In this document: positions 1 through 64,000 of the stretch, one piece after another
Numbering within the stretch: position 1 is the stretch's first letter
Layout of the letters: the number at the start of each line of letters is the position of its first letter
Source: a virus
IMG/VR virus record: IMGVR_UViG_3300030107_007542
Span: 96,001 to 160,000 of that record
Strand: one strand, 5' to 3'
Length of the DNA stretch: 64,000 nucleotides
Made by a program: the position numbers and the translations under genes
The notes under the pieces: generated by a model
Seen by the model: only the letters and a program-made list of their open reading frames with translations
The model's database searches: none
What the model was told of the DNA's origin: nothing

Positions 1-1291
1 ACTCTTTAATGGCTGCACTAGAGGAAATAATTGCCGAACCAGTATTTCGAGAATCGCTACTATAGCCAGTCCAGGCGCCATTCGAAACGCGGCCGGAATA
101 ATCTAGAACCGTGCTATCCACGGAACTGGTTCCGGTGATTCCCTCGTTAAATTTATAATAGACCCCCAAATTGGTGTTGGCCACTTCAGTGGTATCCATG
201 AAGGGCATGGGATCATTATTGACACCGCCTCCGACTTGCGTAAACCAAAACCGACCGATTTCCTGACTGCTTCGTTGAGTTTTCCAGTATCGGAACTCAT
301 CGATTGATCCGGAAAGCTTTCCGGCGTACTGTGCGCCTCCGCCGAGGGTTGTCACGAGGGCACCCATCGTGGCTTGCATCGCTCCAGTTACTTCACTCAG
401 AGCATCGCTACCGAGAGTAGATTCTTGATTAAGCGCACCGTCAACATATACGCGGCTAGTGATACCTGCACTGGCATTTTTAAAGGAGAAGGCATAGTGG
501 TGCCAAGCCGAATCAGCTATAGTAACAGAACTACCGATCGAAGATTCACTTACTCCGTCGGAACCCGAAAGGAGAGTGGCCAAGAAAACCGCACCCCCTT
601 CGTTTGTTGAATTTAGGGCCAGAGAAAGGCGCCCATAATGAGCCTGCCCTTCTGCGACTCCATTCCACATGTCGAACAAAACCTCTTTGGTGGTCAGGGA
701 GGACGCATATGCATCCTTCTTCATCCAAAATTCTACTGTTACACCGTCTCCCGATAAGTCATACTTGAGATTAGAGGTACGATTTGAGCCGGTATCGTAA
801 TAGTTAGATCCCGTAAATTGCAGATACAGCGGCGACATGCCGTCGGGGTTAGGATTGGGGCCGCCTTTAAAATAAATATATTCTAAAGAATTGGGCAGAC
901 CATAGCCATTCTCCAAGGTACCATTCCTGGTTCCCCAACCATCAGCCGACAATAAGCCATAACCAGTACGACGTGGATAAAGATTGTTAAGAATATAAAG
1001 GTCGATCTCTGTCGACTCATTTTCCCACTTAAGGCGCTCTCGAAGCGAGCCATCATACGGGTAGGTCTTATAAATTCTATCTAATGATTCACCATAATAC
1101 TTCTCGGCTGAGCCATACCGAGCAAAATTAGAGGCAGTTGTATAATCAACCGCAGGAATAAACCTGCGCTCCTTAATGATATCCTGTTTTTGGTATTCCG
1201 CAGACTCTACTACCGACCCAACCTGCTCTGCAGATTGATCGGAAAGTGATTTAAGAGTTTGCGCTTTTTCAAAAAGATGTTTAAAGCTCAT
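1..1291 (-). CDS. LamG/concanavalin-A-like jelly-roll virion protein (partial, runs off left edge)
   Basis: Not in the ORF track because no stop lies in the window. Manual translation from ATG 1291 gives MSFKHLFEKAQTLKSLSDQ...YPYDGSLRERLKWE...VTVEFWMKK...WHHYAFSF...RVYVDG...LSGSIDEFRYW, which are LamG hallmark motifs. Confidence 0.8.
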   Translation of the reverse strand, partial: MSFKHLFEKAQTLKSLSDQSAEQVGSVVESAEYQKQDIIKERRFIPAVDYTTASNFARYGSAEKYYGESLDRIYKTYPYDGSLRERLKWENESTEIDLYILNNLYPRRTGYGLLSADGWGTRNGTLENGYGLPNSLEYIYFKGGPNPNPDGMSPLYLQFTGSNYYDTGSNRTSNLKYDLSGDGVTVEFWMKKDAYASSLTTKEVLFDMWNGVAEGQAHYGRLSLALNSTNEGGAVFLATLLSGSDGVSESSIGSSVTIADSAWHHYAFSFKNASAGITSRVYVDGALNQESTLGSDALSEVTGAMQATMGALVTTLGGGAQYAGKLSGSIDEFRYWKTQRSSQEIGRFWFTQVGGGVNNDPMPFMDTTEVANTNLGVYYKFNEGITGTSSVDSTVLDYSGRVSNGAWTGYSSDSRNTGSAIISSSAAIKE

Positions 1292-1298
1292 ATCCTAA

Positions 1299-2852
1299 TT
1301 ATTCATCAACCCTAAATTTAAACGTTTCTGATTGCTCCACCCAAGTTGCTATACTACCATTATAATAAGAGAATTTAATCCCATACATGTATCCAGCCTC
1401 TAATTCCATCATATCCAGATCAAAATAATTACCGCTCACGTCATAAGAAAGATAAGTAGAATACTCGCTGCCGGTACCATACGGAAGCACCTCATAGTCG
1501 TCAACCATTCTCAAAATGCGATACGATGCACTCTCAATTATCTCCGTGGGATTAACGCTTGTAGCCACCGTATAAATGGTGGGACTCCAATTCTTATCTC
1601 GCACGAAAGTTCTAAAACGTACAGTCTGATTCCTTCGATAGGAAGGCTGCAAATTCTTAATGGCCGTCACCCTCTCAAACGTTGGGGCGCCTTCAAAGTT
1701 ACGGAAAGTTTTAGTGACCACAGAACCAGTCTTATATTGAATTGACCCTGTTGGTAACGACGTCCACACATCGAACAGTTTAGATGGCGCGCCGTTAGCT
1801 GAGGATGAGGTCATGCAAACAGAAGCCGTATAGATTCCTGTGCTGATCAAGCCGCCGGTGACGCAAACAGCATTTCCGGCGCCTGCCCCCGAAAGAGCCT
1901 GGATCCCAGATGGTTTCGTATTTCCAGCATTCCCCGAGTAGAAAGAGACATACAGAAGGTTATTGGTAAGATTGGGAATATTAGTGAGCTGCCCGCGAAC
2001 ATAATTATACAAATAGATGGTGTTCAAGTTGTCAATTGCCGGAGCCATGGAGCTACTATAATAAAAGGATCCTCTCTCATCGGTAACCCGGGAGTCCCAG
2101 CGCGCCTCGATCCACGGGCGCTTAAAGAAATATTCACTTGAACGAGCAAAAAACTTCTTCGTATAATAGGATGTCTCTGCGCCACCGGTGTTTGCAATAA
2201 CACCATGAGCTGCGGCGGCGGCGGCATATGCTTCCTGGCTGGAAGTTAAGAAAATACCTAATCCATAATTATCAACATGCTTCGCGGAGCCGGAGGATTG
2301 CATCCATCGCTCTACGGTCGGAGTAATGTTGATCTCCAAATCTTCATAACCTAACTCAAACGTCTGCCGATAAACAGGCGAGTCGGAGTCTTCATTGTCA
2401 TCTCGATAATCTCCGCCATTATTTGCCCATGCAACAGTAGTAGAAGCGGACATCCAATTAGATTTTCCAAGATCGGAATACTCATCCATGTCTAGTCCAG
2501 TACCTTCGGCCCAGGACCGAGATACCGAGGCCACAACCAATGTAAAATCCTGAGGCAATGTCCAGGGGTGCTTGGCGTTGCTCAATTTAAGAAAGAAGTT
2601 AACACTTCCAGAAGCCGGAATAGTGCCAGCAGTACGATCAGCAGCAACAGTAGAAACGGGAAATTGTATAAGTATTCGAGAAAGCTCTTGAGACTGTCCT
2701 CCTGCGGAGGATGAATTTTGTCCATATATCGAGAAAACTTCTAGGGAATCGGCGTAACCCATGTTGGAGCCCGAGCCGCGATTACTCAGATTAGATTTAT
2801 ACGCATTAGTAATAGTATTATCGGCGCTGGCTGTATACCTCTTGAAAGCCAT
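1299..2852 (-). CDS. Putative virion structural protein (tail/baseplate region)
   Basis: 517-aa beta-rich, Ser/Thr/Gly-rich ORF translationally coupled to the baseplate wedge gene. No specific motif recognised. Confidence 0.55.
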   Translation of the reverse strand: MAFKRYTASADNTITNAYKSNLSNRGSGSNMGYADSLEVFSIYGQNSSSAGGQSQELSRILIQFPVSTVAADRTAGTIPASGSVNFFLKLSNAKHPWTLPQDFTLVVASVSRSWAEGTGLDMDEYSDLGKSNWMSASTTVAWANNGGDYRDDNEDSDSPVYRQTFELGYEDLEINITPTVERWMQSSGSAKHVDNYGLGIFLTSSQEAYAAAAAAHGVIANTGGAETSYYTKKFFARSSEYFFKRPWIEARWDSRVTDERGSFYYSSSMAPAIDNLNTIYLYNYVRGQLTNIPNLTNNLLYVSFYSGNAGNTKPSGIQALSGAGAGNAVCVTGGLISTGIYTASVCMTSSSANGAPSKLFDVWTSLPTGSIQYKTGSVVTKTFRNFEGAPTFERVTAIKNLQPSYRRNQTVRFRTFVRDKNWSPTIYTVATSVNPTEIIESASYRILRMVDDYEVLPYGTGSEYSTYLSYDVSGNYFDLDMMELEAGYMYGIKFSYYNGSIATWVEQSETFKFRVDE

Positions 2853-4642
2853 TATTTAATACTCCCCTTAATGTCTGTATTTGGAAACTTCATTTCAAAA
2901 ACAACGTTCTCTTCTGCTAAAATACGCAGGTTATCTGCACTAGTGGCGGCCCTAAAATCATAAGAGTCGCCGCTGTAATTGGATCCTGTTTTCTCAACGA
3001 TCTTGACCTTAATGACATCCAGCAATCCTTCTACCTTATTAAGGGTCTTATAGATATCCGAGATATTGATGGATTCTCCGATATCATAAGAATGCGCAAA
3101 CTTGGCTGCTAAAGCCCTGGAGGCCGCATTAATAACATTAAAACGATTTGCGTTCAAATCGATTGAGACCTCATATTCAATTCCAAAATTAATAATTTTT
3201 GCATCTAGTATATCAATGGTATCATTAACCATTTTATACTGTGCTAACCAATTTTTAAGGTTAGTTTTTAAGGTAGAGTTAGCAGTCACCAATTTACCAC
3301 TAGCATTTTCCGAAATAACATACAGGTTAAGATTCCGCTTAAATGCATCGAAGTCACGAACAATCGCAGCGCGTTTCACTTTGCCGAACTTGGCCGGCAT
3401 GCCGTAACTAATAGCTTTATAATCTTCGCCAGTGACTGCGCGATTTTGTGTTGCAAAGTAACTGTAGGCCCGTTGTTTAATTTCGTCTGAATCTGGGAGT
3501 GCAACACTTCCTACAAATTGTTCCTCGTTCACTACCTGCAAAGATTCTGTCACGCCGGCTCTCTTTGCTGCTGTTAAAAGATTCTCTTCTTTAAAAACTA
3601 TAAGCGCGCGACTTACTTCGTTGATGGAATTTACTGAGGCGTTAACATCAGTGGTGGTGTTATATCGAAATGAAATTATTAAATCAGTGTTGGCCGGTGC
3701 AATGCCAAACTTATCTGTGTCCAGAAGTTTTGTGGGATCGAACCCGGCATCTGTTACATAGTCACGGCCGTTCATGTTCAGCATTAAATTCGAGGGGTCG
3801 ATTACCGATCCATTGGTTAATTCAGAATCAGACCCATATCCAAATTGTAAAAACGTTTTGCCGTTTTCAAACTCAACTGTAAATCGGCGAGGAACTGGAA
3901 AAGGCTTAAGAATATTAGGAACAGTGGCTCTGGTGGTGGTGGTGTTTCTCACGGCTTTATAAATAACATTCTGCGTGAGGTGATCCACTTCATAAAACCT
4001 ATGACCCTCTAAGTCATAAACACTCACAACATTATTAATTTTGGCGATCGAAAGAGGCACGCGGCGGAAGCGTTCAAAATTTCCGATGCTCACCTTGTCT
4101 CGGCCCAGGCGACCGGAGACCGCGCGACCTTGAGCACGAATAACGAAATGAGTGGGGGCACCAGTGGTGCTCGCATCACTCACAACAATTTGATTTTGTT
4201 CTTTTGCAAAATCAACGTCGTCTACCAAAGTATAATAACCGCCCGCATCGGATGTAAATTCAGAGCCGGCCTTTAATACCGGAATATAGTTGGTATCGGG
4301 GCCCTGTGTAGTAGTAGATGCTGGTACCTTAATATAAAAGGTTACTACACCATACGAAGAATGGTTGGGGTTAAGCTTGAGACCCATTTGGCGAACGAGG
4401 CGAACTACATTGTTATATTCAATCGCGGTATCGAGAAAGGTTTCATTAGCTTGATAATCGAGATAGAAGGAAAGAATGTCTCCGATATAAGAAACAGTAT
4501 CCAGCATGAGAGAGCCGAAGCCGGCTTCACTGAAGTCTCGATAAGTATTTGGATAATAGCGGCGCGCAAAGTTCTCTAGATCGCGACGGATAGATGCGAA
4601 ATCTCTACTAGTATAATCAATGGCTTCTAACTTCTTTGACAT
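2852..4642 (-). CDS. Baseplate wedge subunit (T4 gp6 / baseplate J-like)
   Basis: N-terminal IDYTSRDFASIRRDL...SLMLDTVSYIGDILSFYLDYQANETFLDTA and C-terminal QNRAVTGEDY motifs typical of gp6-like wedges. Confidence 0.88.
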   Translation of the reverse strand: MSKKLEAIDYTSRDFASIRRDLENFARRYYPNTYRDFSEAGFGSLMLDTVSYIGDILSFYLDYQANETFLDTAIEYNNVVRLVRQMGLKLNPNHSSYGVVTFYIKVPASTTTQGPDTNYIPVLKAGSEFTSDAGGYYTLVDDVDFAKEQNQIVVSDASTTGAPTHFVIRAQGRAVSGRLGRDKVSIGNFERFRRVPLSIAKINNVVSVYDLEGHRFYEVDHLTQNVIYKAVRNTTTTRATVPNILKPFPVPRRFTVEFENGKTFLQFGYGSDSELTNGSVIDPSNLMLNMNGRDYVTDAGFDPTKLLDTDKFGIAPANTDLIISFRYNTTTDVNASVNSINEVSRALIVFKEENLLTAAKRAGVTESLQVVNEEQFVGSVALPDSDEIKQRAYSYFATQNRAVTGEDYKAISYGMPAKFGKVKRAAIVRDFDAFKRNLNLYVISENASGKLVTANSTLKTNLKNWLAQYKMVNDTIDILDAKIINFGIEYEVSIDLNANRFNVINAASRALAAKFAHSYDIGESINISDIYKTLNKVEGLLDVIKVKIVEKTGSNYSGDSYDFRAATSADNLRILAEENVVFEMKFPNTDIKGSIK

Positions 4643-4660
4643 ATGTCTACCTCGCTATAA

Positions 4661-5044
4661 TTAGTCCAAGTTTGTATCAAGATGCAGAGTTCCTGTCATC
4701 TGCAGTGGTACAATCTTATACGTAATACTTACGCGCATATCATGAGGATAAAGATCCGGGCTGTTTTCTTTGTCTCCAAACTCTATTTTTTGAATCTCCA
4801 GAAAGGACATATACCTCGAAACTTGCTCCCGAATACGAGATGCAATATCTTGATAAGTAAAATTATCATTCAGCTCAAATAAATACCTTTTAAGTCCCAC
4901 ACCAAAATTAACATCCATCATTCTTTCCCCGGGAACCGTAAGAACAAGCATTTTCAAGTTTTGTCTTACCAGCGCAGGATAGGTGGTAATCATGTCAAAC
5001 CTGCTTGATTCGATAGGTAATAAAGGTGTTAAGCCATTTGCCAT
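4661..5044 (-). CDS. Baseplate wedge subunit (T4 gp25 / GPW-like)
   Basis: VRQNLKMLVLTVPGERMMDVNFGVGLKRYLFE is the gp25 signature. Start moved to ATG 5044 (MANGL), which follows GAGAGGA. Confidence 0.9.
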   Translation of the reverse strand: MANGLTPLLPIESSRFDMITTYPALVRQNLKMLVLTVPGERMMDVNFGVGLKRYLFELNDNFTYQDIASRIREQVSRYMSFLEIQKIEFGDKENSPDLYPHDMRVSITYKIVPLQMTGTLHLDTNLD

Positions 5045-5082
5045 TTGTCGTCCTCTCAATAATTACTTAAAAAAGATGTTTT

Positions 5083-8000
5083 TTAACAAACATTCGAACT
5101 TTGTCCGTCTGCTGCGTTCTGCTGCGAGTTTCCGGTTCCCGATTCTGCGTCCACTTCATCATTGTTTTGTCCTTCTTCTAAAAGCATCAGTAAGAGATAA
5201 ATTATACCCAATGGGCTCGGCGGCATGCAGAACAAGCCGACGATAGTCCCAGTGAAATCAACACCTCTGGTTGTCATCTTCGGACCGAGAGAAGGAGCCT
5301 CTAGAGGCCCAGGTGGATCAGGAAGGGCGTTAGTAGCTTCTGCATTCATAGTATTAAGGCCGCAGAATGCCAAAGCCAATAACTGTTCGCCCTCAAGATC
5401 CTTCAGCATAGGCTTGATAGGTGACTCGTCTGGCTGTACGGCCACCGCAACGTCAATTCCTTGATCGATGGCATCGATAACAAAAGAAAAGACCTGACCA
5501 GTGATTTCACGAACAATCTTCCAAATCGCCACATGAGGATCAATCATCTCTGCCAAGCCCTTAAGAATCTTAATTGGCGTCTCGCGGAGCATTTTCATAA
5601 TGAACTCGCGCGCGGACATTCCCATATCGGATTCGCCGGCGGAGCCTAGGCTGTTGGTCAGCGCCGTGGAGGCGCTGTCCTCCGGGCCACCTACGGGGGG
5701 AGCCATATCCGTTCGAGACATCATCCCAAAGAGATCCAGTATCACTTGCTTGGTTGTATTAAAATTATCTTCAATTCCCTCAAAGAAAGTGTTGGTAAGT
5801 CCCAAGTTATAAAGGAGCGGCACCATCAAAATCATCTCGGGGTTAAATGTTTGAGAGATAAAACGAGAATATTCCACATCTTCCTTAATACGAGGAACGT
5901 GGACTGCAGGGGACGTACGATTAAATCTCTTGATCTTATCAAGCCTACTATCCATGGAGGTGCCTGTGTTGGCGTTATTAGGGTTTGGGTTCGTTGCAAG
6001 GCCGGTAACCATGCTAGCAGAGGGAAGCGCTTGATTTGAGTTGGAACTTGCGGCGTTAGCCTCTAGTTCATTGGGATTAAAATCACCTATAGCGTAAATA
6101 TCCACCGTTAAAAGGTCCCCTAGAATCTGGGCTCCAGGGTTCGACGCATCCAGATCTGTCTGCGCTGCGTCTAGAATAGAATCATGTCCAACCGCGCGGC
6201 CTTGCAAATTCATTGCCTTGACCATAAGGTTTCGTACGGGCCCTGATCTAAACGACTGAACAAAGGGAGAATTGGATTGATCCCAATCGTTCTCTGCCGT
6301 ACTGCTGCCGCCGCGGTAGTGCGGGAAGTTGAACATTAATTTATAGCCTACCTTCAAGTTTTCAAAAATCGGAAGAGTTCCTTCCGTAAGTTCAATAAGA
6401 TCAATAAAATCTACTGCAGTGTTAGTGCGTACTGGCATGGCTCCGCCAGCGGAGGAGCCCAATATATCTTGCAACGTTAAGACATGGCGGGGGAGGCTCC
6501 CATCGGGGCGCGCACCAACCGTAGCCTGGTGCCAGTCGACGTGAGTGGTGTGACCAGTGACATGGATCCCGCCGGCGGCGAACCAATCCTGTACGGCGTT
6601 CTCCCAGGAGGTGTCCCAGGCGCCCTGCGCTCTTTCAAGCTCACGCGGATGCCAGGGAACCTGGACCTCAGAAGAACTAAGATCTTCCCAGTTTGAAATT
6701 CCATCCCAGTATGCATACTTGGCAAAAAAGACTCGGCCCTCACCAGATTTCATAGGTGCATTTTTGCGCCCATAAGGCGCCTTATAGATTCCTAAAACCT
6801 CTTTAATAAAAATGTCTTCATAACTCGAATCAGCGCCAGTGGTGCTTAAGATATTATTAATAGACTGCATCGTATTAACCATCTGACCACAAACCTCATA
6901 AGTAAAGCCCATGCGCTCTTCAATCAGATATTGAATTATCTTACTAAATGGTAGACTATTCATATCGGTACCCGTTTTGAGGTATGGAACTACCGTATCG
7001 CGTGCAAAGGAGTGGGTGATACCTCCAGCTGCCATGGCCCTGGTCCTATTCAACATTTTCTCAAATCGATCCCGCAAAAAGACATCCAGGCCTGCGCCGC
7101 CTTCGCCCAATTTAGCTGATATCTGGTTGACCATGCTTGTCATGAACAACTCTCGCAAAAGAGGCTTTTCAAAAATTTCCTCAAACTGAAATGCACTGAC
7201 AACAAAAATATTCTTTATTAAGAATTCAACAATATAAACCTGGATGAACAGATTGATGAGTCCCATTTTTAGGGCGTCTCTGGCGCAATCTTTCGCGTCT
7301 CCCTCATCATTGCAGGCTGCTTCGCCAAAATCTTCTTTAAGTTGGGCCAATATTCCCCTAACATCTAGTAGATCGCCTGTCTGGGCTGGGTCACAGTTTG
7401 TGTTGTCTTTAAAAAGATTTAAAGAATTTAACTTTGCCAGGGTAAAAATTCCATTTCGCTGGATGTACCCAAAGATTCTTTTCACCATTCCATTCATAGC
7501 TGTTGGGAACACTTGCTTTTGCAGCTTATTTTGTAGATATTTCTTGTTAGCTGCGCTCAGTGGTGCATCCGCAAGGCTTATCAGTTGCTTCTGGAGAGGG
7601 TATGTAAAATTAAAGATATAGGGATTGAAATCGCTCTCTGTCCCGAACCCAGACACAGCATCTTCAGGATCTGCGCCGGCGCCGTACAGAGGCGTAAAAG
7701 AAGGGTCGTCGACGATGCCCTCAAGCCAGCCTTGCTCGACGCCGGGGAGCAAACCATTTGGGATTCCCATACGGAATGGAGGTCGGCCGGCCATAATATC
7801 ATTGTTGGAATAGAATTCCAGATTGAGTGGGTCGATCTTTGGCACGACTTTACTCAAGAATCGATATTGCATTCTTAATCGCCCGTATTCGTCGTTGGTC
7901 TTGTCCGTCAGCATGCGCGAGTAATAGGTTTGGTCACCACCGGGGGATTCCGTCCGAGTACGCCACACATTATTCGGCTTATCACTACCCGCTATCTCAA

Positions 8001-11000
8001 CATACTCCGGAGGCGTTTGTCGTGCCATGGCCATGAAATTATTATAGAAATTACGCGAGAAGACATACGTCACGTTGGGAGGTGACCCACCACCGTCGTC
8101 CATTGTAGCCTTAATATCAGCAATCTTATTATTTACATCTGCTATGGCGGCTTGCGCTTCACCACCTTGGGCTAAAACATCTTCAATGATGCCGTTTATT
8201 ATAGGAAGCATTTCCTCGAATGCCTCCAGGCTACCTCCGAGCTTATTCAGATTAACATCGGGACAGACCTCCGGGTCGATGTTAAGTCCCACATTAGATA
8301 TCTCTTCAAAAATATCAGACAAAGTAGAAAGAAACCTAGTATCCATCTTAGGTGGATCAACACAATCATCTCCCACTTTTCCATGCACACACAGTTGTTT
8401 TAAAGCTTCATCTACCGCGGGATTACCACCACCACCATTAGCACCCCCGGCCCCAGCCACAACCTTGGGCTCTAGTAGAGTAGCTCGGCTGGCCTCTACT
8501 GAGTATACAAACTGCATCTTTACATTGTCAACGGTGCTATTAAAGATGGAAGGAATAACACGGTCTATGACGGGGTTAGCCAAAAATTGAGGGTGCTCGG
8601 GACATAAAAGATTCGGTAGAAGTGAGCTAGGGTCAATTGGAATGCCGTCATTTAACATGGAAGCGAGCTTTTGAATGCTCTCTTGGTCAGCCAGAGGAGA
8701 AAGATCAGCTTCATTTAAACAATAGTTCTCTATAGCTGCTCTTAGGTCCACATCATTTATCAAATCATTGCAAACCGTTTCCATGTTGGCAAGAGGTGCC
8801 AAAGCGCCGAAGAACGACAGAACAAGGTTGCGACTCTGAAGAACTTGAATTTGTGGCTCTGGCCATGTTGTATTAAAGATAGCAATTTTTTGAATTGTGG
8901 TATCTTGCACATCCGCACGAGAATTGAAGAGGCGGCATACCTCCAGAGGTGTAAGGACCGCGCTCACTGCTGACAAATAATCAAAACCCCTGTCCTGATC
9001 TAAGCCAAACTGGTCGAAGGCGTTGTTAAGCAGATCCTCCATGTCTGGAGTTATGGGAGGGCCGCCTTTCAAATTATCCTTCATTGCTTGGGCTGCATCA
9101 ACCGCACCCAATTGTTCAGGGCGGTTCAATAGATTATCACAATTAAATTTAATTATTTCAGCTAAGCCCGAGACGAGATCCATTGCTAATTCCATTAAGA
9201 TTTCCAAAAGCATGTCAACAATCTGCTTCCACAATGGAGGATCACCGGTGATCGGATTGGGTATTACTATCTCTGGAAATTCAGGAATCTCTAGGAGCGG
9301 CTTAGGAATTTTTGGAGGCTCATAGTCCTCTATCATTTGAGCTATATCTAATCCTGAGTTTATTGCATCTTTGATCCTATCAAGCGAAAAATTAGTTCCC
9401 ATTGTTAGGCAAATCAATGCTTCACCAATTAACTCGATGATTCCAAAGCGCGCGAGGACTTCGTCCATGATCTCCAGAGTATCCCGAACCTGCTTAACAC
9501 CACCCCCTTCTCTGGAAGATGTCCTATCGCGAGTTAAGTCTGCTCGCGCCCGGTCCAGGACTCGTTGCGCGTCTTCAATACGGAGACCGTCGCCGGAGTC
9601 CATGGCAGCCTGTAGATCCTGCTCAGCAGTCTCCACTTTGCTCTCTAACTCGCGTCGTTCTTCCACTGCGGCAGAAATCCCCTTGGCTTCCTTAACCATG
9701 GCGATAACATCATCAATGACCTGTTTAATGGGAAATTTCGCTTCAAAGGTTTTGTTTGCGTTTTCTAAGAACAAAGCCGCTTGCGCGTCTGGGTCATTAA
9801 GAGCAACTTCTAAAGCTGCTACTTCTTCGGATCTCAAAAACGTGCTCAAAGTGGCAGCGAGCGCGACCGGGTTACTTACATCAAGTTTGGTGGAACTCTC
9901 GGCAGCCTGAAATATCGAATTGTACAAAAACGGGTTTACACCAGGAGGTGCAGGCGCTTGAAACTCTACCTCTATTGAGGCGCCATCGTCCGATGACAAT
10001 CGAACGGGCGCAGCGGCCGTCATCAAAGCGGCAGGAGTCAGGCCGAGAAGTGGCCCATATGTACTCTGGATAAATTCAAGTAATGAACTGAGGCCCGTGG
10101 TTCCGCGTGCATTCACATCAAAATCGGAAATTATCCTACGATGATTTCTTAGCGTCTCTATCAGCCATGGATCTTTCGCAGTGCGGTTGTACTTAATGAG
10201 AGAAAACAAACCGATCTTGAGAGCCCCCATTTCAAGGCCATCTAAAGTATCCAACTCATAGGTAGCAGAAAGGATGTTTTGATTAGGCCCAAGTTGAATT
10301 CGAAGGACATCATCGTCTCCTAGAGTACCAGAGTTCTTACCCGATAAATTCAAATCACGACGGACTGCGGCGACCAAATCTCCCACAAACATCCGTATCT
10401 CTGTACTGATTGCTTCCAGATCTAAAGGAATCTTCAGAGGGGCAGGATAACGTATAATCTGCTTATTATAGGCATTGAGTGTTGCTGTCAGGTCTCGGGT
10501 CATCTGTGCAGCAGTTCCCAGATTAATAATAATCTCGCCTCCAGGGTTACGCTGATCGGATTGATAATATTGCTCTATAAAATATTGTCTTGCTTCCGTG
10601 TAGCTCGGAAATCCAGAACTATATGAAGGAACCCCCGGAGTTTGGCCCGGGAGCAAACAAGGATCACCACTTACTGCAGCCTGAATTGTAGCGGTCGTCG
10701 CATTTGCAGCCTCTTGCACTTGAGGGTTATATTCTCGCAAGCCTTGGCGTATTCGCTTAAAATTTATGGTGCCAGGGGAGGTCATAAAATAATATTTAGG
10801 TGCGATAGGCGATGCGCTATCAAGATCGGCGGCGCCTTGATCGGATTTTATAAACTCAAGATTAGCAAGAATTTGACCACGAATAGTGTTGTAACTGTCT
10901 GTGGCACCGGTCGGGAGCGAAGGTATCGTTGGCTGCGGGGATAGGCTAGCTTTCGACTGGCGCTTACCCTTTTTAGCGGAGCGTCGGGACGTCTTAGGCT

Positions 11001-11226
11001 TAGCTTTTGGTGCACCCTGAGTTAAAGGATAGAACTCTGGTAAATAATATTCTATTAAAGCATTCACCGCAGATTCTTTTAGCGATTCTGGGGTGGGCAT
11101 TTCTTTGGCTCCTCGTTGTAGAGCTGGCTGCACCAATACCGCGTACGCTCCCTTATCCAAATCAAACCATGGGATGAAAGGAGAAAACTTTTGAAATACA
11201 TTTAAGCTGTTAAAGTCGATTGTCAT
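5083..11226 (-). CDS. Very large hypothetical protein, probably virion-associated
   Basis: 2047-aa uninterrupted ORF inside the baseplate module. Largely helical/acidic with scattered Cys; no family recognised. Confidence 0.6.
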   Translation of the reverse strand: MTIDFNSLNVFQKFSPFIPWFDLDKGAYAVLVQPALQRGAKEMPTPESLKESAVNALIEYYLPEFYPLTQGAPKAKPKTSRRSAKKGKRQSKASLSPQPTIPSLPTGATDSYNTIRGQILANLEFIKSDQGAADLDSASPIAPKYYFMTSPGTINFKRIRQGLREYNPQVQEAANATTATIQAAVSGDPCLLPGQTPGVPSYSSGFPSYTEARQYFIEQYYQSDQRNPGGEIIINLGTAAQMTRDLTATLNAYNKQIIRYPAPLKIPLDLEAISTEIRMFVGDLVAAVRRDLNLSGKNSGTLGDDDVLRIQLGPNQNILSATYELDTLDGLEMGALKIGLFSLIKYNRTAKDPWLIETLRNHRRIISDFDVNARGTTGLSSLLEFIQSTYGPLLGLTPAALMTAAAPVRLSSDDGASIEVEFQAPAPPGVNPFLYNSIFQAAESSTKLDVSNPVALAATLSTFLRSEEVAALEVALNDPDAQAALFLENANKTFEAKFPIKQVIDDVIAMVKEAKGISAAVEERRELESKVETAEQDLQAAMDSGDGLRIEDAQRVLDRARADLTRDRTSSREGGGVKQVRDTLEIMDEVLARFGIIELIGEALICLTMGTNFSLDRIKDAINSGLDIAQMIEDYEPPKIPKPLLEIPEFPEIVIPNPITGDPPLWKQIVDMLLEILMELAMDLVSGLAEIIKFNCDNLLNRPEQLGAVDAAQAMKDNLKGGPPITPDMEDLLNNAFDQFGLDQDRGFDYLSAVSAVLTPLEVCRLFNSRADVQDTTIQKIAIFNTTWPEPQIQVLQSRNLVLSFFGALAPLANMETVCNDLINDVDLRAAIENYCLNEADLSPLADQESIQKLASMLNDGIPIDPSSLLPNLLCPEHPQFLANPVIDRVIPSIFNSTVDNVKMQFVYSVEASRATLLEPKVVAGAGGANGGGGNPAVDEALKQLCVHGKVGDDCVDPPKMDTRFLSTLSDIFEEISNVGLNIDPEVCPDVNLNKLGGSLEAFEEMLPIINGIIEDVLAQGGEAQAAIADVNNKIADIKATMDDGGGSPPNVTYVFSRNFYNNFMAMARQTPPEYVEIAGSDKPNNVWRTRTESPGGDQTYYSRMLTDKTNDEYGRLRMQYRFLSKVVPKIDPLNLEFYSNNDIMAGRPPFRMGIPNGLLPGVEQGWLEGIVDDPSFTPLYGAGADPEDAVSGFGTESDFNPYIFNFTYPLQKQLISLADAPLSAANKKYLQNKLQKQVFPTAMNGMVKRIFGYIQRNGIFTLAKLNSLNLFKDNTNCDPAQTGDLLDVRGILAQLKEDFGEAACNDEGDAKDCARDALKMGLINLFIQVYIVEFLIKNIFVVSAFQFEEIFEKPLLRELFMTSMVNQISAKLGEGGAGLDVFLRDRFEKMLNRTRAMAAGGITHSFARDTVVPYLKTGTDMNSLPFSKIIQYLIEERMGFTYEVCGQMVNTMQSINNILSTTGADSSYEDIFIKEVLGIYKAPYGRKNAPMKSGEGRVFFAKYAYWDGISNWEDLSSSEVQVPWHPRELERAQGAWDTSWENAVQDWFAAGGIHVTGHTTHVDWHQATVGARPDGSLPRHVLTLQDILGSSAGGAMPVRTNTAVDFIDLIELTEGTLPIFENLKVGYKLMFNFPHYRGGSSTAENDWDQSNSPFVQSFRSGPVRNLMVKAMNLQGRAVGHDSILDAAQTDLDASNPGAQILGDLLTVDIYAIGDFNPNELEANAASSNSNQALPSASMVTGLATNPNPNNANTGTSMDSRLDKIKRFNRTSPAVHVPRIKEDVEYSRFISQTFNPEMILMVPLLYNLGLTNTFFEGIEDNFNTTKQVILDLFGMMSRTDMAPPVGGPEDSASTALTNSLGSAGESDMGMSAREFIMKMLRETPIKILKGLAEMIDPHVAIWKIVREITGQVFSFVIDAIDQGIDVAVAVQPDESPIKPMLKDLEGEQLLALAFCGLNTMNAEATNALPDPPGPLEAPSLGPKMTTRGVDFTGTIVGLFCMPPSPLGIIYLLLMLLEEGQNNDEVDAESGTGNSQQNAADGQSSNVC

Positions 11227-11228
11227 GA

Positions 11229-12218
11229 TTAATTTGTATTATTGTATCTACTCAAAATAAAACGCTTTCCACGAATTCCGCCCGGGCTCAGCAAATATCG
11301 CGACTTAATTCCAATTGCACCATCTTTGCCATCTAAAAGATCTGAGGTGTAAGCTGGTACTTCCACATTCAATGCAGCATTAACCACACTCTCTAAAATC
11401 CTAGGCATTGCAGTAAAAGAAGGTGAGCCATCTAAGCCATAAAACGGAGATTTATGAGTGTGAGTAAGCAGTTCGGTATTGATCGTTCGTTGATAATCGG
11501 CCATTGCCAGTACACGGTCACGCAATTGATTAACATTATTGATGATGGCATTCAAACATGCCACAAGATTGGCCCCCTTAACTAGGGGCTGCATATCTGT
11601 ATCATCATTCATCCCAATGAGGTCAATGCCATACTGCCCTTGCCAGGTCGTGGCACACTCTCCTCCTTGAGAGTTCTTCGCATCTGTCCGTGTGACAAGC
11701 TTAATATTTTCGCGTGCGATTACACGAATCGTGTCGGCCTTCAGAGCGATCGTAGAGCGCGGGGCGTCCAAAGTTACATTCCCTACAACTCCCTTTGGAA
11801 GATCAAAGTAGGTGGGGTCGTCTACTGCTGCCTTTTGACTGAGATAAATTCGTGCGGCATCTTTCTTAAAATTAGGATTGACACCGATATCTCCCTCGGT
11901 CGTAAGACTTCGCCGCGCTTCAAAACCCATCAGCCCCGCCACTATATCAATTGAGGAACATCTAATATTGCCTTTTCCTCCATAGCCGCTTGCTTTACTA
12001 TGAGTACGATCATATCCTAGTACAATAAGGGAGTTGCCCTTTTTATACACCTTCTCGTTGGAAGTGGCAAGATATTTAGGAGCATCATATTGTCGCCTTG
12101 CGCCGACGCCGCCCATGCCCATCCACCTGCTCTTAAGGCCTCCTGGTAGGTTGTCGAACTCTTCACCAACAGCGGGTGGCATAATTGAACGCCATGCTGC
12201 TTCTACTGTCTTTCCCAT
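11229..12218 (-). CDS. Putative baseplate hub/spike-associated protein
   Basis: 329 aa with IVLGYDR...SGYGGKG...SIDIVAG and C-terminal LTHTH motifs; lies next to the GH19 gene in the baseplate cluster. Function inferred from context. Confidence 0.4.
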   Translation of the reverse strand: MGKTVEAAWRSIMPPAVGEEFDNLPGGLKSRWMGMGGVGARRQYDAPKYLATSNEKVYKKGNSLIVLGYDRTHSKASGYGGKGNIRCSSIDIVAGLMGFEARRSLTTEGDIGVNPNFKKDAARIYLSQKAAVDDPTYFDLPKGVVGNVTLDAPRSTIALKADTIRVIARENIKLVTRTDAKNSQGGECATTWQGQYGIDLIGMNDDTDMQPLVKGANLVACLNAIINNVNQLRDRVLAMADYQRTINTELLTHTHKSPFYGLDGSPSFTAMPRILESVVNAALNVEVPAYTSDLLDGKDGAIGIKSRYLLSPGGIRGKRFILSRYNNTN

Positions 12219-12230
12219 GCCTTGTTCCTT

Positions 12231-13583
12231 CTATTCAAACTTGTAGCTAGCCTTATTGGTTGAATTAATAGCGCGGTCAACTGCCGGGCCTGTTTTACCC
12301 CAGCCAGCATTTGCACGAGCCACAACAATGTTTGCTTCTTCTTGGGTCGTCGCGCTGTTAATGTCGCCTGAAACAGGAGAAGCGCTCATTTTCAGGCGCC
12401 GTACTAGAAAATTAACAGCCGCATGAGAGGCGTGCTCAGGGTTGTTCATTAGATCAGGCGATCCTACAAAATCCACACCTATTCTATCACCTGAATTTTT
12501 GTACGACCCTCGAAACGTTATTTGATTCATGCCTCGGCCGCGATAATCATACCCGTCGCTGGTTCCAGGACGGTTGCCATATTTTTCAAAATTCTTAAAG
12601 TGGCCGCCGTAGATATGGTTAAAAAACTTTTTGTCATCTGCAGCCAGGGCCTTAAGCTCGGTATCATTAAAGTCTTTAACTCGTGACCCAAAGATCTCTC
12701 GAATTCGCCTTACAGAAGCATTCCCATATCCTTTTTCTTCTTGTGGCATTAGCGCCGACTCCTTAGCTATAACACTGAGTAACGCAATCTTCATATATCG
12801 ATTTGTAAGTCCATACTGCGTCATATACCGCTCAATAATTTTAAGATTAGCATTTCGAGTGCCTCTGGCATAGACTCCCTTTCCTTTGATGGGACCAGTG
12901 TCGTCTGCACGTACATTCGAGTTATTAGGCGCCGGTGTGTCAATACCTCCAGAACTGTTATCAGAGGAGCTACCACGAGAACTGTTGGGCGCTGCTGATG
13001 TCCCTAGCTTAAAAGCTTGTTTGGTTGATGGTGGCTGCTGCATAGCAGGCGTTACAAGACCAGGGATATTTTCTCCAATTTCAATAATTTTTGGATCGGC
13101 CAAAGTGTGAGTATTTCCAAAAAAGACTTTCACTTGTGTGCCAGGAGGAATAGCTCCCTGGACCTGGTTAGCTCCGATGTCGACCGGTACCCAAGGCGCC
13201 ATGGTCATGAAATAATTAAACTTATCTTTGTCCTTCCAATCATCGCATTCTAAAAGATTATAAGTCGTTCCCGCTAATCCAGGGATCCATACCTTGTAAA
13301 GATAGTTAAATACTTCAAAACTGGCGCGTTTTGCCGCCGAATAGCGCAACCTGTCGATCATATAGGCAGGAGATGGAGATGTGATTGCCTTGTAAGCAAC
13401 AACAACACCCTCCATCGGATTAGAAAATACTACTTCTTTTTTAAAAGTCTCGCCGCGAAGAGCTTGAGAGATCGCTGTAGAAGGCTTAAGGGTCCGAGGA
13501 TTTCCCACATGACCGGGTGTCTCGACTGTGTTAGCCTCCAGCATAGATTTTTCAACTTTACAAATTAAAGTATCTTCGGCCAT
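12231..13583 (-). CDS. Virion-associated GH19 (chitinase-like lysozyme) peptidoglycan hydrolase with N-terminal OB-like region
   Basis: C-terminal VIAKES...GNRPGTSDGYDYRGRGMNQITFRGSY is the GH19 motif, joined to the N-terminal region by a Ser/Gly-rich linker. Confidence 0.82.
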   Translation of the reverse strand: MAEDTLICKVEKSMLEANTVETPGHVGNPRTLKPSTAISQALRGETFKKEVVFSNPMEGVVVAYKAITSPSPAYMIDRLRYSAAKRASFEVFNYLYKVWIPGLAGTTYNLLECDDWKDKDKFNYFMTMAPWVPVDIGANQVQGAIPPGTQVKVFFGNTHTLADPKIIEIGENIPGLVTPAMQQPPSTKQAFKLGTSAAPNSSRGSSSDNSSGGIDTPAPNNSNVRADDTGPIKGKGVYARGTRNANLKIIERYMTQYGLTNRYMKIALLSVIAKESALMPQEEKGYGNASVRRIREIFGSRVKDFNDTELKALAADDKKFFNHIYGGHFKNFEKYGNRPGTSDGYDYRGRGMNQITFRGSYKNSGDRIGVDFVGSPDLMNNPEHASHAAVNFLVRRLKMSASPVSGDINSATTQEEANIVVARANAGWGKTGPAVDRAINSTNKASYKFE

Positions 13584-13888
13584 CAGTCATCCCCCTGATC
13601 ATTCAGTAGATCAAAAATCTGTTCCTTATCATCGGCACTAAGTCCGATCTGATCAGACTTTTGTTTTTGCAGGAGGGCGGCCAACTTTACCATCTGTTCG
13701 TTGGAGCGCTGTAAATTTTCTACATATTTAGCAGCAATGGATCCCATTTCGCGTCGCGCGGAATCCGATAGCTTCATGTCATTGATGGCATCCATCAGAA
13801 GGGACTTCGCCATGGCCCGATCCTCACGGATATTGGTGGTGGTCTCTTCGATATAGTCGTCTAAATTTAAATTTCGCCGCTTTCCCAT
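13583..13888 (-). CDS. Hypothetical coiled-coil protein
   Basis: 101-aa ORF coupled to both neighbours; heptad-like pattern (ENLQRSNEQMVKLAALL). Confidence 0.65.
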   Translation of the reverse strand: MGKRRNLNLDDYIEETTTNIREDRAMAKSLLMDAINDMKLSDSARREMGSIAAKYVENLQRSNEQMVKLAALLQKQKSDQIGLSADDKEQIFDLLNDQGDD

Positions 13889-14574
13889 TTGTTTTTAAAC
13901 ACCTTATAACGCTTTCTCAATTTATTAAGATTATTCACAACTTGTTTAGTATTAAGTCCGGTAATCTCTCGCAAGTATAAGTAAATAGCTTTTTTGTTGA
14001 AAATTTCTATTTGATCTGCGGAGTCTAAAAGTATGCGCACTGCCATTAAAACCTTTTTTTCGTTTTCCTTTAACATAAACGAATCCCAAGTGCCCATCTC
14101 GCCATGAAACGAAGTCCAAAATTCAATGTCCTGACGCTTTGATTCATAGGTGGGTTCCCGTGAAATAAGATCCTCATCTAACTCATTAACAACGTCCTCT
14201 AGATAAACCTCGGTCCGATTTTGTTTTTGAGTCTTCTTTACTTTGTGGATAAACCAATTTTTCGTAACAACCGAGAAGTATGAAAATGCTTTGGATCCCT
14301 TGGAGGGATCGTACTTGTTGAGAATTGTGGTGAGCCATATCTTACACTCATCTTTTAAAGAATCAATGTTTGGGAGACTGGTAAAGCGATAAGTATAAAT
14401 TATCTTGTCTACCATTTGATCAAAGGCAGGTTGTATGTACTCTATATACAGTTTTGATCGAAGCTCTCGATCTGTTGTACTGGCGTACTTAATAATCGCA
14501 TCTTCATGAACCTTAGTAAAATAATGGTTCTTACTCGATTTCTTGCGGCGTGTACGCCTCTTCGGAGCGGCCAT
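13867..14574 (-). CDS. Putative phage RNA polymerase sigma-like factor
   Basis: DSLKDECKIWLTTILNKYDPSKGSKAFSYFSVVTKNWFI resembles sigma70 region 2.2-2.4; C-terminal YLYLREITGLNTKQVVNNLNKLR is HTH-like (region 4). Confidence 0.6.
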   Translation of the reverse strand: MAAPKRRTRRKKSSKNHYFTKVHEDAIIKYASTTDRELRSKLYIEYIQPAFDQMVDKIIYTYRFTSLPNIDSLKDECKIWLTTILNKYDPSKGSKAFSYFSVVTKNWFIHKVKKTQKQNRTEVYLEDVVNELDEDLISREPTYESKRQDIEFWTSFHGEMGTWDSFMLKENEKKVLMAVRILLDSADQIEIFNKKAIYLYLREITGLNTKQVVNNLNKLRKRYKVFKNKWESGEI

Positions 14575-14869
14575 AAAATTCTTCCTCTTCTTCTTCGTCT
14601 AATGTATATTCAAATGTATCCCTAAACATCTCTATTTCGCTTGTAACGTCCTTAACCCGAAATATCAATTCTTGTATAAGGGGCTCCCCATGATAGCTGT
14701 CCATGCTATATAAACTTTTAGCAAAAGCTTGAAAGTCTTTAGTAACGATAAACAGACTTGTGATATTTTCTGATATGTATAGCAGCTTTTGGAGGAGCCT
14801 TACCACATACCAGATTAGCAGAATGTTTAGAAGTATCGAAAGGACCCCAGCAATAATAAAATTTGTCAT
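14531..14869 (-). CDS. Hypothetical membrane-anchored protein
   Basis: N-terminal hydrophobic helix FIIAGVLSILLNILLIWYVV and an acidic C-terminus. Confidence 0.65.
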   Translation of the reverse strand: MTNFIIAGVLSILLNILLIWYVVRLLQKLLYISENITSLFIVTKDFQAFAKSLYSMDSYHGEPLIQELIFRVKDVTSEIEMFRDTFEYTLDEEEEEEFYGRSEEAYTPQEIE

Positions 14870-15114
14870 CTCTGATCTTCTAATTCTTTCTTCTGTTGGC
14901 GCAACTCATCGCGGGAAGTCTGTATAAACTTCTCCGTGGTGTCGCCTACTTTTTGTTTTCGAAGCTGCTTTTTGTTTGTGCGAAAGGTGGTAAGCTGCTT
15001 TGTAAGCGAACCTTGTGTTTCACACTTAGGACAGTCGTTCACCACTTCATCCGACAGATGTTGGATTGTGATATCAGTGTCACACTTGTCACACCTATAA
15101 GCATACCTCGGCAT
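14866..15114 (-). CDS. FmdB-family zinc-ribbon protein
   Basis: MPRYAYRCDKC...CPKC signature. Confidence 0.85.
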   Translation of the reverse strand: MPRYAYRCDKCDTDITIQHLSDEVVNDCPKCETQGSLTKQLTTFRTNKKQLRKQKVGDTTEKFIQTSRDELRQQKKELEDQR

Positions 15115-15116
15115 CG

Positions 15117-15329
15117 CTATTCCTCTATAGAGGAAATGAGATCGCCTAGCTCAGTGTTTTCTAAACTCACTACAGGAGGGTTAGTAATAACGAGAGCGCT
15201 TTGAGATTGATCCTCGGGATCAACTTGAAAGTTCATCTCTTTCAAAAGCGGTACAATGTCTGTTTGTTCCAATAAGGATTTTTGGAGCGCCATCATGAGG
15301 GCGCCCATGGCTTGGTCGGTAAGTTTCAT
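15117..15329 (-). CDS. Hypothetical protein
   Basis: 70-aa ORF with 4-nt overlap coupling to the upstream gene. Confidence 0.65.
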   Translation of the reverse strand: MKLTDQAMGALMMALQKSLLEQTDIVPLLKEMNFQVDPEDQSQSALVITNPPVVSLENTELGDLISSIEE

Positions 15330-15886
15330 TTCTGCTTTCTCTCTAGCCGCAAAATACGCTCATGAATATCGTGGAGGTGGCTTTCCATATGCCTTGAGTG
15401 CTCTTGAAATGCGGTGCGCAGCATCTGATCTATAACCTCGCGGATCGTCCCTTCCGACAGGGCCGGAGTTGTTGGAGTTGTCTTTTTCTTCATTTTATTA
15501 GTCCCTTCTAATATTTCAGTGGTTGAGTAGGCTCCCACGCGCTCAAAGTAACATACTTCTTTTGCAAACCGTGCTCCTACAATTGGTTTACCCTTCCAGT
15601 CCGAACCCACCACCATATAGGCCGGACGAAAGCGTTTAATACATCTTCCTAATTCTTGTGGTGTTCGAAATATCACCACTTCATCGACGCATCTTAAAGA
15701 GTTTAGCATAGCTTTACGATCTTCTTCAGTATTAAAAGGCCGATCTAAACCCTTATCCTTTTTGACTTTTTGATCTGAATCGATGCCGACCACAAGCCGA
15801 GTGCCCAAAGATTTTGCATATTCCAGCATTTCTATGTGCCCTCGATGAAGAACATCAAAACATCCATTTGTCCATACAGTTGTCAT
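15326..15886 (-). CDS. RfaE/HldE domain II-like sugar-1-phosphate nucleotidyltransferase with a ~55-aa C-terminal extension
   Basis: VWTNGCFDVLHRGH (HxGH), VVGIDSD, VVGSDW, YSTT. Start set at ATG 15886, which overlaps the kinase stop (ATGA). Confidence 0.85.
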   Translation of the reverse strand: MTTVWTNGCFDVLHRGHIEMLEYAKSLGTRLVVGIDSDQKVKKDKGLDRPFNTEEDRKAMLNSLRCVDEVVIFRTPQELGRCIKRFRPAYMVVGSDWKGKPIVGARFAKEVCYFERVGAYSTTEILEGTNKMKKKTTPTTPALSEGTIREVIDQMLRTAFQEHSRHMESHLHDIHERILRLERKQK

Positions 15887-16620
15887 TGGGCTGTGTTGAC
15901 TCCTCGCTTTTGAACCACTTGAGTGGCACATTGATTCGCGTACTCGATTGCCTCACTGATGTCGGGGTTGTGATTATAACTTACAGCAAGAGCTGCCATG
16001 AAGGTGTCTCCCGCTCCCGTAACATCTTTGATCTCCACTTCACTAACTGGGTATGTCACCCCTCCATGAAGGCACCCTTTGGAACCAAGGGTAACAATTA
16101 ATTTTTCCTCAATATCGGGCGTGATGGTGGCTTCTGTTTGTGAAAACTCGTAATTATTTATTTTGATATATTTAATCCCTGCGCAGTACGGGCCCAAGGG
16201 GCGTTTGGTGTCCAGGAAAACCGTATCATGTTGAGAGGCCACATAGGCTATACTTTCTTCTGTCAAGAACCCCTTGCAGTAATCAGATATAACGACAAGG
16301 GCGTATTGTTTGAAATCAATAGCCTTAACATCACAAGGTTCGATAACATCGTCATTGACATCAATGCGAATAAACATCTGATTTGTGTTCTTGTGAATAT
16401 ACCGAGTTTTAATAACATGGGCCCAATTATGGTTTGTTACAATGTCACATTCTGTCCCTAGAGAAACGATGTTTTGTCGGACATTCATAGCCATCCCACA
16501 GTTCTCTACCTGACTAATAGGATTAAACACCGGGGCAGGCGCTTCTGGGCAAAGTCGGTCAACATTGCCATAGCAAAAGACATCCTTACAAGTTTCACCT
16601 ATCACCAATATTTTCTTCAT
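15883..16620 (-). CDS. RfaE/HldE domain I-like PfkB-family heptose-7-phosphate kinase
   Basis: ILVIGE...RLCPEAPAPV, VVISDYCKG and DVTGAGDTF (PfkB signature). Confidence 0.85.
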   Translation of the reverse strand: MKKILVIGETCKDVFCYGNVDRLCPEAPAPVFNPISQVENCGMAMNVRQNIVSLGTECDIVTNHNWAHVIKTRYIHKNTNQMFIRIDVNDDVIEPCDVKAIDFKQYALVVISDYCKGFLTEESIAYVASQHDTVFLDTKRPLGPYCAGIKYIKINNYEFSQTEATITPDIEEKLIVTLGSKGCLHGGVTYPVSEVEIKDVTGAGDTFMAALAVSYNHNPDISEAIEYANQCATQVVQKRGVNTAQ

Positions 16621-16622
16621 TT

Positions 16623-17630
16623 TTACCTTGACAAAAAATTTCGCCCTGAGCTGACGCGGTCACGCCAATAATCTAAAAGATCCTGCATGGTAGTTTCGAA
16701 CGAAATCTCCGGTGTCCATCCCGTATGAGTAGTAAACTTAGTCGTGTCAGGAACTTGCAGGTCGGCATCGATCGGTCGCAAGCGACTTTGCTCTACTTCG
16801 ACCTGAATTCCTTCCATGGTCGAAAGACCAACCAGATGTTTCAGCATATCTCCCACCGTACAGGAGAATGTTCCTCCGATGTTATAATACTCTCCCCCCG
16901 TAGGATTCACTGTAACAAGCATGTGATACGCGCGGACCGCATCTCGGACATCAGACCAAGTCCTAAGAGAGCTTAGATTTCCTACCTTTATAACAGGGGG
17001 CAATTGGCCGGCCTCAATCATTGCAATTTGTTTTGCAAAAGTAGACTCAGCAAAAACGTCTCCGCGGCGAGGGCCGGTGTGAGTAAACATTCGGGTGGTC
17101 ATCACTGTAAGGCCATATGCCTGTGCATAGTAACGACCAATCAGATCTGTACCCACTTTTGAGATTGCATAAGGCGACGCCGGATGAAATGGTACCTCTT
17201 CATGAATCGGCAGATATTCCTTGGGGACTTGGCCGAAGACTTCAGAAGAGGCGCAAACATGAATAATAGGACGACAATCCGACTTTCGGATTGCATCAAG
17301 AAGCTTGGCGGTCCCTAGGATATTAGTGTTAAGTGTGTCGAGGGGCGCCTCGAAACTTGTTTGAGGGTAACTCTGCGCAGCCAAATGGAACACATAATTT
17401 GGTTCTGTCACTTGAATAGTGTAAATCAGCGAAGACAGATCATTGAGATCTCCGTATACCAATTCCACTCGACCCTTTTTGTTGATCTCTGGAAGGAGAT
17501 GGTTCAAATTGTCTAGGTCGTCATTCCACCGCGCTAGGCCATAGATTTTCCAATCAGTATTAGCTATGAGATAGTCGGCCAAATGAGATCCAACCATCCC
17601 GGTAATACCTGTGATTAATGCTGATGTCAT
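16623..17630 (-). CDS. gmd: GDP-mannose 4,6-dehydratase
   Basis: ALITGITGMVG, VFHLAAQS, SSEVFG, PASPYAISK, RMFTHTGPRRG, VGNLSSLRTWSDVRD. Confidence 0.85.
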   Translation of the reverse strand: MTSALITGITGMVGSHLADYLIANTDWKIYGLARWNDDLDNLNHLLPEINKKGRVELVYGDLNDLSSLIYTIQVTEPNYVFHLAAQSYPQTSFEAPLDTLNTNILGTAKLLDAIRKSDCRPIIHVCASSEVFGQVPKEYLPIHEEVPFHPASPYAISKVGTDLIGRYYAQAYGLTVMTTRMFTHTGPRRGDVFAESTFAKQIAMIEAGQLPPVIKVGNLSSLRTWSDVRDAVRAYHMLVTVNPTGGEYYNIGGTFSCTVGDMLKHLVGLSTMEGIQVEVEQSRLRPIDADLQVPDTTKFTTHTGWTPEISFETTMQDLLDYWRDRVSSGRNFLSR

Positions 17631-18580
17631 AGAATGTTCTCCTTATACCAGGCTAATGTGCGTTTAATACCCTCATCGAGTGAGATTTGTGGCGACCATC
17701 CCAATTCGCGCGAAGCTTTTGTGCAATCCAGAAACAAACTTGTTTTGATAGTAGGTTTTGAAAGGTCATGCTTTATAGCGAGGGTGCGGCCTGAGGTGCT
17801 GATTATCTTCTTTACAAGATCCACAACTGGGACGGCTGCTCCTAGGCCCACATTAAATAGCCCAAAAGGTGCTTTTTGGTGGGTTAGGGCTGCGTCAACA
17901 AAATTAACCAAGTCATCAACGTGGAGAAGATCGCGCTCTTCCTCACCTGTACCCCACACATTTACGATACCAGTTTCATTGGTCATCACCTTGGTAACTG
18001 TAGCACCAAAAACATGGCTGCGCTCTAGATCGTACTTGTCGTAAGGACCATACATATTAGAGTGTCGCATCACAGTGTGGGTGGTTCGTCCCAAGCCCGC
18101 ATAGAATTCACACATCTTCTCAATGTAAATCTTTGTGTTCCCTACTCCAAAATAGCGATCAAGAAGTCGCTTATTACCATCGAAGTCTTCCTCTGTGGTT
18201 GGGTCTTCTTTGGGTTGGTACATTACAGTACAACTCGGAAATACAAAATGTTCAACCTCGAAGTCAAAAGCCGCTCTCAAAAGCAGCGAGTTCATAACAG
18301 CATTATCAGTAACATGTATGTATGGTCGATTAACTATATCATTTGCGCCCGACGTAGTGGCCGCAAACTGGAGTATGATGTCAACCCCTTCAGTGACACG
18401 TCGAACATCTGCCTCATTGTTCAGGTCTGCCTTTACCCACTCTACATTGTACTGTGTAAGTGCTGGTCTCTTATTCCAGACTGCGCGTACATGGTAGCGT
18501 TCGTCGTCAACATACCTTTCTAATAGGTTTCGTCCGATAAACCCTGTAGCGCCGCATAACAGTAGTGTCTTCTTACTCAT
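17627..18580 (-). CDS. NAD-dependent epimerase/reductase (GDP-L-fucose synthase-like extended SDR)
   Basis: GATGFIG, FPSCTVMY, NMYGPYD, VWGTGEEERDLLHVDD. Confidence 0.8.
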   Translation of the reverse strand: MSKKTLLLCGATGFIGRNLLERYVDDERYHVRAVWNKRPALTQYNVEWVKADLNNEADVRRVTEGVDIILQFAATTSGANDIVNRPYIHVTDNAVMNSLLLRAAFDFEVEHFVFPSCTVMYQPKEDPTTEEDFDGNKRLLDRYFGVGNTKIYIEKMCEFYAGLGRTTHTVMRHSNMYGPYDKYDLERSHVFGATVTKVMTNETGIVNVWGTGEEERDLLHVDDLVNFVDAALTHQKAPFGLFNVGLGAAVPVVDLVKKIISTSGRTLAIKHDLSKPTIKTSLFLDCTKASRELGWSPQISLDEGIKRTLAWYKENIL

Positions 18581-19298
18581 AATAATTCCTTAAAAACAAC
18601 TCTACCACATCGCTCGAAGTCCGTTCGGGATAAGGGTAAAGATTCTCCACCTCTATAAGATCATTCAAGCTTGTTTCGTATGTATAATGTCCAAATCTTA
18701 CGTTTTTATTATAGTGTTCCGCCAAGTCCAGTAGCCTCACACCCTCAGATGCTACAAAATTGTACGTACCTGATCGGGCAAGGAGTTCATCGTTGGTAAC
18801 TGCTTCTAATATATCATTTTGTAATACATAATTAAAGATTGATTCTGAATGAAGGGTTAATTCCTTCTCCTCCATCAAGCGAATTAAAGAATTCTTTCTC
18901 ATCGTAGGCCCCAAAATAGCTGGTAACCTGAGAATCAATGCGTCGGCCTGTCGCTTTGTGATAAAATCTTCTGCGCAGCGCTTCATGAAGCTATAAGGAG
19001 TAAAAGATCCATATACATCAATACTGGAAAAATACACAAATTTAACGCTATACAAATATAATAAATCTTCGGTTAAGAAAATGTTGTCTTCTATGTATTG
19101 ACTATAATCTGTAACATCTCTTTTGGTATTAAAGGCGGCATGTAATACTACCAAATTTTCAGCCTTTTCAGCAGCATCTAAAATCTCATATTTATTATCA
19201 CGTGAAAGACCAAGAGCCCCGGGAAGGTTTTCATAAAGAAATTTCCCGAGGCCCGATCCTACTCCTGTAATAAGATATGTTTTATTTTCGGAAGGCAT
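18573..19298 (-). CDS. Divergent NAD-dependent epimerase/dehydratase (SDR)
   Basis: YLITGVGSGLG, YFSSIDVYG, YSFMK (YxxxK), ILRLPAILGP. Confidence 0.7.
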   Translation of the reverse strand: MPSENKTYLITGVGSGLGKFLYENLPGALGLSRDNKYEILDAAEKAENLVVLHAAFNTKRDVTDYSQYIEDNIFLTEDLLYLYSVKFVYFSSIDVYGSFTPYSFMKRCAEDFITKRQADALILRLPAILGPTMRKNSLIRLMEEKELTLHSESIFNYVLQNDILEAVTNDELLARSGTYNFVASEGVRLLDLAEHYNKNVRFGHYTYETSLNDLIEVENLYPYPERTSSDVVELFLRNYYE

Positions 19299-20250
19299 TG
19301 TGTCGATTATCTACAATCTCCTGGTTCTCCTTGAACCATTTAATGGTGTCTACGATTCCCTCTTCGATACTAACAGTTGGTTCGAAGCCGTGGGACTTTG
19401 CGCGAGTCATGTCAAACACCCTGCGTGCATCGCCTGTGGGCTTTGTTGTATCCCATCGTACCTCGATGTCTTTACCGCAGTGCTTGACTACTAGATCCAC
19501 AATGGTCTTAATTTGCACTCCATCGCCGGAGCCTAAATTAATAGGGTCCGTAACCCCGTTCTCCACCGCGTGTAGCATACCTAGTGCAACATCCCGGGAA
19601 TGAATAAAGTCCCTAATAGGAGACCCGTCGCCCCATACTTCAAGGTGGTCATTCTCTAGGGCCTTACGCACCAGTGATGGAACTACCATAGCATTCTCAG
19701 GGTCAAAGTTGTCGTATGGACCATACACGTTTGCCGGCCGGACTATAGAAACGCAGTCCCAACCGTACTGTATGGAATACGCCTGTGCTTGTAGCTCCCC
19801 GATCCTCTTGGCCCAACCAGCAAAGCGGTCGTTATCAGAGGGAAAAGTACTCCACACATCATCTTCCTTAAAAACCTCAGCTGGGTGATATACCCCAACA
19901 CTGCTAGTATAGAGGTACCACTTAACTCCTTGGGCTCGTGCAGCCTCCATCATGTTGGTATTAAACTGCAACATTGGTACCATGAAGTCTGCTGGTTGTT
20001 CTCGGCACATCTTGGGTGAACCCTTAACTCCGACGAGGTTGAAAACGTAGTCCATCCCCTCACAAATCTCCAGACACTTATCAAAGTATCGCAAGTCTGC
20101 CTTAACAAACTGTACACTCTCTGGGAGTCCCTGTGGGGTATCTAGTGAGACTACATATACCTGGGCTCCTCTCTCCACTAGCAAATCTACTAGAGGCCGG
20201 CCTATCATCCCAGTACCCCCTGTTACTAATACCTTTTGTCCCTCAAACAT
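19282..20250 (-). CDS. NAD-dependent epimerase/reductase (GDP-L-fucose synthase/ColC-like)
   Basis: VLVTGGTGMIG, YTSSVGVY, AGWAKR, RPANVYGPYDNF, VWGDGSPIRDFIH. Confidence 0.82.
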   Translation of the reverse strand: MFEGQKVLVTGGTGMIGRPLVDLLVERGAQVYVVSLDTPQGLPESVQFVKADLRYFDKCLEICEGMDYVFNLVGVKGSPKMCREQPADFMVPMLQFNTNMMEAARAQGVKWYLYTSSVGVYHPAEVFKEDDVWSTFPSDNDRFAGWAKRIGELQAQAYSIQYGWDCVSIVRPANVYGPYDNFDPENAMVVPSLVRKALENDHLEVWGDGSPIRDFIHSRDVALGMLHAVENGVTDPINLGSGDGVQIKTIVDLVVKHCGKDIEVRWDTTKPTGDARRVFDMTRAKSHGFEPTVSIEEGIVDTIKWFKENQEIVDNRHNAFRK

Positions 20251-21442
20251 TGTTTATCCTTTCACACAAGTCAATTATTTGTTCTCTCGTTAAGTCAATA
20301 TGATTTCCCACATATAAACTAAAGTCATGGATGTGGTCGGCTACGTCCAGACGACCCACAATCTTATATTCATAGAGTCCTTCTCTCAGGTATGGCTGGC
20401 GGGCCTGGTTGCCCCCTCCTGCCGTACCGAGGCGATACTCTACCCCAACCTCCTCTAGGACGCCTGCAATGCGGCAGAGAAGCTCCTTGTCCGTCTCCTG
20501 CAGGATTAAGGGTAGTGCAAAGTTACTATTACCCTCTAGTGCATAGTCGGTGAAGAACCGCTGGGAGTTTAGGTGTGAAACCCAGCATTCCAAATTCTCA
20601 ACGCGGCGAGCGATATTTGAATCAAGCCGTTGCAGCTGTTCCAGTCCCAGGACTGCGTTCATCTCCATGCTGCGTAGATTATATCCGGGCACAGCAAAAG
20701 TAAAGAGAGGATTGAGATCTGGATAATTCTTCTTATAACGATCTTGGAAAGCCGGAGATGCCTCGCGGGTCATACCATGGGATCGAAACAAACGCGCGTA
20801 CTCATGGATCTCCGGGTTATTTGTGCAAACAACGCCGCCTTCAATTGTTGTGATGTGGTGGCCAAAATAAAACGAGAAGTTAGACATATCACCGAAGGCG
20901 CCAATTTTCTCACCATTGTATGTGGCCCCATGAGATTCACAACAGTCCTCAATCAACAGAATGTTGTATCGATCAGCTAGTTCTCGTAGCTCAGTTGACA
21001 TGGCGTTAAAGCCCATCGCATGCACCAAAACAATAGCCTTTGTGTAGGGGGTGACTGCTTCTTGGATATTCTCAAACGTCATTGAAAAATTGCTTTTATC
21101 AACATCAACAAAAACAGGCGTCATCCCTAGATTAACCACAGGAGCAATATCCGAAACCCAACCAATGGGAGGCACAATAACCTCCCCAACTCCTTTAAGC
21201 TCTTTAACGATTGACATCATGATATAGTTGGCCGAGGCGCCCGAATTTACAAACGTGGTGTGATTGACCTGCAACCACTCAGACCACTTGCTTTCAAACT
21301 CTCGTACCTTGGGTCCATTTGTAAAACGAACGTTAGGGGTCTTAATAAAATCAATCAAAGCCTGCTTATCAGACTCAGTAATGTTGTCATTAATCAAAGG
21401 CCACGTAAATTTATTTGGTGCCATAATATTCTCCATATTCAA
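20243..21442 (-). CDS. DegT/DnrJ-family PLP enzyme, His-type (ColD-like NDP-4-keto-6-deoxysugar 3-dehydratase)
   Basis: EDCCESHGA and SFYFGHHITTIEGG (His where aminotransferases have the Schiff-base Lys); no Fe-S Cys cluster. Start may be ATG 21424. Confidence 0.8.
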   Translation of the reverse strand: MNMENIMAPNKFTWPLINDNITESDKQALIDFIKTPNVRFTNGPKVREFESKWSEWLQVNHTTFVNSGASANYIMMSIVKELKGVGEVIVPPIGWVSDIAPVVNLGMTPVFVDVDKSNFSMTFENIQEAVTPYTKAIVLVHAMGFNAMSTELRELADRYNILLIEDCCESHGATYNGEKIGAFGDMSNFSFYFGHHITTIEGGVVCTNNPEIHEYARLFRSHGMTREASPAFQDRYKKNYPDLNPLFTFAVPGYNLRSMEMNAVLGLEQLQRLDSNIARRVENLECWVSHLNSQRFFTDYALEGNSNFALPLILQETDKELLCRIAGVLEEVGVEYRLGTAGGGNQARQPYLREGLYEYKIVGRLDVADHIHDFSLYVGNHIDLTREQIIDLCERINNV

Positions 21443-21947
21443 CTATAAGAGTGGGTCGAGCGTCGTCTCGTTCGTAGGCTTTCTGAAAGGCCGGAAAGAT
21501 CTCTTCTGGCTCCTTAAGCTCAACCACATCCACATAAGTGAGCATTTTCCGAAATGCCTCAGTATGGTTCTGGGTATGCTGAGGGCCGGCGTCAATGGGT
21601 GTTTTCGCTCCAATAGCCACTCTAATGATAACGCGTGGGCGCATATCCCCGGACGACATTACATTAATCTTATCCAAATGATTCACAAGCTGGTTACACG
21701 CCAAAATAAAGAAATCAAAACGAGGATACATTGTAATCGGAACAAGACCCGTAAGGGCCATGCCCGTAGACAGCCCCAATTGTGTCTCTTCAAAGACCGG
21801 TAGTTCTACACGCTTGTCCAAGGGGACATTCACCAGTGTGCTAGAAATAGCGTGACCGCTAACGCGGCATGCCTGCCCCAGAAAGATTGTGTCTTTCTGT
21901 TGCCCAAGCCAGTCCATAGACCGGATTAATTCATCGCGATATTTCAT
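21411..21947 (-). CDS. Transketolase/pyruvate dehydrogenase E1 beta-like subunit (pyrimidine-binding domain only)
   Basis: ELPVFEETQLGLSTGMALTG, NQLVNHLDK, GPQHTQ. Lacks the C-terminal domain. Start set at MKYRD. Confidence 0.82.
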   Translation of the reverse strand: MKYRDELIRSMDWLGQQKDTIFLGQACRVSGHAISSTLVNVPLDKRVELPVFEETQLGLSTGMALTGLVPITMYPRFDFFILACNQLVNHLDKINVMSSGDMRPRVIIRVAIGAKTPIDAGPQHTQNHTEAFRKMLTYVDVVELKEPEEIFPAFQKAYERDDARPTLIVEYGEYYGTK

Positions 21948-21949
21948 AA

Positions 21950-22582
21950 CTAAAAATTCACCCATTTTCCAGTACCATGATGGGGGTATTCCATCTCGTA
22001 CGCATAATATATAACATCATCTGGAATGGGTTGTTTGACCCCCCACGCCATATCCGTCGGAGTGTGGACGCTCATATTGTTATCTTCAATAACCCACTGC
22101 AAGGGAAGGTCAAAGTTTTTGGCATATTTATAGCTTTCATAAAATACGCCCCCTTCGGCGGTCATATCTCCAACAAAACACCACACTCGGTTGGGCGATT
22201 TAAGCTTCTTTAGGCCAGCTGCAGCGCCCAGGGCCATCGGGATAATCCCTCCAACAATCGAAGATGCATAAAAATTAGGATTGACGTTGTTCGTTCCCAT
22301 GCTGTGTCCTTTGACAATGTTCGCAAACAGCTTATCTTCGGGGACACCGTGTAACAAGGCGTGATAATGATTTCGCCAGGGAACAAAAACCCAGTCTTTC
22401 TCGCTTACGTGTTGAAAAATCTCAATGAGTTGTTCCTCATTGTTTTTTGCTAGGTGAATAGGGCCAGCTATTTCTCCGGCCTCGTACTTGTCTCGCACTC
22501 GCGACTCAAAATCTATAAGTTCTTGAGCGGTGTACAACGGTTCCCGAACCTTCTTCAGATGTGATGGTATTTTTAGTGTCAT
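21950..22582 (-). CDS. ThDP-dependent E1 alpha-like subunit
   Basis: GPIHL...EEQLI, WRNHYHAL, CFVGD...EDNN (GDx25-30N ThDP-binding motif). Confidence 0.82.
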   Translation of the reverse strand: MTLKIPSHLKKVREPLYTAQELIDFESRVRDKYEAGEIAGPIHLAKNNEEQLIEIFQHVSEKDWVFVPWRNHYHALLHGVPEDKLFANIVKGHSMGTNNVNPNFYASSIVGGIIPMALGAAAGLKKLKSPNRVWCFVGDMTAEGGVFYESYKYAKNFDLPLQWVIEDNNMSVHTPTDMAWGVKQPIPDDVIYYAYEMEYPHHGTGKWVNF

Positions 22583-23058
22583 TATTTATCTCTCGGTTGT
22601 AAAATAGGGTTATCAATTGGCCAGTCAATATTCCAGGAAGAATCGTCCCACTTAATGGTGAACTGATCGTTAACATCTGGGTATGATCCAGGGTACAACC
22701 ACTTATAGTGGAACACCGATTCATCGCTCAGGACCAGAAATCCATTTCCAACGCCCGGGGGCAAAAGAACTTGTTTGCGACTTCTTGAATCTAGTATCAT
22801 CGAATCCCATTGTTTATTCGTTGAAGAAGTGGGTCGTGGATCAGCTACCACAAAGTATAGTTCCCCGTATAAGCAGGTCACTAGCTTCCAAGATTTTTGG
22901 TCGCCATGAATTCCCCGTAGGACATTGCGTCGCGAAGTTGAGACTTTATCATGATTGAAATTGAACCTGTGCGTATCAGAATTCCATAAAGTCCAAAGAT
23001 CTCCTCTATAGTCTGTGTACACATCTGGCTGCATAACTTCAACGCCTTCAATCTTCAT
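22582..23058 (-). CDS. rmlC: dTDP-4-dehydrorhamnose 3,5-epimerase
   Basis: DYRGDL, STSRRNVLRGIH, KLVTCLYG, VGNGFLVLSD, IKWDD...IDWP. Confidence 0.88.
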   Translation of the reverse strand: MKIEGVEVMQPDVYTDYRGDLWTLWNSDTHRFNFNHDKVSTSRRNVLRGIHGDQKSWKLVTCLYGELYFVVADPRPTSSTNKQWDSMILDSRSRKQVLLPPGVGNGFLVLSDESVFHYKWLYPGSYPDVNDQFTIKWDDSSWNIDWPIDNPILQPRDK

Positions 23059-23467
23059 TATCGCTCCAGCTAATCTCCCAATCTTTAAACTCGGCCGCCA
23101 AACAATCTATTTTATAATCCTTACGGCCGCCGGCGAGTTCTTGGATCTTGTTCTTTGCTGTATTTCGAATACCATTAAGCCCATGGGTCAGTTCCAGATT
23201 ATTGCCATCCCTGATCCCTTTCCGGTAGTTTGACTCATTATGCCAAATATGTAAATTCATCTGCGATAGAACAACTATCGCCCGCACAACCTCAGCATTT
23301 ATTTCTTCGGCTTCGTTCAAACACACATCGATATCGTGACAAATGTCTTTAATTTCCTGTGCGTATTCCTCTTTATGGTCTGTTATAAAGACTTCTTTCA
23401 GCTGGGTGATAGACAGCCGGTCAACCAGTTCAGCTAAAGTGGGAAGGTATTTTCGTTCACTTGTCAT
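23048..23467 (-). CDS. Hypothetical protein within the sugar cluster
   Basis: 139-aa helical ORF (LPTLAELVDRLSI...) overlapping both neighbours. Confidence 0.65.
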   Translation of the reverse strand: MTSERKYLPTLAELVDRLSITQLKEVFITDHKEEYAQEIKDICHDIDVCLNEAEEINAEVVRAIVVLSQMNLHIWHNESNYRKGIRDGNNLELTHGLNGIRNTAKNKIQELAGGRKDYKIDCLAAEFKDWEISWSDNED

Positions 23468-24320
23468 TCAAAGTCCTTTGTAGATTATCAGCAAATGTGT
23501 CGGCCATTGACATATAGTTTTTGGCAGTCTCAAAGTTTTCCTTCACTGCATCATATCTTTTATGATACTCTTCTGGCGATAAATTGTCAAGTATTTTAAA
23601 TAATTCTTTTCCATCATTAAACGACAGAATTCCATCAGTATTGAAATACTCCCCTATGTTATCACATCCCCAGAAAATTGGAATGGTGCCATGCCTGAAC
23701 ACGTCGACCAAGGTTTCCGTAAAATAGTTGTCCTGCTTTGAGTTCATAACCGTTATGCTAAAATAATAATCTTTAAGCGGCTCCGTCTTACCCTCTTGTT
23801 GAGCAGCGCCAGTACCAATCTCAGGGTTGCCCCATGGGCGATAAGCTTCGCCCCACAAGTCAACATCATAGCGGTCCTGGACCGAGCTGGCAACTACATG
23901 GCGTAACCGATGGCCTACGGTCCAGTTCTTTTTAGACGCTATTAGAGACATAAGCTTAGTCTTGTCATGTAGACCCGCATCAGCATCAGCTACTCGCGAG
24001 GATGCAATAATACTCTTAACATATTTTGGACCTCTATCCAGAAGAGTTTGATCAAACGTAAAGATATGATCAAATTTATGCTCCGTCTGAAGTATGTGAT
24101 CATAGGCAAACGGATGAACTTCCCGGCACTCTAAAATCCAAGCAACCTTTTTAGTGCACTGTACCTTATCTACCCACGGTGACAATAAGTCCTTATCAGT
24201 AAAGACCGCAGGACCATCAAATGCTGGCTGACCATGAACCCACTCAATCTTCTCCTGCGAGTGTTCCTTATACCCTTCTGGCGTAAGACTATCAAATAAA
24301 TTGGCTCTAAAGGTCGTCAT
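23457..24320 (-). CDS. Glycosyltransferase, GT10 (fucosyltransferase)-like
   Basis: MSLIASKK...GHRLRH, LKDYYFSITVMNS..NYFTETLVD...GTIPIFWG resembles the GT10 alpha-1,3-FucT motif. Start set at MTTFR. Confidence 0.7.
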   Translation of the reverse strand: MTTFRANLFDSLTPEGYKEHSQEKIEWVHGQPAFDGPAVFTDKDLLSPWVDKVQCTKKVAWILECREVHPFAYDHILQTEHKFDHIFTFDQTLLDRGPKYVKSIIASSRVADADAGLHDKTKLMSLIASKKNWTVGHRLRHVVASSVQDRYDVDLWGEAYRPWGNPEIGTGAAQQEGKTEPLKDYYFSITVMNSKQDNYFTETLVDVFRHGTIPIFWGCDNIGEYFNTDGILSFNDGKELFKILDNLSPEEYHKRYDAVKENFETAKNYMSMADTFADNLQRTLNDK

Positions 24321-24612
24321 CAAAAAAGTCCCTGCTATTAATGGCTTTATCATCAATAAAAATGTCGTAATGAGGCTTCCCTAGTTTAAGTTCATGATGT
24401 TTAGCTCCCCACTCTTCTAACTGGTTGGTTGTTAGCTCAGTCCAGTCCCGGCCTGTTACACCGCCGCGAGCAGTCCAATAAACTATAGTATGACCGTCGT
24501 CATATAACTCATTAATTTTTTTGATGTTCTCGCGGAGAGGCTTTGCATCCGGATAATATCTTTCTCCAGCATAGAAACAAATTGTTTCATCTATATCCAC
24601 GTAATATATCAT
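24307..24612 (-). CDS. Small HAD-superfamily phosphatase-like protein
   Basis: YYVDIDETIC (DxD), VYWTARG, KPHYDIFIDDKA. Confidence 0.78.
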   Translation of the reverse strand: MIYYVDIDETICFYAGERYYPDAKPLRENIKKINELYDDGHTIVYWTARGGVTGRDWTELTTNQLEEWGAKHHELKLGKPHYDIFIDDKAINSRDFFDDDL

Positions 24613-24614
24613 TC

Positions 24615-24956
24615 CTAGTCTCCCTTCTGTATTCTGTGACTGTCGCTATCGAAATGTTCTGTTGAAAACTCAAACAATTCTGAGTCCTCTAGAGCGATCA
24701 TCTGATGTCGCAGGCCGCGGTACACATGAAAGTTGTCGCCGGCATTAAGGATCAATTCAGTTGCTTGATCTAGATCGTCGTCGTCGGAATATTTGACTAT
24801 CATCTTACCACTTTGCAAATAGAACACTTCATCCTTTAACACATGATAATGCCACGAACAACGCTTGCCTTTATTAAAATATAAAAGCTTTCCGCAATAC
24901 TCTGGCTTGTTAACAATCCAGCGCTCCCAGCCCCATCCTTTGTCTACATGTTGCAT
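24615..24956 (-). CDS. Cupin protein (sugar-phosphate isomerase-like)
   Basis: KGWGWERWI, CSWHYHVLKDEVF, GLRHQMIALEDSELFEFST. Start set at MQHVDK. Confidence 0.78.
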   Translation of the reverse strand: MQHVDKGWGWERWIVNKPEYCGKLLYFNKGKRCSWHYHVLKDEVFYLQSGKMIVKYSDDDDLDQATELILNAGDNFHVYRGLRHQMIALEDSELFEFSTEHFDSDSHRIQKGD

Positions 24957-24957
24957 A

Positions 24958-25908
24958 TTACCACCTAAAGTTGTTTCTACATTCTTCGACGATCTTAGTG
25001 ATCTCTTCATGGAATTTTTTCTTAGGCTCCCAGCCTAAAGCGCGCAGCTTAGAATCATCTAGAGCATAGCGTACGTCCTGACCTAGACGAACAACAGAAA
25101 AATCTACATATTGTTCCCAGTTTTCGTCGGTGCCATAAAATGCTTTCACGATTTGCTTTACTGTCTCCCGATTACTCTGCTCAAAGCCGCCGGCTACGTT
25201 ATAAATCTCGTCCACCACGCCAGCCTCCACAATGGTGACAACTGCTGCCGCAGTGTCTTCAGCATGCAACCAGTTTCGCACGGGGGTTCCCTGGTTATGA
25301 AGTCGAATAGGGTTGTCGCGCGTAAGATTCTTTACAGCAATAGGGATTAATTTCTCTGGGTATTGTCCGATACCGTAGTTATTTGTCGGTCGCAAAATAA
25401 TATAGTTGATATCATAGGTCCTGGCCCACGCATGAATAAGCATATCTGCAGCAGCCTTGGCGGCTGAGTATGGGTTGCTAGGCTTAAGAAGGTCTGTTTC
25501 GGTGTGATCACCGTCTGCAATATCTCCATACACTTCATCTGTGCTTACATGAAAGAAGATGGGTCGATTATTGCAGTTTAATGGCTTATGACGGACCAAA
25601 TCAAGAAGGTTTTTGACCCCCACAATATTACTGTTGATAAATTCGTCGCTGTTAATGATGCTGTTGCCCACATGTGACTCTGCCGCGAAGTTAATAACAT
25701 AATCACAATCATAAAGATGCGTTAGATTACAGATATCTTCGCGTAAAAACCTAAAATTATAATAGGATTCGAACTCTTCCAACAAAGACTCATTAGCTAC
25801 GTAGGTACATTTGTCTATACCATACACTTTCCAGCCCAGTTCTAGGCATTTTCGTGTCGTATATGACCCTATAAAGCCCAAGCATCCTGTAATATAAACA
25901 ATTTTCAT
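24958..25908 (-). CDS. rmlB: dTDP-glucose 4,6-dehydratase
   Basis: ITGCLGFIG, INFAAESHV, HVSTDEVYGD, PSNPYSAAK, RPTNNYG..QYPEKLIP. Confidence 0.88.
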   Translation of the reverse strand: MKIVYITGCLGFIGSYTTRKCLELGWKVYGIDKCTYVANESLLEEFESYYNFRFLREDICNLTHLYDCDYVINFAAESHVGNSIINSDEFINSNIVGVKNLLDLVRHKPLNCNNRPIFFHVSTDEVYGDIADGDHTETDLLKPSNPYSAAKAAADMLIHAWARTYDINYIILRPTNNYGIGQYPEKLIPIAVKNLTRDNPIRLHNQGTPVRNWLHAEDTAAAVVTIVEAGVVDEIYNVAGGFEQSNRETVKQIVKAFYGTDENWEQYVDFSVVRLGQDVRYALDDSKLRALGWEPKKKFHEEITKIVEECRNNFRW

Positions 25909-27245
25909 TGATACTTCTCCATAAATCGATTCACAGAGCCTTCAATATAGTCTAATTTTTCATCAGTAATCCCGGCGAAAGTGCCCAAAAAGAAGGAATT
26001 AGTGGTGATTTTATAGGCTACCGGGAATGTCTCTTTAAGATTTTCGTACTGTCGGCCAAGCTCTGAGTATCCGGGGTGGAACAAAATGTTGCCGGCAAAA
26101 TAACTGCGTGTTTGAATTTTATCCCCTTCCAGGTGGCGCACGATATCTTCACGCGTGAAGGGTGCATCCTCCCTAAGTGTTAGCAAAAAGGCAAACCAAC
26201 AGGGATCTGATTTGGGTGTGGGCTCTGGGAGGTGGCAGTACTTGGCATAGGGCTCGAAAATCTCATGCAAACGTGCAAAGTTTTTGCGGCGGGCTCCGTC
26301 CATCATCGGAAGCTTCTTAAGCTGTTGTAATCCCATAGCTGCTTGCAGTTCTAGGGGCTTGATATTATAGCCAATTTCTTCGAAAACATAACGATGGTCT
26401 GCAATGATCTCTCTCGCACCCGGGAGCCAGTTCTTGAACCTGTTGCCGCAAGCTGTCCCACTTAGGACACATCCCGGCTTAACAGAATTGCAATAGCAAG
26501 CGCGGCCCCAATCACGGAAACTGCTGATGATTTTTTCTAGTCGAGCGGAGTTCATCGCGACGAAGCCGCCTTCGCCCATAGTCATATGATGAGCAGGGTA
26601 AAATGAACAGGTTGAGATATCCCCAAAAGAGCCGAGCTTCTTGCCGTCATATGTTGAACCCAAAGCATCGCAAGCGTCTTCTAAGAAAAGTAAGTCATAT
26701 TTCTCTACTAGGGCCATTACACGATCCATGTCGGGAGGATTCCCCAGCACATGAGCAAACATAAGAGCCTTGATCTCTTTGTTGGTGTCGGCAGCTAAGG
26801 CCGCTTCAACTTGATCAAGATCAAGATTTAAGTCTGGAAGAGTGACGTCCACGAAAACTGGTTTAAAGCCATTCTGGATAATCGGATTAAGAGTCGTAGG
26901 GAAGCATACAACGGGGGTAATAATTTTAGACCCCTCCGGGAGTTGCTTCCATCTTTTGGATTTAAGCGCCGACACCATAAGTAGGTTTGCAGAGCTACCT
27001 GAGTTTGTCAGGACTCCATGAGTCTTTCCTAGGTGTGCGGGGAACTCAACTTCAAATTGACGCCCCTTTTTGCCTAATACAAGCCATCGACTAAGCAGGC
27101 TTTCCACAGCAGCCACGTATTCGTCACTATTATATACGTTGCCTGAATAGGCAATCCAGTCCTCGCCAGGGGTCCAACTCTCGGCGCCCTCGCATTCTTT
27201 AATATATTCATCAACCAAAGTTAAGATAGTGTCTAACTTAGACAT
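25905..27245 (-). CDS. rfbH: CDP-4-keto-6-deoxyglucose 3-dehydratase (E1/DdhC)
   Basis: NSGSSANLL, EDACDALG, SFYPAHHMTMGEGG (catalytic His) and RDWGRACYC...C...CGNRF (2Fe-2S Cys cluster). Confidence 0.9.
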   Translation of the reverse strand: MSKLDTILTLVDEYIKECEGAESWTPGEDWIAYSGNVYNSDEYVAAVESLLSRWLVLGKKGRQFEVEFPAHLGKTHGVLTNSGSSANLLMVSALKSKRWKQLPEGSKIITPVVCFPTTLNPIIQNGFKPVFVDVTLPDLNLDLDQVEAALAADTNKEIKALMFAHVLGNPPDMDRVMALVEKYDLLFLEDACDALGSTYDGKKLGSFGDISTCSFYPAHHMTMGEGGFVAMNSARLEKIISSFRDWGRACYCNSVKPGCVLSGTACGNRFKNWLPGAREIIADHRYVFEEIGYNIKPLELQAAMGLQQLKKLPMMDGARRKNFARLHEIFEPYAKYCHLPEPTPKSDPCWFAFLLTLREDAPFTREDIVRHLEGDKIQTRSYFAGNILFHPGYSELGRQYENLKETFPVAYKITTNSFFLGTFAGITDEKLDYIEGSVNRFMEKYQ

Positions 27246-28062
27246 TTTGTTCCCTCTCCATGACCTGACGGATTCCTTCCTGTAATCCTACCAGATCTAG
27301 ACCTAGTTCCTCCAGCCGAGCGCCGGAGCCGGTGTATGTATAAGCATATCCTTGCTTTTCTAATATAATGCCTGTGCTATTCGTTGTCAAGTTGTTCAGT
27401 TCTTGTGCAACCTCTAACAAACTGCTTTTATCAGGATAACACATGTTATAGTCTACATGTGTTGTGTGTTTTCGCGTCATCAAATGTTCTATCACCTTGA
27501 TAAGATCTCCCACATAAAAGAAATCCATCTTTCGATCTTGAAGGATAAAAACAGGAAGGCCCTCTCTTATTCTCGCCATTGAATTCTTAATGAATCTCGT
27601 ACTTTTCTCCATTGTACCAAAACATCCGAACAAACGCAAGTTAATAATATTCTTATTATGCAGAATAATCTCGCGAGCAATTAAATTCTTGGCTAGTCCG
27701 TAATAATCCGTGGGAATACATCCATAGATATTTTCTTCAACAGCATTCTCGACATTTGAGTACCTATCAAATGCTGCGCCGGAGCCAAACGAAAACATCC
27801 ACTTATACTTATCGGCATGCGCCTTAAGATTGTGAAACATATTTAAGTTAGCCCTAAGGGATGCGAAGCTATTGTCTGCTCTAACAGCAGTGTGGAGTAC
27901 AACATCAATCCGGTGGTTAGAAAAAAAGCTCTCCACCTGTGTTGCATCTGTAAGATCTAGCGTTTGCCGTGGTGCGGCGATGACCTCATGAGTAGTTCGA
28001 GAAAAGTGCTCTACAAACTCTTTACCGAGAAAACCATTTGCTCCGGTTATTAATATCTTCAT
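27238..28062 (-). CDS. NAD-dependent epimerase/reductase (YerF-like SDR)
   Basis: ILITGANGFLG, FGSGAAF, YGLAK (YxxxK), LRLFGCFG. Confidence 0.78.
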   Translation of the reverse strand: MKILITGANGFLGKEFVEHFSRTTHEVIAAPRQTLDLTDATQVESFFSNHRIDVVLHTAVRADNSFASLRANLNMFHNLKAHADKYKWMFSFGSGAAFDRYSNVENAVEENIYGCIPTDYYGLAKNLIAREIILHNKNIINLRLFGCFGTMEKSTRFIKNSMARIREGLPVFILQDRKMDFFYVGDLIKVIEHLMTRKHTTHVDYNMCYPDKSSLLEVAQELNNLTTNSTGIILEKQGYAYTYTGSGARLEELGLDLVGLQEGIRQVMEREQNV

Positions 28063-28073
28063 TTAACACTAGA

Positions 28074-29009
28074 TTATTCCACCCACTTCGCCGATTTTCT
28101 AAGCTCAGTTAGTTGCTCATCTTTAATCGAATATGAGTAGGTTTCTCCCGGGAAGGCTCCACTGTGTACATCTGCCACGTACTGCTCGATAGCCATTTTG
28201 GCCAACACTAGCAAACCATCGCCTCGCTGAGTGCGACCCAGTTGGCGAAGATCTCCGGCGGCTGAAAGATATTCAGTAAACCTACCTACAACCTCCGGTA
28301 CATAACACTTTGCAAACCAAGGTCGGAAAGACTGATAGAAGCCCATCAGATCATGCATAATGACAAGTTGTCCGTCAACACCTCCGCCGGCGCCGATGCC
28401 ATAAATAGGAATTTCCAGCTGCGCTGCGATCTGGGCCGCTGGTTCTGCTGGCATCGCTTCAAGCAAAATAGCAAAGACGCCAGCCTCTTGTAATGCCAAT
28501 GCATCTTCAAGAGTATCCTCGAAGCTCTTTACAGTCTTTCCCTGGACTCGATATCCACCAAAGGAGGTTGTACTCTGAGGAGTGAGCCCCAGGTGCCCCA
28601 CAACCGGAATACCTGCATCAACAATTGCGCGTACGCGAGTGGATACTCGGCGCCCTCCTTCTAGCTTGATAGCATCAGATGCGCACTCTTTTACAAAGCG
28701 CATTGCATTTCTAACTGCTTCCTCATCACTAATCTCATATGACCCCTGAGGCATGTCTCCCACAATAAACGTATTTGGGGCGCCTCTGCGAGCAGAGGAG
28801 GCCATGAAAATCATTTCATCCATCGTAACCGGATTTGTGGTGTCGTATCCTAGTTGTACCATCCCCCCAGAATCGCCAACAAGAATCATATCAACTCCCG
28901 CTTCTTCCGTGACCTGAGCAAACGGCAAATCATAAGCCGTAATCCAAGTTAATGGAGTACCGTTCTTCTTCATGGATACAAAATCTAATATTGTTTTCTT
29001 AGTTGCCAT
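28074..29009 (-). CDS. panB: Ketopantoate hydroxymethyltransferase homologue with C-terminal insertion
   Basis: ITAYD, ILVGDS, IVGDMP, IKLEGG, GHLGLTPQ, LLEAMP, GIGAG, DGQLVIMHDLMG. Confidence 0.9.
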   Translation of the reverse strand: MATKKTILDFVSMKKNGTPLTWITAYDLPFAQVTEEAGVDMILVGDSGGMVQLGYDTTNPVTMDEMIFMASSARRGAPNTFIVGDMPQGSYEISDEEAVRNAMRFVKECASDAIKLEGGRRVSTRVRAIVDAGIPVVGHLGLTPQSTTSFGGYRVQGKTVKSFEDTLEDALALQEAGVFAILLEAMPAEPAAQIAAQLEIPIYGIGAGGGVDGQLVIMHDLMGFYQSFRPWFAKCYVPEVVGRFTEYLSAAGDLRQLGRTQRGDGLLVLAKMAIEQYVADVHSGAFPGETYSYSIKDEQLTELRKSAKWVE

Positions 29010-30796
29010 TATTCCTCCTCAAGTGGTGCGACTACCATATTCTCGTAAAATTCTTCTCTGTCCAGGAAAGGAAGCATGTCCTCTAGCGGTCTAGAAATAA
29101 GGCGACCGTCGGGGAGCTTTTTCGAACCAATTGTTGGTAAGACCGCATCCCACTTTTTACACATCACTTCACAAATTACTGGACCCTTGTATTCTAACAC
29201 CCTTTTGATGCTTCTTTTAAGGCCTTTAAGCTTCGAGGCTCTAAAATATTTAATGCCATAAGCGTTGGCGATTTTTTGAAAATTAGGAAATGAAACTCCC
29301 GATTCCTCATCGGTACCAATAAACCTATCCTCAAAAAATTTTCTTTGTGTTGTGCGAATGGAAAGATAACCATTGTTGTTCCACACAAATATCTTCACCG
29401 GAAATTTATTATAGACGATCGTTTGAAGTTCCTGAATGTTACTTTGGAATGAGCCGTCGCCAGTAATGCCAATAACATCTTTGTTTCCGCGAGCAACACA
29501 TGCGCCAATGCTTGCAGGGAGTGTAAAGCCCATATCGGCTTGACCGCCTGATGTAATATAGCGCTGTTTATTGGTTACCTGAAGCGCCTGGGATGTTACA
29601 TAAAAGGCCGAGCCTGCATCCGATACCACCACATCGTCCGGTCGCATAGAATCAGACAGCACCTTCATAAAGGCATAAAGACTTATGCCATCTTCGTCAC
29701 TTTCAAAATGTTCTGGGAGAGAGACTGGCCACTTTGTTTTCCAGGCCAAACATTTCTGTGCCCATGGAGTGGGAGCCGGAGGGAATCCAACTTTTAGCAA
29801 AAACTCCTTAGCGTCTGCCACAATCAGATGGTCGATTCGGACGGTGTTCTTCTGGTGTTCGAACTTATCAATGTCTACAACAATGAGCTTGGCCTCTCGA
29901 CCAAACAACTCGTAACGATAACCAGTAACAGGGACGCCCAAGCGCGTGCCAATAGCCAAAATTACATCGGCATTTTGCATGGCAAAATTAGCTGCTCGAT
30001 TTCCTTTAATTCCTACGCGCCCAATATTGAGGGGATCGTTAGATGGCAAAAGATCTGCAGCCAGATATGTGTTCACTACAGGAATATTATGCAAATGCAC
30101 AAACTCAGCAAAAATCTCTTGTGCGCCAGCCAATCGAATGCCGTTGCCTGCCAGAATTACGGGACGCTCTGCTTGTGCGAGATATCGACTAACAGCAGCG
30201 AGGTCCTCCACTTCTGGAACGAAGGATTCTTTTTCGGGTGTAAACCTCTTGAGCTTTTCAGGCTCGATAAGAGCGCCCTGGACATCCATCGGAATATCAA
30301 GCCAGACTGGGCCCGGGCGGCCACTGAACGCTAGGTGTACAGCCTTATCAATATGGTAAGCAATCATTTCAGGGTCATTAATCATGACCGCATATTTCGT
30401 CAATGATTCAACAATGGCAATAATATTGGCCTCTTGAACGCCAAGTTGTCGCAAAGGCAAATTAATATTATGTGTGGCCTGCTCTTTATTAACCTGACCA
30501 GAAATAAAAAAGGTAGGAAGGTTGTCCTGCCAAGCTTCCAGGAGCCCCGTTATAGTATTGGTGCTCCCGCACCCCGTTGTGGGCATCACAACGCCCATTT
30601 TGCCACTGTATTTGCCATAGCCAACCGCGGCCATTGCCGAAGCTTGCTCATGATGGCTACAGACTGCTTGTAGTTTTGGATGTTTGGCAACGCCGTCGTT
30701 TAAAAACATAGCACCGCCGCCGGTCAAGGTGAAAACATGTTCTACCCCCAGGTCAACGATTCGCTGTGCTACATAATCTACAACGCGGGTAGGCAT
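29009..30796 (-). CDS. ThDP-dependent acetolactate-synthase-like enzyme (YerE-like)
   Basis: VFTLTGGGAMFL, HHEQASAMAA, TTGCGSTN, SGRPGPVWLDIP, GDGSFQSNIQEL...NNNGY. Confidence 0.88.
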   Translation of the reverse strand: MPTRVVDYVAQRIVDLGVEHVFTLTGGGAMFLNDGVAKHPKLQAVCSHHEQASAMAAVGYGKYSGKMGVVMPTTGCGSTNTITGLLEAWQDNLPTFFISGQVNKEQATHNINLPLRQLGVQEANIIAIVESLTKYAVMINDPEMIAYHIDKAVHLAFSGRPGPVWLDIPMDVQGALIEPEKLKRFTPEKESFVPEVEDLAAVSRYLAQAERPVILAGNGIRLAGAQEIFAEFVHLHNIPVVNTYLAADLLPSNDPLNIGRVGIKGNRAANFAMQNADVILAIGTRLGVPVTGYRYELFGREAKLIVVDIDKFEHQKNTVRIDHLIVADAKEFLLKVGFPPAPTPWAQKCLAWKTKWPVSLPEHFESDEDGISLYAFMKVLSDSMRPDDVVVSDAGSAFYVTSQALQVTNKQRYITSGGQADMGFTLPASIGACVARGNKDVIGITGDGSFQSNIQELQTIVYNKFPVKIFVWNNNGYLSIRTTQRKFFEDRFIGTDEESGVSFPNFQKIANAYGIKYFRASKLKGLKRSIKRVLEYKGPVICEVMCKKWDAVLPTIGSKKLPDGRLISRPLEDMLPFLDREEFYENMVVAPLEEE

Positions 30797-31533
30797 TAAT
30801 CGTCCCTACCCCAGGTACCCTTCCAATAGCCGCGGATAGTATCATCGTAATTGGTGGTTTCTTTGTGCATTCCCCATGTTGCTTGCCCGGGGTGCCACCG
30901 GTACTTATATCCTAACCAACGATCAGCTGGAAAAATGAACACGTTTTTATCGGCTAATCTAAAATACAGGTGATAATCGGCAGCGCCTAGGTACTGCGGA
31001 TCCCATTGCAACAGGCGACGCTCTTTAAGCTCTCGACTATACACCATGGTGGGAGTGTTGACAGGGCTTTTCTGGAACAAAAGTTCCTTAAACTCAGCCA
31101 TGCTCTTGTAATGATGTGCCACCTCTCCTAGAAAGGTCTCTTCTTTTCCTTCAATTCCTTGAATCGGACTCTGGAATGCCAGAATTTTAACAGGAGCCTT
31201 TTCAATATACTCCATAAAATTAGCCACATAAGTGGGAATTATATAGTCATCGGCGCCTAAAATAGTGATATAATCACCGGTGCACAACTTAAGACCCTCA
31301 GTAACTGGCTCATCCCAAGACCATCGATACAGATTAGGAGCCGTTGAAATAACTAATTCAGGGTGATCTTTTTGAATACCCCGGGCAATCTCTAGACTCT
31401 TGTCCGTGCTCTCATTATCAACGAAAATAACCTCTGTATTTTCATAAGTTTGATCAAGGGCCGAGAGAATGCATTTTTCAATCCAATCTTCGGCGTTATA
31501 ACATGGTATTAAGATAGTAACTTTGAGACTCAT
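30796..31533 (-). CDS. Glycosyltransferase family 2
   Basis: VTILIPCYNAE, IFVDNESTD, GDYITILGADD. Confidence 0.88.
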   Translation of the reverse strand: MSLKVTILIPCYNAEDWIEKCILSALDQTYENTEVIFVDNESTDKSLEIARGIQKDHPELVISTAPNLYRWSWDEPVTEGLKLCTGDYITILGADDYIIPTYVANFMEYIEKAPVKILAFQSPIQGIEGKEETFLGEVAHHYKSMAEFKELLFQKSPVNTPTMVYSRELKERRLLQWDPQYLGAADYHLYFRLADKNVFIFPADRWLGYKYRWHPGQATWGMHKETTNYDDTIRGYWKGTWGRDD

Positions 31534-32363
31534 TGCATCAATCCTATGATAAGATCGGGGATTTCATCCCTCTTGGCGCGCATTTTATTAACTAAGTCGG
31601 AGCCCTTAAGTTTGAACCAACTTTCTTGTGTAGCTCCAACTAATTTATTGGTAATGACTTTCATTCCCATCATTCGACTTTCCACCACTATTCGAGACAG
31701 TGTTTCAGGTGTTTGGGGAAAGAAGACTAGCGTATCATTTTCCCCGAGTTGTTCCAGAAATGTATGATAATTGGCACCGGAACACAGAACGTAATCTCGT
31801 TGCGTCGCTTTACAGTATTTGACTGCCGTGGGCGTGTTCTTGTGGACAATAGGGGAATCTAAAACAGCGCAGCGCTCCTTCTTTTCCGTGGTAGCCAGAG
31901 ACTCTAGTTTTTCCAAAGCTTCCTCACTCCACAGATTTCCTCCAACACTCTCTATATTCTCCAACTTCAAATTCTTTTTAACTATATTAGCATGAAAGGA
32001 GCTTTGACACAACACCTTCCGAGCTTTTTGATAAAAATCTACATTTACCAAAGCGTGAGCCGGGGCGACGAAATTGTCGTAGCGCGCTGGATCTCGGGTT
32101 GTTAGATATTTGTGGTCATGTTCGTAAATGACATAGTTTTTCGATTTAAGGGCTTCGCGGCTTTCGGCAGAGAGCCCCATAAAGTTGGCCACAATAAATA
32201 GTTTAGCGCCACAAGTATTAATATAACCTGCATCAATTTGTTGGCTCTTTTTAGTCTCTACAGCTTGCCCCTTAGTTCGGAGAATATCTATCAATTCTTG
32301 ATTATTGAGTTCACCGCCCCCTAAAATTTCATGGGCAAAAAAATCGGCTATGAATACAATCAT
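31530..32363 (-). CDS. Putative glycosyltransferase (divergent GT-B)
   Basis: GGGELNN, YEHDHKY, ETLSRIVVESRMMG..VIT resembles the GT4 ExxxxxxxE motif. Confidence 0.55.
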   Translation of the reverse strand: MIVFIADFFAHEILGGGELNNQELIDILRTKGQAVETKKSQQIDAGYINTCGAKLFIVANFMGLSAESREALKSKNYVIYEHDHKYLTTRDPARYDNFVAPAHALVNVDFYQKARKVLCQSSFHANIVKKNLKLENIESVGGNLWSEEALEKLESLATTEKKERCAVLDSPIVHKNTPTAVKYCKATQRDYVLCSGANYHTFLEQLGENDTLVFFPQTPETLSRIVVESRMMGMKVITNKLVGATQESWFKLKGSDLVNKMRAKRDEIPDLIIGLMQ

Positions 32364-32365
32364 AA

Positions 32366-33649
32366 TTAATCATGTACTTCGAGATCGAACCCTTCAAGCC
32401 ATTCATTAACGTCTACCTCAGTCTCATCAACAATAAGAGAGACAAACTTGGCATACTGACCTTCTTTACTAAAGTTCGTGTCTACATATTTCTTAAGAGC
32501 CTTGGCCTGATTTTTAAAATGAACTGGCTTATCTATAACTTCCCTAAGTGCGCGACGATATGACGCCTCTTTAGCATACGTCCACATGGAGTCTGCTTGG
32601 ATGACGCCTTCCCATCGGGCTGCTTCTTGTACGGGAGCCAGATCGTAATCTACACGAGCGACACGGGGGACCTGCTTCCCTTTCTTATTCGGGCGACAGA
32701 TAAAGTCCATTTGTCCTCCCCACGTAACGGTTACAATAGGGAGTGAATTATAGGATGCTTCGAAAAGCGGTAATCCAAATCCTTCTCCATGAGAGAGGCT
32801 AATCAGAGCTTGCATTGTCGGGTGCTGATAAAGCCAGGTCATTTGCTCTTCAGAAAGCTGACCATGGACCAAATAAATCTTACACTTACGATCTGGAAAA
32901 TCATGAATCAATGCCTGAAGGCGCTTCTTGGTATGAACCCGGTCCATAATGCTTTCATTTGCCGAATTTAATTTCAACACCAACCCAACGTCAGGATCAT
33001 CACTAAACTCACTGCAGAATGCGCGGACCGTTTGCTCCACGTTTTTACGAATGCCCCACTGTTTAACACACAAGAAATTTTTAGTAGTCTCAAATGGAAT
33101 ATCAACCCCGTTTGGGTCTGGTTCGATATCCTTAACAGGATAGCTGATATACTCTACCGGCTTGGTAACGCGCCAGTTTTTAATCATCTCGCCCGTATGA
33201 GGGTTCGGGACATCATACGTGGTTTTCTCGATAACTTTCTTAGAGTGACTTGAAATAGTGATCACCTTATCCATCGTGTTATTAATCATCTCAATCCATT
33301 GAGGCGCAATCTTATTTGTCTCGATACCCGCTGTGTATCCAATATTAACTGGGGCGATGCGTTCAAACTCATTAGGAATTGTAACCTGAAATGACATATC
33401 GAACTGTGGATTTGTCCCTTGTGCTTGGCATTCTTGGACATATTGATTAGTTTTCAGTATCAAGGAGTCAAGCCACTGCCTTTCCTCACTATGTTCTGCT
33501 ATCATGCCAGTATTGCCCCATGGGATATTAAGAAGATGTATGTCGAACAAATCCTCACGAGAACGCATAGAGCGCAAGGAAAACCGAGACTGCTCTCCGT
33601 AGCCCGATCGGGATAAAGCTGGTGCTTTCACCAAAATTCTTTTTCTCAT
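32366..33649 (-). CDS. Glycosyltransferase (GT4-like, GT-B)
   Basis: SRSGYG, RKN, ISLSHGEGFGLPLFEAS...PIVT. Confidence 0.82.
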   Translation of the reverse strand: MRKRILVKAPALSRSGYGEQSRFSLRSMRSREDLFDIHLLNIPWGNTGMIAEHSEERQWLDSLILKTNQYVQECQAQGTNPQFDMSFQVTIPNEFERIAPVNIGYTAGIETNKIAPQWIEMINNTMDKVITISSHSKKVIEKTTYDVPNPHTGEMIKNWRVTKPVEYISYPVKDIEPDPNGVDIPFETTKNFLCVKQWGIRKNVEQTVRAFCSEFSDDPDVGLVLKLNSANESIMDRVHTKKRLQALIHDFPDRKCKIYLVHGQLSEEQMTWLYQHPTMQALISLSHGEGFGLPLFEASYNSLPIVTVTWGGQMDFICRPNKKGKQVPRVARVDYDLAPVQEAARWEGVIQADSMWTYAKEASYRRALREVIDKPVHFKNQAKALKKYVDTNFSKEGQYAKFVSLIVDETEVDVNEWLEGFDLEVHD

Positions 33650-34899
33650 TATAAAACCTCAACTCCGTATGATTTGTATCCGGTTCTCGTCTCCCAAGAA
33701 CCCTTCTCTTCGTAAACTTTAGTAAGCAGCTCGTCCCATCTTTCCATAAACGTCTCAAAATTAAACTGCTTAAGGGCGTATTCACGGCCTAGTCGGCCGA
33801 GTTCATCACGCTCTTCTTGGGACTTCAAAAACATTTCCTTCATAGCGCCCACTACATCTGCTTCTGACAGCCGATCTTCATAAATATATGGTACGGTTTG
33901 CGAACCAATCACCGCCTTAGATGTTGGCTCGATACCTATCCCGAAGGTGGTAGTGCCATCTGTAATCTGATCCTGCATTCCTCCTGTGAGGTTTACAATG
34001 ATGGGCGTCTCGCATGCTAAAGATTCCAGTGTCGCGAGGCCGAAACCCTCCGCGTCAGAAATATTAATGGTGCAGTCGACCGCGTTGTATAGTAACGCTA
34101 GATTTGCAGCATCCATCTTTTCTCGGGAAAACAATACTTCGCCGTTTTTCAGCCCAAGCTCCGCGATGATGGCTTCCAGGTCTTGACCATTGGGGTCTTT
34201 AGGTTCCGTATGCATGATAAGGACCGCCTTGTCATGACCCACTTCGTCCAAGAATTTCTTAAACCAGAAGATCAAGGTTCCCGACTGTTTACGGCGAGCG
34301 TTGCGGTTGTTCCAGAAAAAATAAAACTTATCAGGATCGAAGCGACCCTTCGTAAAATCATTGAGAAGTGGTGAATCTACCTTCTTAAAAATATCCATAT
34401 CTACTGCATGAGGAAGATAGGTAGAATCGACATCCGGGGCAACATTCTGAACTATGTCGTATGTAAGCTTAGAGATGCACGCGATGTGATCATTAGAATC
34501 ATAATATGGCTTATTGAAATGCGGATAAGGGTAGTTGTCCCACACATGATAATAAACCATAGGGACCTGGGCACGGATTTCATTCTCGATACCCCACAAC
34601 CATTCATAAAAGCGTGGATCGGTCATAAACCAGAGGATATCGGGCTTTTGCTGGCCAATCATAGCACGGACTTGGTCAGGATTGCCATATCCATCAACCG
34701 GCCAAATAATCCAGTCTTCATCCCACTTCTCTGTCTTTTGTGGGTTATGGTCTGGATGAGAGATTGCACCCCCAAACGACACAAACTGGTACTTTCCTGT
34801 TTTAAGCATGCCTTCAATCATATACTTAGTTTGAGTGCCTACCCCCGAAGGCGAAAGAGGATGGTCACTGATCGTAAAGATCTTAATTTTATCTGACAT
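33649..34899 (-). CDS. Glycosyltransferase family 4
   Basis: SGVGTQ, NRNARRKQ, ISDAEGFGLATLESLACETPII. Confidence 0.88.
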   Translation of the reverse strand: MSDKIKIFTISDHPLSPSGVGTQTKYMIEGMLKTGKYQFVSFGGAISHPDHNPQKTEKWDEDWIIWPVDGYGNPDQVRAMIGQQKPDILWFMTDPRFYEWLWGIENEIRAQVPMVYYHVWDNYPYPHFNKPYYDSNDHIACISKLTYDIVQNVAPDVDSTYLPHAVDMDIFKKVDSPLLNDFTKGRFDPDKFYFFWNNRNARRKQSGTLIFWFKKFLDEVGHDKAVLIMHTEPKDPNGQDLEAIIAELGLKNGEVLFSREKMDAANLALLYNAVDCTINISDAEGFGLATLESLACETPIIVNLTGGMQDQITDGTTTFGIGIEPTSKAVIGSQTVPYIYEDRLSEADVVGAMKEMFLKSQEERDELGRLGREYALKQFNFETFMERWDELLTKVYEEKGSWETRTGYKSYGVEVL

Positions 34900-34908
34900 A
34901 TGGATTCC

Positions 34909-35688
34909 TTATTTACAATGTTCGGTTTTGTAAAGTTTGCAACGATACGGTTTTTCACACGACAGCCGATTTTTAATCGAGAATCGTTTAGAAATATTAT
35001 AAATTGCTTGGTATAGAAGTTTAAGAGCGTTCTCAGTTTTTTTCTCACCGCTCGTTACTTTAAATAGCTCCACGCGGTTTTTAGATGCCGTTCTTTTTAA
35101 GAGAGCAAAATGCGTTTCAACTTTTTGAGGGTCGATTTTGTGCTTTAAACAAAAGAAATGTTTATACAAAGTGAGTTGATATGTAACTATTTTTTGACTC
35201 TTGCGTCGTGAGTCCCACCCCCATGAACATGTCTTCCAATCAAACAGATGGTACGTGTCTCCTACTTTGACAACAGCATCAACAAAGCCCTTGAAGTGAA
35301 TGTTAAAATTTTCAATAGGTACATAAAGCTTTTCCTCCGAGGAAAAAACTTCATAATCTCCAAAATAATCTTCCAAAGCACCATCGATTTCAGATAAGAT
35401 TGCCGGTGCACAAGATTTCATCTGTTCTACATTCTTGGGGTTGACTTCGATGTTTTTTTCCATTAACTCTTGGAGTTGCTTGTCGAAGCCTATCTGGAAC
35501 ATCTCCTTCTCGTTGATATTCTCTTTTAAAAGTTTTTTCTCACAAACTTCATGCATAGCAGTACCGAAGGCGGTATGCTCATTCCCCTCAAACGGTGAAA
35601 TTCTCTCGATCCAGGCTTTCTTATGATAATGGGGGCATGTGGCCCAGTCTTTTAGTTCGGAATAGGATATATGTTCACGCGTCGTCAT
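34909..35688 (-). CDS. PD-(D/E)XK exonuclease, Cas4/RecB-like
   Basis: ISYSEL..W.TCP, FGTAMH, FKGFVDAVV...LFDWKT, QLTLY and C-terminal C...C....C (possible Fe-S). Start set at MTTREH. Confidence 0.85.
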   Translation of the reverse strand: MTTREHISYSELKDWATCPHYHKKAWIERISPFEGNEHTAFGTAMHEVCEKKLLKENINEKEMFQIGFDKQLQELMEKNIEVNPKNVEQMKSCAPAILSEIDGALEDYFGDYEVFSSEEKLYVPIENFNIHFKGFVDAVVKVGDTYHLFDWKTCSWGWDSRRKSQKIVTYQLTLYKHFFCLKHKIDPQKVETHFALLKRTASKNRVELFKVTSGEKKTENALKLLYQAIYNISKRFSIKNRLSCEKPYRCKLYKTEHCK

Positions 35689-36292
35689 TAAGTATATTAT
35701 CAATCTTTTGGTAGAGTACGGGGCTTATCGCTTTTACAAGACCAGGGCCGTCGAGGAAAAACTTTTCAAATCCATTAGCAAAGTACTCCTGAATAGAAGT
35801 AGCCCCATATGGAGATGCAAAAAGCCCCATGGTCAAATTAAGCAACATAGGATATCCTACCACATCTGACAGGAATTCGTCAAACTTTTTATTATATTCA
35901 GTAAAATCATAGAGAAGAGGATTTATCGTAAACCCTTCTGCTTCTAAGATATCTTTTAGTCGACGGCGCTTTCCTAAGAATTCTTGTAGGAGTCTATCAT
36001 CATAGATCTCCCACGCGCGATCGACCTCTAAGGAGTGAGCCACCTCATGTATAAAGTTCTCCAAGATATCAAAATTAGTGGGTTCGGACCCTGTAATATA
36101 GATGGCGCCGTTAGTAAAGGCCGCATTGCGCCCCGAGAGTTCAGCAAACGCGCCAATATAGACAACCTCGACATTTCGCAGTAGCCCGGGCGCTAAGACC
36201 CCTTCTACCTCCCGACAAAAGACAGGTATATCCACTGAAGGCAACGTTTCCGATAGTACAAAAACCGGAATATTATAAATGTAATATTCCAT
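35675..36292 (-). CDS. Putative zinc metalloprotease-like protein
   Basis: FIHEVAHSLE (HExxH) with a downstream QEYFANGFE (third-ligand Glu). Confidence 0.55.
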   Translation of the reverse strand: MEYYIYNIPVFVLSETLPSVDIPVFCREVEGVLAPGLLRNVEVVYIGAFAELSGRNAAFTNGAIYITGSEPTNFDILENFIHEVAHSLEVDRAWEIYDDRLLQEFLGKRRRLKDILEAEGFTINPLLYDFTEYNKKFDEFLSDVVGYPMLLNLTMGLFASPYGATSIQEYFANGFEKFFLDGPGLVKAISPVLYQKIDNILNDDA

Positions 36293-36540
36293 TATTCGTC
36301 TGTATTAAATTCTTCTACATCATCTAATGCTTGTGTATATCCCCGAAGGTAATTTTCCTCAGCTACTGGCAGAAGGAATTCTGGAAAATCCGTGCTAAAC
36401 ACATCTACTACCATTTCCACAGTCACCTCATCATTCTCGGGCTGCAGCTTAGTTCCTACGTATTCGACAATCAATTCTTTGAGCGGATTGTTTTTTGAAA
36501 CGGGGATTATCAGATTGGGGTTTTTATCTACTTTTTTCAT
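36292..36540 (-). CDS. Hypothetical protein
   Basis: ORF in operon. Start moved to MKKVDK to avoid overlap with phoH. Confidence 0.65.
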   Translation of the reverse strand: MKKVDKNPNLIIPVSKNNPLKELIVEYVGTKLQPENDEVTVEMVVDVFSTDFPEFLLPVAEENYLRGYTQALDDVEEFNTDE

Positions 36541-36547
36541 TTTTCTC

Positions 36548-37864
36548 TCACAAATTACTAGCGGCAAAGGTCGCGACCTTCGAGCGTTCGCCCTTATGAA
36601 GAGTCACATGTGCAGCAAGTTCAAAATCCTTAAATTTTTCTACTGCATGAGTTAAGCCGTTCGAAGTAGCATCAATATACACATTATCAATCTGCTCTAC
36701 GTCTCCGGTTAACACAATCTTGGTACCTTCACCTACTCTAGTTATTATAGTCTTTAGTTCGTGGGTTGTCAAGTTTTGTGCTTCATCAATAATGATAAAA
36801 GCATTCGAAATTGATCGACCACGAATGTAAGTCAATGCTTCTATCTCTATTGTACCCTTTTGCATATAAATGTCAAGAGTTACTTTATCATTTCCCATTA
36901 AAAACTGTAGATTATCCTGAATTGGCATCAACCAGGGTGACATTTTCTCTTCCATGGTCCCGGGAAGAAAACCAATATCCTTTCCAAGCGGCTGTACGGG
37001 CCGTGAAACGATTACGCGTGAATATATTTGGTTGCGCTCGTCTATCGTCTGTTCAAGCCCTGCAGCGATGGCACAGATCGTCTTACCGCTACCTGCCTTG
37101 CCGATTGCACTTACTACTTCTATAGAAGGATCCATAAGAGCGTCGAGGAGGAATTGCTGTTCTTTGTTTCGAGGAGTAATTCCCCATATTTTAGATTTAC
37201 CCGGGAGAAGCTGTTTAAGAGGAGTGGCCTTGTTCGTGAATCGACCTAAAGCCGTTTTCTTTTCATTAGCATTAGAAACCATCATGACGTATTGATTGGG
37301 ACAAAGAGGGTGCTCATCTATATAAACATTTTTCTTCTCATAAAATTGGTCAATCTTCTGGTCATCGACCAACACTGAAGTATATCCTTCAAATATGCTT
37401 TCACTGCTATCAACAACCTGATTGTTCTGAAAGTCTTCGGAAGTCACTCCCACCGCGTCAGCAATGACTCGCATATTAATGTCACGCGAAACTAAAATTA
37501 CTTTACGGTTTTCTTGTTTGTGAAATTTTAAGGCCGTGGCAATAATGAGATGATCTGGAACTCGTACGTCCAGATCTGAGGGGAGGTCTTCGGTTATACC
37601 ATGAGAACTCACCGACTTTATGATGCCATGGCCTTTTCTTAGCCGCACACCTGTATCGATGGATCCCTTGGAACGAAGCTCATCCCAAATACGAATGATT
37701 TTGCGAGCTTGTGCTCCAACAGCATCTTGGCGTTTTTTGTGTTTATCAATTTCCTCAAATACTTTTAGAGGAACATAGATATCATTATTTTTGAAAGCAT
37801 AGATGCATTCTGCATTTGTCAGGTAGACACTGGTGTCTAACACATAAATTTTTTTTCGACTCAT
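36548..37864 (-). CDS. phoH: PIN-PhoH protein (PhoH2/YlaK type)
   Basis: N-terminal PIN (YVLDTSV, PDHLII, LVSRDINMRV) plus PhoH ATPase (GKAGSGKT, DIGFLPG, YIRGRS, IIDEAQN, GDVEQID). Start set at MSRKK. Confidence 0.92.
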   Translation of the reverse strand: MSRKKIYVLDTSVYLTNAECIYAFKNNDIYVPLKVFEEIDKHKKRQDAVGAQARKIIRIWDELRSKGSIDTGVRLRKGHGIIKSVSSHGITEDLPSDLDVRVPDHLIIATALKFHKQENRKVILVSRDINMRVIADAVGVTSEDFQNNQVVDSSESIFEGYTSVLVDDQKIDQFYEKKNVYIDEHPLCPNQYVMMVSNANEKKTALGRFTNKATPLKQLLPGKSKIWGITPRNKEQQFLLDALMDPSIEVVSAIGKAGSGKTICAIAAGLEQTIDERNQIYSRVIVSRPVQPLGKDIGFLPGTMEEKMSPWLMPIQDNLQFLMGNDKVTLDIYMQKGTIEIEALTYIRGRSISNAFIIIDEAQNLTTHELKTIITRVGEGTKIVLTGDVEQIDNVYIDATSNGLTHAVEKFKDFELAAHVTLHKGERSKVATFAASNL

Positions 37865-37895
37865 ATGGACCCTATACAGTAAATAGGGCTTTCTC

Positions 37896-38417
37896 CTAAT
37901 AGTCCCCCTTCTTAGCCACATCTCCGGCGGCTAAGATCTCTACTCGGGACGGTTTTACTTCGATTCCATCGATTTCCTCTGGTGTTTTGTTGACCATGCC
38001 AGAGTCGTTTACTAAGGTGGAGGAGCTTTGAATTTTGCCTCCTCCAACATTCCACAACATTTCAATCCCTTCTATGTCACATACGTTCATTTCTGGGGTG
38101 TTATCGGTCTTACGATCGCCACCATTGGCGAAATAGTCTGGCTTAATACGGCGTAGTGCCTCGCAGACGCTATTATCTGAATCTTCTACATGCGTGGTTT
38201 TTGTCACGCAACCAAAGCCTTCAAGAATCTCACAACGCTCCTTAAAAGGCATAAATATATATCCTTTTTTTCTCATGAGCCACTCATCTGAATTAACGAT
38301 TACAATAAGATTTCCATGCTTGGCAGCTTCTTCCATCATCCGTAAATGACCAATGTGAACGGGATCGAATCCTCCCGAGACACAAACTGTAGTATAAGGG
38401 GTGCTAGGTGTCGGCAT
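37896..38417 (-). CDS. Cytidylyltransferase-family (HxGH) nucleotidyltransferase
   Basis: VSGGFDPVHIGH, VIVNSD, FANGGDR, GGKIQSSS. Start at ATG 38417, downstream of AGGAGG. Confidence 0.88.
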   Translation of the reverse strand: MPTPSTPYTTVCVSGGFDPVHIGHLRMMEEAAKHGNLIVIVNSDEWLMRKKGYIFMPFKERCEILEGFGCVTKTTHVEDSDNSVCEALRRIKPDYFANGGDRKTDNTPEMNVCDIEGIEMLWNVGGGKIQSSSTLVNDSGMVNKTPEEIDGIEVKPSRVEILAAGDVAKKGDY

Positions 38418-38688
38418 TGGAGCCTCCTGGGGCAAATGAAGCGGATTCTTCTTCGGTAGTCAAGAAGTGCCTTTCTAGAGCAGCCATTGCTTCCTCTGCT
38501 TCTGCTAGTTCTTTCGTAGCCGTCACTATCTCGGAAACCAAGTCAGCATGGTCTCCAATAGCTATTGGCTTATGTAAGTAGATGTCAAGAGTGGCTAAAG
38601 CTCTTTGCCTTCGAGAGTCAAATTCTGCAAGCGTGGCTCGAAGGAGCTGGGATGCTATCCGACTTTGGGTATTATGATTATTCGACAT
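38404..38688 (-). CDS. Hypothetical helical protein
   Basis: True start MSNNHN at 38688 (GAAAGGA SD). The longer track ORF reads through tRNA-Asn. Confidence 0.7.
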   Translation of the reverse strand: MSNNHNTQSRIASQLLRATLAEFDSRRQRALATLDIYLHKPIAIGDHADLVSEIVTATKELAEAEEAMAALERHFLTTEEESASFAPGGSNADT

Positions 38689-38702
38689 GGGGTTCCTTTC
38701 TG

Positions 38703-38777
38703 TGGCTGCGGCGGCGGGGCTCGAACCTGCAACCGTTCGGTTAACAGCCGAATGCTCTACCATTGAGCTACACCGCA
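38703..38777 (-). tRNA. trnN: tRNA-Asn(GUU)
   Basis: TGCGGTG...CGCCGCA acceptor stem, anticodon loop CTGTTAA, T-loop GGTTCGAGCC, encoded CCA. Confidence 0.95.
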
Positions 38778-39041
38778 TTAATCTTCTCTTTGCAAGTATA
38801 CTACATTTCCTTCTTGTTTAAAAGCTTTTATTTCATCTACTATATCTTCCATGTCCTCAACTTCCCATGGCATTGGTATGAGGCCATGATGCGACATTCC
38901 CACTTCAAGATAATTTAAACGCTTCCATATATGTAAGTTAATTTCTTCCTGATTGTTGCGGATTTTTGTAACTCCCCATAGAATAGCAAAGTTAAACATA
39001 AATCCTAAAGTCGCTATAAAAAAAACAAATTCTACAGTCAT
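38778..39041 (-). CDS. Hypothetical membrane-anchored protein
   Basis: MTVEFVFFIATLGFMFNFAILWGV TM helix; lies between the two tRNAs. Confidence 0.65.
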   Translation of the reverse strand: MTVEFVFFIATLGFMFNFAILWGVTKIRNNQEEINLHIWKRLNYLEVGMSHHGLIPMPWEVEDMEDIVDEIKAFKQEGNVVYLQRED

Positions 39042-39048
39042 AATAATT

Positions 39049-39124
39049 TGGTGCCGGCACACGGGTTCGAACCGCGGACCTGCTGTTTACAAGACAGCTG
39101 CTCTACCAACTGAGCTATGCCGGC
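39049..39124 (-). tRNA. trnT: tRNA-Thr(UGU)
   Basis: GCCGGCA...TGCCGGC stem, GCTGT-CTTGTAA-ACAGC anticodon arm, GGTTCGAACC, encoded CCA. Confidence 0.95.
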
Positions 39125-39327
39125 TGCTTGATCCATACTATACTTAATGGCAAGTAATTCTCTGGAGATGTAATCTTAACAGCTCTGTACCCTTCGAATC
39201 CAATCCATGGCATTCCTACAACTTCGAGAGCCAGTGTTGTTTCGTATTTATCCTCAAAGTTCGGATAGTAAAAATTATAATGGCCCTTTTGTGAGCCATA
39301 ACAAGTGGTTCCCTTTGGAATTATCAT
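39115..39327 (-). CDS. Hypothetical protein
   Basis: 70-aa ORF; its stop codon lies inside the first 10 nt of tRNA-Thr. Confidence 0.55.
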   Translation of the reverse strand: MIIPKGTTCYGSQKGHYNFYYPNFEDKYETTLALEVVGMPWIGFEGYRAVKITSPENYLPLSIVWIKQPA

Positions 39328-39341
39328 AACATTTTCTTTCT

Positions 39342-39551
39342 TTAGTCGCCTATATCTACACTATAGGAATAGGTTACGATTACGTAATAACCCTCAAACG
39401 TGCCCGGAGCGATCTTTCGAATTATATGAGCTTTTTCTTTACTGTCTGTGTGTATGTAAAGGGTGGGGCCCAGGGTGCCATTTCTAAAGTCATAATTCCA
39501 CTCAGGATCTAACTCTATGGCTGCTTTTAAAATGATCTCATCTTTTAACAA
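39342..39551 (-). CDS. Hypothetical protein
   Basis: 69-aa ORF packed in the operon. Confidence 0.55.
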   Translation of the reverse strand: MLKDEIILKAAIELDPEWNYDFRNGTLGPTLYIHTDSKEKAHIIRKIAPGTFEGYYVIVTYSYSVDIGD

Positions 39552-39554
39552 GTC

Positions 39555-39749
39555 TTACTCTTTTCGTTTGCGACGAACTTTCTTGTGCAACTTTTCAAAA
39601 AGCAGCTTTTTCCAGAGAGTTCCTTCTATTTCCTCTTTCGGCATGTCAAGCGAATAAAGACCAGCTAGAAGTAGTCTAATTTCCCTATTTGACAAATAGA
39701 TAGTTTTAAGAAAAGCCGGTAGCTTTTTTTCATGGTGATTGTTAGACAT
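39555..39749 (-). CDS. Hypothetical basic protein
   Basis: 64-aa ORF preceded by GGAG and a CTAATTA motif. Confidence 0.55.
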   Translation of the reverse strand: MSNNHHEKKLPAFLKTIYLSNREIRLLLAGLYSLDMPKEEIEGTLWKKLLFEKLHKKVRRKRKE

Positions 39750-39810
39750 ACAATATTTGGCTCCGTACTAATTAGCCGGCCTCATGTGTTTCCTCTTTAT
39801 TCATTTTAAC

Positions 39811-39839
39811 AGTATAAAGGAAAACTTTTCACCTGTCAA
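39811..39839 (-). promoter_or_regulatory. sigma70-type promoter
   Basis: TTGACA-17 nt-TATACT on the minus strand, upstream of the small-ORF/tRNA cluster. Confidence 0.8.
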
Positions 39840-39840
39840 T

Positions 39841-39864
39841 AAAAAACCCCCTCCGAAGAGGGGG
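39841..39864 (-). terminator. Rho-independent terminator
   Basis: CCCCCTC-TTCG-GAGGGGG followed by TTTTTT. Confidence 0.9.
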
Positions 39865-39890
39865 CAAAATATAGAATATTTTATTTTAAA

Positions 39891-40397
39891 CTAAGCCAGT
39901 CGATAGACAACATAAGCCTCTGAGCCAGAAGTTACGTTTGTAAACCGCATGCGGAACAGGCCAGAGCCTGATCCACGAATACCAGCGACCAATTGACTGT
40001 CAACAACCATAAGACCAACGGCGCTGCCGCCGGTGCCCACTGCGACTGTGATTTTTTCATCAGCTGCACTGGTAGCATCATTAATAACCACAAAGTCAAT
40101 GCAATCGTTCACTGCAACGTTGTTCACTCCAGCAACCGCAAGAGCGGCCGTTGGAAGAGTCCAAGTGGCGTTCCCCTCAGGATCATCATGAAGAATTCCT
40201 GTCACAATCTCAGCAATAGTAATTGTCTGAGCTGAAGCGCCTGGTGTGGCGGGGGCCGGATACTTTACAACCAGCCCTGGGGCGGTGGTAGCGTTCCCAC
40301 GGGCAAATATTGTTCCGGATGTGGTAGCCTTACGAACTACCAGATCCATTGCAGGGCCCATCTGCTTTCTTAGTAAATTTACTGCTCTTTTACTCAT
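39891..40397 (-). CDS. Putative capsid decoration/structural protein
   Basis: 168-aa Ala/Thr/Gly/Val-rich beta protein with strong SD (AGGAGGG) and its own terminator. Confidence 0.5.
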   Translation of the reverse strand: MSKRAVNLLRKQMGPAMDLVVRKATTSGTIFARGNATTAPGLVVKYPAPATPGASAQTITIAEIVTGILHDDPEGNATWTLPTAALAVAGVNNVAVNDCIDFVVINDATSAADEKITVAVGTGGSAVGLMVVDSQLVAGIRGSGSGLFRMRFTNVTSGSEAYVVYRLA

Positions 40398-40516
40398 TTT
40401 ATTCCCTCCTATAGGTTTTGTTTTGTAATAATTATTATCTATAAAATCCCCGGAGGTCCGGTTCTTATACGTTATATTTAGTGAGGGAAGCTGTCTTTAG
40501 ACTAAATTTTATCTTC

Positions 40517-40777
40517 CTAATGAATAAGCCTTGCGATGACCAAATAATGAGGCCCTCGCTTAACAACTTTGGTTTCCATTAAAACGTTACATACGGTGTC
40601 TGTGCATTGTTCTCTGTGATCCAACCATTGCTTAAGATATTCGGTAGCTGGTTTCTTTGTTTTAAAGACAAAAGGCGCCATCCAATCCCAACCAGGAACT
40701 GTCTTTTGAATTTTCTCCATCTCCTCCAAGTCCTCAATAACTGTGGATAGGCGAGGATTTTCCGTAATATTAAACAT
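40517..40777 (-). CDS. Hypothetical protein
   Basis: 86-aa ORF coupled to the upstream gene. Confidence 0.6.
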   Translation of the reverse strand: MFNITENPRLSTVIEDLEEMEKIQKTVPGWDWMAPFVFKTKKPATEYLKQWLDHREQCTDTVCNVLMETKVVKRGPHYLVIARLIH

Positions 40778-41019
40778 TACCTCTTTTTCCTTTTGTTTTT
40801 CTTAGGAGACTCTGGTGATGTTTTAGCCGGATCCAGGCGAGTTTTGACAGCAAAAAACTGGCTATTGCGAGGGCCCATTACATGTACCTTAACTTGCATT
40901 GTATCAGTTTCAGTCAATAATCCATTTCGGTGAAGATCAGCCTCCGCATACGTCTTGCAACGACGTACGATTTTCCAACGAGGACCTTCAGTGTGTTTCG
41001 TTTCTTCTGTTTGAGTCAT
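40777..41019 (-). CDS. Hypothetical basic protein
   Basis: Start MTQTEE after AAGGAG; Lys/Arg-rich tail. Confidence 0.65.
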   Translation of the reverse strand: MTQTEETKHTEGPRWKIVRRCKTYAEADLHRNGLLTETDTMQVKVHVMGPRNSQFFAVKTRLDPAKTSPESPKKNKRKKR

Positions 41020-41246
41020 GCTGACTCCTTCCATAGTATAGTGGCGTCTTCTGGCCAATAAATTTGTTCACCAGTGCCTACTACCAATATTTTATATACT
41101 GTAATTGATTTGTCAAGAACTAATCCAATAAATCTTTTGGGCTTATGAGCTATGTGATCAAAACGCCGAGCTTCATCGACACATATCACTAGATCTCCTA
41201 CCGTCGCTGCCTTAGACCTTCCGTATCCCAACCGCCCATCATCCAC
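41016..41246 (-). CDS. Small SH3/KOW-like hypothetical protein
   Basis: VGDLV...GLVL pattern. Start uncertain. Confidence 0.5.
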   Translation of the reverse strand: MDDGRLGYGRSKAATVGDLVICVDEARRFDHIAHKPKRFIGLVLDKSITVYKILVVGTGEQIYWPEDATILWKESA

Positions 41247-41779
41247 TTTTCATTCATGAGGTGATTAATTTTATTATAATGAAGAAACCCTAAAGCATGC
41301 CCTAACTCGTGCTCCAAAACAGTTTCTCTTACGTCGGGCCTTAAATAGATGACTGCGTATTCCACCTGATTTGTCGCGTTATCAATAAAGAAATGTGTCT
41401 GTGCTAAGGCTGTTTCTTCCATTTTTATGCCCAAGGTTACCATGTGAATTATAATATAACCTTTGGGGTTCTCGCTTAAGCATTTATTCATTGGATCGTG
41501 CTTATACTGAGTATTGTAGAAACGATAACCTAGGTCTTTCCAGAATCTTACGGCCTTATCTACTTCGGTCTTTTTTACTGGTGCATGTTCACAAACAATC
41601 ACTGTAGGGGTCAGTCCCCAGCGCGCGGCCTGCGGTGGCTTATCATTAACAAGAGGTATTCTGTCGTAGTTGCTAATGTAAGGTCCTGCGGTAACTGGCT
41701 TCGATGATAAAACAACAATCAAACTGAAGCAAACAACATAGATTAAGGCTGCGCAGCCTATCCGTATAGTATCACTCAT
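41198..41779 (-). CDS. Secreted matrixin-like (metzincin) metalloprotease
   Basis: Signal/TM segment, VLEHELGHALGFLH (HExxHxxGxxH) and Met-turn HLMN. Confidence 0.82.
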   Translation of the reverse strand: MSDTIRIGCAALIYVVCFSLIVVLSSKPVTAGPYISNYDRIPLVNDKPPQAARWGLTPTVIVCEHAPVKKTEVDKAVRFWKDLGYRFYNTQYKHDPMNKCLSENPKGYIIIHMVTLGIKMEETALAQTHFFIDNATNQVEYAVIYLRPDVRETVLEHELGHALGFLHYNKINHLMNEKWMMGGWDTEGLRQRR

Positions 41780-41786
41780 ATAATAT

Positions 41787-42305
41787 TTAGTTGAAAAAAC
41801 CAGTTTTGTAATAAATGGTGCCCAAAACTCGCACAGATTCTCCTTCTGGGGGTGGTAAATAAAGAGTTAGTGCTTTATGTACCTCGTCTGGCGGGCGCCA
41901 AATTATTTGAAGGACCGATGCGGCGGAATTCCAGTTTGTATCAAACTCATTACCCAGTTGGTTTTCATAGTGCTCATGACAAGCATATTTATTATTGGTG
42001 AGAATAGCGATGAGATTATCGTGAAGATCATAACCTGAATTAAGAACGATATCTCTTCCGCAAATTGTAAAATAATTCTCCTCATCGTCATCGCGAAGCA
42101 TCGCAAAGGCTACTTGTCCTGAAATAAGATCAGTCTCTAGATTATCTGCGCAGTTAAAAATAAAGGTGTCGGGCCCGGTATTGCGACTCCACCAACAATC
42201 CATCGATGTGTAATAATCACCATATTCCTCGACTCTTAAGTCTTCTTCGATCAAGTTAGCACATGAAGACAAGAACAAAAATAGTAGAAATATTAGTTTA
42301 TACAC
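41787..42305 (-). CDS. Putative lipoprotein
   Basis: MYKLIFLLFLFLSS-C lipobox-like signal; GTG start. Confidence 0.6.
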   Translation of the reverse strand: MYKLIFLLFLFLSSCANLIEEDLRVEEYGDYYTSMDCWWSRNTGPDTFIFNCADNLETDLISGQVAFAMLRDDDEENYFTICGRDIVLNSGYDLHDNLIAILTNNKYACHEHYENQLGNEFDTNWNSAASVLQIIWRPPDEVHKALTLYLPPPEGESVRVLGTIYYKTGFFN

Positions 42306-42364
42306 CTTATATTAATTATATTATAATAATATTAATTGTAGTATACAAGCAAAAAGTATATTTT

Positions 42365-42676
42365 TCATTCGCAACAGTTTATATCGTCATGAGTGTCAGG
42401 TTTGTTGGTCACCTTAAGCCACAAGCCCCACAGAATCGGAATCGCTAGCCAATGAAAACATAGAACTAAAGATGCTGGAATTCCAGCGAAAAACGCTGGA
42501 TGTACATAGTTGCCTAAGATCCCAAATATAATTGGGAAAACAACATCCTCAACAATCTCCCACCCAACAAAGATGATGACAAATGCTAGTCCATTTTTCT
42601 TAAGAAAGGCCTTCAGCTTTTCAATAGAAAAGTTGCTTAGTTTATGAGAGATTCTGGATTTTAGCCAACTAATCAT
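42365..42676 (-). CDS. Hypothetical membrane protein
   Basis: Two to three hydrophobic segments; starts 9 nt after the CCA of the tmRNA-like RNA. Confidence 0.65.
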   Translation of the reverse strand: MISWLKSRISHKLSNFSIEKLKAFLKKNGLAFVIIFVGWEIVEDVVFPIIFGILGNYVHPAFFAGIPASLVLCFHWLAIPILWGLWLKVTNKPDTHDDINCCE

Positions 42677-42684
42677 AAGTTTTT

Positions 42685-42766
42685 TGGTGGAGGTGCGCGG
42701 AATCGAACCGCGGTCCTGAGACTACCATTGCAGGTTTTAATCCCAGTCGAAACCAGAGCCACCCCC
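42685..42766 (-). ncRNA. Minimal tmRNA-like RNA (tRNA-like domain only, 82 nt)
   Basis: GGGGGTGGCTCTGGTTTCGAC-TGGGATTA-AAACCTGCAATGG-TAGTCTCA-GGAC-CGCGG-TTCGATT-CCGCG-CACCTCC-A-CCA. It shows the tmRNA 5' consensus, no D-stem, a G3.U70 pair, A73, CCA and the GGAC linker, with no coding domain. Confidence 0.8.
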
Positions 42767-42778
42767 TCATGTTTTTTC

Positions 42779-42807
42779 TTGACATTCATGTTTATATAAG
42801 TTATTCT
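42779..42807 (+). promoter_or_regulatory. Possible sigma70-type promoter antisense to the Fis-like gene
   Basis: TTGACA-17 nt-TATTCT on the plus strand; no plus-strand gene follows. Confidence 0.35.
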
Positions 42808-43163
42808 AAATCATTCTTATAGGAGTTCTTAATGTCATATTTACGTTTCAAAGCTTTAAAGGTCTGCTCACTAATTCCTAAGATTCTAGTAGCCCCCTTA
42901 TTGGTATCAGTTATACTAATCACTGCATTATATAGCGCTTCCTTCGTAATATCAACCACATTCGACCAAAGATTAAATCCATATAGTTTCCCCCCAGTTA
43001 GTCGACTGGAGCATTCTAATTTAAGGCCTATTAGTTCTTCCAAGGTTAATGTGGAGAGCATGATTTCAAATGCCTCGTTAGATTTGTTTTCGTCTCTCAA
43101 CTTTTTAGAGAGAGAAAGATCTTTACAAAAACCCTGCGAACTTCGTCGCGGAGGTTTGTTCAT
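42801..43163 (-). CDS. Putative DNA-binding protein with Fis-like C-terminal HTH
   Basis: TNKGATRILGISEQTFKALKRKY resembles the Fis/HTH_8 pattern NxxxAAxxLGIsrxTLxxKlkkY. Confidence 0.5.
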   Translation of the reverse strand: MNKPPRRSSQGFCKDLSLSKKLRDENKSNEAFEIMLSTLTLEELIGLKLECSSRLTGGKLYGFNLWSNVVDITKEALYNAVISITDTNKGATRILGISEQTFKALKRKYDIKNSYKNDLE

Positions 43164-43991
43164 TTATAATAAATTTTTAATAATGTCGTCTACATCAAGG
43201 TGCTTAAGCAGCTCTTGCAGTTCTAATCCAACTTCTTCTTCCGCCGCAGCCGGCTCATCAATTGCGTCTTCCTCGGCATCCACAGCCTCTTCAGGCTCGG
43301 GAACATCAGCTGGTAATTCGGACTCATACTTATCGAAATATAAGGCCAGATTTTTAATAAGATATTCTTCGAACATCTTAAGATCCTCAGGATCGTCGAG
43401 ATCATCGTACGCCCGGAGGATTACTTTCGAGATAGTTTGGAAGTCAGTATACGCCTTATTTCGGCCGGTTTTGTCTTCCCCGGAGATTGCAAATTCTTCC
43501 TTTTCAACTTCTCCATCAGATTTTACAACTTCTTTTTCTTCCACATCAATAAAGTCTGGATCATCTTCTGGATTATCAACACTGATATTGATATCCTCAT
43601 CTAGAGGACCACCTTCTACACTGGCAGAGGCCTCAATGGTGTCATCGGCTTCTTTTCGGGACTCTTCAGGTGCAAGTGATTTTTCAACTGCAACTAGAAC
43701 ATGGTTTCTGTAAGACATCCTCTGTTCTTTGGCAGTCGTGAGGGATTTATACCCCTTTTCCAAAACGGAGAGAATGTTAGAATTCTTAAGAAGATCTTCT
43801 AATACGTTAATACCAGTGTTGGCGTGCTTGGCAGTTGTGGTAACAGCGGTTTGACCTTCGCGAATCAAGTCACGAACGAGTTCTCGCAATTGACGCTCGT
43901 CGCTTGTATGTCGCGACTGGACCACTCGGATCGCTCGTCGCACGGTTTCGCGCAATTTCAATTCTTCTGCAAATTCTTCTCTGTTTATCAT
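43164..43991 (-). CDS. Acidic hypothetical protein (putative head internal/scaffold)
   Basis: 275 aa, very Glu/Asp-rich, with repeated LRELVRDLIRE-type helices. Confidence 0.6.
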   Translation of the reverse strand: MINREEFAEELKLRETVRRAIRVVQSRHTSDERQLRELVRDLIREGQTAVTTTAKHANTGINVLEDLLKNSNILSVLEKGYKSLTTAKEQRMSYRNHVLVAVEKSLAPEESRKEADDTIEASASVEGGPLDEDINISVDNPEDDPDFIDVEEKEVVKSDGEVEKEEFAISGEDKTGRNKAYTDFQTISKVILRAYDDLDDPEDLKMFEEYLIKNLALYFDKYESELPADVPEPEEAVDAEEDAIDEPAAAEEEVGLELQELLKHLDVDDIIKNLL

Positions 43992-43993
43992 AG

Positions 43994-45850
43994 TTAGCCC
44001 ACCGATATACCTAATAAATAGTCCATTACTTCGTTAACCAACCCTTCATCTGTCTTCTTGCGCTTTTGTTTGCGTTGTGGTCGACGCCGCAAAGGTTTTC
44101 CTAGGCCTCCGACCCCAATGGCCGCAGATCCGGCGCCCATAGCGGAAACTTCATCGAGTTCCTCTAGAGGCTCTTCTCCCAGTAAGGTTAAGATATCATG
44201 AATTTCTTGCTGATTTAAGGAGCCAGGCAACCCGGCGACAAAATCATCTGTGTCGTCACTCCACAGCGCTTGTCGCATCTGAGTTGCTGAGATCCCTCCG
44301 GCCTGCGGTGGAACAGGAATTTGATTAACCCCAATTCCTCGGGCAGACCCGCGCTGGTCGGCTGCAGCATAGCGGCCGTCAGCAAGATCTTTTTCACCCA
44401 GGATTAAGTTAAGAATATCGCCTTCTTGGGCTTCATTATCCAGATAGTCATAAACAGAACGAACTGGGGAAATATCACCAATTCGAATTTCAACATCTCC
44501 GGGCAAATAAGGCTTATATATTTCCCATATGGCCTTCGCTTGATCAGGACCTATTCCCTCATGAGGTCTGGGTGAAATATAAATGATAAGCTTGTTAACA
44601 TTCGGCTTATTTAAGATTTCTTTAGCTACATCAAAGTGGCCACCATGAGGAGGCTTAAACTTTCCGGGGTACAGAGCTATGCTGTGCCCCTTCTGTTCAC
44701 TTAAAGATTGCTTGGAACGATCGCCGTGGGTAGAAGCAAGTCCTTGAACAATAAAATCACCAGTTAACTTAACTAAGAAATCTTCCATTCCTCTTAGGAC
44801 CACACCCTCGTGGCTTCCTACGCTTCCAGCTTGACTTGTAAGAGCACGTTTCACCGCCTGACCCAAAAGGCGCGTTCCATGATACAGGATCGCTCCATTT
44901 ATTGCGTCTTTTACATCTTCTTGTGAGTCTAAATACTGACTCAGGGGCTGTCCCCCTTCTGTTGCGCTATTTAAAACAGCCATATAAACATCTTTGCTAA
45001 GCGCTCCGACGCTTTTTCCGTCGGCTCTTGTGACTTTGCGTTCTTGTGGATGTTCCACCATGCCGAGCCACTCCCGCAGTGTATTAGTAGCAATACCTCC
45101 AGGAGTAATCTGTACAGAAATGGGTGTTTCGAGTACAGCGTCCAAATCTAAATTGACCTCAGGGTCAAACTCGACAGGAACATCTCCGAAAACTTCAAAG
45201 CCGTACTTTGCCGCAAGTGGACGCACTTTTTCAATAAGACTCAATAAGGCATCCTTATCATAAGGTACTTCGATTCCACCTGCTTTCGTGGGTTTGTCCG
45301 TATTGGGATCAATAGGCCTTTCAAGGCCCGGGCGATCCATAGATGTGCCTTTGCGAATAGCATGAGGTTGAGCTTTTTTAGCGTAAAATTGGTTAATTCC
45401 GTGAATAGCCAAAATGTTCTGATCATACTCTTGAACATTGGACTTTCCTTCAATATACTCAGTATTGAAATACTTGGTAGGATTATCCCACATTCCTAAT
45501 TTTTTAAGATCTGGTTCAATTTCTGGGATTGTGGCATTAAAGATTTTTAGAAGCTTGGCAACTGCGCCAGCCATTCCATGTTCGGGCCCCCACTTCTCTA
45601 GAGCCGCTTCGGCATCGAGGCCTATAACTGAATCGATGTGGTTGGTTCCCCGATCCATGCGAAACTCTTTTTCACCATCGTCATTTGTGATGAGTTTAAA
45701 ACTGGTATTAATACCGTCCCATTTAACGCTGCCATCAATCTCTTGATTTTGAAGACGCAATACAGCATCATTGATATAATCAATTAAATCCTGCCCGGTT
45801 TTAACCCTCTCTACATCAAAAGGGTGCGCCATATGGCCTGGGGTACCCAT
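43994..45850 (-). CDS. Two-domain protein: KxDG ligase-like N-terminus plus HxGH nucleotidyltransferase
   Basis: GHMAHPFD, SVKWDGINTS, HEGVVL; C-terminal LYPGKFKPPHGGHF and ISATQMR. Confidence 0.65.
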   Translation of the reverse strand: MGTPGHMAHPFDVERVKTGQDLIDYINDAVLRLQNQEIDGSVKWDGINTSFKLITNDDGEKEFRMDRGTNHIDSVIGLDAEAALEKWGPEHGMAGAVAKLLKIFNATIPEIEPDLKKLGMWDNPTKYFNTEYIEGKSNVQEYDQNILAIHGINQFYAKKAQPHAIRKGTSMDRPGLERPIDPNTDKPTKAGGIEVPYDKDALLSLIEKVRPLAAKYGFEVFGDVPVEFDPEVNLDLDAVLETPISVQITPGGIATNTLREWLGMVEHPQERKVTRADGKSVGALSKDVYMAVLNSATEGGQPLSQYLDSQEDVKDAINGAILYHGTRLLGQAVKRALTSQAGSVGSHEGVVLRGMEDFLVKLTGDFIVQGLASTHGDRSKQSLSEQKGHSIALYPGKFKPPHGGHFDVAKEILNKPNVNKLIIYISPRPHEGIGPDQAKAIWEIYKPYLPGDVEIRIGDISPVRSVYDYLDNEAQEGDILNLILGEKDLADGRYAAADQRGSARGIGVNQIPVPPQAGGISATQMRQALWSDDTDDFVAGLPGSLNQQEIHDILTLLGEEPLEELDEVSAMGAGSAAIGVGGLGKPLRRRPQRKQKRKKTDEGLVNEVMDYLLGISVG

Positions 45851-45853
45851 TAG

Positions 45854-46102
45854 TTACTCCTTGCTTTCTTCTAGAACCTTCACTTGCTCTTCTAGAACAT
45901 TAACTCGCTCTTGCAGTCTGCGAGAGTGTCGACGCACTTCCTTAAGGTTAGCTTTAGCTACTTCGATTCGTCGTTCATCTGTGCGCGTACGAGGAGAAAT
46001 TGAGTTAAGAACTTCAGAAACAGACTGAATATAGCTAGCCAAACTGGGGGCTTTGCCCTCGCCCATCAAGAACTCGCGAGTCATGCGTCGTAAGTCGGTC
46101 AT
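45854..46102 (-). CDS. Hypothetical coiled-coil protein
   Basis: 82 aa, LQERVNVLEEQVKVLEE heptads. Confidence 0.65.
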   Translation of the reverse strand: MTDLRRMTREFLMGEGKAPSLASYIQSVSEVLNSISPRTRTDERRIEVAKANLKEVRRHSRRLQERVNVLEEQVKVLEESKE

Positions 46103-46245
46103 TACTTTTCACTAGATTTGGTAGTAGTACTCGAAGACTTCTTACGTGGTTTCTTGGGAGCGGCTACTTTCGGTTTTGAAACCTCAGGCTCTTCTACCTT
46201 TTCAACCGCCGGCTTAGGCGGGGTGATAATCCATGGAGCAGCCAT
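46102..46245 (-). CDS. Small Lys/Pro/Ser-rich protein
   Basis: Manual translation MAAPWIITPPKPAVEKVEEPEVSKPKVAAPKKPRKKSSSTTTKSSEK; SD GAGGAG; TAATG coupling. Confidence 0.65.
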   Translation of the reverse strand: MAAPWIITPPKPAVEKVEEPEVSKPKVAAPKKPRKKSSSTTTKSSEK

Positions 46246-46247
46246 TT

Positions 46248-46544
46248 TTACTTCTCCTCTTTCTTGGTTCTGGAACCCCTTCGGGTTCTCTTCGGTGTGG
46301 ACTCAGCCACGGGTTCGGCTTTTTTGGCTTTAGCTTTTTCCTCAGCCTTAGCAGCTTCAGCAGCAACCCGCGCTTCTTCTTTCGCTCTTGCCTCAGCTTT
46401 AACCTTTTCTGCTTCGGCTCGTGCTTTTTGAGCAACGTCAGCCTGTCGAACCGTCTCTTCAGCTTGGGCCCTGAGAGCTTCGGCGGCTTCTTCTGCCGCG
46501 GCAAGGGCTGCCAGCCTCCTTCGTTTAACGTTTGGTGCTACCAT
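46248..46544 (-). CDS. Ala/Glu/Lys-rich helical protein
   Basis: 98-aa low-complexity coiled coil with a basic tail. Confidence 0.65.
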   Translation of the reverse strand: MVAPNVKRRRLAALAAAEEAAEALRAQAEETVRQADVAQKARAEAEKVKAEARAKEEARVAAEAAKAEEKAKAKKAEPVAESTPKRTRRGSRTKKEEK

Positions 46545-46545
46545 C

Positions 46546-47535
46546 TTATTTGCCTTCCTTTCTGATACGCTCGATAATGCGTCGAGTGATCTCTTTGGCT
46601 TCCTTTACGGAGATTTTACCTGAGGTGTTCTCGCTCATTTTCTTGGCCATACCATATTGATTACCACGCATATCACTGCTTTCGGGATTCACCTTATCCA
46701 GGCAAGTCTTGGTTTCTTCATCCCAATCAACACAGTCATCGTCGCGATACATCATTTCAGAAACGGGGTGATCCTCACCCGGATGTGCTTCGTCGCAACT
46801 TTGTCCAGGATGTCCAGCGCCTTCGTCCATGTGGTCATCTTCACGATGCTGATCAACACCCATATCATGTCGCAGGGCGTCCAGATGATGCTCGATGCTG
46901 TCGAGATGATGCTCTAGGCGATCTTCTTCGCGCTTGTCGGCACTCTCATCTTCTCCATAGTGCTCGCTTTCTTCTTCTTTGGAGTCTTCCTGAAGTTGGT
47001 CTTTAGACTCCTTAAGAAGTCCCCACTTCTTCATCAAGAGCGTGTTAAGCTCGTTATCTTTCCATTCTTTAAGTGACATCTGTGGTTCTCCTGAATCTTT
47101 AAAATTGATATCTATGGTAATCTTACCTCTCTTAATTAGGTCCTCAAAGTCCCTAAAGATCAAATTACCTTTGGTATACGCTTCGCGCTCCATTTTTCGT
47201 AAGTGTGGATCACGCTGTGCGTATCCGGGGCTTGTGTCATCCGAGCCATCAAAATCTCCGCGGCAATTCTGGGCGTGATGTACTAACTCATGAGAGAGTG
47301 ACCTCATAATATCTTTAGGATGACGTTTATCCGTGAAGAGATAAACTTCAAAAGTCTCAGGGTTATAATGAGCAGTTTTTCCCAAAAGTACATCAGCATT
47401 GCTAGGATCAGATTGAAATACAATTTTCACTGGCTGGTCAAATCCAAGCTGTTGTTGGGAATATGGAAGAAAGCCCTTCACCATCTGTTCTAAATGGGAA
47501 ATATTGCCTCCGGTATTGTTCTGACAACTGTGCAT
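46546..47535 (-). CDS. HExxH-containing protein with acidic/His-rich C-terminal half
   Basis: DIMRSLSHELVHHAQ motif, followed by Asp/Glu/His-rich low-complexity sequence. Confidence 0.6.
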   Translation of the reverse strand: MHSCQNNTGGNISHLEQMVKGFLPYSQQQLGFDQPVKIVFQSDPSNADVLLGKTAHYNPETFEVYLFTDKRHPKDIMRSLSHELVHHAQNCRGDFDGSDDTSPGYAQRDPHLRKMEREAYTKGNLIFRDFEDLIKRGKITIDINFKDSGEPQMSLKEWKDNELNTLLMKKWGLLKESKDQLQEDSKEEESEHYGEDESADKREEDRLEHHLDSIEHHLDALRHDMGVDQHREDDHMDEGAGHPGQSCDEAHPGEDHPVSEMMYRDDDCVDWDEETKTCLDKVNPESSDMRGNQYGMAKKMSENTSGKISVKEAKEITRRIIERIRKEGK

Positions 47536-47541
47536 ACGTAA

Positions 47542-47548
47542 TAAATAG
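47542..47548 (-). promoter_or_regulatory. CTANTTA motif (candidate phage late promoter); representative site
   Basis: The same heptamer lies 5-40 nt upstream of starts at 4658, 37880, 39769, 47542, 49362, 51228, 51920, 53081, 53638, 58869 and 59694 (minus strand). GTAATTA variants occur at 5060 (-) and 53780 (+). Confidence 0.55.
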
Positions 47549-47549
47549 T

Positions 47550-47864
47550 TTAAAATACTAGAAATAGCACTCCTGTTATGTGCCAGCTAAAAACTCCCAC
47601 ATATACAAGATTAAGGCCAAAAAGAGTATAGAATATAAATTTCTTAAAGCGTCGCTTGAACTTTAACAGTATTGAAAGGCTTGCAAAACTAATGAATAGC
47701 TTAACAAATGCAAAAAGTGCGATAGAGTGCTTAAGGTAGTAGTTCATGATCGGATTAGCCTCGGTGGCTAGTCCGCTAGAAATCCAGTAGACTGTAGCTA
47801 GAAGATCAGATAATATAAGAAAGATGAGTAAATAAGAAAGAATATGGATCTTCCTTATTGTCAC
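47550..47864 (-). CDS. Membrane protein, DUF5658-like
   Basis: SDLLATVYW...EANPIM...FAFVKL with three hydrophobic helices. Confidence 0.65.
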   Translation of the reverse strand: MTIRKIHILSYLLIFLILSDLLATVYWISSGLATEANPIMNYYLKHSIALFAFVKLFISFASLSILLKFKRRFKKFIFYTLFGLNLVYVGVFSWHITGVLFLVF

Positions 47865-47867
47865 ATT

Positions 47868-48182
47868 TTATTCCTTGACGTGTCCAGGATGCTTTTTGTA
47901 CATCATATGATCGAAAATAGAACTCATCATCGCAGAGGCCTTTGTAATTTTAGCTTGTACCCATGGCTCTAAGTTTTCGTCCTCCATTATAATATCATGG
48001 AGTTGTTGTGCCTTCTGGCCCATGTGAAAAAGTTCCCGCTTTGCCATATTACCTTCATAACCATCGGGGTCCTTCTCATAAGGTCGATCCTCGGGGTTCT
48101 GTGGGGATTCGAGTAATACGGAGTGTTGCTCGCTGACAGCCTCTTGAATTAAACGTTGAAGTTCGTTTCGTGTGATTTTCAT
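47868..48182 (-). CDS. Hypothetical protein (putative head internal protein)
   Basis: N-terminal MKITRNELQRLIQEAV motif; conserved-looking EGNMAKREL...LEPWVQAKIT core. Confidence 0.6.
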   Translation of the reverse strand: MKITRNELQRLIQEAVSEQHSVLLESPQNPEDRPYEKDPDGYEGNMAKRELFHMGQKAQQLHDIIMEDENLEPWVQAKITKASAMMSSIFDHMMYKKHPGHVKE

Positions 48183-48217
48183 TTTTTACCTTCCTCCGGA
48201 GGGTCTTCGTGATCTGG

Positions 48218-48652
48218 TCATTTCCCGCCCTCTTCAAGTTCACCACCAGGCGAAAAAGTCATGGGCATATGACCTCCAGCACCAAAATACTTTTGTCGAT
48301 CGGGAGGCGGCGCGACCACGCGCTGATCGGGCATCGGATAAGCTCCCTCGCCCTCCAGGGTGTTAAGTACCCTACGAAGCGACGCAGAGGCCTTAAAGGC
48401 GTGTTCGTAAGCGTCATCATAGACAGGGTCATCAAGAGCTTCTATAAGCTCCTCAGTGGCCTCTCTGGCCTTAAGGGCGATCTCATACATCTTGTTGGAC
48501 TTTTTATCGCCCATGTCTTGCATACTAACATCATTATCCGCCGCCGGTTCCCTATGGGGGACGCCCTTCGGCGCCGAAGGAGTATTAATGCCCCCTCCGG
48601 TGAACATTGCCTCTCTGACGAAGGCTTTAAGTTGATCGAAATCAATACTCAT
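48218..48652 (-). CDS. Hypothetical protein (putative head internal protein)
   Basis: N-terminal IDFDQLKAFVREAM motif. Confidence 0.6.
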   Translation of the reverse strand: MSIDFDQLKAFVREAMFTGGGINTPSAPKGVPHREPAADNDVSMQDMGDKKSNKMYEIALKAREATEELIEALDDPVYDDAYEHAFKASASLRRVLNTLEGEGAYPMPDQRVVAPPPDRQKYFGAGGHMPMTFSPGGELEEGGK

Positions 48653-48654
48653 GA

Positions 48655-49338
48655 TTAGTCTTTTCCTTGCTCGATATCAGGATACTTCCTCTTCACTGCA
48701 GCGCGAACCTTAGCTTTTTCCTCTGAAGTGCCATGCTGTGCTACCAAGCTCAGAGCTGATCTTGCCCTGTTCTCAGTATCAATGGGATAAGAGCCGGCCT
48801 GCTTGCCCTTTGGGCCCTCTCCCTTTCCTGGAAGTGCAAAATCACTATCGGGAAGCGCCCTTCTTTCCGCAGCGGAAAGGTCTTTTTCATTTAAGCGCTC
48901 TTCCCAAACGGAGCTTCGTTTCGGCGCCGCATCTTTTCGGCTAGCTTGGCGCAACTTAGCTGTGAGGGCGCTAATTTCGGCAGGGTCCGTTGGGAGTCCT
49001 AATGCTGGAAATATGACCTTTAAGATCATTTCGCTCTTCATAGCAGGGGTCGTTGCTTTAGCAAGTTCTCGACGAATTAATTTTAATGGTTGCATCATTC
49101 CGCTTTTGTCGAACTGCTTCTGTGCGCGCTTCTCTCGACCTCGAAGGTCAGGCTTACCCGCCTGCGCTTGCTCCTCGGGGGAAATGGCAGGCATCGACAT
49201 CTCCTCTCGGGATCCCTCTTTCATCATCTCATCTAGAAGTTTTGAGGGGTCTAAGTCAAAGAATTCGATGGCCTCATTATTCGTTAAAATAACTTCAACC
49301 TCTTCTTTAATAATTTTCAAAAGTTGTGTTTTTGTCAT
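48655..49338 (-). CDS. Hypothetical protein with C-terminal DUF6582-like domain
   Basis: MTKTQLLKIIKEEV N-terminal motif; LSAAERRALPDSDFALPG...SYPIDTENRARSAL. Confidence 0.6.
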   Translation of the reverse strand: MTKTQLLKIIKEEVEVILTNNEAIEFFDLDPSKLLDEMMKEGSREEMSMPAISPEEQAQAGKPDLRGREKRAQKQFDKSGMMQPLKLIRRELAKATTPAMKSEMILKVIFPALGLPTDPAEISALTAKLRQASRKDAAPKRSSVWEERLNEKDLSAAERRALPDSDFALPGKGEGPKGKQAGSYPIDTENRARSALSLVAQHGTSEEKAKVRAAVKRKYPDIEQGKD

Positions 49339-49369
49339 GCTAGCAATCTCCGGCGTACTATTAATTAGT

Positions 49370-49867
49370 TTAGTCTTCGCTCTTTGCCATATGATCTAAC
49401 CATTTATCTCGTAAACGATTCGTAATTCCATCTTCGGTGGGGACTAGCTCTGCCTCAATTCCCGCTCGCTCAGCAGCTGTGACTTCATCTTCGTCATCAT
49501 CCCAATGCTTAACAACTCCTAGTTCTGTGAGTTTGTCTGCTTTGAGATCTCCAAATGTATAGTAGACTTCTTCGACTGGCAAATTAAACATTTCAATTGC
49601 CTCCTCGGGCGTCGGAGCTAGGTCCCACACATGCTTAGGACGACTTAGTTTAGATCGGGAAGTGACAATTATAACTTTATGTCCTTCTGCTGCCAAATCT
49701 TTAAGGAGCTGAATGTTCTCATCATGAGGACCAAGATATTCGACGTCTCCATCTTCGAGAGTTTCATATCGAATTAGTGTGTTATCAAAGTCAAATGAGT
49801 AAATGTTTTGTTCTAAGTTATCTTCTTCGGCGATAAACTTCCGCCATTCTTTTAATATCTGTTTCAT
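49370..49867 (-). CDS. HAD-superfamily phosphatase-like protein with N-terminal targeting-like helix
   Basis: MKQILKEWRKFIAEE, then SFDFDNTL (DxD), IVTSR, HWDDD. Confidence 0.72.
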   Translation of the reverse strand: MKQILKEWRKFIAEEDNLEQNIYSFDFDNTLIRYETLEDGDVEYLGPHDENIQLLKDLAAEGHKVIIVTSRSKLSRPKHVWDLAPTPEEAIEMFNLPVEEVYYTFGDLKADKLTELGVVKHWDDDEDEVTAAERAGIEAELVPTEDGITNRLRDKWLDHMAKSED

Positions 49868-49897
49868 TGTTATAAATATACCTTTTCATTCATTTAT

Positions 49898-49925
49898 AGT
49901 ATATCAAATATAAAAAGGGTGTCAA
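49898..49925 (-). promoter_or_regulatory. sigma70-type promoter (extended -10)
   Basis: TTGACA-16 nt-TATACT with TG immediately upstream of -10. Confidence 0.6.
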
Positions 49926-50128
49926 GAATTAATTTTATTACGTTGTGTTAAGCGCTGGAGACACTCTATCTTGCTTGAGACCGCGGTCGTAAACAGAAAT
50001 GGTAGAAAAGAGTGTACAAGGCACTTAAAGCTTAATACTTTTAACATCCAAACAATCTTCCAAGCTCCTATCATGTGCTGGAAGTACGTCTCATTTTGAG
50101 CATCTAGGTGTTCTAGTAGATTTTTCAC
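49922..50128 (-). CDS. Small protein, DUF6356-like
   Basis: HLDAQNETYFQH...VHSFLPFLF pattern. Confidence 0.55.
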   Translation of the reverse strand: MKNLLEHLDAQNETYFQHMIGAWKIVWMLKVLSFKCLVHSFLPFLFTTAVSSKIECLQRLTQRNKINS

Positions 50129-50853
50129 CAGCTATCCTCCTCAGGATCAGAACTAAATACGGAAGAATCAATAATCTTGAAGTTATTCTCACTATCGGCG
50201 CCAACATTGCCTCTTCCAATCTCATATTTATCAATCTCAAACTCGTGCATTGCCTTACTTAATTCTTGGTAGGCAGGACCAGCTACACGGGACAGGAGGA
50301 CTCCGAGTTCTTGAGCAATCTCGGCACTTTTAGACTCGTCATCAGCCGGATCTTCGGTTCGATCATACCGGAAGGATCCCAGAATCGTCTTCAAGATATG
50401 AAAAGGGTCGGCAGGATTGATATCTGCCTCACGACGCCATTGCAATATGGCTTCTTTCTCTGCGGGGAAAGACTTATCAAGGGCTTTGTCCATATCCTCC
50501 ATATAGTAGATCTGGGGGATATTCTCCATCACAACCCACGAGAAATCATCAGCATGCGCGTACGCACGGGGGAAGATAAGAGGATAGCGCTTGGCGGTGT
50601 TGAAATCGTCTTCGTTCATCTGCATTTTGTAATCATCGGGTTCATGGATCATTTTAATAACGTGGTCCGGATCTCCAACAGGCTGGTATACAGTGCGGAA
50701 CATGCCTCTACCAAGTTTCTTGAACCGATCGGACTCTAGAATCTCGTGAATCTCATCGAAGTCGTCGGTGGCTTGGATTTCTTTGAGCCAAGGGAAATAT
50801 TCGGCCTCGCCTTCTGCAAGGTACTTCCGCCAGTTTTCAAGCAGGAGCTTCAT
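50125..50853 (-). CDS. Protein-kinase-like fold protein
   Basis: MKLLLENWRKYLAE leader; LGRGMFRTVY (Gly loop), VIK, WVVME, YEIGRGNVG, KIIDSS. Confidence 0.6.
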   Translation of the reverse strand: MKLLLENWRKYLAEGEAEYFPWLKEIQATDDFDEIHEILESDRFKKLGRGMFRTVYQPVGDPDHVIKMIHEPDDYKMQMNEDDFNTAKRYPLIFPRAYAHADDFSWVVMENIPQIYYMEDMDKALDKSFPAEKEAILQWRREADINPADPFHILKTILGSFRYDRTEDPADDESKSAEIAQELGVLLSRVAGPAYQELSKAMHEFEIDKYEIGRGNVGADSENNFKIIDSSVFSSDPEEDSW

Positions 50854-50938
50854 TCTTCGGAATTCCAGCAACCACAATTAGAGCAGCACCGCCCGATTGT
50901 AAGGTCTGCAAGCTTTCTAAGATATTTGATTATAAGAT

Positions 50939-51223
50939 TCATTCTTTACCCTTTCCTTGCATCCTAAGTAGTCGATCTTCGGCATATTTGGCCCTCATAT
51001 CGCCCAAACCACGGTCAATCTTCTCTAGCGCTTGCGCCAGCATCTTTTCCTGATTGGCTAATTTAGAAACAATCATTTCTTGATGATATTGGCGCGCCTC
51101 CTTAGCGGCCGCCTCCTCTTCTTTTTTATCCTTACGTTGCTGCCAGTTCATAAACAACAAAGAAGCAGTCCACAATCCTAGGACGCCATACTGCGCTAAA
51201 CCTTTTATTATTTCGAGTTCCAC
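50939..51223 (-). CDS. Putative holin-like membrane protein
   Basis: Single N-terminal TM (LAQYGVLGLWTASLLF) plus a charged coiled tail, BhlA-like architecture, near the amidase; GTG start. Confidence 0.4.
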   Translation of the reverse strand: MELEIIKGLAQYGVLGLWTASLLFMNWQQRKDKKEEEAAAKEARQYHQEMIVSKLANQEKMLAQALEKIDRGLGDMRAKYAEDRLLRMQGKGKE

Positions 51224-51239
51224 TCAATAAGTAGTGATA

Positions 51240-51899
51240 CTATAGCGTCAATAGCCACTCAATTGAATGGATAACTTCTTCTGCGTTATAACCGCGGTCT
51301 ATATCTCTCAATACCATCTCTCGGTCGATGTAATAAAAAGTTGGCCACCCTGTAAGGGGCCATGGCCCGCCCGAGCTTTCTAGAATTGCTCGACTTGCAC
51401 CGATTACCAAGGAATCGCTAAGACCATACTCCGCTCCCCATGCTGCTACATCAGCTTGGGTAGGAATATCTCCGTTTGCCGTCTCAATGAGAACTGTTAT
51501 ATATAGGAGGCCCGTGTCGGCATATAGATCCTGGACCTCTTCGGCATGCGCGGCTGCCAGTCTACAGGGTCCACACCATCCAGTGGAGAAATCCAGGACA
51601 ATCGGGCGCCCAAATTGAGCATACAATCCGAAGTTGTCTCCATTTTGGTCGGGCCCTGTGAGGTTGCAGGGGTGATCACCCTCTACTCCAGAACAAGTGC
51701 TCCAAGTTATTGGACTTGGGGGCAGTAAGTCAAGTGGGTTGGTATCATGAATTGCTTCAAGAGTGGATAAAAAGACATCATTTTCCACATTTGTCGGCGA
51801 AATATCCTTTTGTGGATCGATGGTTTTAAAATTATTGGCTTCTGGTGGCGTACAAGCGCTCGCGAGCAAACAAAATGCTGCTAAAAGTGTTCGTAACAT
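51240..51899 (-). CDS. TlpA/thioredoxin-like lipoprotein
   Basis: LLASA-C lipobox; PIVLDFSTGWCGPC (CxxC); GWPTFYYID. Confidence 0.82.
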   Translation of the reverse strand: MLRTLLAAFCLLASACTPPEANNFKTIDPQKDISPTNVENDVFLSTLEAIHDTNPLDLLPPSPITWSTCSGVEGDHPCNLTGPDQNGDNFGLYAQFGRPIVLDFSTGWCGPCRLAAAHAEEVQDLYADTGLLYITVLIETANGDIPTQADVAAWGAEYGLSDSLVIGASRAILESSGGPWPLTGWPTFYYIDREMVLRDIDRGYNAEEVIHSIEWLLTL

Positions 51900-51948
51900 T
51901 ATGAAATACCTCCTCTATTTAACTAGGGCGGTCAGTGAAGGGAACACT

Positions 51949-52116
51949 TTATCTTTTCGATTCTTTCTTTTTTATTGCTGGTTTAGCCTCAAAACAGCCG
52001 GTTGTTTCACACAATTTTTCCACTTTTTCTTTAATTGTATCAATTTTAGCCGTTAAGTCAGCCAACAAAGACGCTACAGACTCTGTATTCCTTTCTTTTT
52101 CCAATTTAGGGTCCAT
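51949..52116 (-). CDS. Small coiled-coil protein
   Basis: Start MDPKLEK directly after the amidase stop; LLADLTAKIDTIKEKVEKL. Confidence 0.55.
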   Translation of the reverse strand: MDPKLEKERNTESVASLLADLTAKIDTIKEKVEKLCETTGCFEAKPAIKKKESKR

Positions 52117-52117
52117 T

Positions 52118-53062
52118 TTATAGGTGCTCCAATGAGTTTTTAGTTTCTTCAAGTAAATTAGGCAAATCAAGACCAGCGCAATCTATTTTACTTTTAATAA
52201 AATTATAATGATTGCAAAATCCATGAAATTTACCATGCTGACATTCCTTGTTGACACTTGTATCAACAAATCCCTCGGTATTCTTAGGATATTCTAAGGG
52301 TATGCCGATTCCTAGGTGAACTGCCTCCCATAAAGCCTTCAGTGCTTGAATTTGAACGGGATAAAAGTCCAAAAACGGTTTTAAGGTTTGGCCGTGAACA
52401 TATCCATGTTCTTGTAGAGGTCTTTCACCGAATCCTTGTTGTACATACCAGGATTGATACTTAGGATAATAGGCATTACTAATTTCAACACCGATTCCTT
52501 TGGTATTTCCTCCTTCATATCGGGGAATCCCCGCATGCCACGCTTTATGTTGTGTATCCAAAGTTTGAAAGATTGTACCATCGTTGTCGATGAGAAAATG
52601 AACAGAGATCCCCCTCTTGTTGAGAACACGAGAACATGACTCGGAAGACAAGCAAACATCCCAATGGTTAACAAACATAGTCGGATTTCGATCAGTCTTG
52701 CCCGAATAATTCGTATAAGTACCGGGATTAGCCTTTAGACCCCCCTCTTCGTCCCAAAGTCGCACTTGCTTCCACTTAATGGGGATAAAATTGCCATTAT
52801 GAACAATATATTTGTCATCAGCCTTAAAAGGGCATCTTTTTGTCGGTATTTTATCCAACCAGTCGGAAATTTGAGATTCTCGTTCCGTCCAGACACGTCG
52901 ATATGTCATAGGACCCACTAAGCCGTCAGCAGTAAGGTGATGTTGGCGTTGCCATTTCTTGACGGCATTTACCAAGTCATTATCAAACTCTATGCATCCA
53001 AACCACGTAGGATCCCAGCCTAGGCTGTCAGCAGAGCTTTTATTATAAAAGTGTTTGTCCAT
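52118..53062 (-). CDS. Endolysin: PG-binding domain plus N-acetylmuramoyl-L-alanine amidase (Amidase_2)
   Basis: AVKKWQ...LTADGLVGPMT; FVNHWD, SVHFLID.DG, AWHAG, IGVEI, CNH. Confidence 0.88.
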   Translation of the reverse strand: MDKHFYNKSSADSLGWDPTWFGCIEFDNDLVNAVKKWQRQHHLTADGLVGPMTYRRVWTERESQISDWLDKIPTKRCPFKADDKYIVHNGNFIPIKWKQVRLWDEEGGLKANPGTYTNYSGKTDRNPTMFVNHWDVCLSSESCSRVLNKRGISVHFLIDNDGTIFQTLDTQHKAWHAGIPRYEGGNTKGIGVEISNAYYPKYQSWYVQQGFGERPLQEHGYVHGQTLKPFLDFYPVQIQALKALWEAVHLGIGIPLEYPKNTEGFVDTSVNKECQHGKFHGFCNHYNFIKSKIDCAGLDLPNLLEETKNSLEHL

Positions 53063-53097
53063 GGGGTCCCTCTTCTACAATAAATAGAACTAGGGGG

Positions 53098-53598
53098 TTA
53101 TAAGTACTCTTTCCATTTGAGATTCACCTCACCTATGCGTTTTTTAATAATAGAACGATAGGTAGGTTTTTTTGGACGCTGAATTAGGGAAACTGGAGCA
53201 TTTTCAACAAGATAATCACGTTTTTTCTGGTTGCAGGGCTTGCATGCGGCTACTAGATTGTTCCATTGTGATATACCGCCTTTAGATTTAGGAATGACAT
53301 GATCAAGGGTTAGATCTGCTTCACGAAAGTACTTGGCGCAATATTGGCATCGATTTTCGTCTCTGGCGAGAATATTTTTTCGTGTACAAGGTAAAGTAAA
53401 GAATTTTTCATCAATAAAGCGCTTTAAAACAATAACAGAAGGGATTTGGAATGCTCTTGTGGCAGAATGAACCCATTTATCGGTATATTCGACAGCCCAG
53501 GCCTTTTTAAGCCATGTTAGGACAACTGCTTCCTCCCAGCTAATGACTTCGATGGGTTTGAACGACGAATCGAGTTTTAGGACTGTGATGTTGTCCAT
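53098..53598 (-). CDS. HNH endonuclease (McrA-like)
   Basis: RDENRCQYC...TLDHVIPKSKGG...WNNLVAACKPCNQKK. Confidence 0.92.
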   Translation of the reverse strand: MDNITVLKLDSSFKPIEVISWEEAVVLTWLKKAWAVEYTDKWVHSATRAFQIPSVIVLKRFIDEKFFTLPCTRKNILARDENRCQYCAKYFREADLTLDHVIPKSKGGISQWNNLVAACKPCNQKKRDYLVENAPVSLIQRPKKPTYRSIIKKRIGEVNLKWKEYL

Positions 53599-53709
53599 TT
53601 TACTCCTAAAAATTATTAACGAGGGGTGCTCTCTTTATAAATAGAGGATATTTTGTCGATAAACATGAATAGATGTCGCCCCGCGCACGGAAAATATTAA
53701 GAAAAGGGC

Positions 53710-53738
53710 TTGCAATCTTGCCATAAGTCGATTATAAT
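53710..53738 (+). promoter_or_regulatory. sigma70-type promoter of the yeaH-ycgB-yeaG operon
   Basis: TTGCAA-17 nt-TATAAT. Confidence 0.7.
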
Positions 53739-53790
53739 ATGAAAGAGATTAAAACTAAACAGTTTTGTCGGGTATCAAGGTAATTAGTGT

Positions 53791-55035
53791 ATGAGCGTCT
53801 TCCGTAAACACAAATCCATCGTCGATCGCGCCGCATCCGATCGGACGCGTCACAAAAAAAAGATTGACAAGGCAATTAAAGAGTCAATTAAAGATGTGGT
53901 GGCCGAAGAATCCATTATTGGACAAAATGGCAAGAAAAAGATCCGTATTCCGGTAAAAGGGATCAAAGAATATCGTTTTATCTACGGAAATAACGAAAAA
54001 AACCAGTCTGTTGGCTCTGGAGGGGATCATACTCTTAAAAGAGGTCAGAAAATCGGTGGCAAACGCGCCAAGAAGGGCCAAGGCCAAGGCCAAGGGAAAG
54101 CTAGCAATGAGCGCGGCGAGGAGTACTACGACGTAGAGATTACCCTAGAGGAATTAGCTGAATACCTCTTCAATGACCTTAATTTGCCCGATTTGGAGAA
54201 AAAACAGTTCCGTTTCATCACACAAGAGTCTATAAAGCGCAAAGGATACCGCTTTCAGGGCATTCGGCCGCGGCTCTCTAAAAAAGAGACCATTAAAAGG
54301 AAGATTCGACGTCGAAAACGCGCTGAAAAGGCCGGTACCTATGATCCAGAGGGTGACGAGCGCTTTCCTTTTCACAAAGATGACCTGAAATATCACCATA
54401 TTAAGCCCAAATCGAAAGAAAACAGTGCAGCAGTCATCTTTTTTCTCATGGACGTGTCGGGATCTATGTCTCAGGACCGAAAATTCCTTGCAAGGAGCTT
54501 CTTTTTCCTCTTATATCAGTTTCTAAACCATAAATACGAGAAATTAGATGTTGTTTTCATCTCTCACAGTACATATGCAGAGCGTGTTAACGAAAATGAC
54601 TTCTTTCGGGTGGCCTCAAACGGCGGAACTCTGATTTCAAGCGCTTTGGACAAAGAATTAGAAATAATTGACAAAGAATATCACCCAAATGCCTGGAATA
54701 TTTATACTTTTTACTGTGGCGATGGTGAAAATTGGGCATCTGACAACGAAAAAGCTGTTGATGACTTTAAAAAGATTAAAGAGGTTAACCAATTGGTAGG
54801 ATATTGTGAAATTAATGAAAATTATTCGGGACTTGCGGACACAGATGACAATCCCTCCACCTGGACGGGGCTCCCATGGGGTACTTTTTCGGCATGGAAA
54901 AACGAAGAGCCCGATAATCTATGGTCCAATTTAAATCCTATATGTGACAGCTCATTCAAACGAATTATGATTGGAAGCACGGACCATATATGGCAAGCCT
55001 TTACATATCTATTTGGAGGAGGCTCTAATGAGTAA
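53791..55035 (+). CDS. yeaH: DUF444 / YeaH-YhbH family vWA-like protein
   Basis: IRIPVKGIKEYRFIYG, FHKDDLKY, FFLMDVSGSM (MIDAS-like), GGTLISSA, WNIYTFYCGDGENW. Confidence 0.88.
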   Translation: MSVFRKHKSIVDRAASDRTRHKKKIDKAIKESIKDVVAEESIIGQNGKKKIRIPVKGIKEYRFIYGNNEKNQSVGSGGDHTLKRGQKIGGKRAKKGQGQGQGKASNERGEEYYDVEITLEELAEYLFNDLNLPDLEKKQFRFITQESIKRKGYRFQGIRPRLSKKETIKRKIRRRKRAEKAGTYDPEGDERFPFHKDDLKYHHIKPKSKENSAAVIFFLMDVSGSMSQDRKFLARSFFFLLYQFLNHKYEKLDVVFISHSTYAERVNENDFFRVASNGGTLISSALDKELEIIDKEYHPNAWNIYTFYCGDGENWASDNEKAVDDFKKIKEVNQLVGYCEINENYSGLADTDDNPSTWTGLPWGTFSAWKNEEPDNLWSNLNPICDSSFKRIMIGSTDHIWQAFTYLFGGGSNE

Positions 55036-56335
55036 TTGGACAGTTGGCGACCTGGAGATGTGGGACAACAAAATATGCAAGGTTGCTACAGATTTTGATC
55101 TAGATTGGTTCCCCATCGACTATGAAATCATAGATTATCAAGAAATGCTGGGAGCTATGGCTTATACTGGTATTCCGACCCACTACCGCCACTGGTCCTA
55201 TGGAAAAGAATACGAGCGCACACATACTCTTTATAACATGGGGCAGACTGGTCTTCCCTATGAGATGATCATCAATTCTAACCCGAGTATTGCATACCTG
55301 ATGCGTGAAAATCCTTTGTACATTCACGTACTGACGATGGCACACTGTGTGGGACATAGTGACTTTTTTAAACAAAATCGCATGTTTGCCCACACCAATC
55401 CCGACAACGTCATGAGTACTTTTAAGGCAGCTGCAAAGTATGTTAGGCAGCTTATTGAGGATCCTTCAATTGGAATTGAAAAGGTTGAGCGCATTCTGGA
55501 TGCTGCACATGCCATTAAATACCAGGTCCCGCGCTATCCTGGGATCACTTATAAAACAAGAGAAGAGTGGGTGGCGATCGAGCGTAAAAAACAACAGAAA
55601 GATCCCACCTATCAAGTAGATCTAAAAAAATACCCTCATGAGCCAGAGTATAACCTACTGCTTTTTATAGCCAACAATAGTCGAAACCTTGAAGACTGGG
55701 AACGAAACTTATTGATGATCGTAGAAGAAAACTCACAGTATTTCATTCCTCAGGCACTTACGAAGATAATGAATGAGGGGTGGGCTTGCACTATTCATCA
55801 AAAGATTATCAATGAATTGAATCTTCCGGACAAGCTATATTTACCCTTTATTAAATTACACAACCAAGTGGTACGCCCCCACTTGGGTACTGTCAATCCT
55901 TACCATTTAGGGTTTGAATTATTCAAGAAGATTATCGAAGAGCACGGTTTTGAAGAAGCGATGCTAATTCGCGAAACACATAATGATATTACCTTTTTGA
56001 GAACCTATTTAGATCAAGAGTTTCTTATGGATCAAAATCTTTTTAGTTATTCATTTAAATCGGCTTACAAATCAAGTACAATTGATGATATATCAGATGA
56101 AGGTGGCTGGGAGCGCATCAGGGATGCTCTTATCTCTAACGTAGGGTTGAACCGCGTACCTGTTGTGTTTGTAATGGAAATGAATAAGGATCACAAATTA
56201 ACCTTAGTTCATGAACATGATGGTAGAGATCTAGATGTGCCTTATGCACAAAAAGTTTTTGATTACATAAAAGACCTTTGGGGAGATGAGATAGTACTTC
56301 TCTCTCAGATAGAGGGCGAAACATGGGAGTTTTAG
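55028..56335 (+). CDS. ycgB: SpoVR family protein
   Basis: YTGIPTHYRHWSYGK, LPYEMIINSNP, AHCVGHSDFF, TKIMNEGWA, NPYHLG. Start ATG 55028 overlaps the end of yeaH. Confidence 0.9.
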   Translation: MSNWTVGDLEMWDNKICKVATDFDLDWFPIDYEIIDYQEMLGAMAYTGIPTHYRHWSYGKEYERTHTLYNMGQTGLPYEMIINSNPSIAYLMRENPLYIHVLTMAHCVGHSDFFKQNRMFAHTNPDNVMSTFKAAAKYVRQLIEDPSIGIEKVERILDAAHAIKYQVPRYPGITYKTREEWVAIERKKQQKDPTYQVDLKKYPHEPEYNLLLFIANNSRNLEDWERNLLMIVEENSQYFIPQALTKIMNEGWACTIHQKIINELNLPDKLYLPFIKLHNQVVRPHLGTVNPYHLGFELFKKIIEEHGFEEAMLIRETHNDITFLRTYLDQEFLMDQNLFSYSFKSAYKSSTIDDISDEGGWERIRDALISNVGLNRVPVVFVMEMNKDHKLTLVHEHDGRDLDVPYAQKVFDYIKDLWGDEIVLLSQIEGETWEF

Positions 56336-56336
56336 C

Positions 56337-58271
56337 ATGGGAGTAACAAACAAGTTTCTGGAAACGATCCAGGCACACAAGGAGGGCGCCAAAAAAGAAA
56401 AGTTTGATGGCCTTCTCCAAGATTACTTAGAACTTATTGAAAACGGCGACGTCAAGCCGGTATTGGCTCACAAGCGCCTGTACGATGGCATCCTCTCGTA
56501 TGGCATGGAGACGCTAGACGAGTCTGACAGTCGATGCAATAAGATCTTCGACGGCGAGCCAGTGCGTATTTATGATTATTTTGCATCTCAATTCTTTGGC
56601 ATGGAGCGCTCTTTAGAGAAAGTAATGCGATTCCTCCATTCTGCTGCCATGAAGGGAGAGGAAAGTCGACAGGTCTTGCTACTTCTGGGCCCTGTAGGCG
56701 CCGGAAAGTCAGCTCTCGTAGAACACATCAAGAGCGCCCTGGAGAAGCTTGACCCGGTTTATACTCTCAAGGGTTGTCCAATTCAAGAAGAGCCGCTCCA
56801 CTTGATCCCTCGCTCTCTAAGAGCAGAGTTTGAGGAGTTGTACAACGTCAAGATTGAAGGAGACCTTTGCCCGGTCTGTCGACACCGACTTTTAAAAGAA
56901 TACGAGGGGGACTACACACGATTTCCCATTACTGAGGTCTCATTCTCAATTCGCGGCCGTAAGGGTGTCGGCGTCGTGCCTCCCATGGATCCGAACACTC
57001 AAGACACAAGCCTCCTCATTGGCTCCGAAGATATTTCAAAACTAGATCTCTATCCGGAGGACGACCCCCGCGTACTTAGCCTTAATGGTGCTTTTAATGT
57101 AGGTAATCGAGGTATCGTCGAGTTTGTCGAGGTCTTTAAAAACGAAATTGAATTCCTTCATACCATGATCACAGCCACGCAGGAAAAGAGTGTTCCATCG
57201 CCAGGCAAACAGGCTATGATTTATTTTGATGGCGTCATTCTAGCTCACTGTAATGAAGCAGAGTGGAACAAGTTTAAATCTGAACATACCAACGAAGCTA
57301 TCCTGGATCGAATTGTGAGGGTGAATGTTCCTTACTGTTTAGAGTACGAGCAGGAAGTAAAGATTTATGAAAAGCTCCTTGGCCGCTCAGATTATCGGTG
57401 TCATATCGCGCCGCACACACTAGAGGTAGCCGCAATGTTCGCTGTTCTGTCGCGACTACACTCCTCCAATAAAGCTGACCCCTTGACCAAGATGAAAATC
57501 TACAACGGTGAGGAAATCATTGAAAAGGGTCTCATTCGTAAAATTGATATTAAAGATCTTCGTGAAGAAGTAGAAGACGAAGGAATGACAGGAATCTCTA
57601 CTCGCTTTATCATGAAAGCCATTGATGCCGCACTAGCCGACTCCACTAAAGATATGATCACTCCCATATCGATTCGGGATGCTCTGATTAAACAGGTAAA
57701 AGAACAGATTACCAATTCGGACGCCAAGAAGACATATCTCTCATATCTTCAGAAAACACTTCATGAGGAATATCTAACAATCCTTGAGAAGGAAATTACC
57801 AAGGCATTTGTTACAGCTTATGAAGAGCAAGCTGAGTCCCTCTTTAACAACTACCTTGATCACGCCGAGGCCTATGTTAATAACACCAAGGTAAAGGATA
57901 AAGTTACCAGCGAAGACATGGAACCCGATGAGAAGTTCCTCCAATCAATTGAGGAGCAGATCGGCATTAAGGGTTCTGCCAAGAACAACTTCCGAGCTGA
58001 CATTACCTCCTACATGTTTTCAAAGTTGCGGCGAGGAGAAGCAATTGACTGGCGTTCTTATGGTCCTCTAAGGGAGGCGATTGAAACAAAGCTTGTTGCA
58101 TCGGTGCGAGACATTTCTCGAATTATCACAAAGTCTAAGTCGCGCGATACCAAGCAGCAACGTAAGTTCAGCTCAATGGTTCAGACCTTAATTGACAATT
58201 ATGGTTATAATGAAGATTCAGCCGAAGAAGTGATAAAGTTTGCTAGCAACAATCTTTGGAGAGACTCTTAA
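56337..58271 (+). CDS. yeaG: PrkA/YeaG AAA+ serine kinase-like protein
   Basis: LLLLGPVGAGKS (Walker A), GCPIQEEPL, NRGIVEFVEVFK, ILAHCNEAEW, GMTGISTRF. Confidence 0.92.
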   Translation: MGVTNKFLETIQAHKEGAKKEKFDGLLQDYLELIENGDVKPVLAHKRLYDGILSYGMETLDESDSRCNKIFDGEPVRIYDYFASQFFGMERSLEKVMRFLHSAAMKGEESRQVLLLLGPVGAGKSALVEHIKSALEKLDPVYTLKGCPIQEEPLHLIPRSLRAEFEELYNVKIEGDLCPVCRHRLLKEYEGDYTRFPITEVSFSIRGRKGVGVVPPMDPNTQDTSLLIGSEDISKLDLYPEDDPRVLSLNGAFNVGNRGIVEFVEVFKNEIEFLHTMITATQEKSVPSPGKQAMIYFDGVILAHCNEAEWNKFKSEHTNEAILDRIVRVNVPYCLEYEQEVKIYEKLLGRSDYRCHIAPHTLEVAAMFAVLSRLHSSNKADPLTKMKIYNGEEIIEKGLIRKIDIKDLREEVEDEGMTGISTRFIMKAIDAALADSTKDMITPISIRDALIKQVKEQITNSDAKKTYLSYLQKTLHEEYLTILEKEITKAFVTAYEEQAESLFNNYLDHAEAYVNNTKVKDKVTSEDMEPDEKFLQSIEEQIGIKGSAKNNFRADITSYMFSKLRRGEAIDWRSYGPLREAIETKLVASVRDISRIITKSKSRDTKQQRKFSSMVQTLIDNYGYNEDSAEEVIKFASNNLWRDS

Positions 58272-58672
58272 GAGAAATCGGCGGTTTGTTTGCGATACTT
58301 CTGTCGCACCTTTTGCGAAATGGGAATAGCTTCCCCGTCACCATCAATTCGTACAAAGGTCATTTGCGTACTAACCACAGAGCGTTGTGTACCATTATAC
58401 ACCGAATGCCTTCTGGCTTCCATGTTTAATGTAAGAGAAGTTTTCCCCACCTTAGCAACCTCTCCGTAGATTTTAATAATCTGTCCTGGTCGACATGGCT
58501 TTTCAAAGGTAAGACTACCAATGTGCTTAGTAACCATTCTAGGGGTATCGGCCGCCTGAGCTGCAAAAGCCGCGGCAGCCTCATCAAGCCACGCAAGCAT
58601 TACTCCGCCAAAAAGGTTTCCATGGTACCCTACGTCTTGAGTCTTAACAAAGTGTGTTGAAATTAGTTCCAT
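58268..58672 (-). CDS. Acyl-CoA thioesterase (hotdog fold, YciA-like)
   Basis: DVGYHGNLFGGVMLAWLDEAA, VGKTS, TFVRID. Confidence 0.88.
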   Translation of the reverse strand: MELISTHFVKTQDVGYHGNLFGGVMLAWLDEAAAAFAAQAADTPRMVTKHIGSLTFEKPCRPGQIIKIYGEVAKVGKTSLTLNMEARRHSVYNGTQRSVVSTQMTFVRIDGDGEAIPISQKVRQKYRKQTADFS

Positions 58673-58864
58673 TTAGCTAGTCGTTTCTGGATTCTTGCCT
58701 AATACAATAAGGCCTGAGCGCTTACTCCACTCATATGAATGGTGAGGCGCGGTCCAACGAACCCGAATCCATGGGTCCTTCGGATCGAGATCGCCGAAAA
58801 TATCGACAACAAATCCTATCCTTTTTTCAAATCGTGTTGATTGCACAAGGTCGCCTATCTGCAT
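58673..58864 (-). CDS. Small SH3-like hypothetical protein
   Basis: MQIGDLV...GFVV..VRW pattern; CTATTTA motif upstream. Confidence 0.6.
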   Translation of the reverse strand: MQIGDLVQSTRFEKRIGFVVDIFGDLDPKDPWIRVRWTAPHHSYEWSKRSGLIVLGKNPETTS

Positions 58865-58888
58865 ACACTAAATAGCTACATCGAGTCG

Positions 58889-59323
58889 TTAATGGAAAGT
58901 ATTATCATCAGAGTCCGTATTAAAAAGATCTGTCATGAGAGAGGCTGAGGGATCCGACGAAGGAACATCAGAATCGTTTAGCGCCAAGACAAGATCTTGA
59001 GTATTGACATCGACGTAAACCGCCACATAAGATGCTTTATCGAGCGTTTCGAAATCGTGAGAAGTAAGACGAACGGCCCCCATCTTTTTAATAAGGACAG
59101 TTACAATGGTAGCCAACAGGGCCGGCTCAGCCAGTAGATCCGAAACATCCGGACTCGGTAATTTTTTTGCGGTAGTTTTTTTGAGAGTAGCTAAGCTTTT
59201 GTCTAATTCTTCTCCCACTTCCACCAAAAGGGCCCGTTGACGATTGAATTGTATCGCTCGGACGCAGAAGAAAAGAATTGATAGGACTAAGAAAACAAGA
59301 AGTCCGACATTGATGGCAGTCAC
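58889..59323 (-). CDS. Hypothetical membrane-anchored protein
   Basis: N-terminal TM (VGLLVFLVLSILFFCV); AGGAG SD. Confidence 0.65.
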   Translation of the reverse strand: MTAINVGLLVFLVLSILFFCVRAIQFNRQRALLVEVGEELDKSLATLKKTTAKKLPSPDVSDLLAEPALLATIVTVLIKKMGAVRLTSHDFETLDKASYVAVYVDVNTQDLVLALNDSDVPSSDPSASLMTDLFNTDSDDNTFH

Positions 59324-59577
59324 AGTGGTGCTCCTAAAGGTACATAGTCAAAAATCCGCGATTTTTTTATCGCAAAATTTTTCCCCACCCGCATTCACAG
59401 TATACCGGATTAATACCGGTGATTAAAGTGAATACCAGCACATATCTCCCAGAATAAGATATAAACCGACACAGTGTAGATGGTTGTCCCAAACATGTTT
59501 TGACCGCCAAGACTAAAAAGAATACCTAAGTTCACTTGGGCGCCCTTAGAGACAGACAGGAAAGGGCGTATCATCGT

Positions 59578-59685
59578 CTAAAAAAGCACAGTAAGTATGC
59601 GCGCCCCAGATCCAACAATAATGGCACAGCAGAGCCAGAACACAACGTAAGTAACATCTTCATGTGATTTCAAGAATGCGCGCAT
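59578..59685 (-). CDS. Small membrane peptide
   Basis: Manual translation MRAFLKSHEDVTYVVFWLCCAIIVGSGARILTVLF; CTACTTA motif 9 nt upstream. Confidence 0.45.
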   Translation of the reverse strand: MRAFLKSHEDVTYVVFWLCCAIIVGSGARILTVLF

Positions 59686-59778
59686 AACAGACATAAGTAG
59701 GCGTTATTATAACATATCACCCAATTAATGTGTTGTGGAGATATGCACGAGTTGTGCCAAAATCACGAAAAGGCGAAA

Positions 59779-60072
59779 TTAGTCCCCAGAATCCTTACGC
59801 CGGCGAGTTCTGAATCGGTCTAGGCGCGTTCTCCTGCTTTGCGCGCGGAGGGATTGCTTAGGATACATGCTGAAGAATGCTTCCCGGGCCTCGTCGACAG
59901 TTGGTAGCTCAGCTGGAAACTCCCCTAATTGATCAGAATCGTCGTTTTGATTAGGGTTCGCCTTAGGGGAGGTAACCTTCCTAGCCGCTCTCCACGCAAA
60001 GTAGACCAGTAGGCCTCCCGGTATCAGTACCGCGGCGATAAACGCTAGTGTGTGGACGACCGGATTCGTCAT
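59779..60072 (-). CDS. Hypothetical membrane-anchored protein
   Basis: TLAFIAAVLIPGGLLVYFAW TM segment and a basic tail. Confidence 0.65.
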   Translation of the reverse strand: MTNPVVHTLAFIAAVLIPGGLLVYFAWRAARKVTSPKANPNQNDDSDQLGEFPAELPTVDEAREAFFSMYPKQSLRAQSRRTRLDRFRTRRRKDSGD

Positions 60073-60083
60073 TGCGTCTCATT

Positions 60084-60230
60084 CTACCCCCGCTTCTTCA
60101 CCTGCTCGACTAGTGGCTCTATGACTGTGGTCCATCCCACTTGCATCATGCCTGCTATAGCGAAGATCCATAGGATGCTTAAGCCCGTCATACCGGCCAC
60201 GATCAGTACTTCCTGTAATATGTCTGTCAT
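60084..60230 (-). CDS. Small membrane peptide
   Basis: Manual translation MTDILQEVLIVAGMTGLSILWIFAIAGMMQVGWTTVIEPLVEQVKKRG. Upstream ATAATTAGGAT-ATG is identical to the context of the gene starting at 1291. Confidence 0.6.
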   Translation of the reverse strand: MTDILQEVLIVAGMTGLSILWIFAIAGMMQVGWTTVIEPLVEQVKKRG

Positions 60231-60357
60231 ATCCTAATTATGGCGCTATCAAGCTTAATTTTGCTTATTTTCGAAAAAGTCTCAAAAAATGGGCCGCGTA
60301 TCATGAACGTACTTAGGGCATTACTTACGACCCGGTTAGTTGCATGGCACATACATT

Positions 60358-60388
60358 GGGGGCACCAGGGGGGAGGGGGGGTCCCCCC
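60358..60388. other. G-tract/C-tract element in non-coding DNA
   Basis: G5-CACCA-G6-A-G7-T-C6. Confidence 0.6.
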
Positions 60389-60479
60389 TATATGTCAAGA
60401 AGTTGTCATGTGATTATTTATATCTTTTGACACTCACACTGTGAGTTGTTTGTGTGTGCGTAGTAACTCACGCGAATAC

Positions 60480-60505
60480 AAAAAAGCCCCGGACAATGCC
60501 GGGGC
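60480..60505 (-). terminator. Rho-independent terminator
   Basis: GCCCCGG-CATTGT-CCGGGGC followed by TTTTTT. Confidence 0.85.
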
Positions 60506-60527
60506 AATCTTGCGCGTGACTCACGGG

Positions 60528-60941
60528 CTACTTGTTGTAGCCTCGCTTGTGCAGGACCATAGCGCGGATGTTAAGCTCGACAGACGCGACCTCATCAGCC
60601 GCGAGAAGCTGGGCATTCTCCACGCACTGGCGAAGCTCCTGGACCTTAGCGACGTTCGACGGGTCAACGCCAACGAGCGCACAAGCCGCGATTGCACCGT
60701 CCAGCTTAGACTGAGCAGCCGCAACCTGCGAAGCTGCATCAGCACCGGACGCGGTGAAGTCCAGGTCACGGCGCACGGAAGCCTTGACGGCTTTGACGGT
60801 CGCGGGCTTGCCGTTAAGCATGAGCGCGGAACCCTCGGGGTTCAAGTCGGCGTGGGAGTCTTGAATAAAAGTGAACGCCGTTCCGATGTTGGAGAATGCG
60901 AGGGTCATGTCGGCGGCGGTTGCAAGAAAAATCGTGGTCAT
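60528..60941 (-). CDS. Hypothetical Ala-rich early protein
   Basis: Start MTTIFL after AAAGGA; has its own promoter and terminator. Confidence 0.72.
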   Translation of the reverse strand: MTTIFLATAADMTLAFSNIGTAFTFIQDSHADLNPEGSALMLNGKPATVKAVKASVRRDLDFTASGADAASQVAAAQSKLDGAIAACALVGVDPSNVAKVQELRQCVENAQLLAADEVASVELNIRAMVLHKRGYNK

Positions 60942-60995
60942 TTTATTGTGTCCTTTCAAGACAGTTGGAGCATTCAGCGCCCCTTCATTGTTTAT

Positions 60996-61024
60996 ATAAT
61001 ACCTGACAGAGCCGGGAAAGTCAA
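60996..61024 (-). promoter_or_regulatory. sigma70-type early promoter
   Basis: TTGACT-17 nt-TATTAT(ATAAA). Confidence 0.75.
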
Positions 61025-61298
61025 CACTTTTCTTGTCAAGAGTTTGCAAACTGTTTGTCAGCCCCTTGCGCGTGTTGTTGTTGTGTCGTTCCCTCATCGT
61101 CATACAAGTATTGTACCCGAAAAAATCCCTTTTGTATCGGGCATTATTGTGCCCGGTTGATTGGGGTCGCGGATACTTGTGGGATGCAAGCACCGTGAGC
61201 TTTTGATTAGTTGTATGTTGCAACCGTAACAATTGCATGGCGCAAGCAACTCACAAACAGTTGATTGCATGCCGCATATAACTCACAAAACTCACGGG

Positions 61299-61327
61299 TT
61301 GACATCCGAGGATTGCGCCTGTACTAT
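61299..61327 (+). promoter_or_regulatory. sigma70-type promoter with no downstream plus-strand gene
   Basis: TTGACA-17 nt-TACTAT, immediately after tandem ACTCAC repeats. Confidence 0.55.
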
Positions 61328-61415
61328 ATCATGACATTCGCATACCCACCATTTCCCACATTGATAGCACCACGATAGCAGCGTAAGGTACTAAATACAA
61401 TTCCATCATATCCCC

Positions 61416-62219
61416 CTAAGCCGCTTCTGCCCATTCAACACTACGGGACAATACCTTGATTCGCAGTACATGCCGACTCACTGTACTATAGTGATTGGTA
61501 AAGGGCAAGTCGTAGGATTCCAGGTTGCTTGTGTTAGCAGTCCAGTTTACATTTACTCTACCGTCTCCCGTTACACTCATCACAATACCCAGGACCTTTC
61601 CTGTGTAATCTTCCTTAAACTGATCCAGCTCAATCCTCTCTATTGACACGAGATCTCCTGGCAAGATTTCTGCAACGATTTTCTGTGCCTTTTTCTGTGA
61701 CTTTTTTCCTACCCTTTTATTGAGCGGATAAGTTCTATGGTTTTTTGGTGTAACCTTCTGAGGATTTTTCTGTTGTGCTGTCGGAGACTTTTTCTGAGTG
61801 GTTTTCTTTGTTGTGTTCTGCGACTTTTTCTTGCCGCCCCATGTTGTCCAACACGCATTGGCGCAAACGACGTTGCCGCTCTTTGCTGTAAACTTCTTCG
61901 CCTTGCAATGCTTGCATGTCTTTACAAACTTTTCGGCGGCTTCCTGTGCTTTGATTGTCTTGACAAGGCCGGTGTTGGTTGTGAAGATTTGTGTTGTTAT
62001 CTCGCGCCATGACTTCTGACGATTTACGAAGCAGAGCTTTATCCCAACCTTTCCGACAACTTTTCCTGTCTTGCTGTCAATGCCGGAATCCACAACCACG
62101 CGCACAAACTTTGCTGTTGGGTGCTTGCGGCTATAAATGATGGTTGTGCCTTTGGCGTTCTTCTTGTGTGGAAAGAAGCCTTCGGCCTTCAACATTGCTT
62201 TTCTTTGTACAACTGACAT
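61416..62219 (-). CDS. Highly basic hypothetical protein with Cys4 zinc-finger-like motif
   Basis: CKHC...CANAC, Lys-rich linker, C-terminal SH3-like PGDLV segment. Confidence 0.65.
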   Translation of the reverse strand: MSVVQRKAMLKAEGFFPHKKNAKGTTIIYSRKHPTAKFVRVVVDSGIDSKTGKVVGKVGIKLCFVNRQKSWREITTQIFTTNTGLVKTIKAQEAAEKFVKTCKHCKAKKFTAKSGNVVCANACWTTWGGKKKSQNTTKKTTQKKSPTAQQKNPQKVTPKNHRTYPLNKRVGKKSQKKAQKIVAEILPGDLVSIERIELDQFKEDYTGKVLGIVMSVTGDGRVNVNWTANTSNLESYDLPFTNHYSTVSRHVLRIKVLSRSVEWAEAA

Positions 62220-62220
62220 T

Positions 62221-62448
62221 TTATACCTCGCTCATAAGTTCAAGTTCGCTGACGTATTCTTCTGTTGTTCGCTGGCCGTCTCTTGTTTGCCATGTGAACC
62301 ATTGGACTGCAACTACATGCGCGCCATTTGCGTTTACCTGAAGAATCTTTACTACTGTTCCGGGATCATTGTCTTGATGGATAACGTGGGTTCTGACCAC
62401 ATCGCCAACCTTCAAAATGGGCTGTCCCCATGCGTCTTTTTTTCTCAT
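62221..62448 (-). CDS. Small SH3/KOW-like protein
   Basis: KVGDVVR...GTVVKI..VQWF; start ATG 62448 in an ATGA overlap. Confidence 0.6.
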   Translation of the reverse strand: MRKKDAWGQPILKVGDVVRTHVIHQDNDPGTVVKILQVNANGAHVVAVQWFTWQTRDGQRTTEEYVSELELMSEV

Positions 62449-62714
62449 CCTATGCTTCCCTTGTCTTTCCAAATCTCTTCCGCGAATCGCTTGGCGAAAC
62501 GGAGACTGAAGCCGGTTCCGTCAACTTCCTCTTCCTTTCGGGCGGCATGCGCGAAGTTGCGGAGGTGCTTGATGAACTCAATTTTGCCAAAAGCTCGCTT
62601 GTTGGCTCGATGGAGGTTTTGACCCATGTATTGGGCGGAAAGGTGTTCTACTATTTTGATGGTGTTTTCCATTCCCTCCCGGTCTTCGGTATCAAAGACG
62701 ATAACCATCTTCAC
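62445..62714 (-). CDS. Hypothetical protein
   Basis: 89-aa ORF coupled to both neighbours. Confidence 0.65.
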   Translation of the reverse strand: MKMVIVFDTEDREGMENTIKIVEHLSAQYMGQNLHRANKRAFGKIEFIKHLRNFAHAARKEEEVDGTGFSLRFAKRFAEEIWKDKGSIG

Positions 62715-62715
62715 T

Positions 62716-63180
62716 TTAGTTGTCTCCGAAAGCGGTGATGAGGTCTGCCTCGGTCATCCCGAGTTCGGCTAAGGCGGCTTCCCGTCGAAGCTGCTTCTGA
62801 GACTTCGCCTGGACCTTCGGGGTCGGCTTTGCCTTCTTTGGCTTCGGCTTCGGAGCGGGCTTGTCGAGGAAAGAGGGAATGTGGCCGGTGAACGTGCTGG
62901 CTTTTCTCTGCTTTGCACGAACACGAGCAAAGCGCATGCGGCGCTCTGCGCCTGGAATGCCATTCGCGAACTCCTGGTCGCGAGCGTTTGCGCGGGAGTG
63001 GTTATTTGCTCCCCCGTGATGCTCGCACAACCAGTAGTTTTCGTGCTTCTTGCTAATGTTCGCATCGAACACACGGCAGCCACCTGCATGAGTGCAAGTG
63101 ACCCCGTGTGTCGAATCGGCGGCTAGTCGATTTCCGTGTGCGAGGGCGAAAGCATTGTTACCTTTGGGAGTTCGTGCCAT
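62716..63180 (-). CDS. Basic hypothetical early protein with Cys/His motif
   Basis: CTHAGGC...LCEHH; Lys/Pro-rich linker; downstream of a sigma70 promoter. Confidence 0.65.
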   Translation of the reverse strand: MARTPKGNNAFALAHGNRLAADSTHGVTCTHAGGCRVFDANISKKHENYWLCEHHGGANNHSRANARDQEFANGIPGAERRMRFARVRAKQRKASTFTGHIPSFLDKPAPKPKPKKAKPTPKVQAKSQKQLRREAALAELGMTEADLITAFGDN

Positions 63181-63230
63181 TCTGTGGCTCCTGGCTTTGT
63201 GTGGGCTTCATCGCCCCCCACTGTCTTTAT

Positions 63231-63259
63231 ATAATAGCACGCCCTGATGCGCCTGTCAA
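63231..63259 (-). promoter_or_regulatory. sigma70-type early promoter
   Basis: TTGACA-17 nt-TATTAT(ATAAA) with extended TG. Confidence 0.8.
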
Positions 63260-63267
63260 GCAAAAAA

Positions 63268-63888
63268 TTACCGCGAATCGGCGCTTTCGCGCTTTGTGAT
63301 CTCCGCGACCTTCAACATTGCCTGCTGGCGGAGGGTCTCAAAATCATCCGTATAGTATCGGCGTGAACTTTCCGGCGTCTTGATGGTGCCAAGTCTGAGA
63401 GCAAGGTCAAGCGTGCAATTCGGATGATCCACGAATCGGCGCAAAGTATAAGTCCGCGTTGCTTCCTCTTCGGGCAAATCGGCGTAGATTTCCTCAAGCA
63501 GTGCGCCTGGGGTCTTGCTGGGTCCATTGTTCGACGCCCAATAAGGTCGAGCGAGGAATGCTTGCTGCATTCGCCAGATGGAACGATGATTGTTCTTGAA
63601 ATACTTTCGATAAGTATCAAAGTATTCCTGTTCGGTCAACTCGATGTTTCCACTCGCCAGCATCGTTGCCTTCAAGACGTAACCTCGATGAGCCCACAAT
63701 TCGCGGGCTGCCTCCTGGGTTAGATTACTGTTTCCGGCCAAATACTCCTTTCCCAGTCTGTACCAATGCTTTGCAATCGCCATCTGGGTTTCAGCATCAG
63801 TAAATCGGTTCTTTGCGAGTCCGACAACTTCGCTGTTGTGCATCTTGCTAATGTTGTTCGCATAAGGCGAGCCATAAACTTGTGTCAT
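63268..63888 (-). CDS. Hypothetical helical-repeat protein
   Basis: Start MTQVYG just after the upstream stop; LAKNRF, LAGNSNLT and FVDHPNCT resemble leucine-rich-variant repeats. Confidence 0.6.
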   Translation of the reverse strand: MTQVYGSPYANNISKMHNSEVVGLAKNRFTDAETQMAIAKHWYRLGKEYLAGNSNLTQEAARELWAHRGYVLKATMLASGNIELTEQEYFDTYRKYFKNNHRSIWRMQQAFLARPYWASNNGPSKTPGALLEEIYADLPEEEATRTYTLRRFVDHPNCTLDLALRLGTIKTPESSRRYYTDDFETLRQQAMLKVAEITKRESADSR

Positions 63889-63889
63889 T

Positions 63890-64000
63890 TTAGTATTCCA
63901 ATCCCTTGAAGTCAAAAGGGTCTACGTCCGTAGAATTACGGGGGTTTTCGGGTTCGCCTTCGCCCACTGCGTCGGCAACTGAGTTTCGGAACTGTTCCTG
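63890..64000 (-). CDS. C-terminal fragment of an ORF entering from the right edge
   Basis: Open frame ...DPFDFKGLEY* ending at 63890. Confidence 0.55.
   Translation of the reverse strand, partial: QEQFRNSVADAVGEGEPENPRNSTDVDPFDFKGLEY

Follow-up and report, generated by a model that had tools for sequence, protein, structure and literature searches.

A phage gene module with a PanB-like hydroxymethyltransferase and a YerE-like carboligase, a candidate pathway to acyl-branched deoxysugars

Why does a phage carry a panB-like gene in the middle of a set of deoxysugar genes? The question is raised by five translationally coupled genes that ORF analysis revealed on the minus strand (24958-30796) of the window, the whole stretch of 64,000 nucleotides of viral DNA analysed here. 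They encode a ThDP enzyme, a PanB-like protein, an SDR, an E1/RfbH-type 3-dehydratase and an RmlB-like 4,6-dehydratase, and neighbouring ORFs either overlap at their start and stop codons or are separated by 11 nt. The gene order and content given in the initial annotation agree with both the ORFs and the Pfam/NCBIfam profiles.

The module in the phage genome

The module belongs to a complete myovirus genome of 193,778 bp (about 194 kb; CheckV, 100%) and sits inside a 19.5-kb glycan island (Table 1). Besides the module and its GT2 neighbour, the island contains two GT4 genes, an unknown gene, a cupin gene, a GT10-like gene, an RmlC-like gene, a short E1alpha/E1beta pair, a DegT gene, three further SDR sugar enzymes and a split HldE-like kinase/adenylyltransferase. 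A near-identical island occurs in locus L007, and rearranged versions occur in L008, L193 and L203; the GT2 neighbour is kept in all four loci. In bacterial loci, too, the PanB/ThDP pair is followed by GT2 genes.

Table 1. Features of the module and its surroundings (positions in the window)
Feature	Position	Strand	Basis
GT2 glycosyltransferase, 245 aa, upstream of the ThDP gene and coupled to it	30796..31533	-	Domain match
JanthE/YerE-like ThDP carboligase, 595 aa	29009..30796	-	TPP_enzyme_N, _M and _C domains; 8rph best PDB match
PanB-like hydroxymethyltransferase, 311 aa, with C-terminal 27-28-aa insertion	28074..29009	-	Pfam/NCBIfam, alignment, AF2 model
RmlD-like SDR, 274 aa; candidate YerF-type branch-keto reductase or 4-ketoreductase	27238..28062	-	Epimerase and RmlD_sub_bind domains; function predicted
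E1/RfbH-type PMP and [2Fe-2S] NDP-4-keto-6-deoxyhexose 3-dehydratase, 446 aa	25905..27245	-	NF011936, E1 structures
RmlB-like NDP-hexose 4,6-dehydratase, 316 aa	24958..25908	-	GDP_Man_Dehyd and Epimerase domains; TIGR01181
Co-directional glycan island around the module	15326..34899	-	ORFs and domain matches

PanC, ApbA/PanE and KARI (ilvC) had no match in the whole 193,778-bp phage genome, so that the absence of panC, panE and ilvC remarked upon for the window extends to the entire genome. Searches of the same genome for an E3-type reductase (NAD_binding_1, PF00175; Fer2, PF00111) and for an RmlA/RfbF-type nucleotidyltransferase (NTP_transferase, PF00483) likewise gave no match, so that the acceptor sugar and the nucleotide it carries can be named only tentatively. 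Host enzymes may supply both activities. The lack of an E3 had been called atypical, but two bacterial loci (L238 and L239) likewise show none within 19 kb.

Identity of the encoded enzymes

The phage PanB scored above the curated cut-offs of PF02548 (Pantoate_transf; 315.8 bits, cut-off 28.7), TIGR00222 (288.5 bits, cut-off 207.55) and NF001452 (306.6 bits, cut-off 272), with the profile match ending at 234 of 259 profile positions owing to an insertion. Residues D46, S47, D85, K115, E117, H139 and E184 do not vary across the canonical, insertion-bearing and viral PanB groups; from 1M3U, we take them to comprise the Mg2+ ligands, the 2-oxoacid-binding Ser and Lys and the catalytic Glu, with Ser47 and Lys115 presumably holding the substrate carboxylate. 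The AF2 model (pLDDT 84) has the (beta/alpha)8 PanB fold, and Foldseek matched it to 1m3u, 3vav and 1o68 (E 1e-25 to 1e-26, TM(target) 0.87-0.91). Thus, the enzyme shares the fold and the metal, substrate and catalytic residues of the PanB proteins of E. coli (1M3U) and M. tuberculosis (1OY0), whereas it differs from canonical PanB at L48G, F88Q, Q92E, I140L, A155V, V186M and H291Y, in its separate clade, in the insertion, and in being linked to sugar genes with no pantothenate genes nearby.

The C-terminal insertion that was noticed initially is real: it spans about residues 240-267, is absent from 1m3u and 1oy0 in the alignment, and forms a clean 27-28-residue indel among 199 PanB sequences. 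In the AF2 model, it forms two helices before the last helix of the protein. As a mark of a new function, however, it does not hold up, being common to thousands of bacterial homologues (~70% identity) and missing from the syntenic phage modules L193 and L203, where another PanB lineage occupies the same slot. Because insertion-less PanB is present in these syntenic modules, the sequences indicate that the insertion is not the determinant of the role of PanB in the module.

The ThDP enzyme possesses three ThDP domains (TPP_enzyme_N, _M and _C), a GDG...NN ThDP motif and an aligned HHEQ glutamate. Among solved structures, its closest relative is JanthE from Janthinobacterium sp. HH01 (8rph, 8rpi and 8rpj), aligned over residues 4-588; the motif reads CDG in JanthE versus GDG in the phage enzyme, and JanthE Lys567 is replaced by Thr (alignment counted by hand). 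Scores decreased from JanthE 8rph (436 bits) to PpYerE 5ahk (266) and plant AHAS (258), the margin of PpYerE over AHAS being small (266 vs. 258 or less), and the phage enzyme fell below every acetolactate-synthase (AHAS) equivalog cut-off. The same ranking, with JanthE best, PpYerE next and then AHAS, was obtained for the ThDP partners in all four gene orders. In addition, the gene sits among deoxysugar genes, with no ilv genes. These comparisons support the earlier assignment of a YerE-like carboligase, for which a keto-sugar is the predicted acceptor. JanthE itself uses long as well as hydroxylated 2-oxoacids as donors and ketones as acceptors (PMC12188165).

The E1-type enzyme reached 472 bits with RfbH NF011936 (cut-off 423) and 342 bits with the E1 structures 3bcx and 3bb8. 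Its FYPAHH segment aligns with E1 His220, so that the active-site His in place of Lys is retained, as is the C...CxC...C pattern, with a last spacer 3 residues longer. The 4,6-dehydratase scored 293 bits with the dTDP-glucose type profile TIGR01181, below its cut-off of 365, and only 70 bits with the CDP type.

PanB clades and their linkage to the ThDP enzyme

The phylogenetic tree of 199 PanB sequences comprised 88 members of an insertion clade, 38 of a viral insertion-less clade and 73 canonical PanB proteins. The insertion clade (support 0.958) and the viral insertion-less clade (1.0) were sisters (0.996) and stood apart from the canonical sequences; both share I140L, A155V, V186M and H219 beside the catalytic residues.

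The initial annotation had asked whether insertion-bearing PanB co-occurs with rfbH and yerE, and the locus survey shows PanB homologues of this kind linked to sugar loci. Among loci flanked by 8 kb or more on each side, a homologue of the JanthE/YerE-like ThDP enzyme lay within 10 kb of PanB in 47 of 52 module-clade loci from bacteria and viruses but near none of 15 canonical panB genes, these loci being related and the counts thus not independent events. PanB and the ThDP gene lay within 400 bp of each other in 29 loci of the insertion clade and in 41 viral loci. An RfbH-type dehydratase was present in 30/52 module-clade loci and was not seen within 10 kb in ~40% of the linked loci. An SDR homologue lay less than 400 bp from PanB in 17 insertion-clade and 30 viral insertion-less loci, the SDR of bacterial L238 being only 19% identical to that of the phage. 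L238 and L239 have the order NTP-transferase, E1-like DegT, 4,6-dehydratase, SDR, PanB, ThDP enzyme and GtrA/GT2, while a Marinimicrobia locus (L002) contains the PanB/ThDP/SDR trio without RfbH but next to an ADH and methyltransferases. In a few cases, an insertion-type PanB gene occurs alone in a non-sugar context (L240 and L120). PanB accompanied only by E1alpha/beta branching enzymes, which are pyruvate-restricted, and not by a YerE-like enzyme was never found in the locus survey.

In 120 genomes of the phylum of one carrier, every genome contained canonical PanB only; therefore, the insertion-type PanB is an accessory gene. Of its carriers, neither G002 nor G004 shows a PanC, and G003 and G005 each encode a canonical PanB in addition. 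In one MAG, PanC occurs together with an insertion-type PanB as the sole PanB, which gives true ketopantoate synthesis some likelihood. Taken together, the separate clade, the linkage to YerE-like genes and the homologues in sugar loci agree with the initial annotation that the phage PanB is most likely not a pantothenate gene.

A candidate pathway and its alternatives

Krug et al. reportedly surveyed gene clusters with YerE-like enzymes in 2024 (in Angew. Chem.). The scheme published for acyl-branched sugars has a ThDP enzyme couple an aldolase-made 4-hydroxy-2-oxoacid to a keto-sugar, after which the product is reduced (Steitz et al. 2022, PMC9306805). The clusters of this scheme are ErwI/ErwJ-ErwE-ErwF of Pectobacterium atrosepticum, MMAR_2331/2332 for caryophyllose and MygI/MyGE/MygF for gastriose; for erwiniose, the ErwI aldolase makes the donor, ErwE, which accepts 4-hydroxy-2-oxobutanoate and rejects pyruvate, performs the coupling, and ErwF the reduction (PMC9306805). 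The phage module shares with these clusters a YerE-like carboligase beside an NAD(P)H reductase, the 4,6-dehydratase and E1 genes, and a gene, here a putative one, for forming a gamma-hydroxy-alpha-keto acid donor. As in the scheme, a reductase, here the SDR, adjoins. It differs from them in being phage-borne, in encoding neither an E3 nor an RfbF/RmlA-type nucleotidyltransferase, in a predicted branch of C3 to C5 with a terminal CH2OH, and in its predicted donor former, a folate-dependent PanB-type hydroxymethyltransferase instead of a pyruvate aldolase. No aldolase family of the ErwI/MygI/MMAR_2331 type was matched among the scanned island ORFs, four of which had no Pfam match at all, and PanB occupies the slot adjoining the ThDP gene where the aldolase would be expected. 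In yersiniose A synthesis, YerE branches CDP-3,6-dideoxy-4-keto-glucose with a C2 unit from pyruvate and YerF reduces the ketone (Chen, Guo and Liu 1998, cited in PMC9306805 and PMC12247030). ThDP-dependent branching of a 3,6-dideoxy-4-keto sugar followed by ketone reduction would thus be shared, whereas YerE has no PanB partner and the phage enzyme is much nearer to JanthE than to PpYerE.

Building on the observed gene identities, residue conservation, separate PanB clade and ThDP linkage, we infer a pathway in every substrate, in its step order and in its product. We consider it somewhat probable that these five genes form the core of a phage pathway to an acyl-branched 3,6-dideoxy sugar, with PanB replacing the pyruvate aldolase and a 4-hydroxy-2-oxoacid as the donor. 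PanB is placed in the aldolase slot as the maker of the donor acid because its catalytic, metal and 2-oxoacid residues are kept and an aldolase makes the donor in the published scheme. The RmlB-like enzyme would yield an NDP-4-keto-6-deoxyhexose, from which the E1/RfbH enzyme would remove the 3-OH with electrons from host ferredoxin/flavodoxin systems. The PanB-like enzyme, with Mg2+ and 5,10-methylene-tetrahydrofolate, would hydroxymethylate a free 2-oxoacid; the candidates pyruvate, 2-oxobutanoate and 2-oxoisovalerate would give 4-hydroxy-2-oxobutanoate, its 3-methyl homologue and ketopantoate, respectively, and KPHMT is known to yield 3-substituted 4-hydroxy-2-oxoacids in vitro (PMC11331486). 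The JanthE-like enzyme would then decarboxylate the 4-hydroxy-2-oxoacid and attach the resulting 3-hydroxyacyl unit at C-4 of the keto-sugar, the SDR would reduce the branch ketone, and the GT2 alongside, together with other glycosyltransferases, would put the sugar onto an acceptor.

The initial annotation had assumed another order, in which the YerE-like enzyme would first add an acetyl branch from pyruvate and the PanB-like enzyme would then hydroxymethylate the methyl group beside the branch ketone on the NDP-sugar. The PanB-ThDP linkage data fit this order equally, the tertiary alpha-hydroxy ketone could perhaps chelate Mg2+ like a 2-oxoacid, and the changes beside the catalytic residues are found in both module clades. 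However, Ser47 and Lys115 are invariant, PanB was never seen with E1alpha/beta branching enzymes alone, and the same order was tested and rejected in the erwiniose system because ErwE does not accept pyruvate (PMC9306805). The linkage of PanB to sugar loci is upheld, while the acetyl-first order is quite improbable, and PanB more likely acts first on a free 2-oxoacid than on the sugar branch. Hydroxymethylation of a ring carbon flanking the 4-keto group of the NDP-sugar (C-3 or C-5), independent of the ThDP enzyme, is chemically plausible, and C-hydroxymethyl sugars occur in bacterial polysaccharides, but it leaves the near-obligate PanB-ThDP adjacency unexplained, the 2-oxoacid ligands are retained, and we give it very little weight. 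Direct action on a nucleotide sugar with methylene-tetrahydrofolate, at the acetyl branch or at a ring carbon, giving a product that decorates the virion or remodels the host surface, is on the whole unlikely; if true, it would represent a new PanB-family reaction class and a new route to extended sugar branches.

There is also a small chance that the PanB/ThDP/SDR trio produces a small, free hydroxy-acid or acyloin that ends up on a glycan as a non-sugar substituent, linked as an ester, amide or ketal instead of forming a C-C branch. The occurrence of the trio without RfbH, as in Marinimicrobia L002, would suit this, and the DegT aminotransferase of the island could provide an amino sugar for acylation; against it, the island ORFs yielded no acyltransferase, ligase or carrier protein, all ThDP partners are nearest to ketone-accepting YerE-like enzymes, and the SDR gene is overlapped by that of the E1 dehydratase, the maker of the known acceptor. 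A role as an ordinary auxiliary metabolic gene, raising the host ketopantoate/CoA supply in infection, would be in keeping with the TIGR00222 equivalog score and the full set of catalytic residues, yet it is hardly credible for a PanB that is translationally coupled within a sugar operon, falls outside the housekeeping PanB in a clade linked with YerE-like genes, and lies in a genome lacking panC, panE and ilvC.

With PanB as the maker of the donor acid, the reading that we favor, the predicted sugar is a 3,6-dideoxyhexose bearing a 4-C-(1,3-dihydroxyalkyl) branch; the searchable literature yielded no natural sugar whose branch derives from a 3-hydroxypropanoyl or hydroxypivaloyl unit. If this reading is true, phage genes and many genes of uncultured bacteria that are automatically annotated as panB and acetolactate synthase would be mislabelled, and PanB plus the ThDP enzyme would be a two-enzyme device for never-isolated C-branched deoxysugars rather than auxiliary vitamin and amino-acid genes. 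It would also offer a candidate physiological donor type for JanthE-type enzymes, which have no natural substrate on record, and a natural KPHMT-carboligase pair for biocatalysis. The phage itself would carry complex glycan chemistry of its own adjoining its tail genes.

The glycan island and its five-gene module

The source virus is a single 193,778-bp contig rated 100% complete, of which bases 96001-160000 form the window, and it encodes myovirus baseplate genes, an endolysin and PhoH. Its closest isolated relatives, Microcystis phage Mel-JY01 and the Flavobacterium 'immuto' phages, showed only ~29% identity, in one baseplate protein. From 34899 down to 15326, all of the genes lie on the minus strand with their ends overlapping or almost touching, and this block is a glycan island. 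ORF and profile searches upheld the order and identities that the initial annotation had given for the five genes of the module.

Features of the glycan island and its upstream neighbor, in transcription order
Feature	Window coordinates	Strand
PD-(D/E)XK nuclease gene, directly upstream of the island	34909-35703	minus
Island, first: two GT4 glycosyltransferases, unknown gene, GT2
Island, second: five module genes (ThDP, PanB, SDR, E1/RfbH, RmlB-like)	24958-30796	minus
Island, third: cupin, 101-aa ORF, GT10-like gene, 139-aa ORF, RmlC-like gene
GT10 (fucosyltransferase-like) domain protein	23457-24356	minus
Island, fourth: shortened E1alpha/E1beta pair, then DegT aminotransferase
E1alpha-like (210 aa) and E1beta-like (184 aa) ThDP subunits	21411-22582	minus
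Island, fifth: two GDP-fucose-synthase-like SDRs (317, 322 aa), GMD-like 4,6-dehydratase (335 aa)	16623-20250	minus
Island, last: split HldE-like kinase (245 aa)/adenylyltransferase (201 aa)	15326-16620	minus

The E1/RfbH protein scored 472 bits against NF011936, over the cut-off, and 342 bits against the E1 structures 3bcx and 3bb8, and it keeps both the His that substitutes for the aminotransferase Lys and the cysteine pattern of the [2Fe-2S] site; as a prediction from sequence, the E1 assignment is solid. The 4,6-dehydratase resembled dTDP-glucose dehydratases, yet fell under the equivalog cut-off. The pairing of a dTDP-type dehydratase with a CDP-type E1 had been regarded as atypical, but we rejected this mismatch as an anomaly because the sequence does not reveal the nucleotide. 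Searches of the whole phage genome revealed no E3-type reductase, plant-type ferredoxin or RmlA/RfbF-type nucleotidyltransferase, and the phage encodes neither the nucleotide carrier nor an electron donor for E1. E3 is likewise absent, within 19 kb, from two bacterial loci carrying PanB (L238 and L239), and SpnQ, an E1 homologue of a dTDP pathway, functions without a dedicated E3.

Several other genes of this region were also observed. The position of the nuclease gene is kept in the related viral contigs L007, L193, L203 and L194 (25-91% identity), and homologs of the GT10 protein recur in related viral sugar modules. The E1alpha/E1beta subunits are unusually short, at ~60% of the length of a Marinimicrobia pair (341 and 352 aa), with the beta subunit missing the transketolase C domain; the pair, a neighbor of the RmlC-like and DegT genes, may represent a second, C2-type sugar-branching system within the island. 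The GMD-type dehydratase and its two SDRs suggest that at least one further deoxysugar is produced. The split HldE-like pair consists of an rfaE domain-I-like kinase (TIGR02198, 117 bits) and a domain-II-like adenylyltransferase (TIGR02199, 121 bits), both under the cut-off, and its homologs stand directly behind the ThDP-PanB-SDR trio in many viral loci, such as L221. The pathway may be fed by a heptose-type or kinase-activated sugar, and the split pair together with the second, GMD-like dehydratase suggests that a heptose-type sugar is made too.

The PanB clades and their linkage to ThDP genes

The insertion near the C terminus of PanB proved real, with 27-28 residues standing out in the alignment as one clean indel. 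An AlphaFold model (pLDDT 84; TM 0.87-0.91 against solved PanB structures) folds the insertion into a pair of short helices (238-249 and 254-261) ahead of the usual last helix. A search of 5.8 billion proteins recovered thousands of ~310-aa homologs, aligned along their full length at roughly 70% identity, all of which share the insertion, with invariant residues within it. The insertion was nevertheless rejected as a functional determinant, being a clade-wide trait that the syntenic contigs L193 and L203 lack, as do 38 viral PanB genes with a YerE-like gene nonetheless at their side. Both contigs read PD-(D/E)XK, GT4, GT4, unknown, GT2, ThDP, PanB, SDR, RfbH, RmlB, as the window does, and their ThDP, RfbH and RmlB proteins are 61-71% identical to those of the window, whereas their insertion-less PanB shows only 48% identity. 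Either PanB lineage thus occupies this one slot, which argues for selection on the PanB chemistry itself.

To place these genes, 236 loci were gathered by PanB patterns alone, a sampling blind to neighboring genes, and a tree was built from 199 non-identical PanB sequences. The 88 sequences with the insertion formed a clade (support 0.958) whose sister was a purely viral, insertion-less clade of 38 sequences (support 1.0), and these two module clades grouped together with a support of 0.996, apart from 73 ordinary bacterial PanB sequences. Among loci flanked by 8 kb or more of sequence in both directions, a homolog of the phage ThDP enzyme was present in 47 of the 52 module-clade loci and in none of the 15 ordinary panB loci (Fisher p ~4e-11, a descriptive value, as the loci are related), and an RfbH homolog in 30 of the 52. 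The ThDP gene directly adjoins PanB, in either order, in 70 loci.

Among annotated bacterial examples, the ThDP-PanB genes of Marinimicrobia lie amid epimerases, methyltransferases, E1alpha/beta and GT2. The Elusimicrobia PanB has a flippase, a GT and radical SAM enzymes in its vicinity, and a ThDP gene lies ~7.5 kb downstream of PanB. L238 and L239 read NTP-transferase, E1-like DegT, 4,6-dehydratase, SDR, PanB, ThDP, GtrA/GT2, and their E1-like DegT is 42% identical to the phage E1. A full-length canonical PanB was also present in two of five bacterial genomes with the insertion type, and PanC was not seen in three of the five. That the insertion type is the normal PanB of the phylum sampled was rejected, since it occurred in 0 of 120 further genomes from the phylum of one carrier; all PanB found there were canonical, which indicates that the insertion type is a sporadic accessory gene. 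Lone copies among unrelated genes (Kdp, glycoside hydrolases) were observed at loci L240 and L120, and the clade is therefore not confined to glycan loci.

The PanB-ThDP pair was absent from GenBank phages, and all of the ThDP matches in the phage collection were AHAS on bacterial-looking records. The panB of 'Microcystis phage MaAM05' was rejected as a parallel, because panC and suf genes are adjacent. That locus (L001; MW495066.1, 251354-273876), at the record end, carries panB, panC, guaD, pxpA and sufBCDS-iscU, and looks like bacterial chromosome rather than phage. Within the literature covered, to which one relevant survey (Krug et al. 2024) did not belong, no paper paired PanB or KPHMT with phage, prasinovirus, O-antigen or branched sugars, the work on aurantose and KbDH added nothing, and no publication connected PanB to YerE-like modules.

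The ThDP enzyme and the proposed role of PanB

The phage ThDP enzyme fell under every AHAS cut-off in profile searches. Its best solved relative was by far 8rph (436 bits), followed by 5ahk (266), which we take to be the PpYerE entry, and plant AHAS (258); the ThDP partners found in three further gene orders likewise matched JanthE first, then PpYerE, then AHAS. Judged by these matches, the enzyme is a predicted YerE-like enzyme and not an acetolactate synthase. The entry 8rph is JanthE, a YerE-like enzyme whose physiological substrates are unknown (PMC12188165), and PpYerE and JanthE are the YerE-like enzymes with available structures (PMC12247030). By a hand count in the alignment, a Thr at about residue 556 of the phage enzyme stands opposite Lys567 of JanthE, a position at which Ser and Ala variants have an opened active-site cleft and a fivefold gain in activity (PMC12188165).

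Between canonical and module-linked PanB, no variation was seen in the catalytic Glu or in any residue that binds Mg2+ or the 2-oxoacid, which points to a free 2-oxoacid as the substrate. The initial annotation had proposed instead that an acetyl branch is added first and that PanB then acts on the sugar. We consider this order quite unlikely: in the linkage survey, PanB never had the pyruvate-restricted E1alpha/beta enzymes as its sole branching partners, a pattern more in keeping with donor supply than with action on acetyl branches, and ErwE takes 4-hydroxy-2-oxobutanoate, not pyruvate, by which the branch-first order is excluded in that system (PMC9306805). That the free acid serves as a non-sugar substituent is unlikely as well, if a little less so. 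Hydroxymethylation of the sugar ring by PanB seems highly improbable, and we give equally little credence to a plain CoA auxiliary gene; PanC, PanE and KARI were not found in the whole phage genome.

On balance, we lean toward the explanation that PanB makes a free hydroxy-2-oxoacid donor, which the ThDP enzyme couples to the keto-sugar. The longer-branched sugars share one scheme, in which a gamma-hydroxy-alpha-keto acid is supplied by a neighboring aldolase and joined to CDP-3,6-dideoxy-4-keto-glucose by a YerE-like enzyme, after which a YerF-like reductase completes the synthesis (Steitz et al. 2022, PMC9306805). In addition, KPHMT has been used in vitro as a carboligase yielding 3-substituted 4-hydroxy-2-oxoacids (PMC11331486). 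The scanned ORFs of the island included no member of an aldolase family, and we therefore suggest that PanB would occupy the aldolase slot. The substitutions I140L, A155V and V186M and residue H219, beside the catalytic residues, are common to both module clades, with L48G, F88Q and Q92E added in the insertion clade, and these changes may retune the pocket. The predicted product is a 3,6-dideoxyhexose whose 4-C-(3-hydroxyacyl) branch would afterwards become a 1,3-dihydroxyalkyl branch, and the precise branch would be set by the substrate of PanB, whether pyruvate, 2-oxobutanoate or 2-oxoisovalerate.

What the first reader, a model, noticed from the sequence alone, without database searches (positions are those of the whole stretch)
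42685..42766. 82-nt 'mini-tmRNA': complete alanylatable tRNA-like domain with no mRNA-like domain
The sequence carries both ends of a tmRNA. The 5' end GGGGGTGGCTCTGGTTTCGAC follows the tmRNA consensus (unpaired D-loop region ending in TCGAC). The 3' end has GGAC, a perfect T-arm (CGCGG/TTCGATT/CCGCG), an acceptor stem with the G3.U70 AlaRS determinant, A73 and encoded CCA. Helix 2a (TGGGATTA/TAGTCTCA, 8 bp with two G.U) is closed by only 13 nt, where the ~280-nt pseudoknot/tag ORF normally lies. Tag-less tmRNAs are known from some protist mitochondria; I know of none as a phage gene. Inference: charged with Ala and bound to host SmpB it could (a) rescue stalled ribosomes without an ssrA degradation tag, protecting phage proteins when host toxins cut mRNA/tRNA, (b) add template-free Ala tails, as TLD+SmpB can in vitro, or (c) titrate SmpB and shut off host trans-translation. 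The loop contains TGC (the Ala anticodon) but lacks a proper anticodon stem. The intact stems on both sides argue for selection rather than decay.
Basis: partly seen in the sequence, partly recalled or inferred. Interest (0 to 1): 0.92.

Follow-up and report, generated by a model that had tools for sequence, protein, structure and literature searches.

The report
Phage tag-less mini-tmRNA gene
This 194-kb phage carries a real, conserved 82-base gene for only the alanine-accepting, tRNA-like end of the bacterial ribosome-rescue RNA (tmRNA). One such phage RNA (mycobacteriophage DS6A) was already published, but here the short form sits exactly where sister phages keep a full-length, tag-encoding tmRNA.

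Summary
Window 42685-42766 (minus strand) matches Rfam tmRNA end to end at 72.9 bits (cut-off 47), with about 300 internal positions replaced by 10 nt. ARAGORN misses it.

It is not new as a kind. Mycobacteriophage DS6A's 'TLD only' tmRNA is published and reported to inhibit E. coli tmRNA, and my family model hits DS6A. This scan has also found the class many times on other DNA.

Covariation is strong (94-95% of cells paired against 63% in shuffles), and G3.U70 is kept in 109 of 110.

New here:
- In related phages the slot after a conserved gene holds either this mini form (9 loci plus this phage) or a full-length tmRNA with an ...ALAA tag (11 close relatives).
- The mini RNAs are one lineage, but their carriers are not one clade on flanking genes, so the two forms swap as cassettes.
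- Against relative L028, neighbouring synonymous sites are 35-56% identical, while the RNA is 90% identical and seven of its eight differences are pair-preserving stem changes.

Most likely the RNA is charged with alanine and competes, through host SmpB, with host tmRNA, so stalled ribosomes are handled without a degradation tag. Expression and biochemistry are untested.

The parts
42685..42766 (-). Mini-tmRNA (TLD-only tmRNA) gene, 82 nt including the encoded CCA
   Evidence: Rfam RF00023 72.9 bits, E 2e-26. Family model R1 75.7 bits. MFE fold.
42760..42766 (-). Acceptor stem, 5' strand GGGGGUG (RNA 1-7), with G3 of the G3.U70-equivalent wobble pair
   Evidence: Sequence. G.U at this pair in 58/58 and 51/52 distinct family members.
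42746..42759 (-). Linker GCUC plus D-loop analogue UGGUUUCGAC (RNA 8-21); no D stem
   Evidence: Alignment to the tmRNA consensus. Linker length varies from 2 to 4 nt in most of the family.
42738..42745 (-). Helix 2a, 5' strand UGGGAUUA (RNA 22-29)
   Evidence: Pairs with RNA 43-50. All 7 modelled helix-2a pairs covary across the family.
42725..42737 (-). 13-nt cap AAACCUGCAAUGG (RNA 30-42): A-rich bulge, short CC/GG stem and loop UGCAAU, in place of helices 2b-d, the pseudoknots and the tag ORF
   Evidence: CCUGCAAKGG is conserved in all 10 copies of this phage group. An analogous AAA plus small hairpin occurs in most family members.
42717..42724 (-). Helix 2a, 3' strand UAGUCUCA (RNA 43-50)
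   Evidence: Differences from L028 here keep pairing.
42713..42716 (-). GGAC junction (RNA 51-54)
   Evidence: GGAC in 35 of 55 family members, GGAN in 52 of 55.
42696..42712 (-). T-arm CGCGG/UUCGAUU/CCGCG (RNA 55-71)
   Evidence: 100% of T-stem cells are paired in the family. G:C to A:U compensatory change within this phage group.
42685..42695 (-). Acceptor stem 3' strand CACCUCC, discriminator A, encoded CCA (RNA 72-82)
   Evidence: The discriminator is A in 72 of 73 family copies; CCA is encoded in 20 of 73.
42801..43163 (-). orf120, the conserved upstream neighbour that marks the tmRNA slot; function unknown
   Evidence: 64 related viral loci found with its alignment. No Pfam or PHROG hit.
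43164..43991 (-). orf275, second conserved upstream neighbour; function unknown
42365..42676 (-). orf103, a small hydrophobic ORF starting 8 nt after the CCA; not conserved in relative L028, which has a different ORF there
41787..42305 (-). orf172, conserved downstream neighbour (also in L028 and L083)
38703..39124 (-). tRNA-Asn(GUU) and tRNA-Thr(UGU), same strand, 3.6 kb downstream. A tRNA-Thr(UGU) follows the tmRNA slot in the relatives whose flank reaches that far (Thr plus Asn in L080)
42803..42955 (-). Sigma-70-like promoter matches upstream of the RNA (TTGATA-17-TATAAT at 42955..42927; TTAAGA-18-TAGAAT at 42832..42803); consensus matches only

Best explanation
This is a functional phage gene for a tag-less, TLD-only tmRNA.

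[quoted passage not shown] It belongs to a large, covarying, virus-associated family that includes the published DS6A RNA. In this phage group it is the alternative occupant of the slot that otherwise holds a full-length, tag-encoding tmRNA. It has been under purifying selection in its short form.

Inferred mechanism:
1. The RNA is cut out of a longer transcript by host tRNA-processing enzymes (RNase P at the 5' end).
2. Host AlaRS charges it with alanine through G3.U70 and A73.
3. Host SmpB and EF-Tu bind it.
4. It competes with host tmRNA for SmpB and for stalled ribosomes.
5. On the ribosome it can accept the nascent chain, but it offers no reading frame, so no ssrA degradation tag is added.

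The net effect is that host trans-translation tagging is suppressed during infection. How the peptidyl-RNA is then resolved (host ArfB, ArfA/RF2, or drop-off plus Pth) is unknown.
For: - Identity: Rfam tmRNA 72.9 bits with the internal part deleted. It is not a tRNA.
- Structure: 94.0% and 95.1% of cells are paired, against 63% in shuffles and 41-53% with slid partners. The covariation score is 0.755 and 0.759 against 0.15. A landmark-based parse that does not use the model shows the same helices.
- Alanine identity is kept while neighbouring pairs vary: G3.U70 in 58/58 and 51/52 distinct sequences, and A73 in 72/73. This points to selection for charging.
- tRNA-like gene context: 15 of 71 loci have tRNA genes within 1 kb, all on the same strand, some 2-16 nt away.
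- Precedent: DS6A's published TLD-only RNA has the same architecture (R1 58.5 bits) and is reported to inhibit endogenous tmRNA in E. coli (PMC4131195, PMC11915505).
- A TLD-only RNA can take part in peptidyl transfer in vitro (Shimizu and Ueda 2006, as cited in PMC3895274).
- Selection on the short form: against L028, third-codon identity is 54% in orf120 and 40% in orf275, and four-fold-site identity is 56% and 35%. The intergenic flanks show no obvious similarity. The RNA is 74/82 identical, and the 7 stem differences all keep pairing.
- Same slot in relatives: mini form in 9 other loci, full-length tmRNA with ...ALAA tags in 11 close relatives and, within about 1.4 kb downstream, in 16 more distant ones.
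- Dependence on the host: the phage encodes no SmpB, RF-1/ArfB-type, Pth, RtcB or CCA-adding enzyme.
Against: - Promoter matches are consensus only, and no terminator follows the gene.
- Charging, SmpB binding and ribosome entry are inferred from established tmRNA and tRNA-Ala rules. None was tested.
- Hudson et al. [quoted passage not shown] So SmpB titration alone can suffice in E. coli, which favours the sponge rival.
- The fate of a peptidyl-TLD on the ribosome is unknown, and the phage brings no hydrolase.
- The D-loop and T-loop motifs were fixed by my search patterns, so their invariance is by construction. Alignments A2 and A3 were fitted to the model's structure.
- The host is unknown.
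Confidence: 0.5

Rival explanations
1. Pure SmpB sponge. The RNA acts only by binding and sequestering host SmpB (and perhaps RNase R with it). This shuts off trans-translation without being charged or entering the ribosome.
For: [quoted passage not shown] The parts of the TLD that SmpB is known to bind (D-loop analogue, GGAC junction, top of helix 2a) are intact.
Against: A sponge has no need for G3.U70, A73 or a correct 3' end. Yet G3.U70 is kept in 109 of 110 distinct sequences and A73 in 72 of 73, while acceptor pairs 4-7 vary freely. The short form also replaces a functional full-length tmRNA at the same slot, which fits a shared ribosomal activity better than an opposite one.
Confidence: 0.22
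2. Decoy or shield in the defence arms race. The RNA is a bait or competitor for host anti-phage nucleases or sensors that act on tmRNA and tRNA-like RNAs. Its effect on ribosome rescue would be secondary.
For: It sits in tRNA arrays in many phages, and phage tRNA genes are known counter-measures to anticodon nucleases (general knowledge). DS6A and Streptomyces phage pSt2308 carry RNA ligase genes: RtcB-like in DS6A, and an RNA ligase beside the tRNA array in pSt2308. Predicted defence systems carry SmpB-like domains (PMC11090510). A phage anti-CRISPR uses tmRNA and tRNA fragments (PMC11662646).
Against: There is no direct link in this genome: no RtcB and no defence-related neighbour. The strict retention of the whole aminoacylation and EF-Tu-binding module is not explained by a bait role.
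Confidence: 0.12
3. Non-functional remnant or artefact: a decaying internal-deletion derivative of the phage's full-length ssrA, an assembly deletion, or an att-site fragment.
For: Related phages carry a full-length tmRNA at the same position, so a deletion origin is plausible.
Against: The same short form occurs in contigs from nine other metagenome assemblies. It is 90% identical to the L028 copy, with pair-preserving changes, across a divergence that nearly saturates synonymous sites next door. Both TLD halves are present, unlike att sites, and the genome has no tyrosine integrase. The wider family shows strong covariation.
Confidence: 0.03

Closest known systems
TLD-only (CDS-less) tmRNA of mycobacteriophage DS6A (tmRNA Website tmID 11587; Mao et al. 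2009, as cited in PMC4131195 and PMC11915505)
   Same: A phage-encoded RNA of about 80 nt. It has a 7-bp acceptor stem with G3.U70, a D-loop analogue, helix 2a, an A-rich bulge plus a small capped hairpin, a T-arm and discriminator A, with no tag ORF. The same covariance model hits both (window 75.7 bits, DS6A 58.5 bits).
   Different: DS6A is a 60-kb temperate siphovirus of mycobacteria that encodes an integrase. This is a 194-kb integrase-less myovirus of unknown host. The sequences share only the universal TLD motifs. Here the RNA alternates with a full-length tmRNA at an orthologous slot, which has not been reported for DS6A. The DS6A gene is not annotated in its GenBank record.
Standard one-piece bacterial or phage tmRNA (Rfam RF00023), including the full-length tmRNAs of sister phages (L080/L228, L083/L242 and others)
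   Same: Both TLD halves, the alanine identity elements, the T-arm, helix 2a and the encoded CCA. Same genomic slot after orf120 and upstream of a tRNA-Thr gene.
   Different: It lacks helices 2b-d, all pseudoknots, the resume codon and the tag ORF, so it cannot add a degradation tag. The sister genes are 312-364 nt and encode tags such as ANDADYGLALAA.
CDS-less organellar tmRNAs: jakobid mitochondrial mt-tmRNA and the ~65-bp plastid genes of Mallomonadaceae (PMC11915505)
   Same: Natural tmRNAs reduced to the tRNA-like domain, thought to act with SmpB without tagging.
   Different: Those are organellar genes that replace the only tmRNA of the compartment. This one is a viral gene acting alongside the host's own full-length tmRNA, so competition is expected.
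Laboratory TLD constructs used for SmpB co-crystals and in-vitro trans-translation assays (Gutmann 2003, Bessho 2007, Shimizu and Ueda 2006; cited in PMC11090510 and PMC3895274)
   Same: Acceptor and T-arm plus helix 2a closed by a short loop. Such constructs bind SmpB, and peptidyl transfer to a TLD-only RNA has been reported.
   Different: Those are engineered. This is a natural, selected gene.

Membership tests
tmRNA (Rfam RF00023), tRNA-like domain | Score above the family's gathering cut-off, with both ends of the model matched | tested here: met
   72.9 bits against 47, model positions 1-374.
tmRNA (Rfam RF00023), tRNA-like domain | 7-bp acceptor stem with the G3.U70 wobble pair, discriminator A73 and a CCA end (alanine identity) | tested here: met
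   GGGGGUG/CACCUCC with G3.U, then A, then encoded CCA.
tmRNA (Rfam RF00023), tRNA-like domain | D-loop analogue ending UUCGAC without a D stem, GGAC junction, helix 2a, and a T-arm with GGUUCGAUUCC | tested here: met
   Alignment to the consensus and fold.
tmRNA (Rfam RF00023), whole molecule | mRNA-like domain with a resume codon and a tag ORF | tested here: not met
   303 model positions are replaced by 10 nt. ARAGORN finds no tag.
tmRNA (Rfam RF00023), whole molecule | Pseudoknots PK1-PK4 and helices 2b-2d | tested here: not met
   Only 13 nt lie between the strands of helix 2a.
tmRNA (functional definition) | Alanylation by AlaRS, binding of SmpB and EF-Tu, entry into stalled ribosomes | not testable with these tools
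   Inferred from conserved identity elements only. The phage has no SmpB of its own.
TLD-only (CDS-less) phage tmRNA, DS6A type | Both TLD halves contiguous, joined by helix 2a and a short cap; about 60-95 nt; no tag ORF; phage-encoded | tested here: met
   82 nt in a complete virus record. Family lengths are 63-92 nt.
TLD-only (CDS-less) phage tmRNA, DS6A type | Recognised by one covariance model together with the published DS6A RNA | tested here: met
   R1 scores: window 75.7 bits, DS6A 28478-28557 58.5 bits, Streptomyces phage pSt2308 65.5 bits.
TLD-only (CDS-less) phage tmRNA, DS6A type | Inhibits host trans-translation | not testable with these tools
   Reported for DS6A in E. coli (PMC11915505). 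Not tested for this RNA.
Canonical tRNA-Ala | Cloverleaf with a D-arm and a 5-bp anticodon stem with a 7-nt loop | tested here: not met
   ARAGORN calls no tRNA here. There is no D stem, and the central arm is 8 bp plus a bulge plus 3 bp with a 6-nt loop. Within the tRNA clan, tmRNA is the best Rfam match.
Mitochondrial mt-tmRNA (Rfam RF02544) | Best match within the tRNA/tmRNA clan is the mt-tmRNA model | tested here: inconclusive
   The tool keeps only the best clan member, which was RF00023. The mt-tmRNA score itself was not shown.
Phage attP or ssrA 3'-end fragment | Only the 3' part of ssrA is present, with an integrase in the genome | tested here: not met
   Both halves are present. There is no PF00589 integrase in the genome.

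The most novel reading that the evidence does not exclude
Full-length and tag-less tmRNA genes are interchangeable cassettes kept side by side by selection in one phage population. The tag-less form is charged with alanine and carries out a distinct, tag-free kind of ribosome rescue during infection: the nascent chain is transferred to Ala-TLD and then released by a host hydrolase, so phage proteins made from cut or truncated mRNAs escape ssrA-directed proteolysis. This mode has so far only been conjectured for organelles.
Probability: 0.3. Interest if true: 0.75.

Novelty: new member of a known kind. Interest (0 to 1): 0.55.

Why it matters
Phage tmRNA genes are usually read as helpers that keep host ribosomes running. 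A widespread version without the tag shows that many phages want only the tRNA-like half.

The published DS6A experiment says that this half blocks the host system. The conservation of the alanine identity elements seen here says that the RNA is probably also charged. The two facts together make a sharp question: sponge, or tag-free rescue?

This phage group offers natural pairs, with near-relatives carrying either a full-length tag-encoding tmRNA or the mini form in the same slot. That makes the question testable by swapping the two.

In practice, ARAGORN did not call the short form in this window, and the copies in cultured phages (DS6A, Streptomyces phage pSt2308) are unannotated in their GenBank records. 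Rfam's tmRNA model does find them.

Tried and rejected
- Primary paper: Mao et al. 2009 is not held. I rely on two papers from the same laboratory that summarise it.
- Close cultured relatives: megablast of 6 kb around the gene found nothing in 50,697 phage records. BLAST of the 82-nt RNA found only 3'-half matches. PhoH and PrkA-like proteins are under 40% identical to any named phage. The host remains unknown.
- ARAGORN's long 'tmRNA' calls over the mini genes of L019, L058 and L040 are rejected where I checked. Rfam scores only the short form in L019 and L040. L058 has the same RNA as L019.
- Neighbouring proteins orf103, orf120, orf275, orf172 and orf193 gave no credible Pfam or PHROG family. 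orf618 has only a weak 'cytidyltransferase' PHROG match, E about 3e-6, and no Pfam hit.
- First trees of orf275 and orf120 with 8-10 rows were star-like and uninformative. The 24-row concatenated tree was needed.
- A deletion origin from the present sister full-length genes was considered. The mini form's helix 2a, linker and T-stem differ from theirs. A faint likeness between the cap and a 3' segment of the full-length genes (AAACCUGUGAAUGAC) is too short to count.
- A bacterial or prophage origin was considered. The same pattern found 29 stretches in 185,579 species genomes, only about five of them strong, all in MAG contigs.

Full report
**1. The observation**

Window 42685-42766, read on the minus strand, is GGGGGUGGCUCUGGUUUCGAC-UGGGAUUA-AAACCUGCAAUGG-UAGUCUCA-GGAC-CGCGG-UUCGAUU-CCGCG-CACCUCC-A-CCA. 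Rfam's tmRNA model RF00023 matches it from model position 1 to 374 at 72.9 bits (gathering score 47, E 2e-26). 303 internal model positions are replaced by 10 nt.

ARAGORN calls neither a tRNA nor a tmRNA here. The minimum-free-energy fold gives the 7-bp acceptor stem, helix 2a, an AAA bulge, a 3-bp ACC/GGU stem closed by UGCAAU, and the T-arm.

The window is bases 96001-160000 of a 193,778-bp virus record rated complete. That genome has this one tmRNA-like gene and five tRNAs. It has no SmpB, RF-1/ArfB-type, Pth, RtcB or CCA-adding enzyme, and no tyrosine integrase. Baseplate wedge genes mark it as a myovirus. No cultured phage is close, so the host is unknown.

**2. It belongs to a large family**

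A pattern that asks for the two TLD motifs 20-50 nt apart found 77 viral contigs. Of 73 copies that pass a simple stem check, 72 have G3.U70 and discriminator A, and 20 encode CCA. Lengths are mostly 74-81 nt, with outliers from 63 to 92.

A second pattern frees the D-loop and T-loop and anchors on GGAC. All 67 new loci carry a full-length match to my covariance model R1.

The two sets give 59 and 52 distinct aligned rows. They show 94.0% and 95.1% of cells paired, against 63% in shuffles and 41-53% with slid partners. Covariation scores are 0.755 and 0.759 against 0.15. All seven modelled helix-2a pairs and the three outer T-stem pairs covary. G3.U70 is kept in 58/58 and 51/52.

Two caveats apply. 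The motifs named in the patterns are invariant by construction, and these alignments were fitted to the model. However, a landmark parse that does not use the model shows the same helices, plus a recurrent 'AAA plus small hairpin' cap.

The same pattern found only 29 stretches in one genome each of 185,579 prokaryote species. About five of these are strong, all in MAG contigs. The family is therefore essentially viral.

In 15 of 71 loci a tRNA gene lies within 1 kb, always on the same strand, sometimes 2-16 nt away.

**3. It is not new as a kind**

Hudson, Lau and Williams (PMC4131195) list 'Mycobacterium phage DS6A (TLD only)'. [quoted passage not shown] The 2025 tmRNA database paper (PMC11915505) repeats that the DS6A form inhibits endogenous tmRNA when expressed in E. 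coli. It also reports ~65-bp CDS-less plastid forms.

R1 finds the DS6A gene at 28478-28557, unannotated between gp33 and gp34, with the same architecture at 58.5 bits. It finds another, also unannotated, in the tRNA array of cultured Streptomyces phage pSt2308 at 65.5 bits.

Searches of the held literature gave no description of the wider family. This scan has met the class many times on other DNA, and earlier follow-ups reached the same precedent. I reproduced their main claims independently here.

**4. What is particular to this locus**

The gene lies 34 nt after the stop codon of orf120 and 8 nt before the ATG of a small ORF. An alignment of orf120 homologues retrieved 64 related viral loci.

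Just downstream of orf120, these loci fall into three groups:
- nine loci hold a mini form (R1 62-74 bits);
- eleven close relatives hold a full-length one-piece tmRNA of 312-364 nt with tags such as ANDSNYTSYALAA and ANDADYGLALAA;
- sixteen more distant relatives also hold a full-length tmRNA, within about 1.4 kb.

Where the flank reaches far enough, a tRNA-Thr(UGU) follows, as in the window. Full-length is therefore the likely ancestral occupant of the slot.

The ten mini copies, including this one, are clearly one lineage. They share the acceptor stem, the helix-2a core and the CCUGCAAKGG hairpin at 93% mean column identity. Their T-stem and closing helix-2a pair show compensatory changes. 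Their helix 2a, linker and T-stem differ from those of the neighbouring full-length genes.

On a tree of orf120 plus orf275, however, their carriers are interleaved with full-length carriers. L236 and L240 nest with 100/100 support among seven full-length carriers. The best tree needs five changes of state. An AU test rejects a single clade of mini carriers (log-likelihood difference 189, p about 6e-101). Caveats: 404 columns, long outgroup branches, and the flanking genes may themselves recombine.

My reading is that the two forms are alternative cassettes exchanged by recombination at a conserved slot.

**5. Selection on the short form**

Between this phage and L028:
- orf120 is 75% identical in protein, 54% at third codon positions and 56% at four-fold sites;
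- orf275 is 62% identical in protein, 40% at third codon positions and 35% at four-fold sites;
- the intergenic flanks on both sides of the RNA show no obvious similarity;
- the RNA is 74/82 identical. One difference lies in the linker, and seven lie in stems, all keeping a pair.

The same short form is present in contigs from nine other metagenome assemblies. This rules out decay or an assembly deletion as the explanation.

**6. Mechanism**

Established knowledge supplies the parts:
- G3.U70 with A73 is the AlaRS identity set.
- The acceptor and T-arm are the EF-Tu-binding part.
- SmpB binds the D-loop analogue, the GGAC junction and the top of helix 2a, and stands in for the anticodon arm (summarised in PMC4201823 and PMC11090510).
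- Peptidyl transfer to a TLD-only RNA has been reported in vitro.

All of these elements are intact here, and the phage brings no partner protein. So the RNA must work through host SmpB, AlaRS and EF-Tu, and must compete with host tmRNA.

The published DS6A result shows that such competition inhibits tagging, and that charging was not needed for inhibition in E. coli. Against a pure sponge stands the near-universal retention of the alanine identity elements, while acceptor pairs 4-7 vary. The short form also substitutes for a working full-length tmRNA in the same slot.

I therefore favour a charged competitor that reaches stalled ribosomes and accepts the nascent chain without adding a degron (0.5), over a pure SmpB sponge (0.22), a decoy for defence nucleases or sensors (0.12), or a remnant (0.03).

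Nothing about expression, charging, binding or the later fate of the peptidyl-RNA was tested.

**7. Verdict**

The claim of no phage precedent does not.

It is a new member of a known but thinly documented kind. The added value here is the full-length/mini alternation at one slot, the evidence for cassette exchange, and the selection contrast. Together these turn 'what is the tag-less form for?' into a direct swap experiment.

Noticed in passing
window 53791-58271 (+): Three adjacent genes resemble the bacterial PrkA/YeaG serine kinase, YeaH and SpoVR/YcgB trio. The 644-aa protein is about 33% identical to 'serine kinase' or 'YeaG' genes of Thermus and Ralstonia phages. The first gene hits a PHROG annotated 'sporulation protein'.
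   Followed up: partly
L019 6093-6154 (-): A Pistol self-cleaving ribozyme (Rfam RF02679, 51.9 bits) lies about 105 nt upstream of that phage's mini-tmRNA on the same strand. It may help cut out the RNA's 5' side.
   Followed up: no
L094 28478-28557 (DS6A, JN698994) and L095 2991-3071 (pSt2308, PV588686): The TLD-only tmRNA genes of two cultured phages are not annotated in their GenBank records. BLAST suggests further copies in Streptomyces phages LuckySocke, GiJojo and Alone3.
   Followed up: partly
L013 5-81 and 1317-1392 (+): One viral contig carries two matches to the mini-tmRNA model 1.2 kb apart (44.6 and 63.7 bits), with a DUF3800-VIII RNA motif between them.
   Followed up: no
L280 3891-3969 (+): A more distant relative has, downstream of its orf120 homologue, a short T-arm-bearing RNA-like element (R1 34 bits). 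It has an A3:U pair instead of G3.U and no UUCGAC motif, and ARAGORN finds no tmRNA. It may be a degenerate or different short form.
   Followed up: no
L019, L058, L040: ARAGORN reports 324-530-nt 'tmRNAs' that end in the mini-tmRNA. Rfam scores only the short form in L019 and L040, so tmRNA counts in phage surveys based on ARAGORN may include such artefacts and miss true short forms.
   Followed up: partly
L047 794-1003 (+): A HEARO RNA (Rfam RF02033, 170.6 bits) lies on the same viral contig as a mini-tmRNA.
   Followed up: no
window 42365-42676 (-): The small hydrophobic ORF that starts 8 nt after the RNA's CCA has no homologue in relative L028, which carries a different ORF in that gap. 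The space downstream of the slot is variable too.
   Followed up: partly
L087 record (G005) 119261-119570: In one more distant relative the orf120 flank showed no tmRNA, but a full-length tmRNA (113.6 bits) lies elsewhere on the contig. So the gene is not tied to the slot in all lineages.
   Followed up: no
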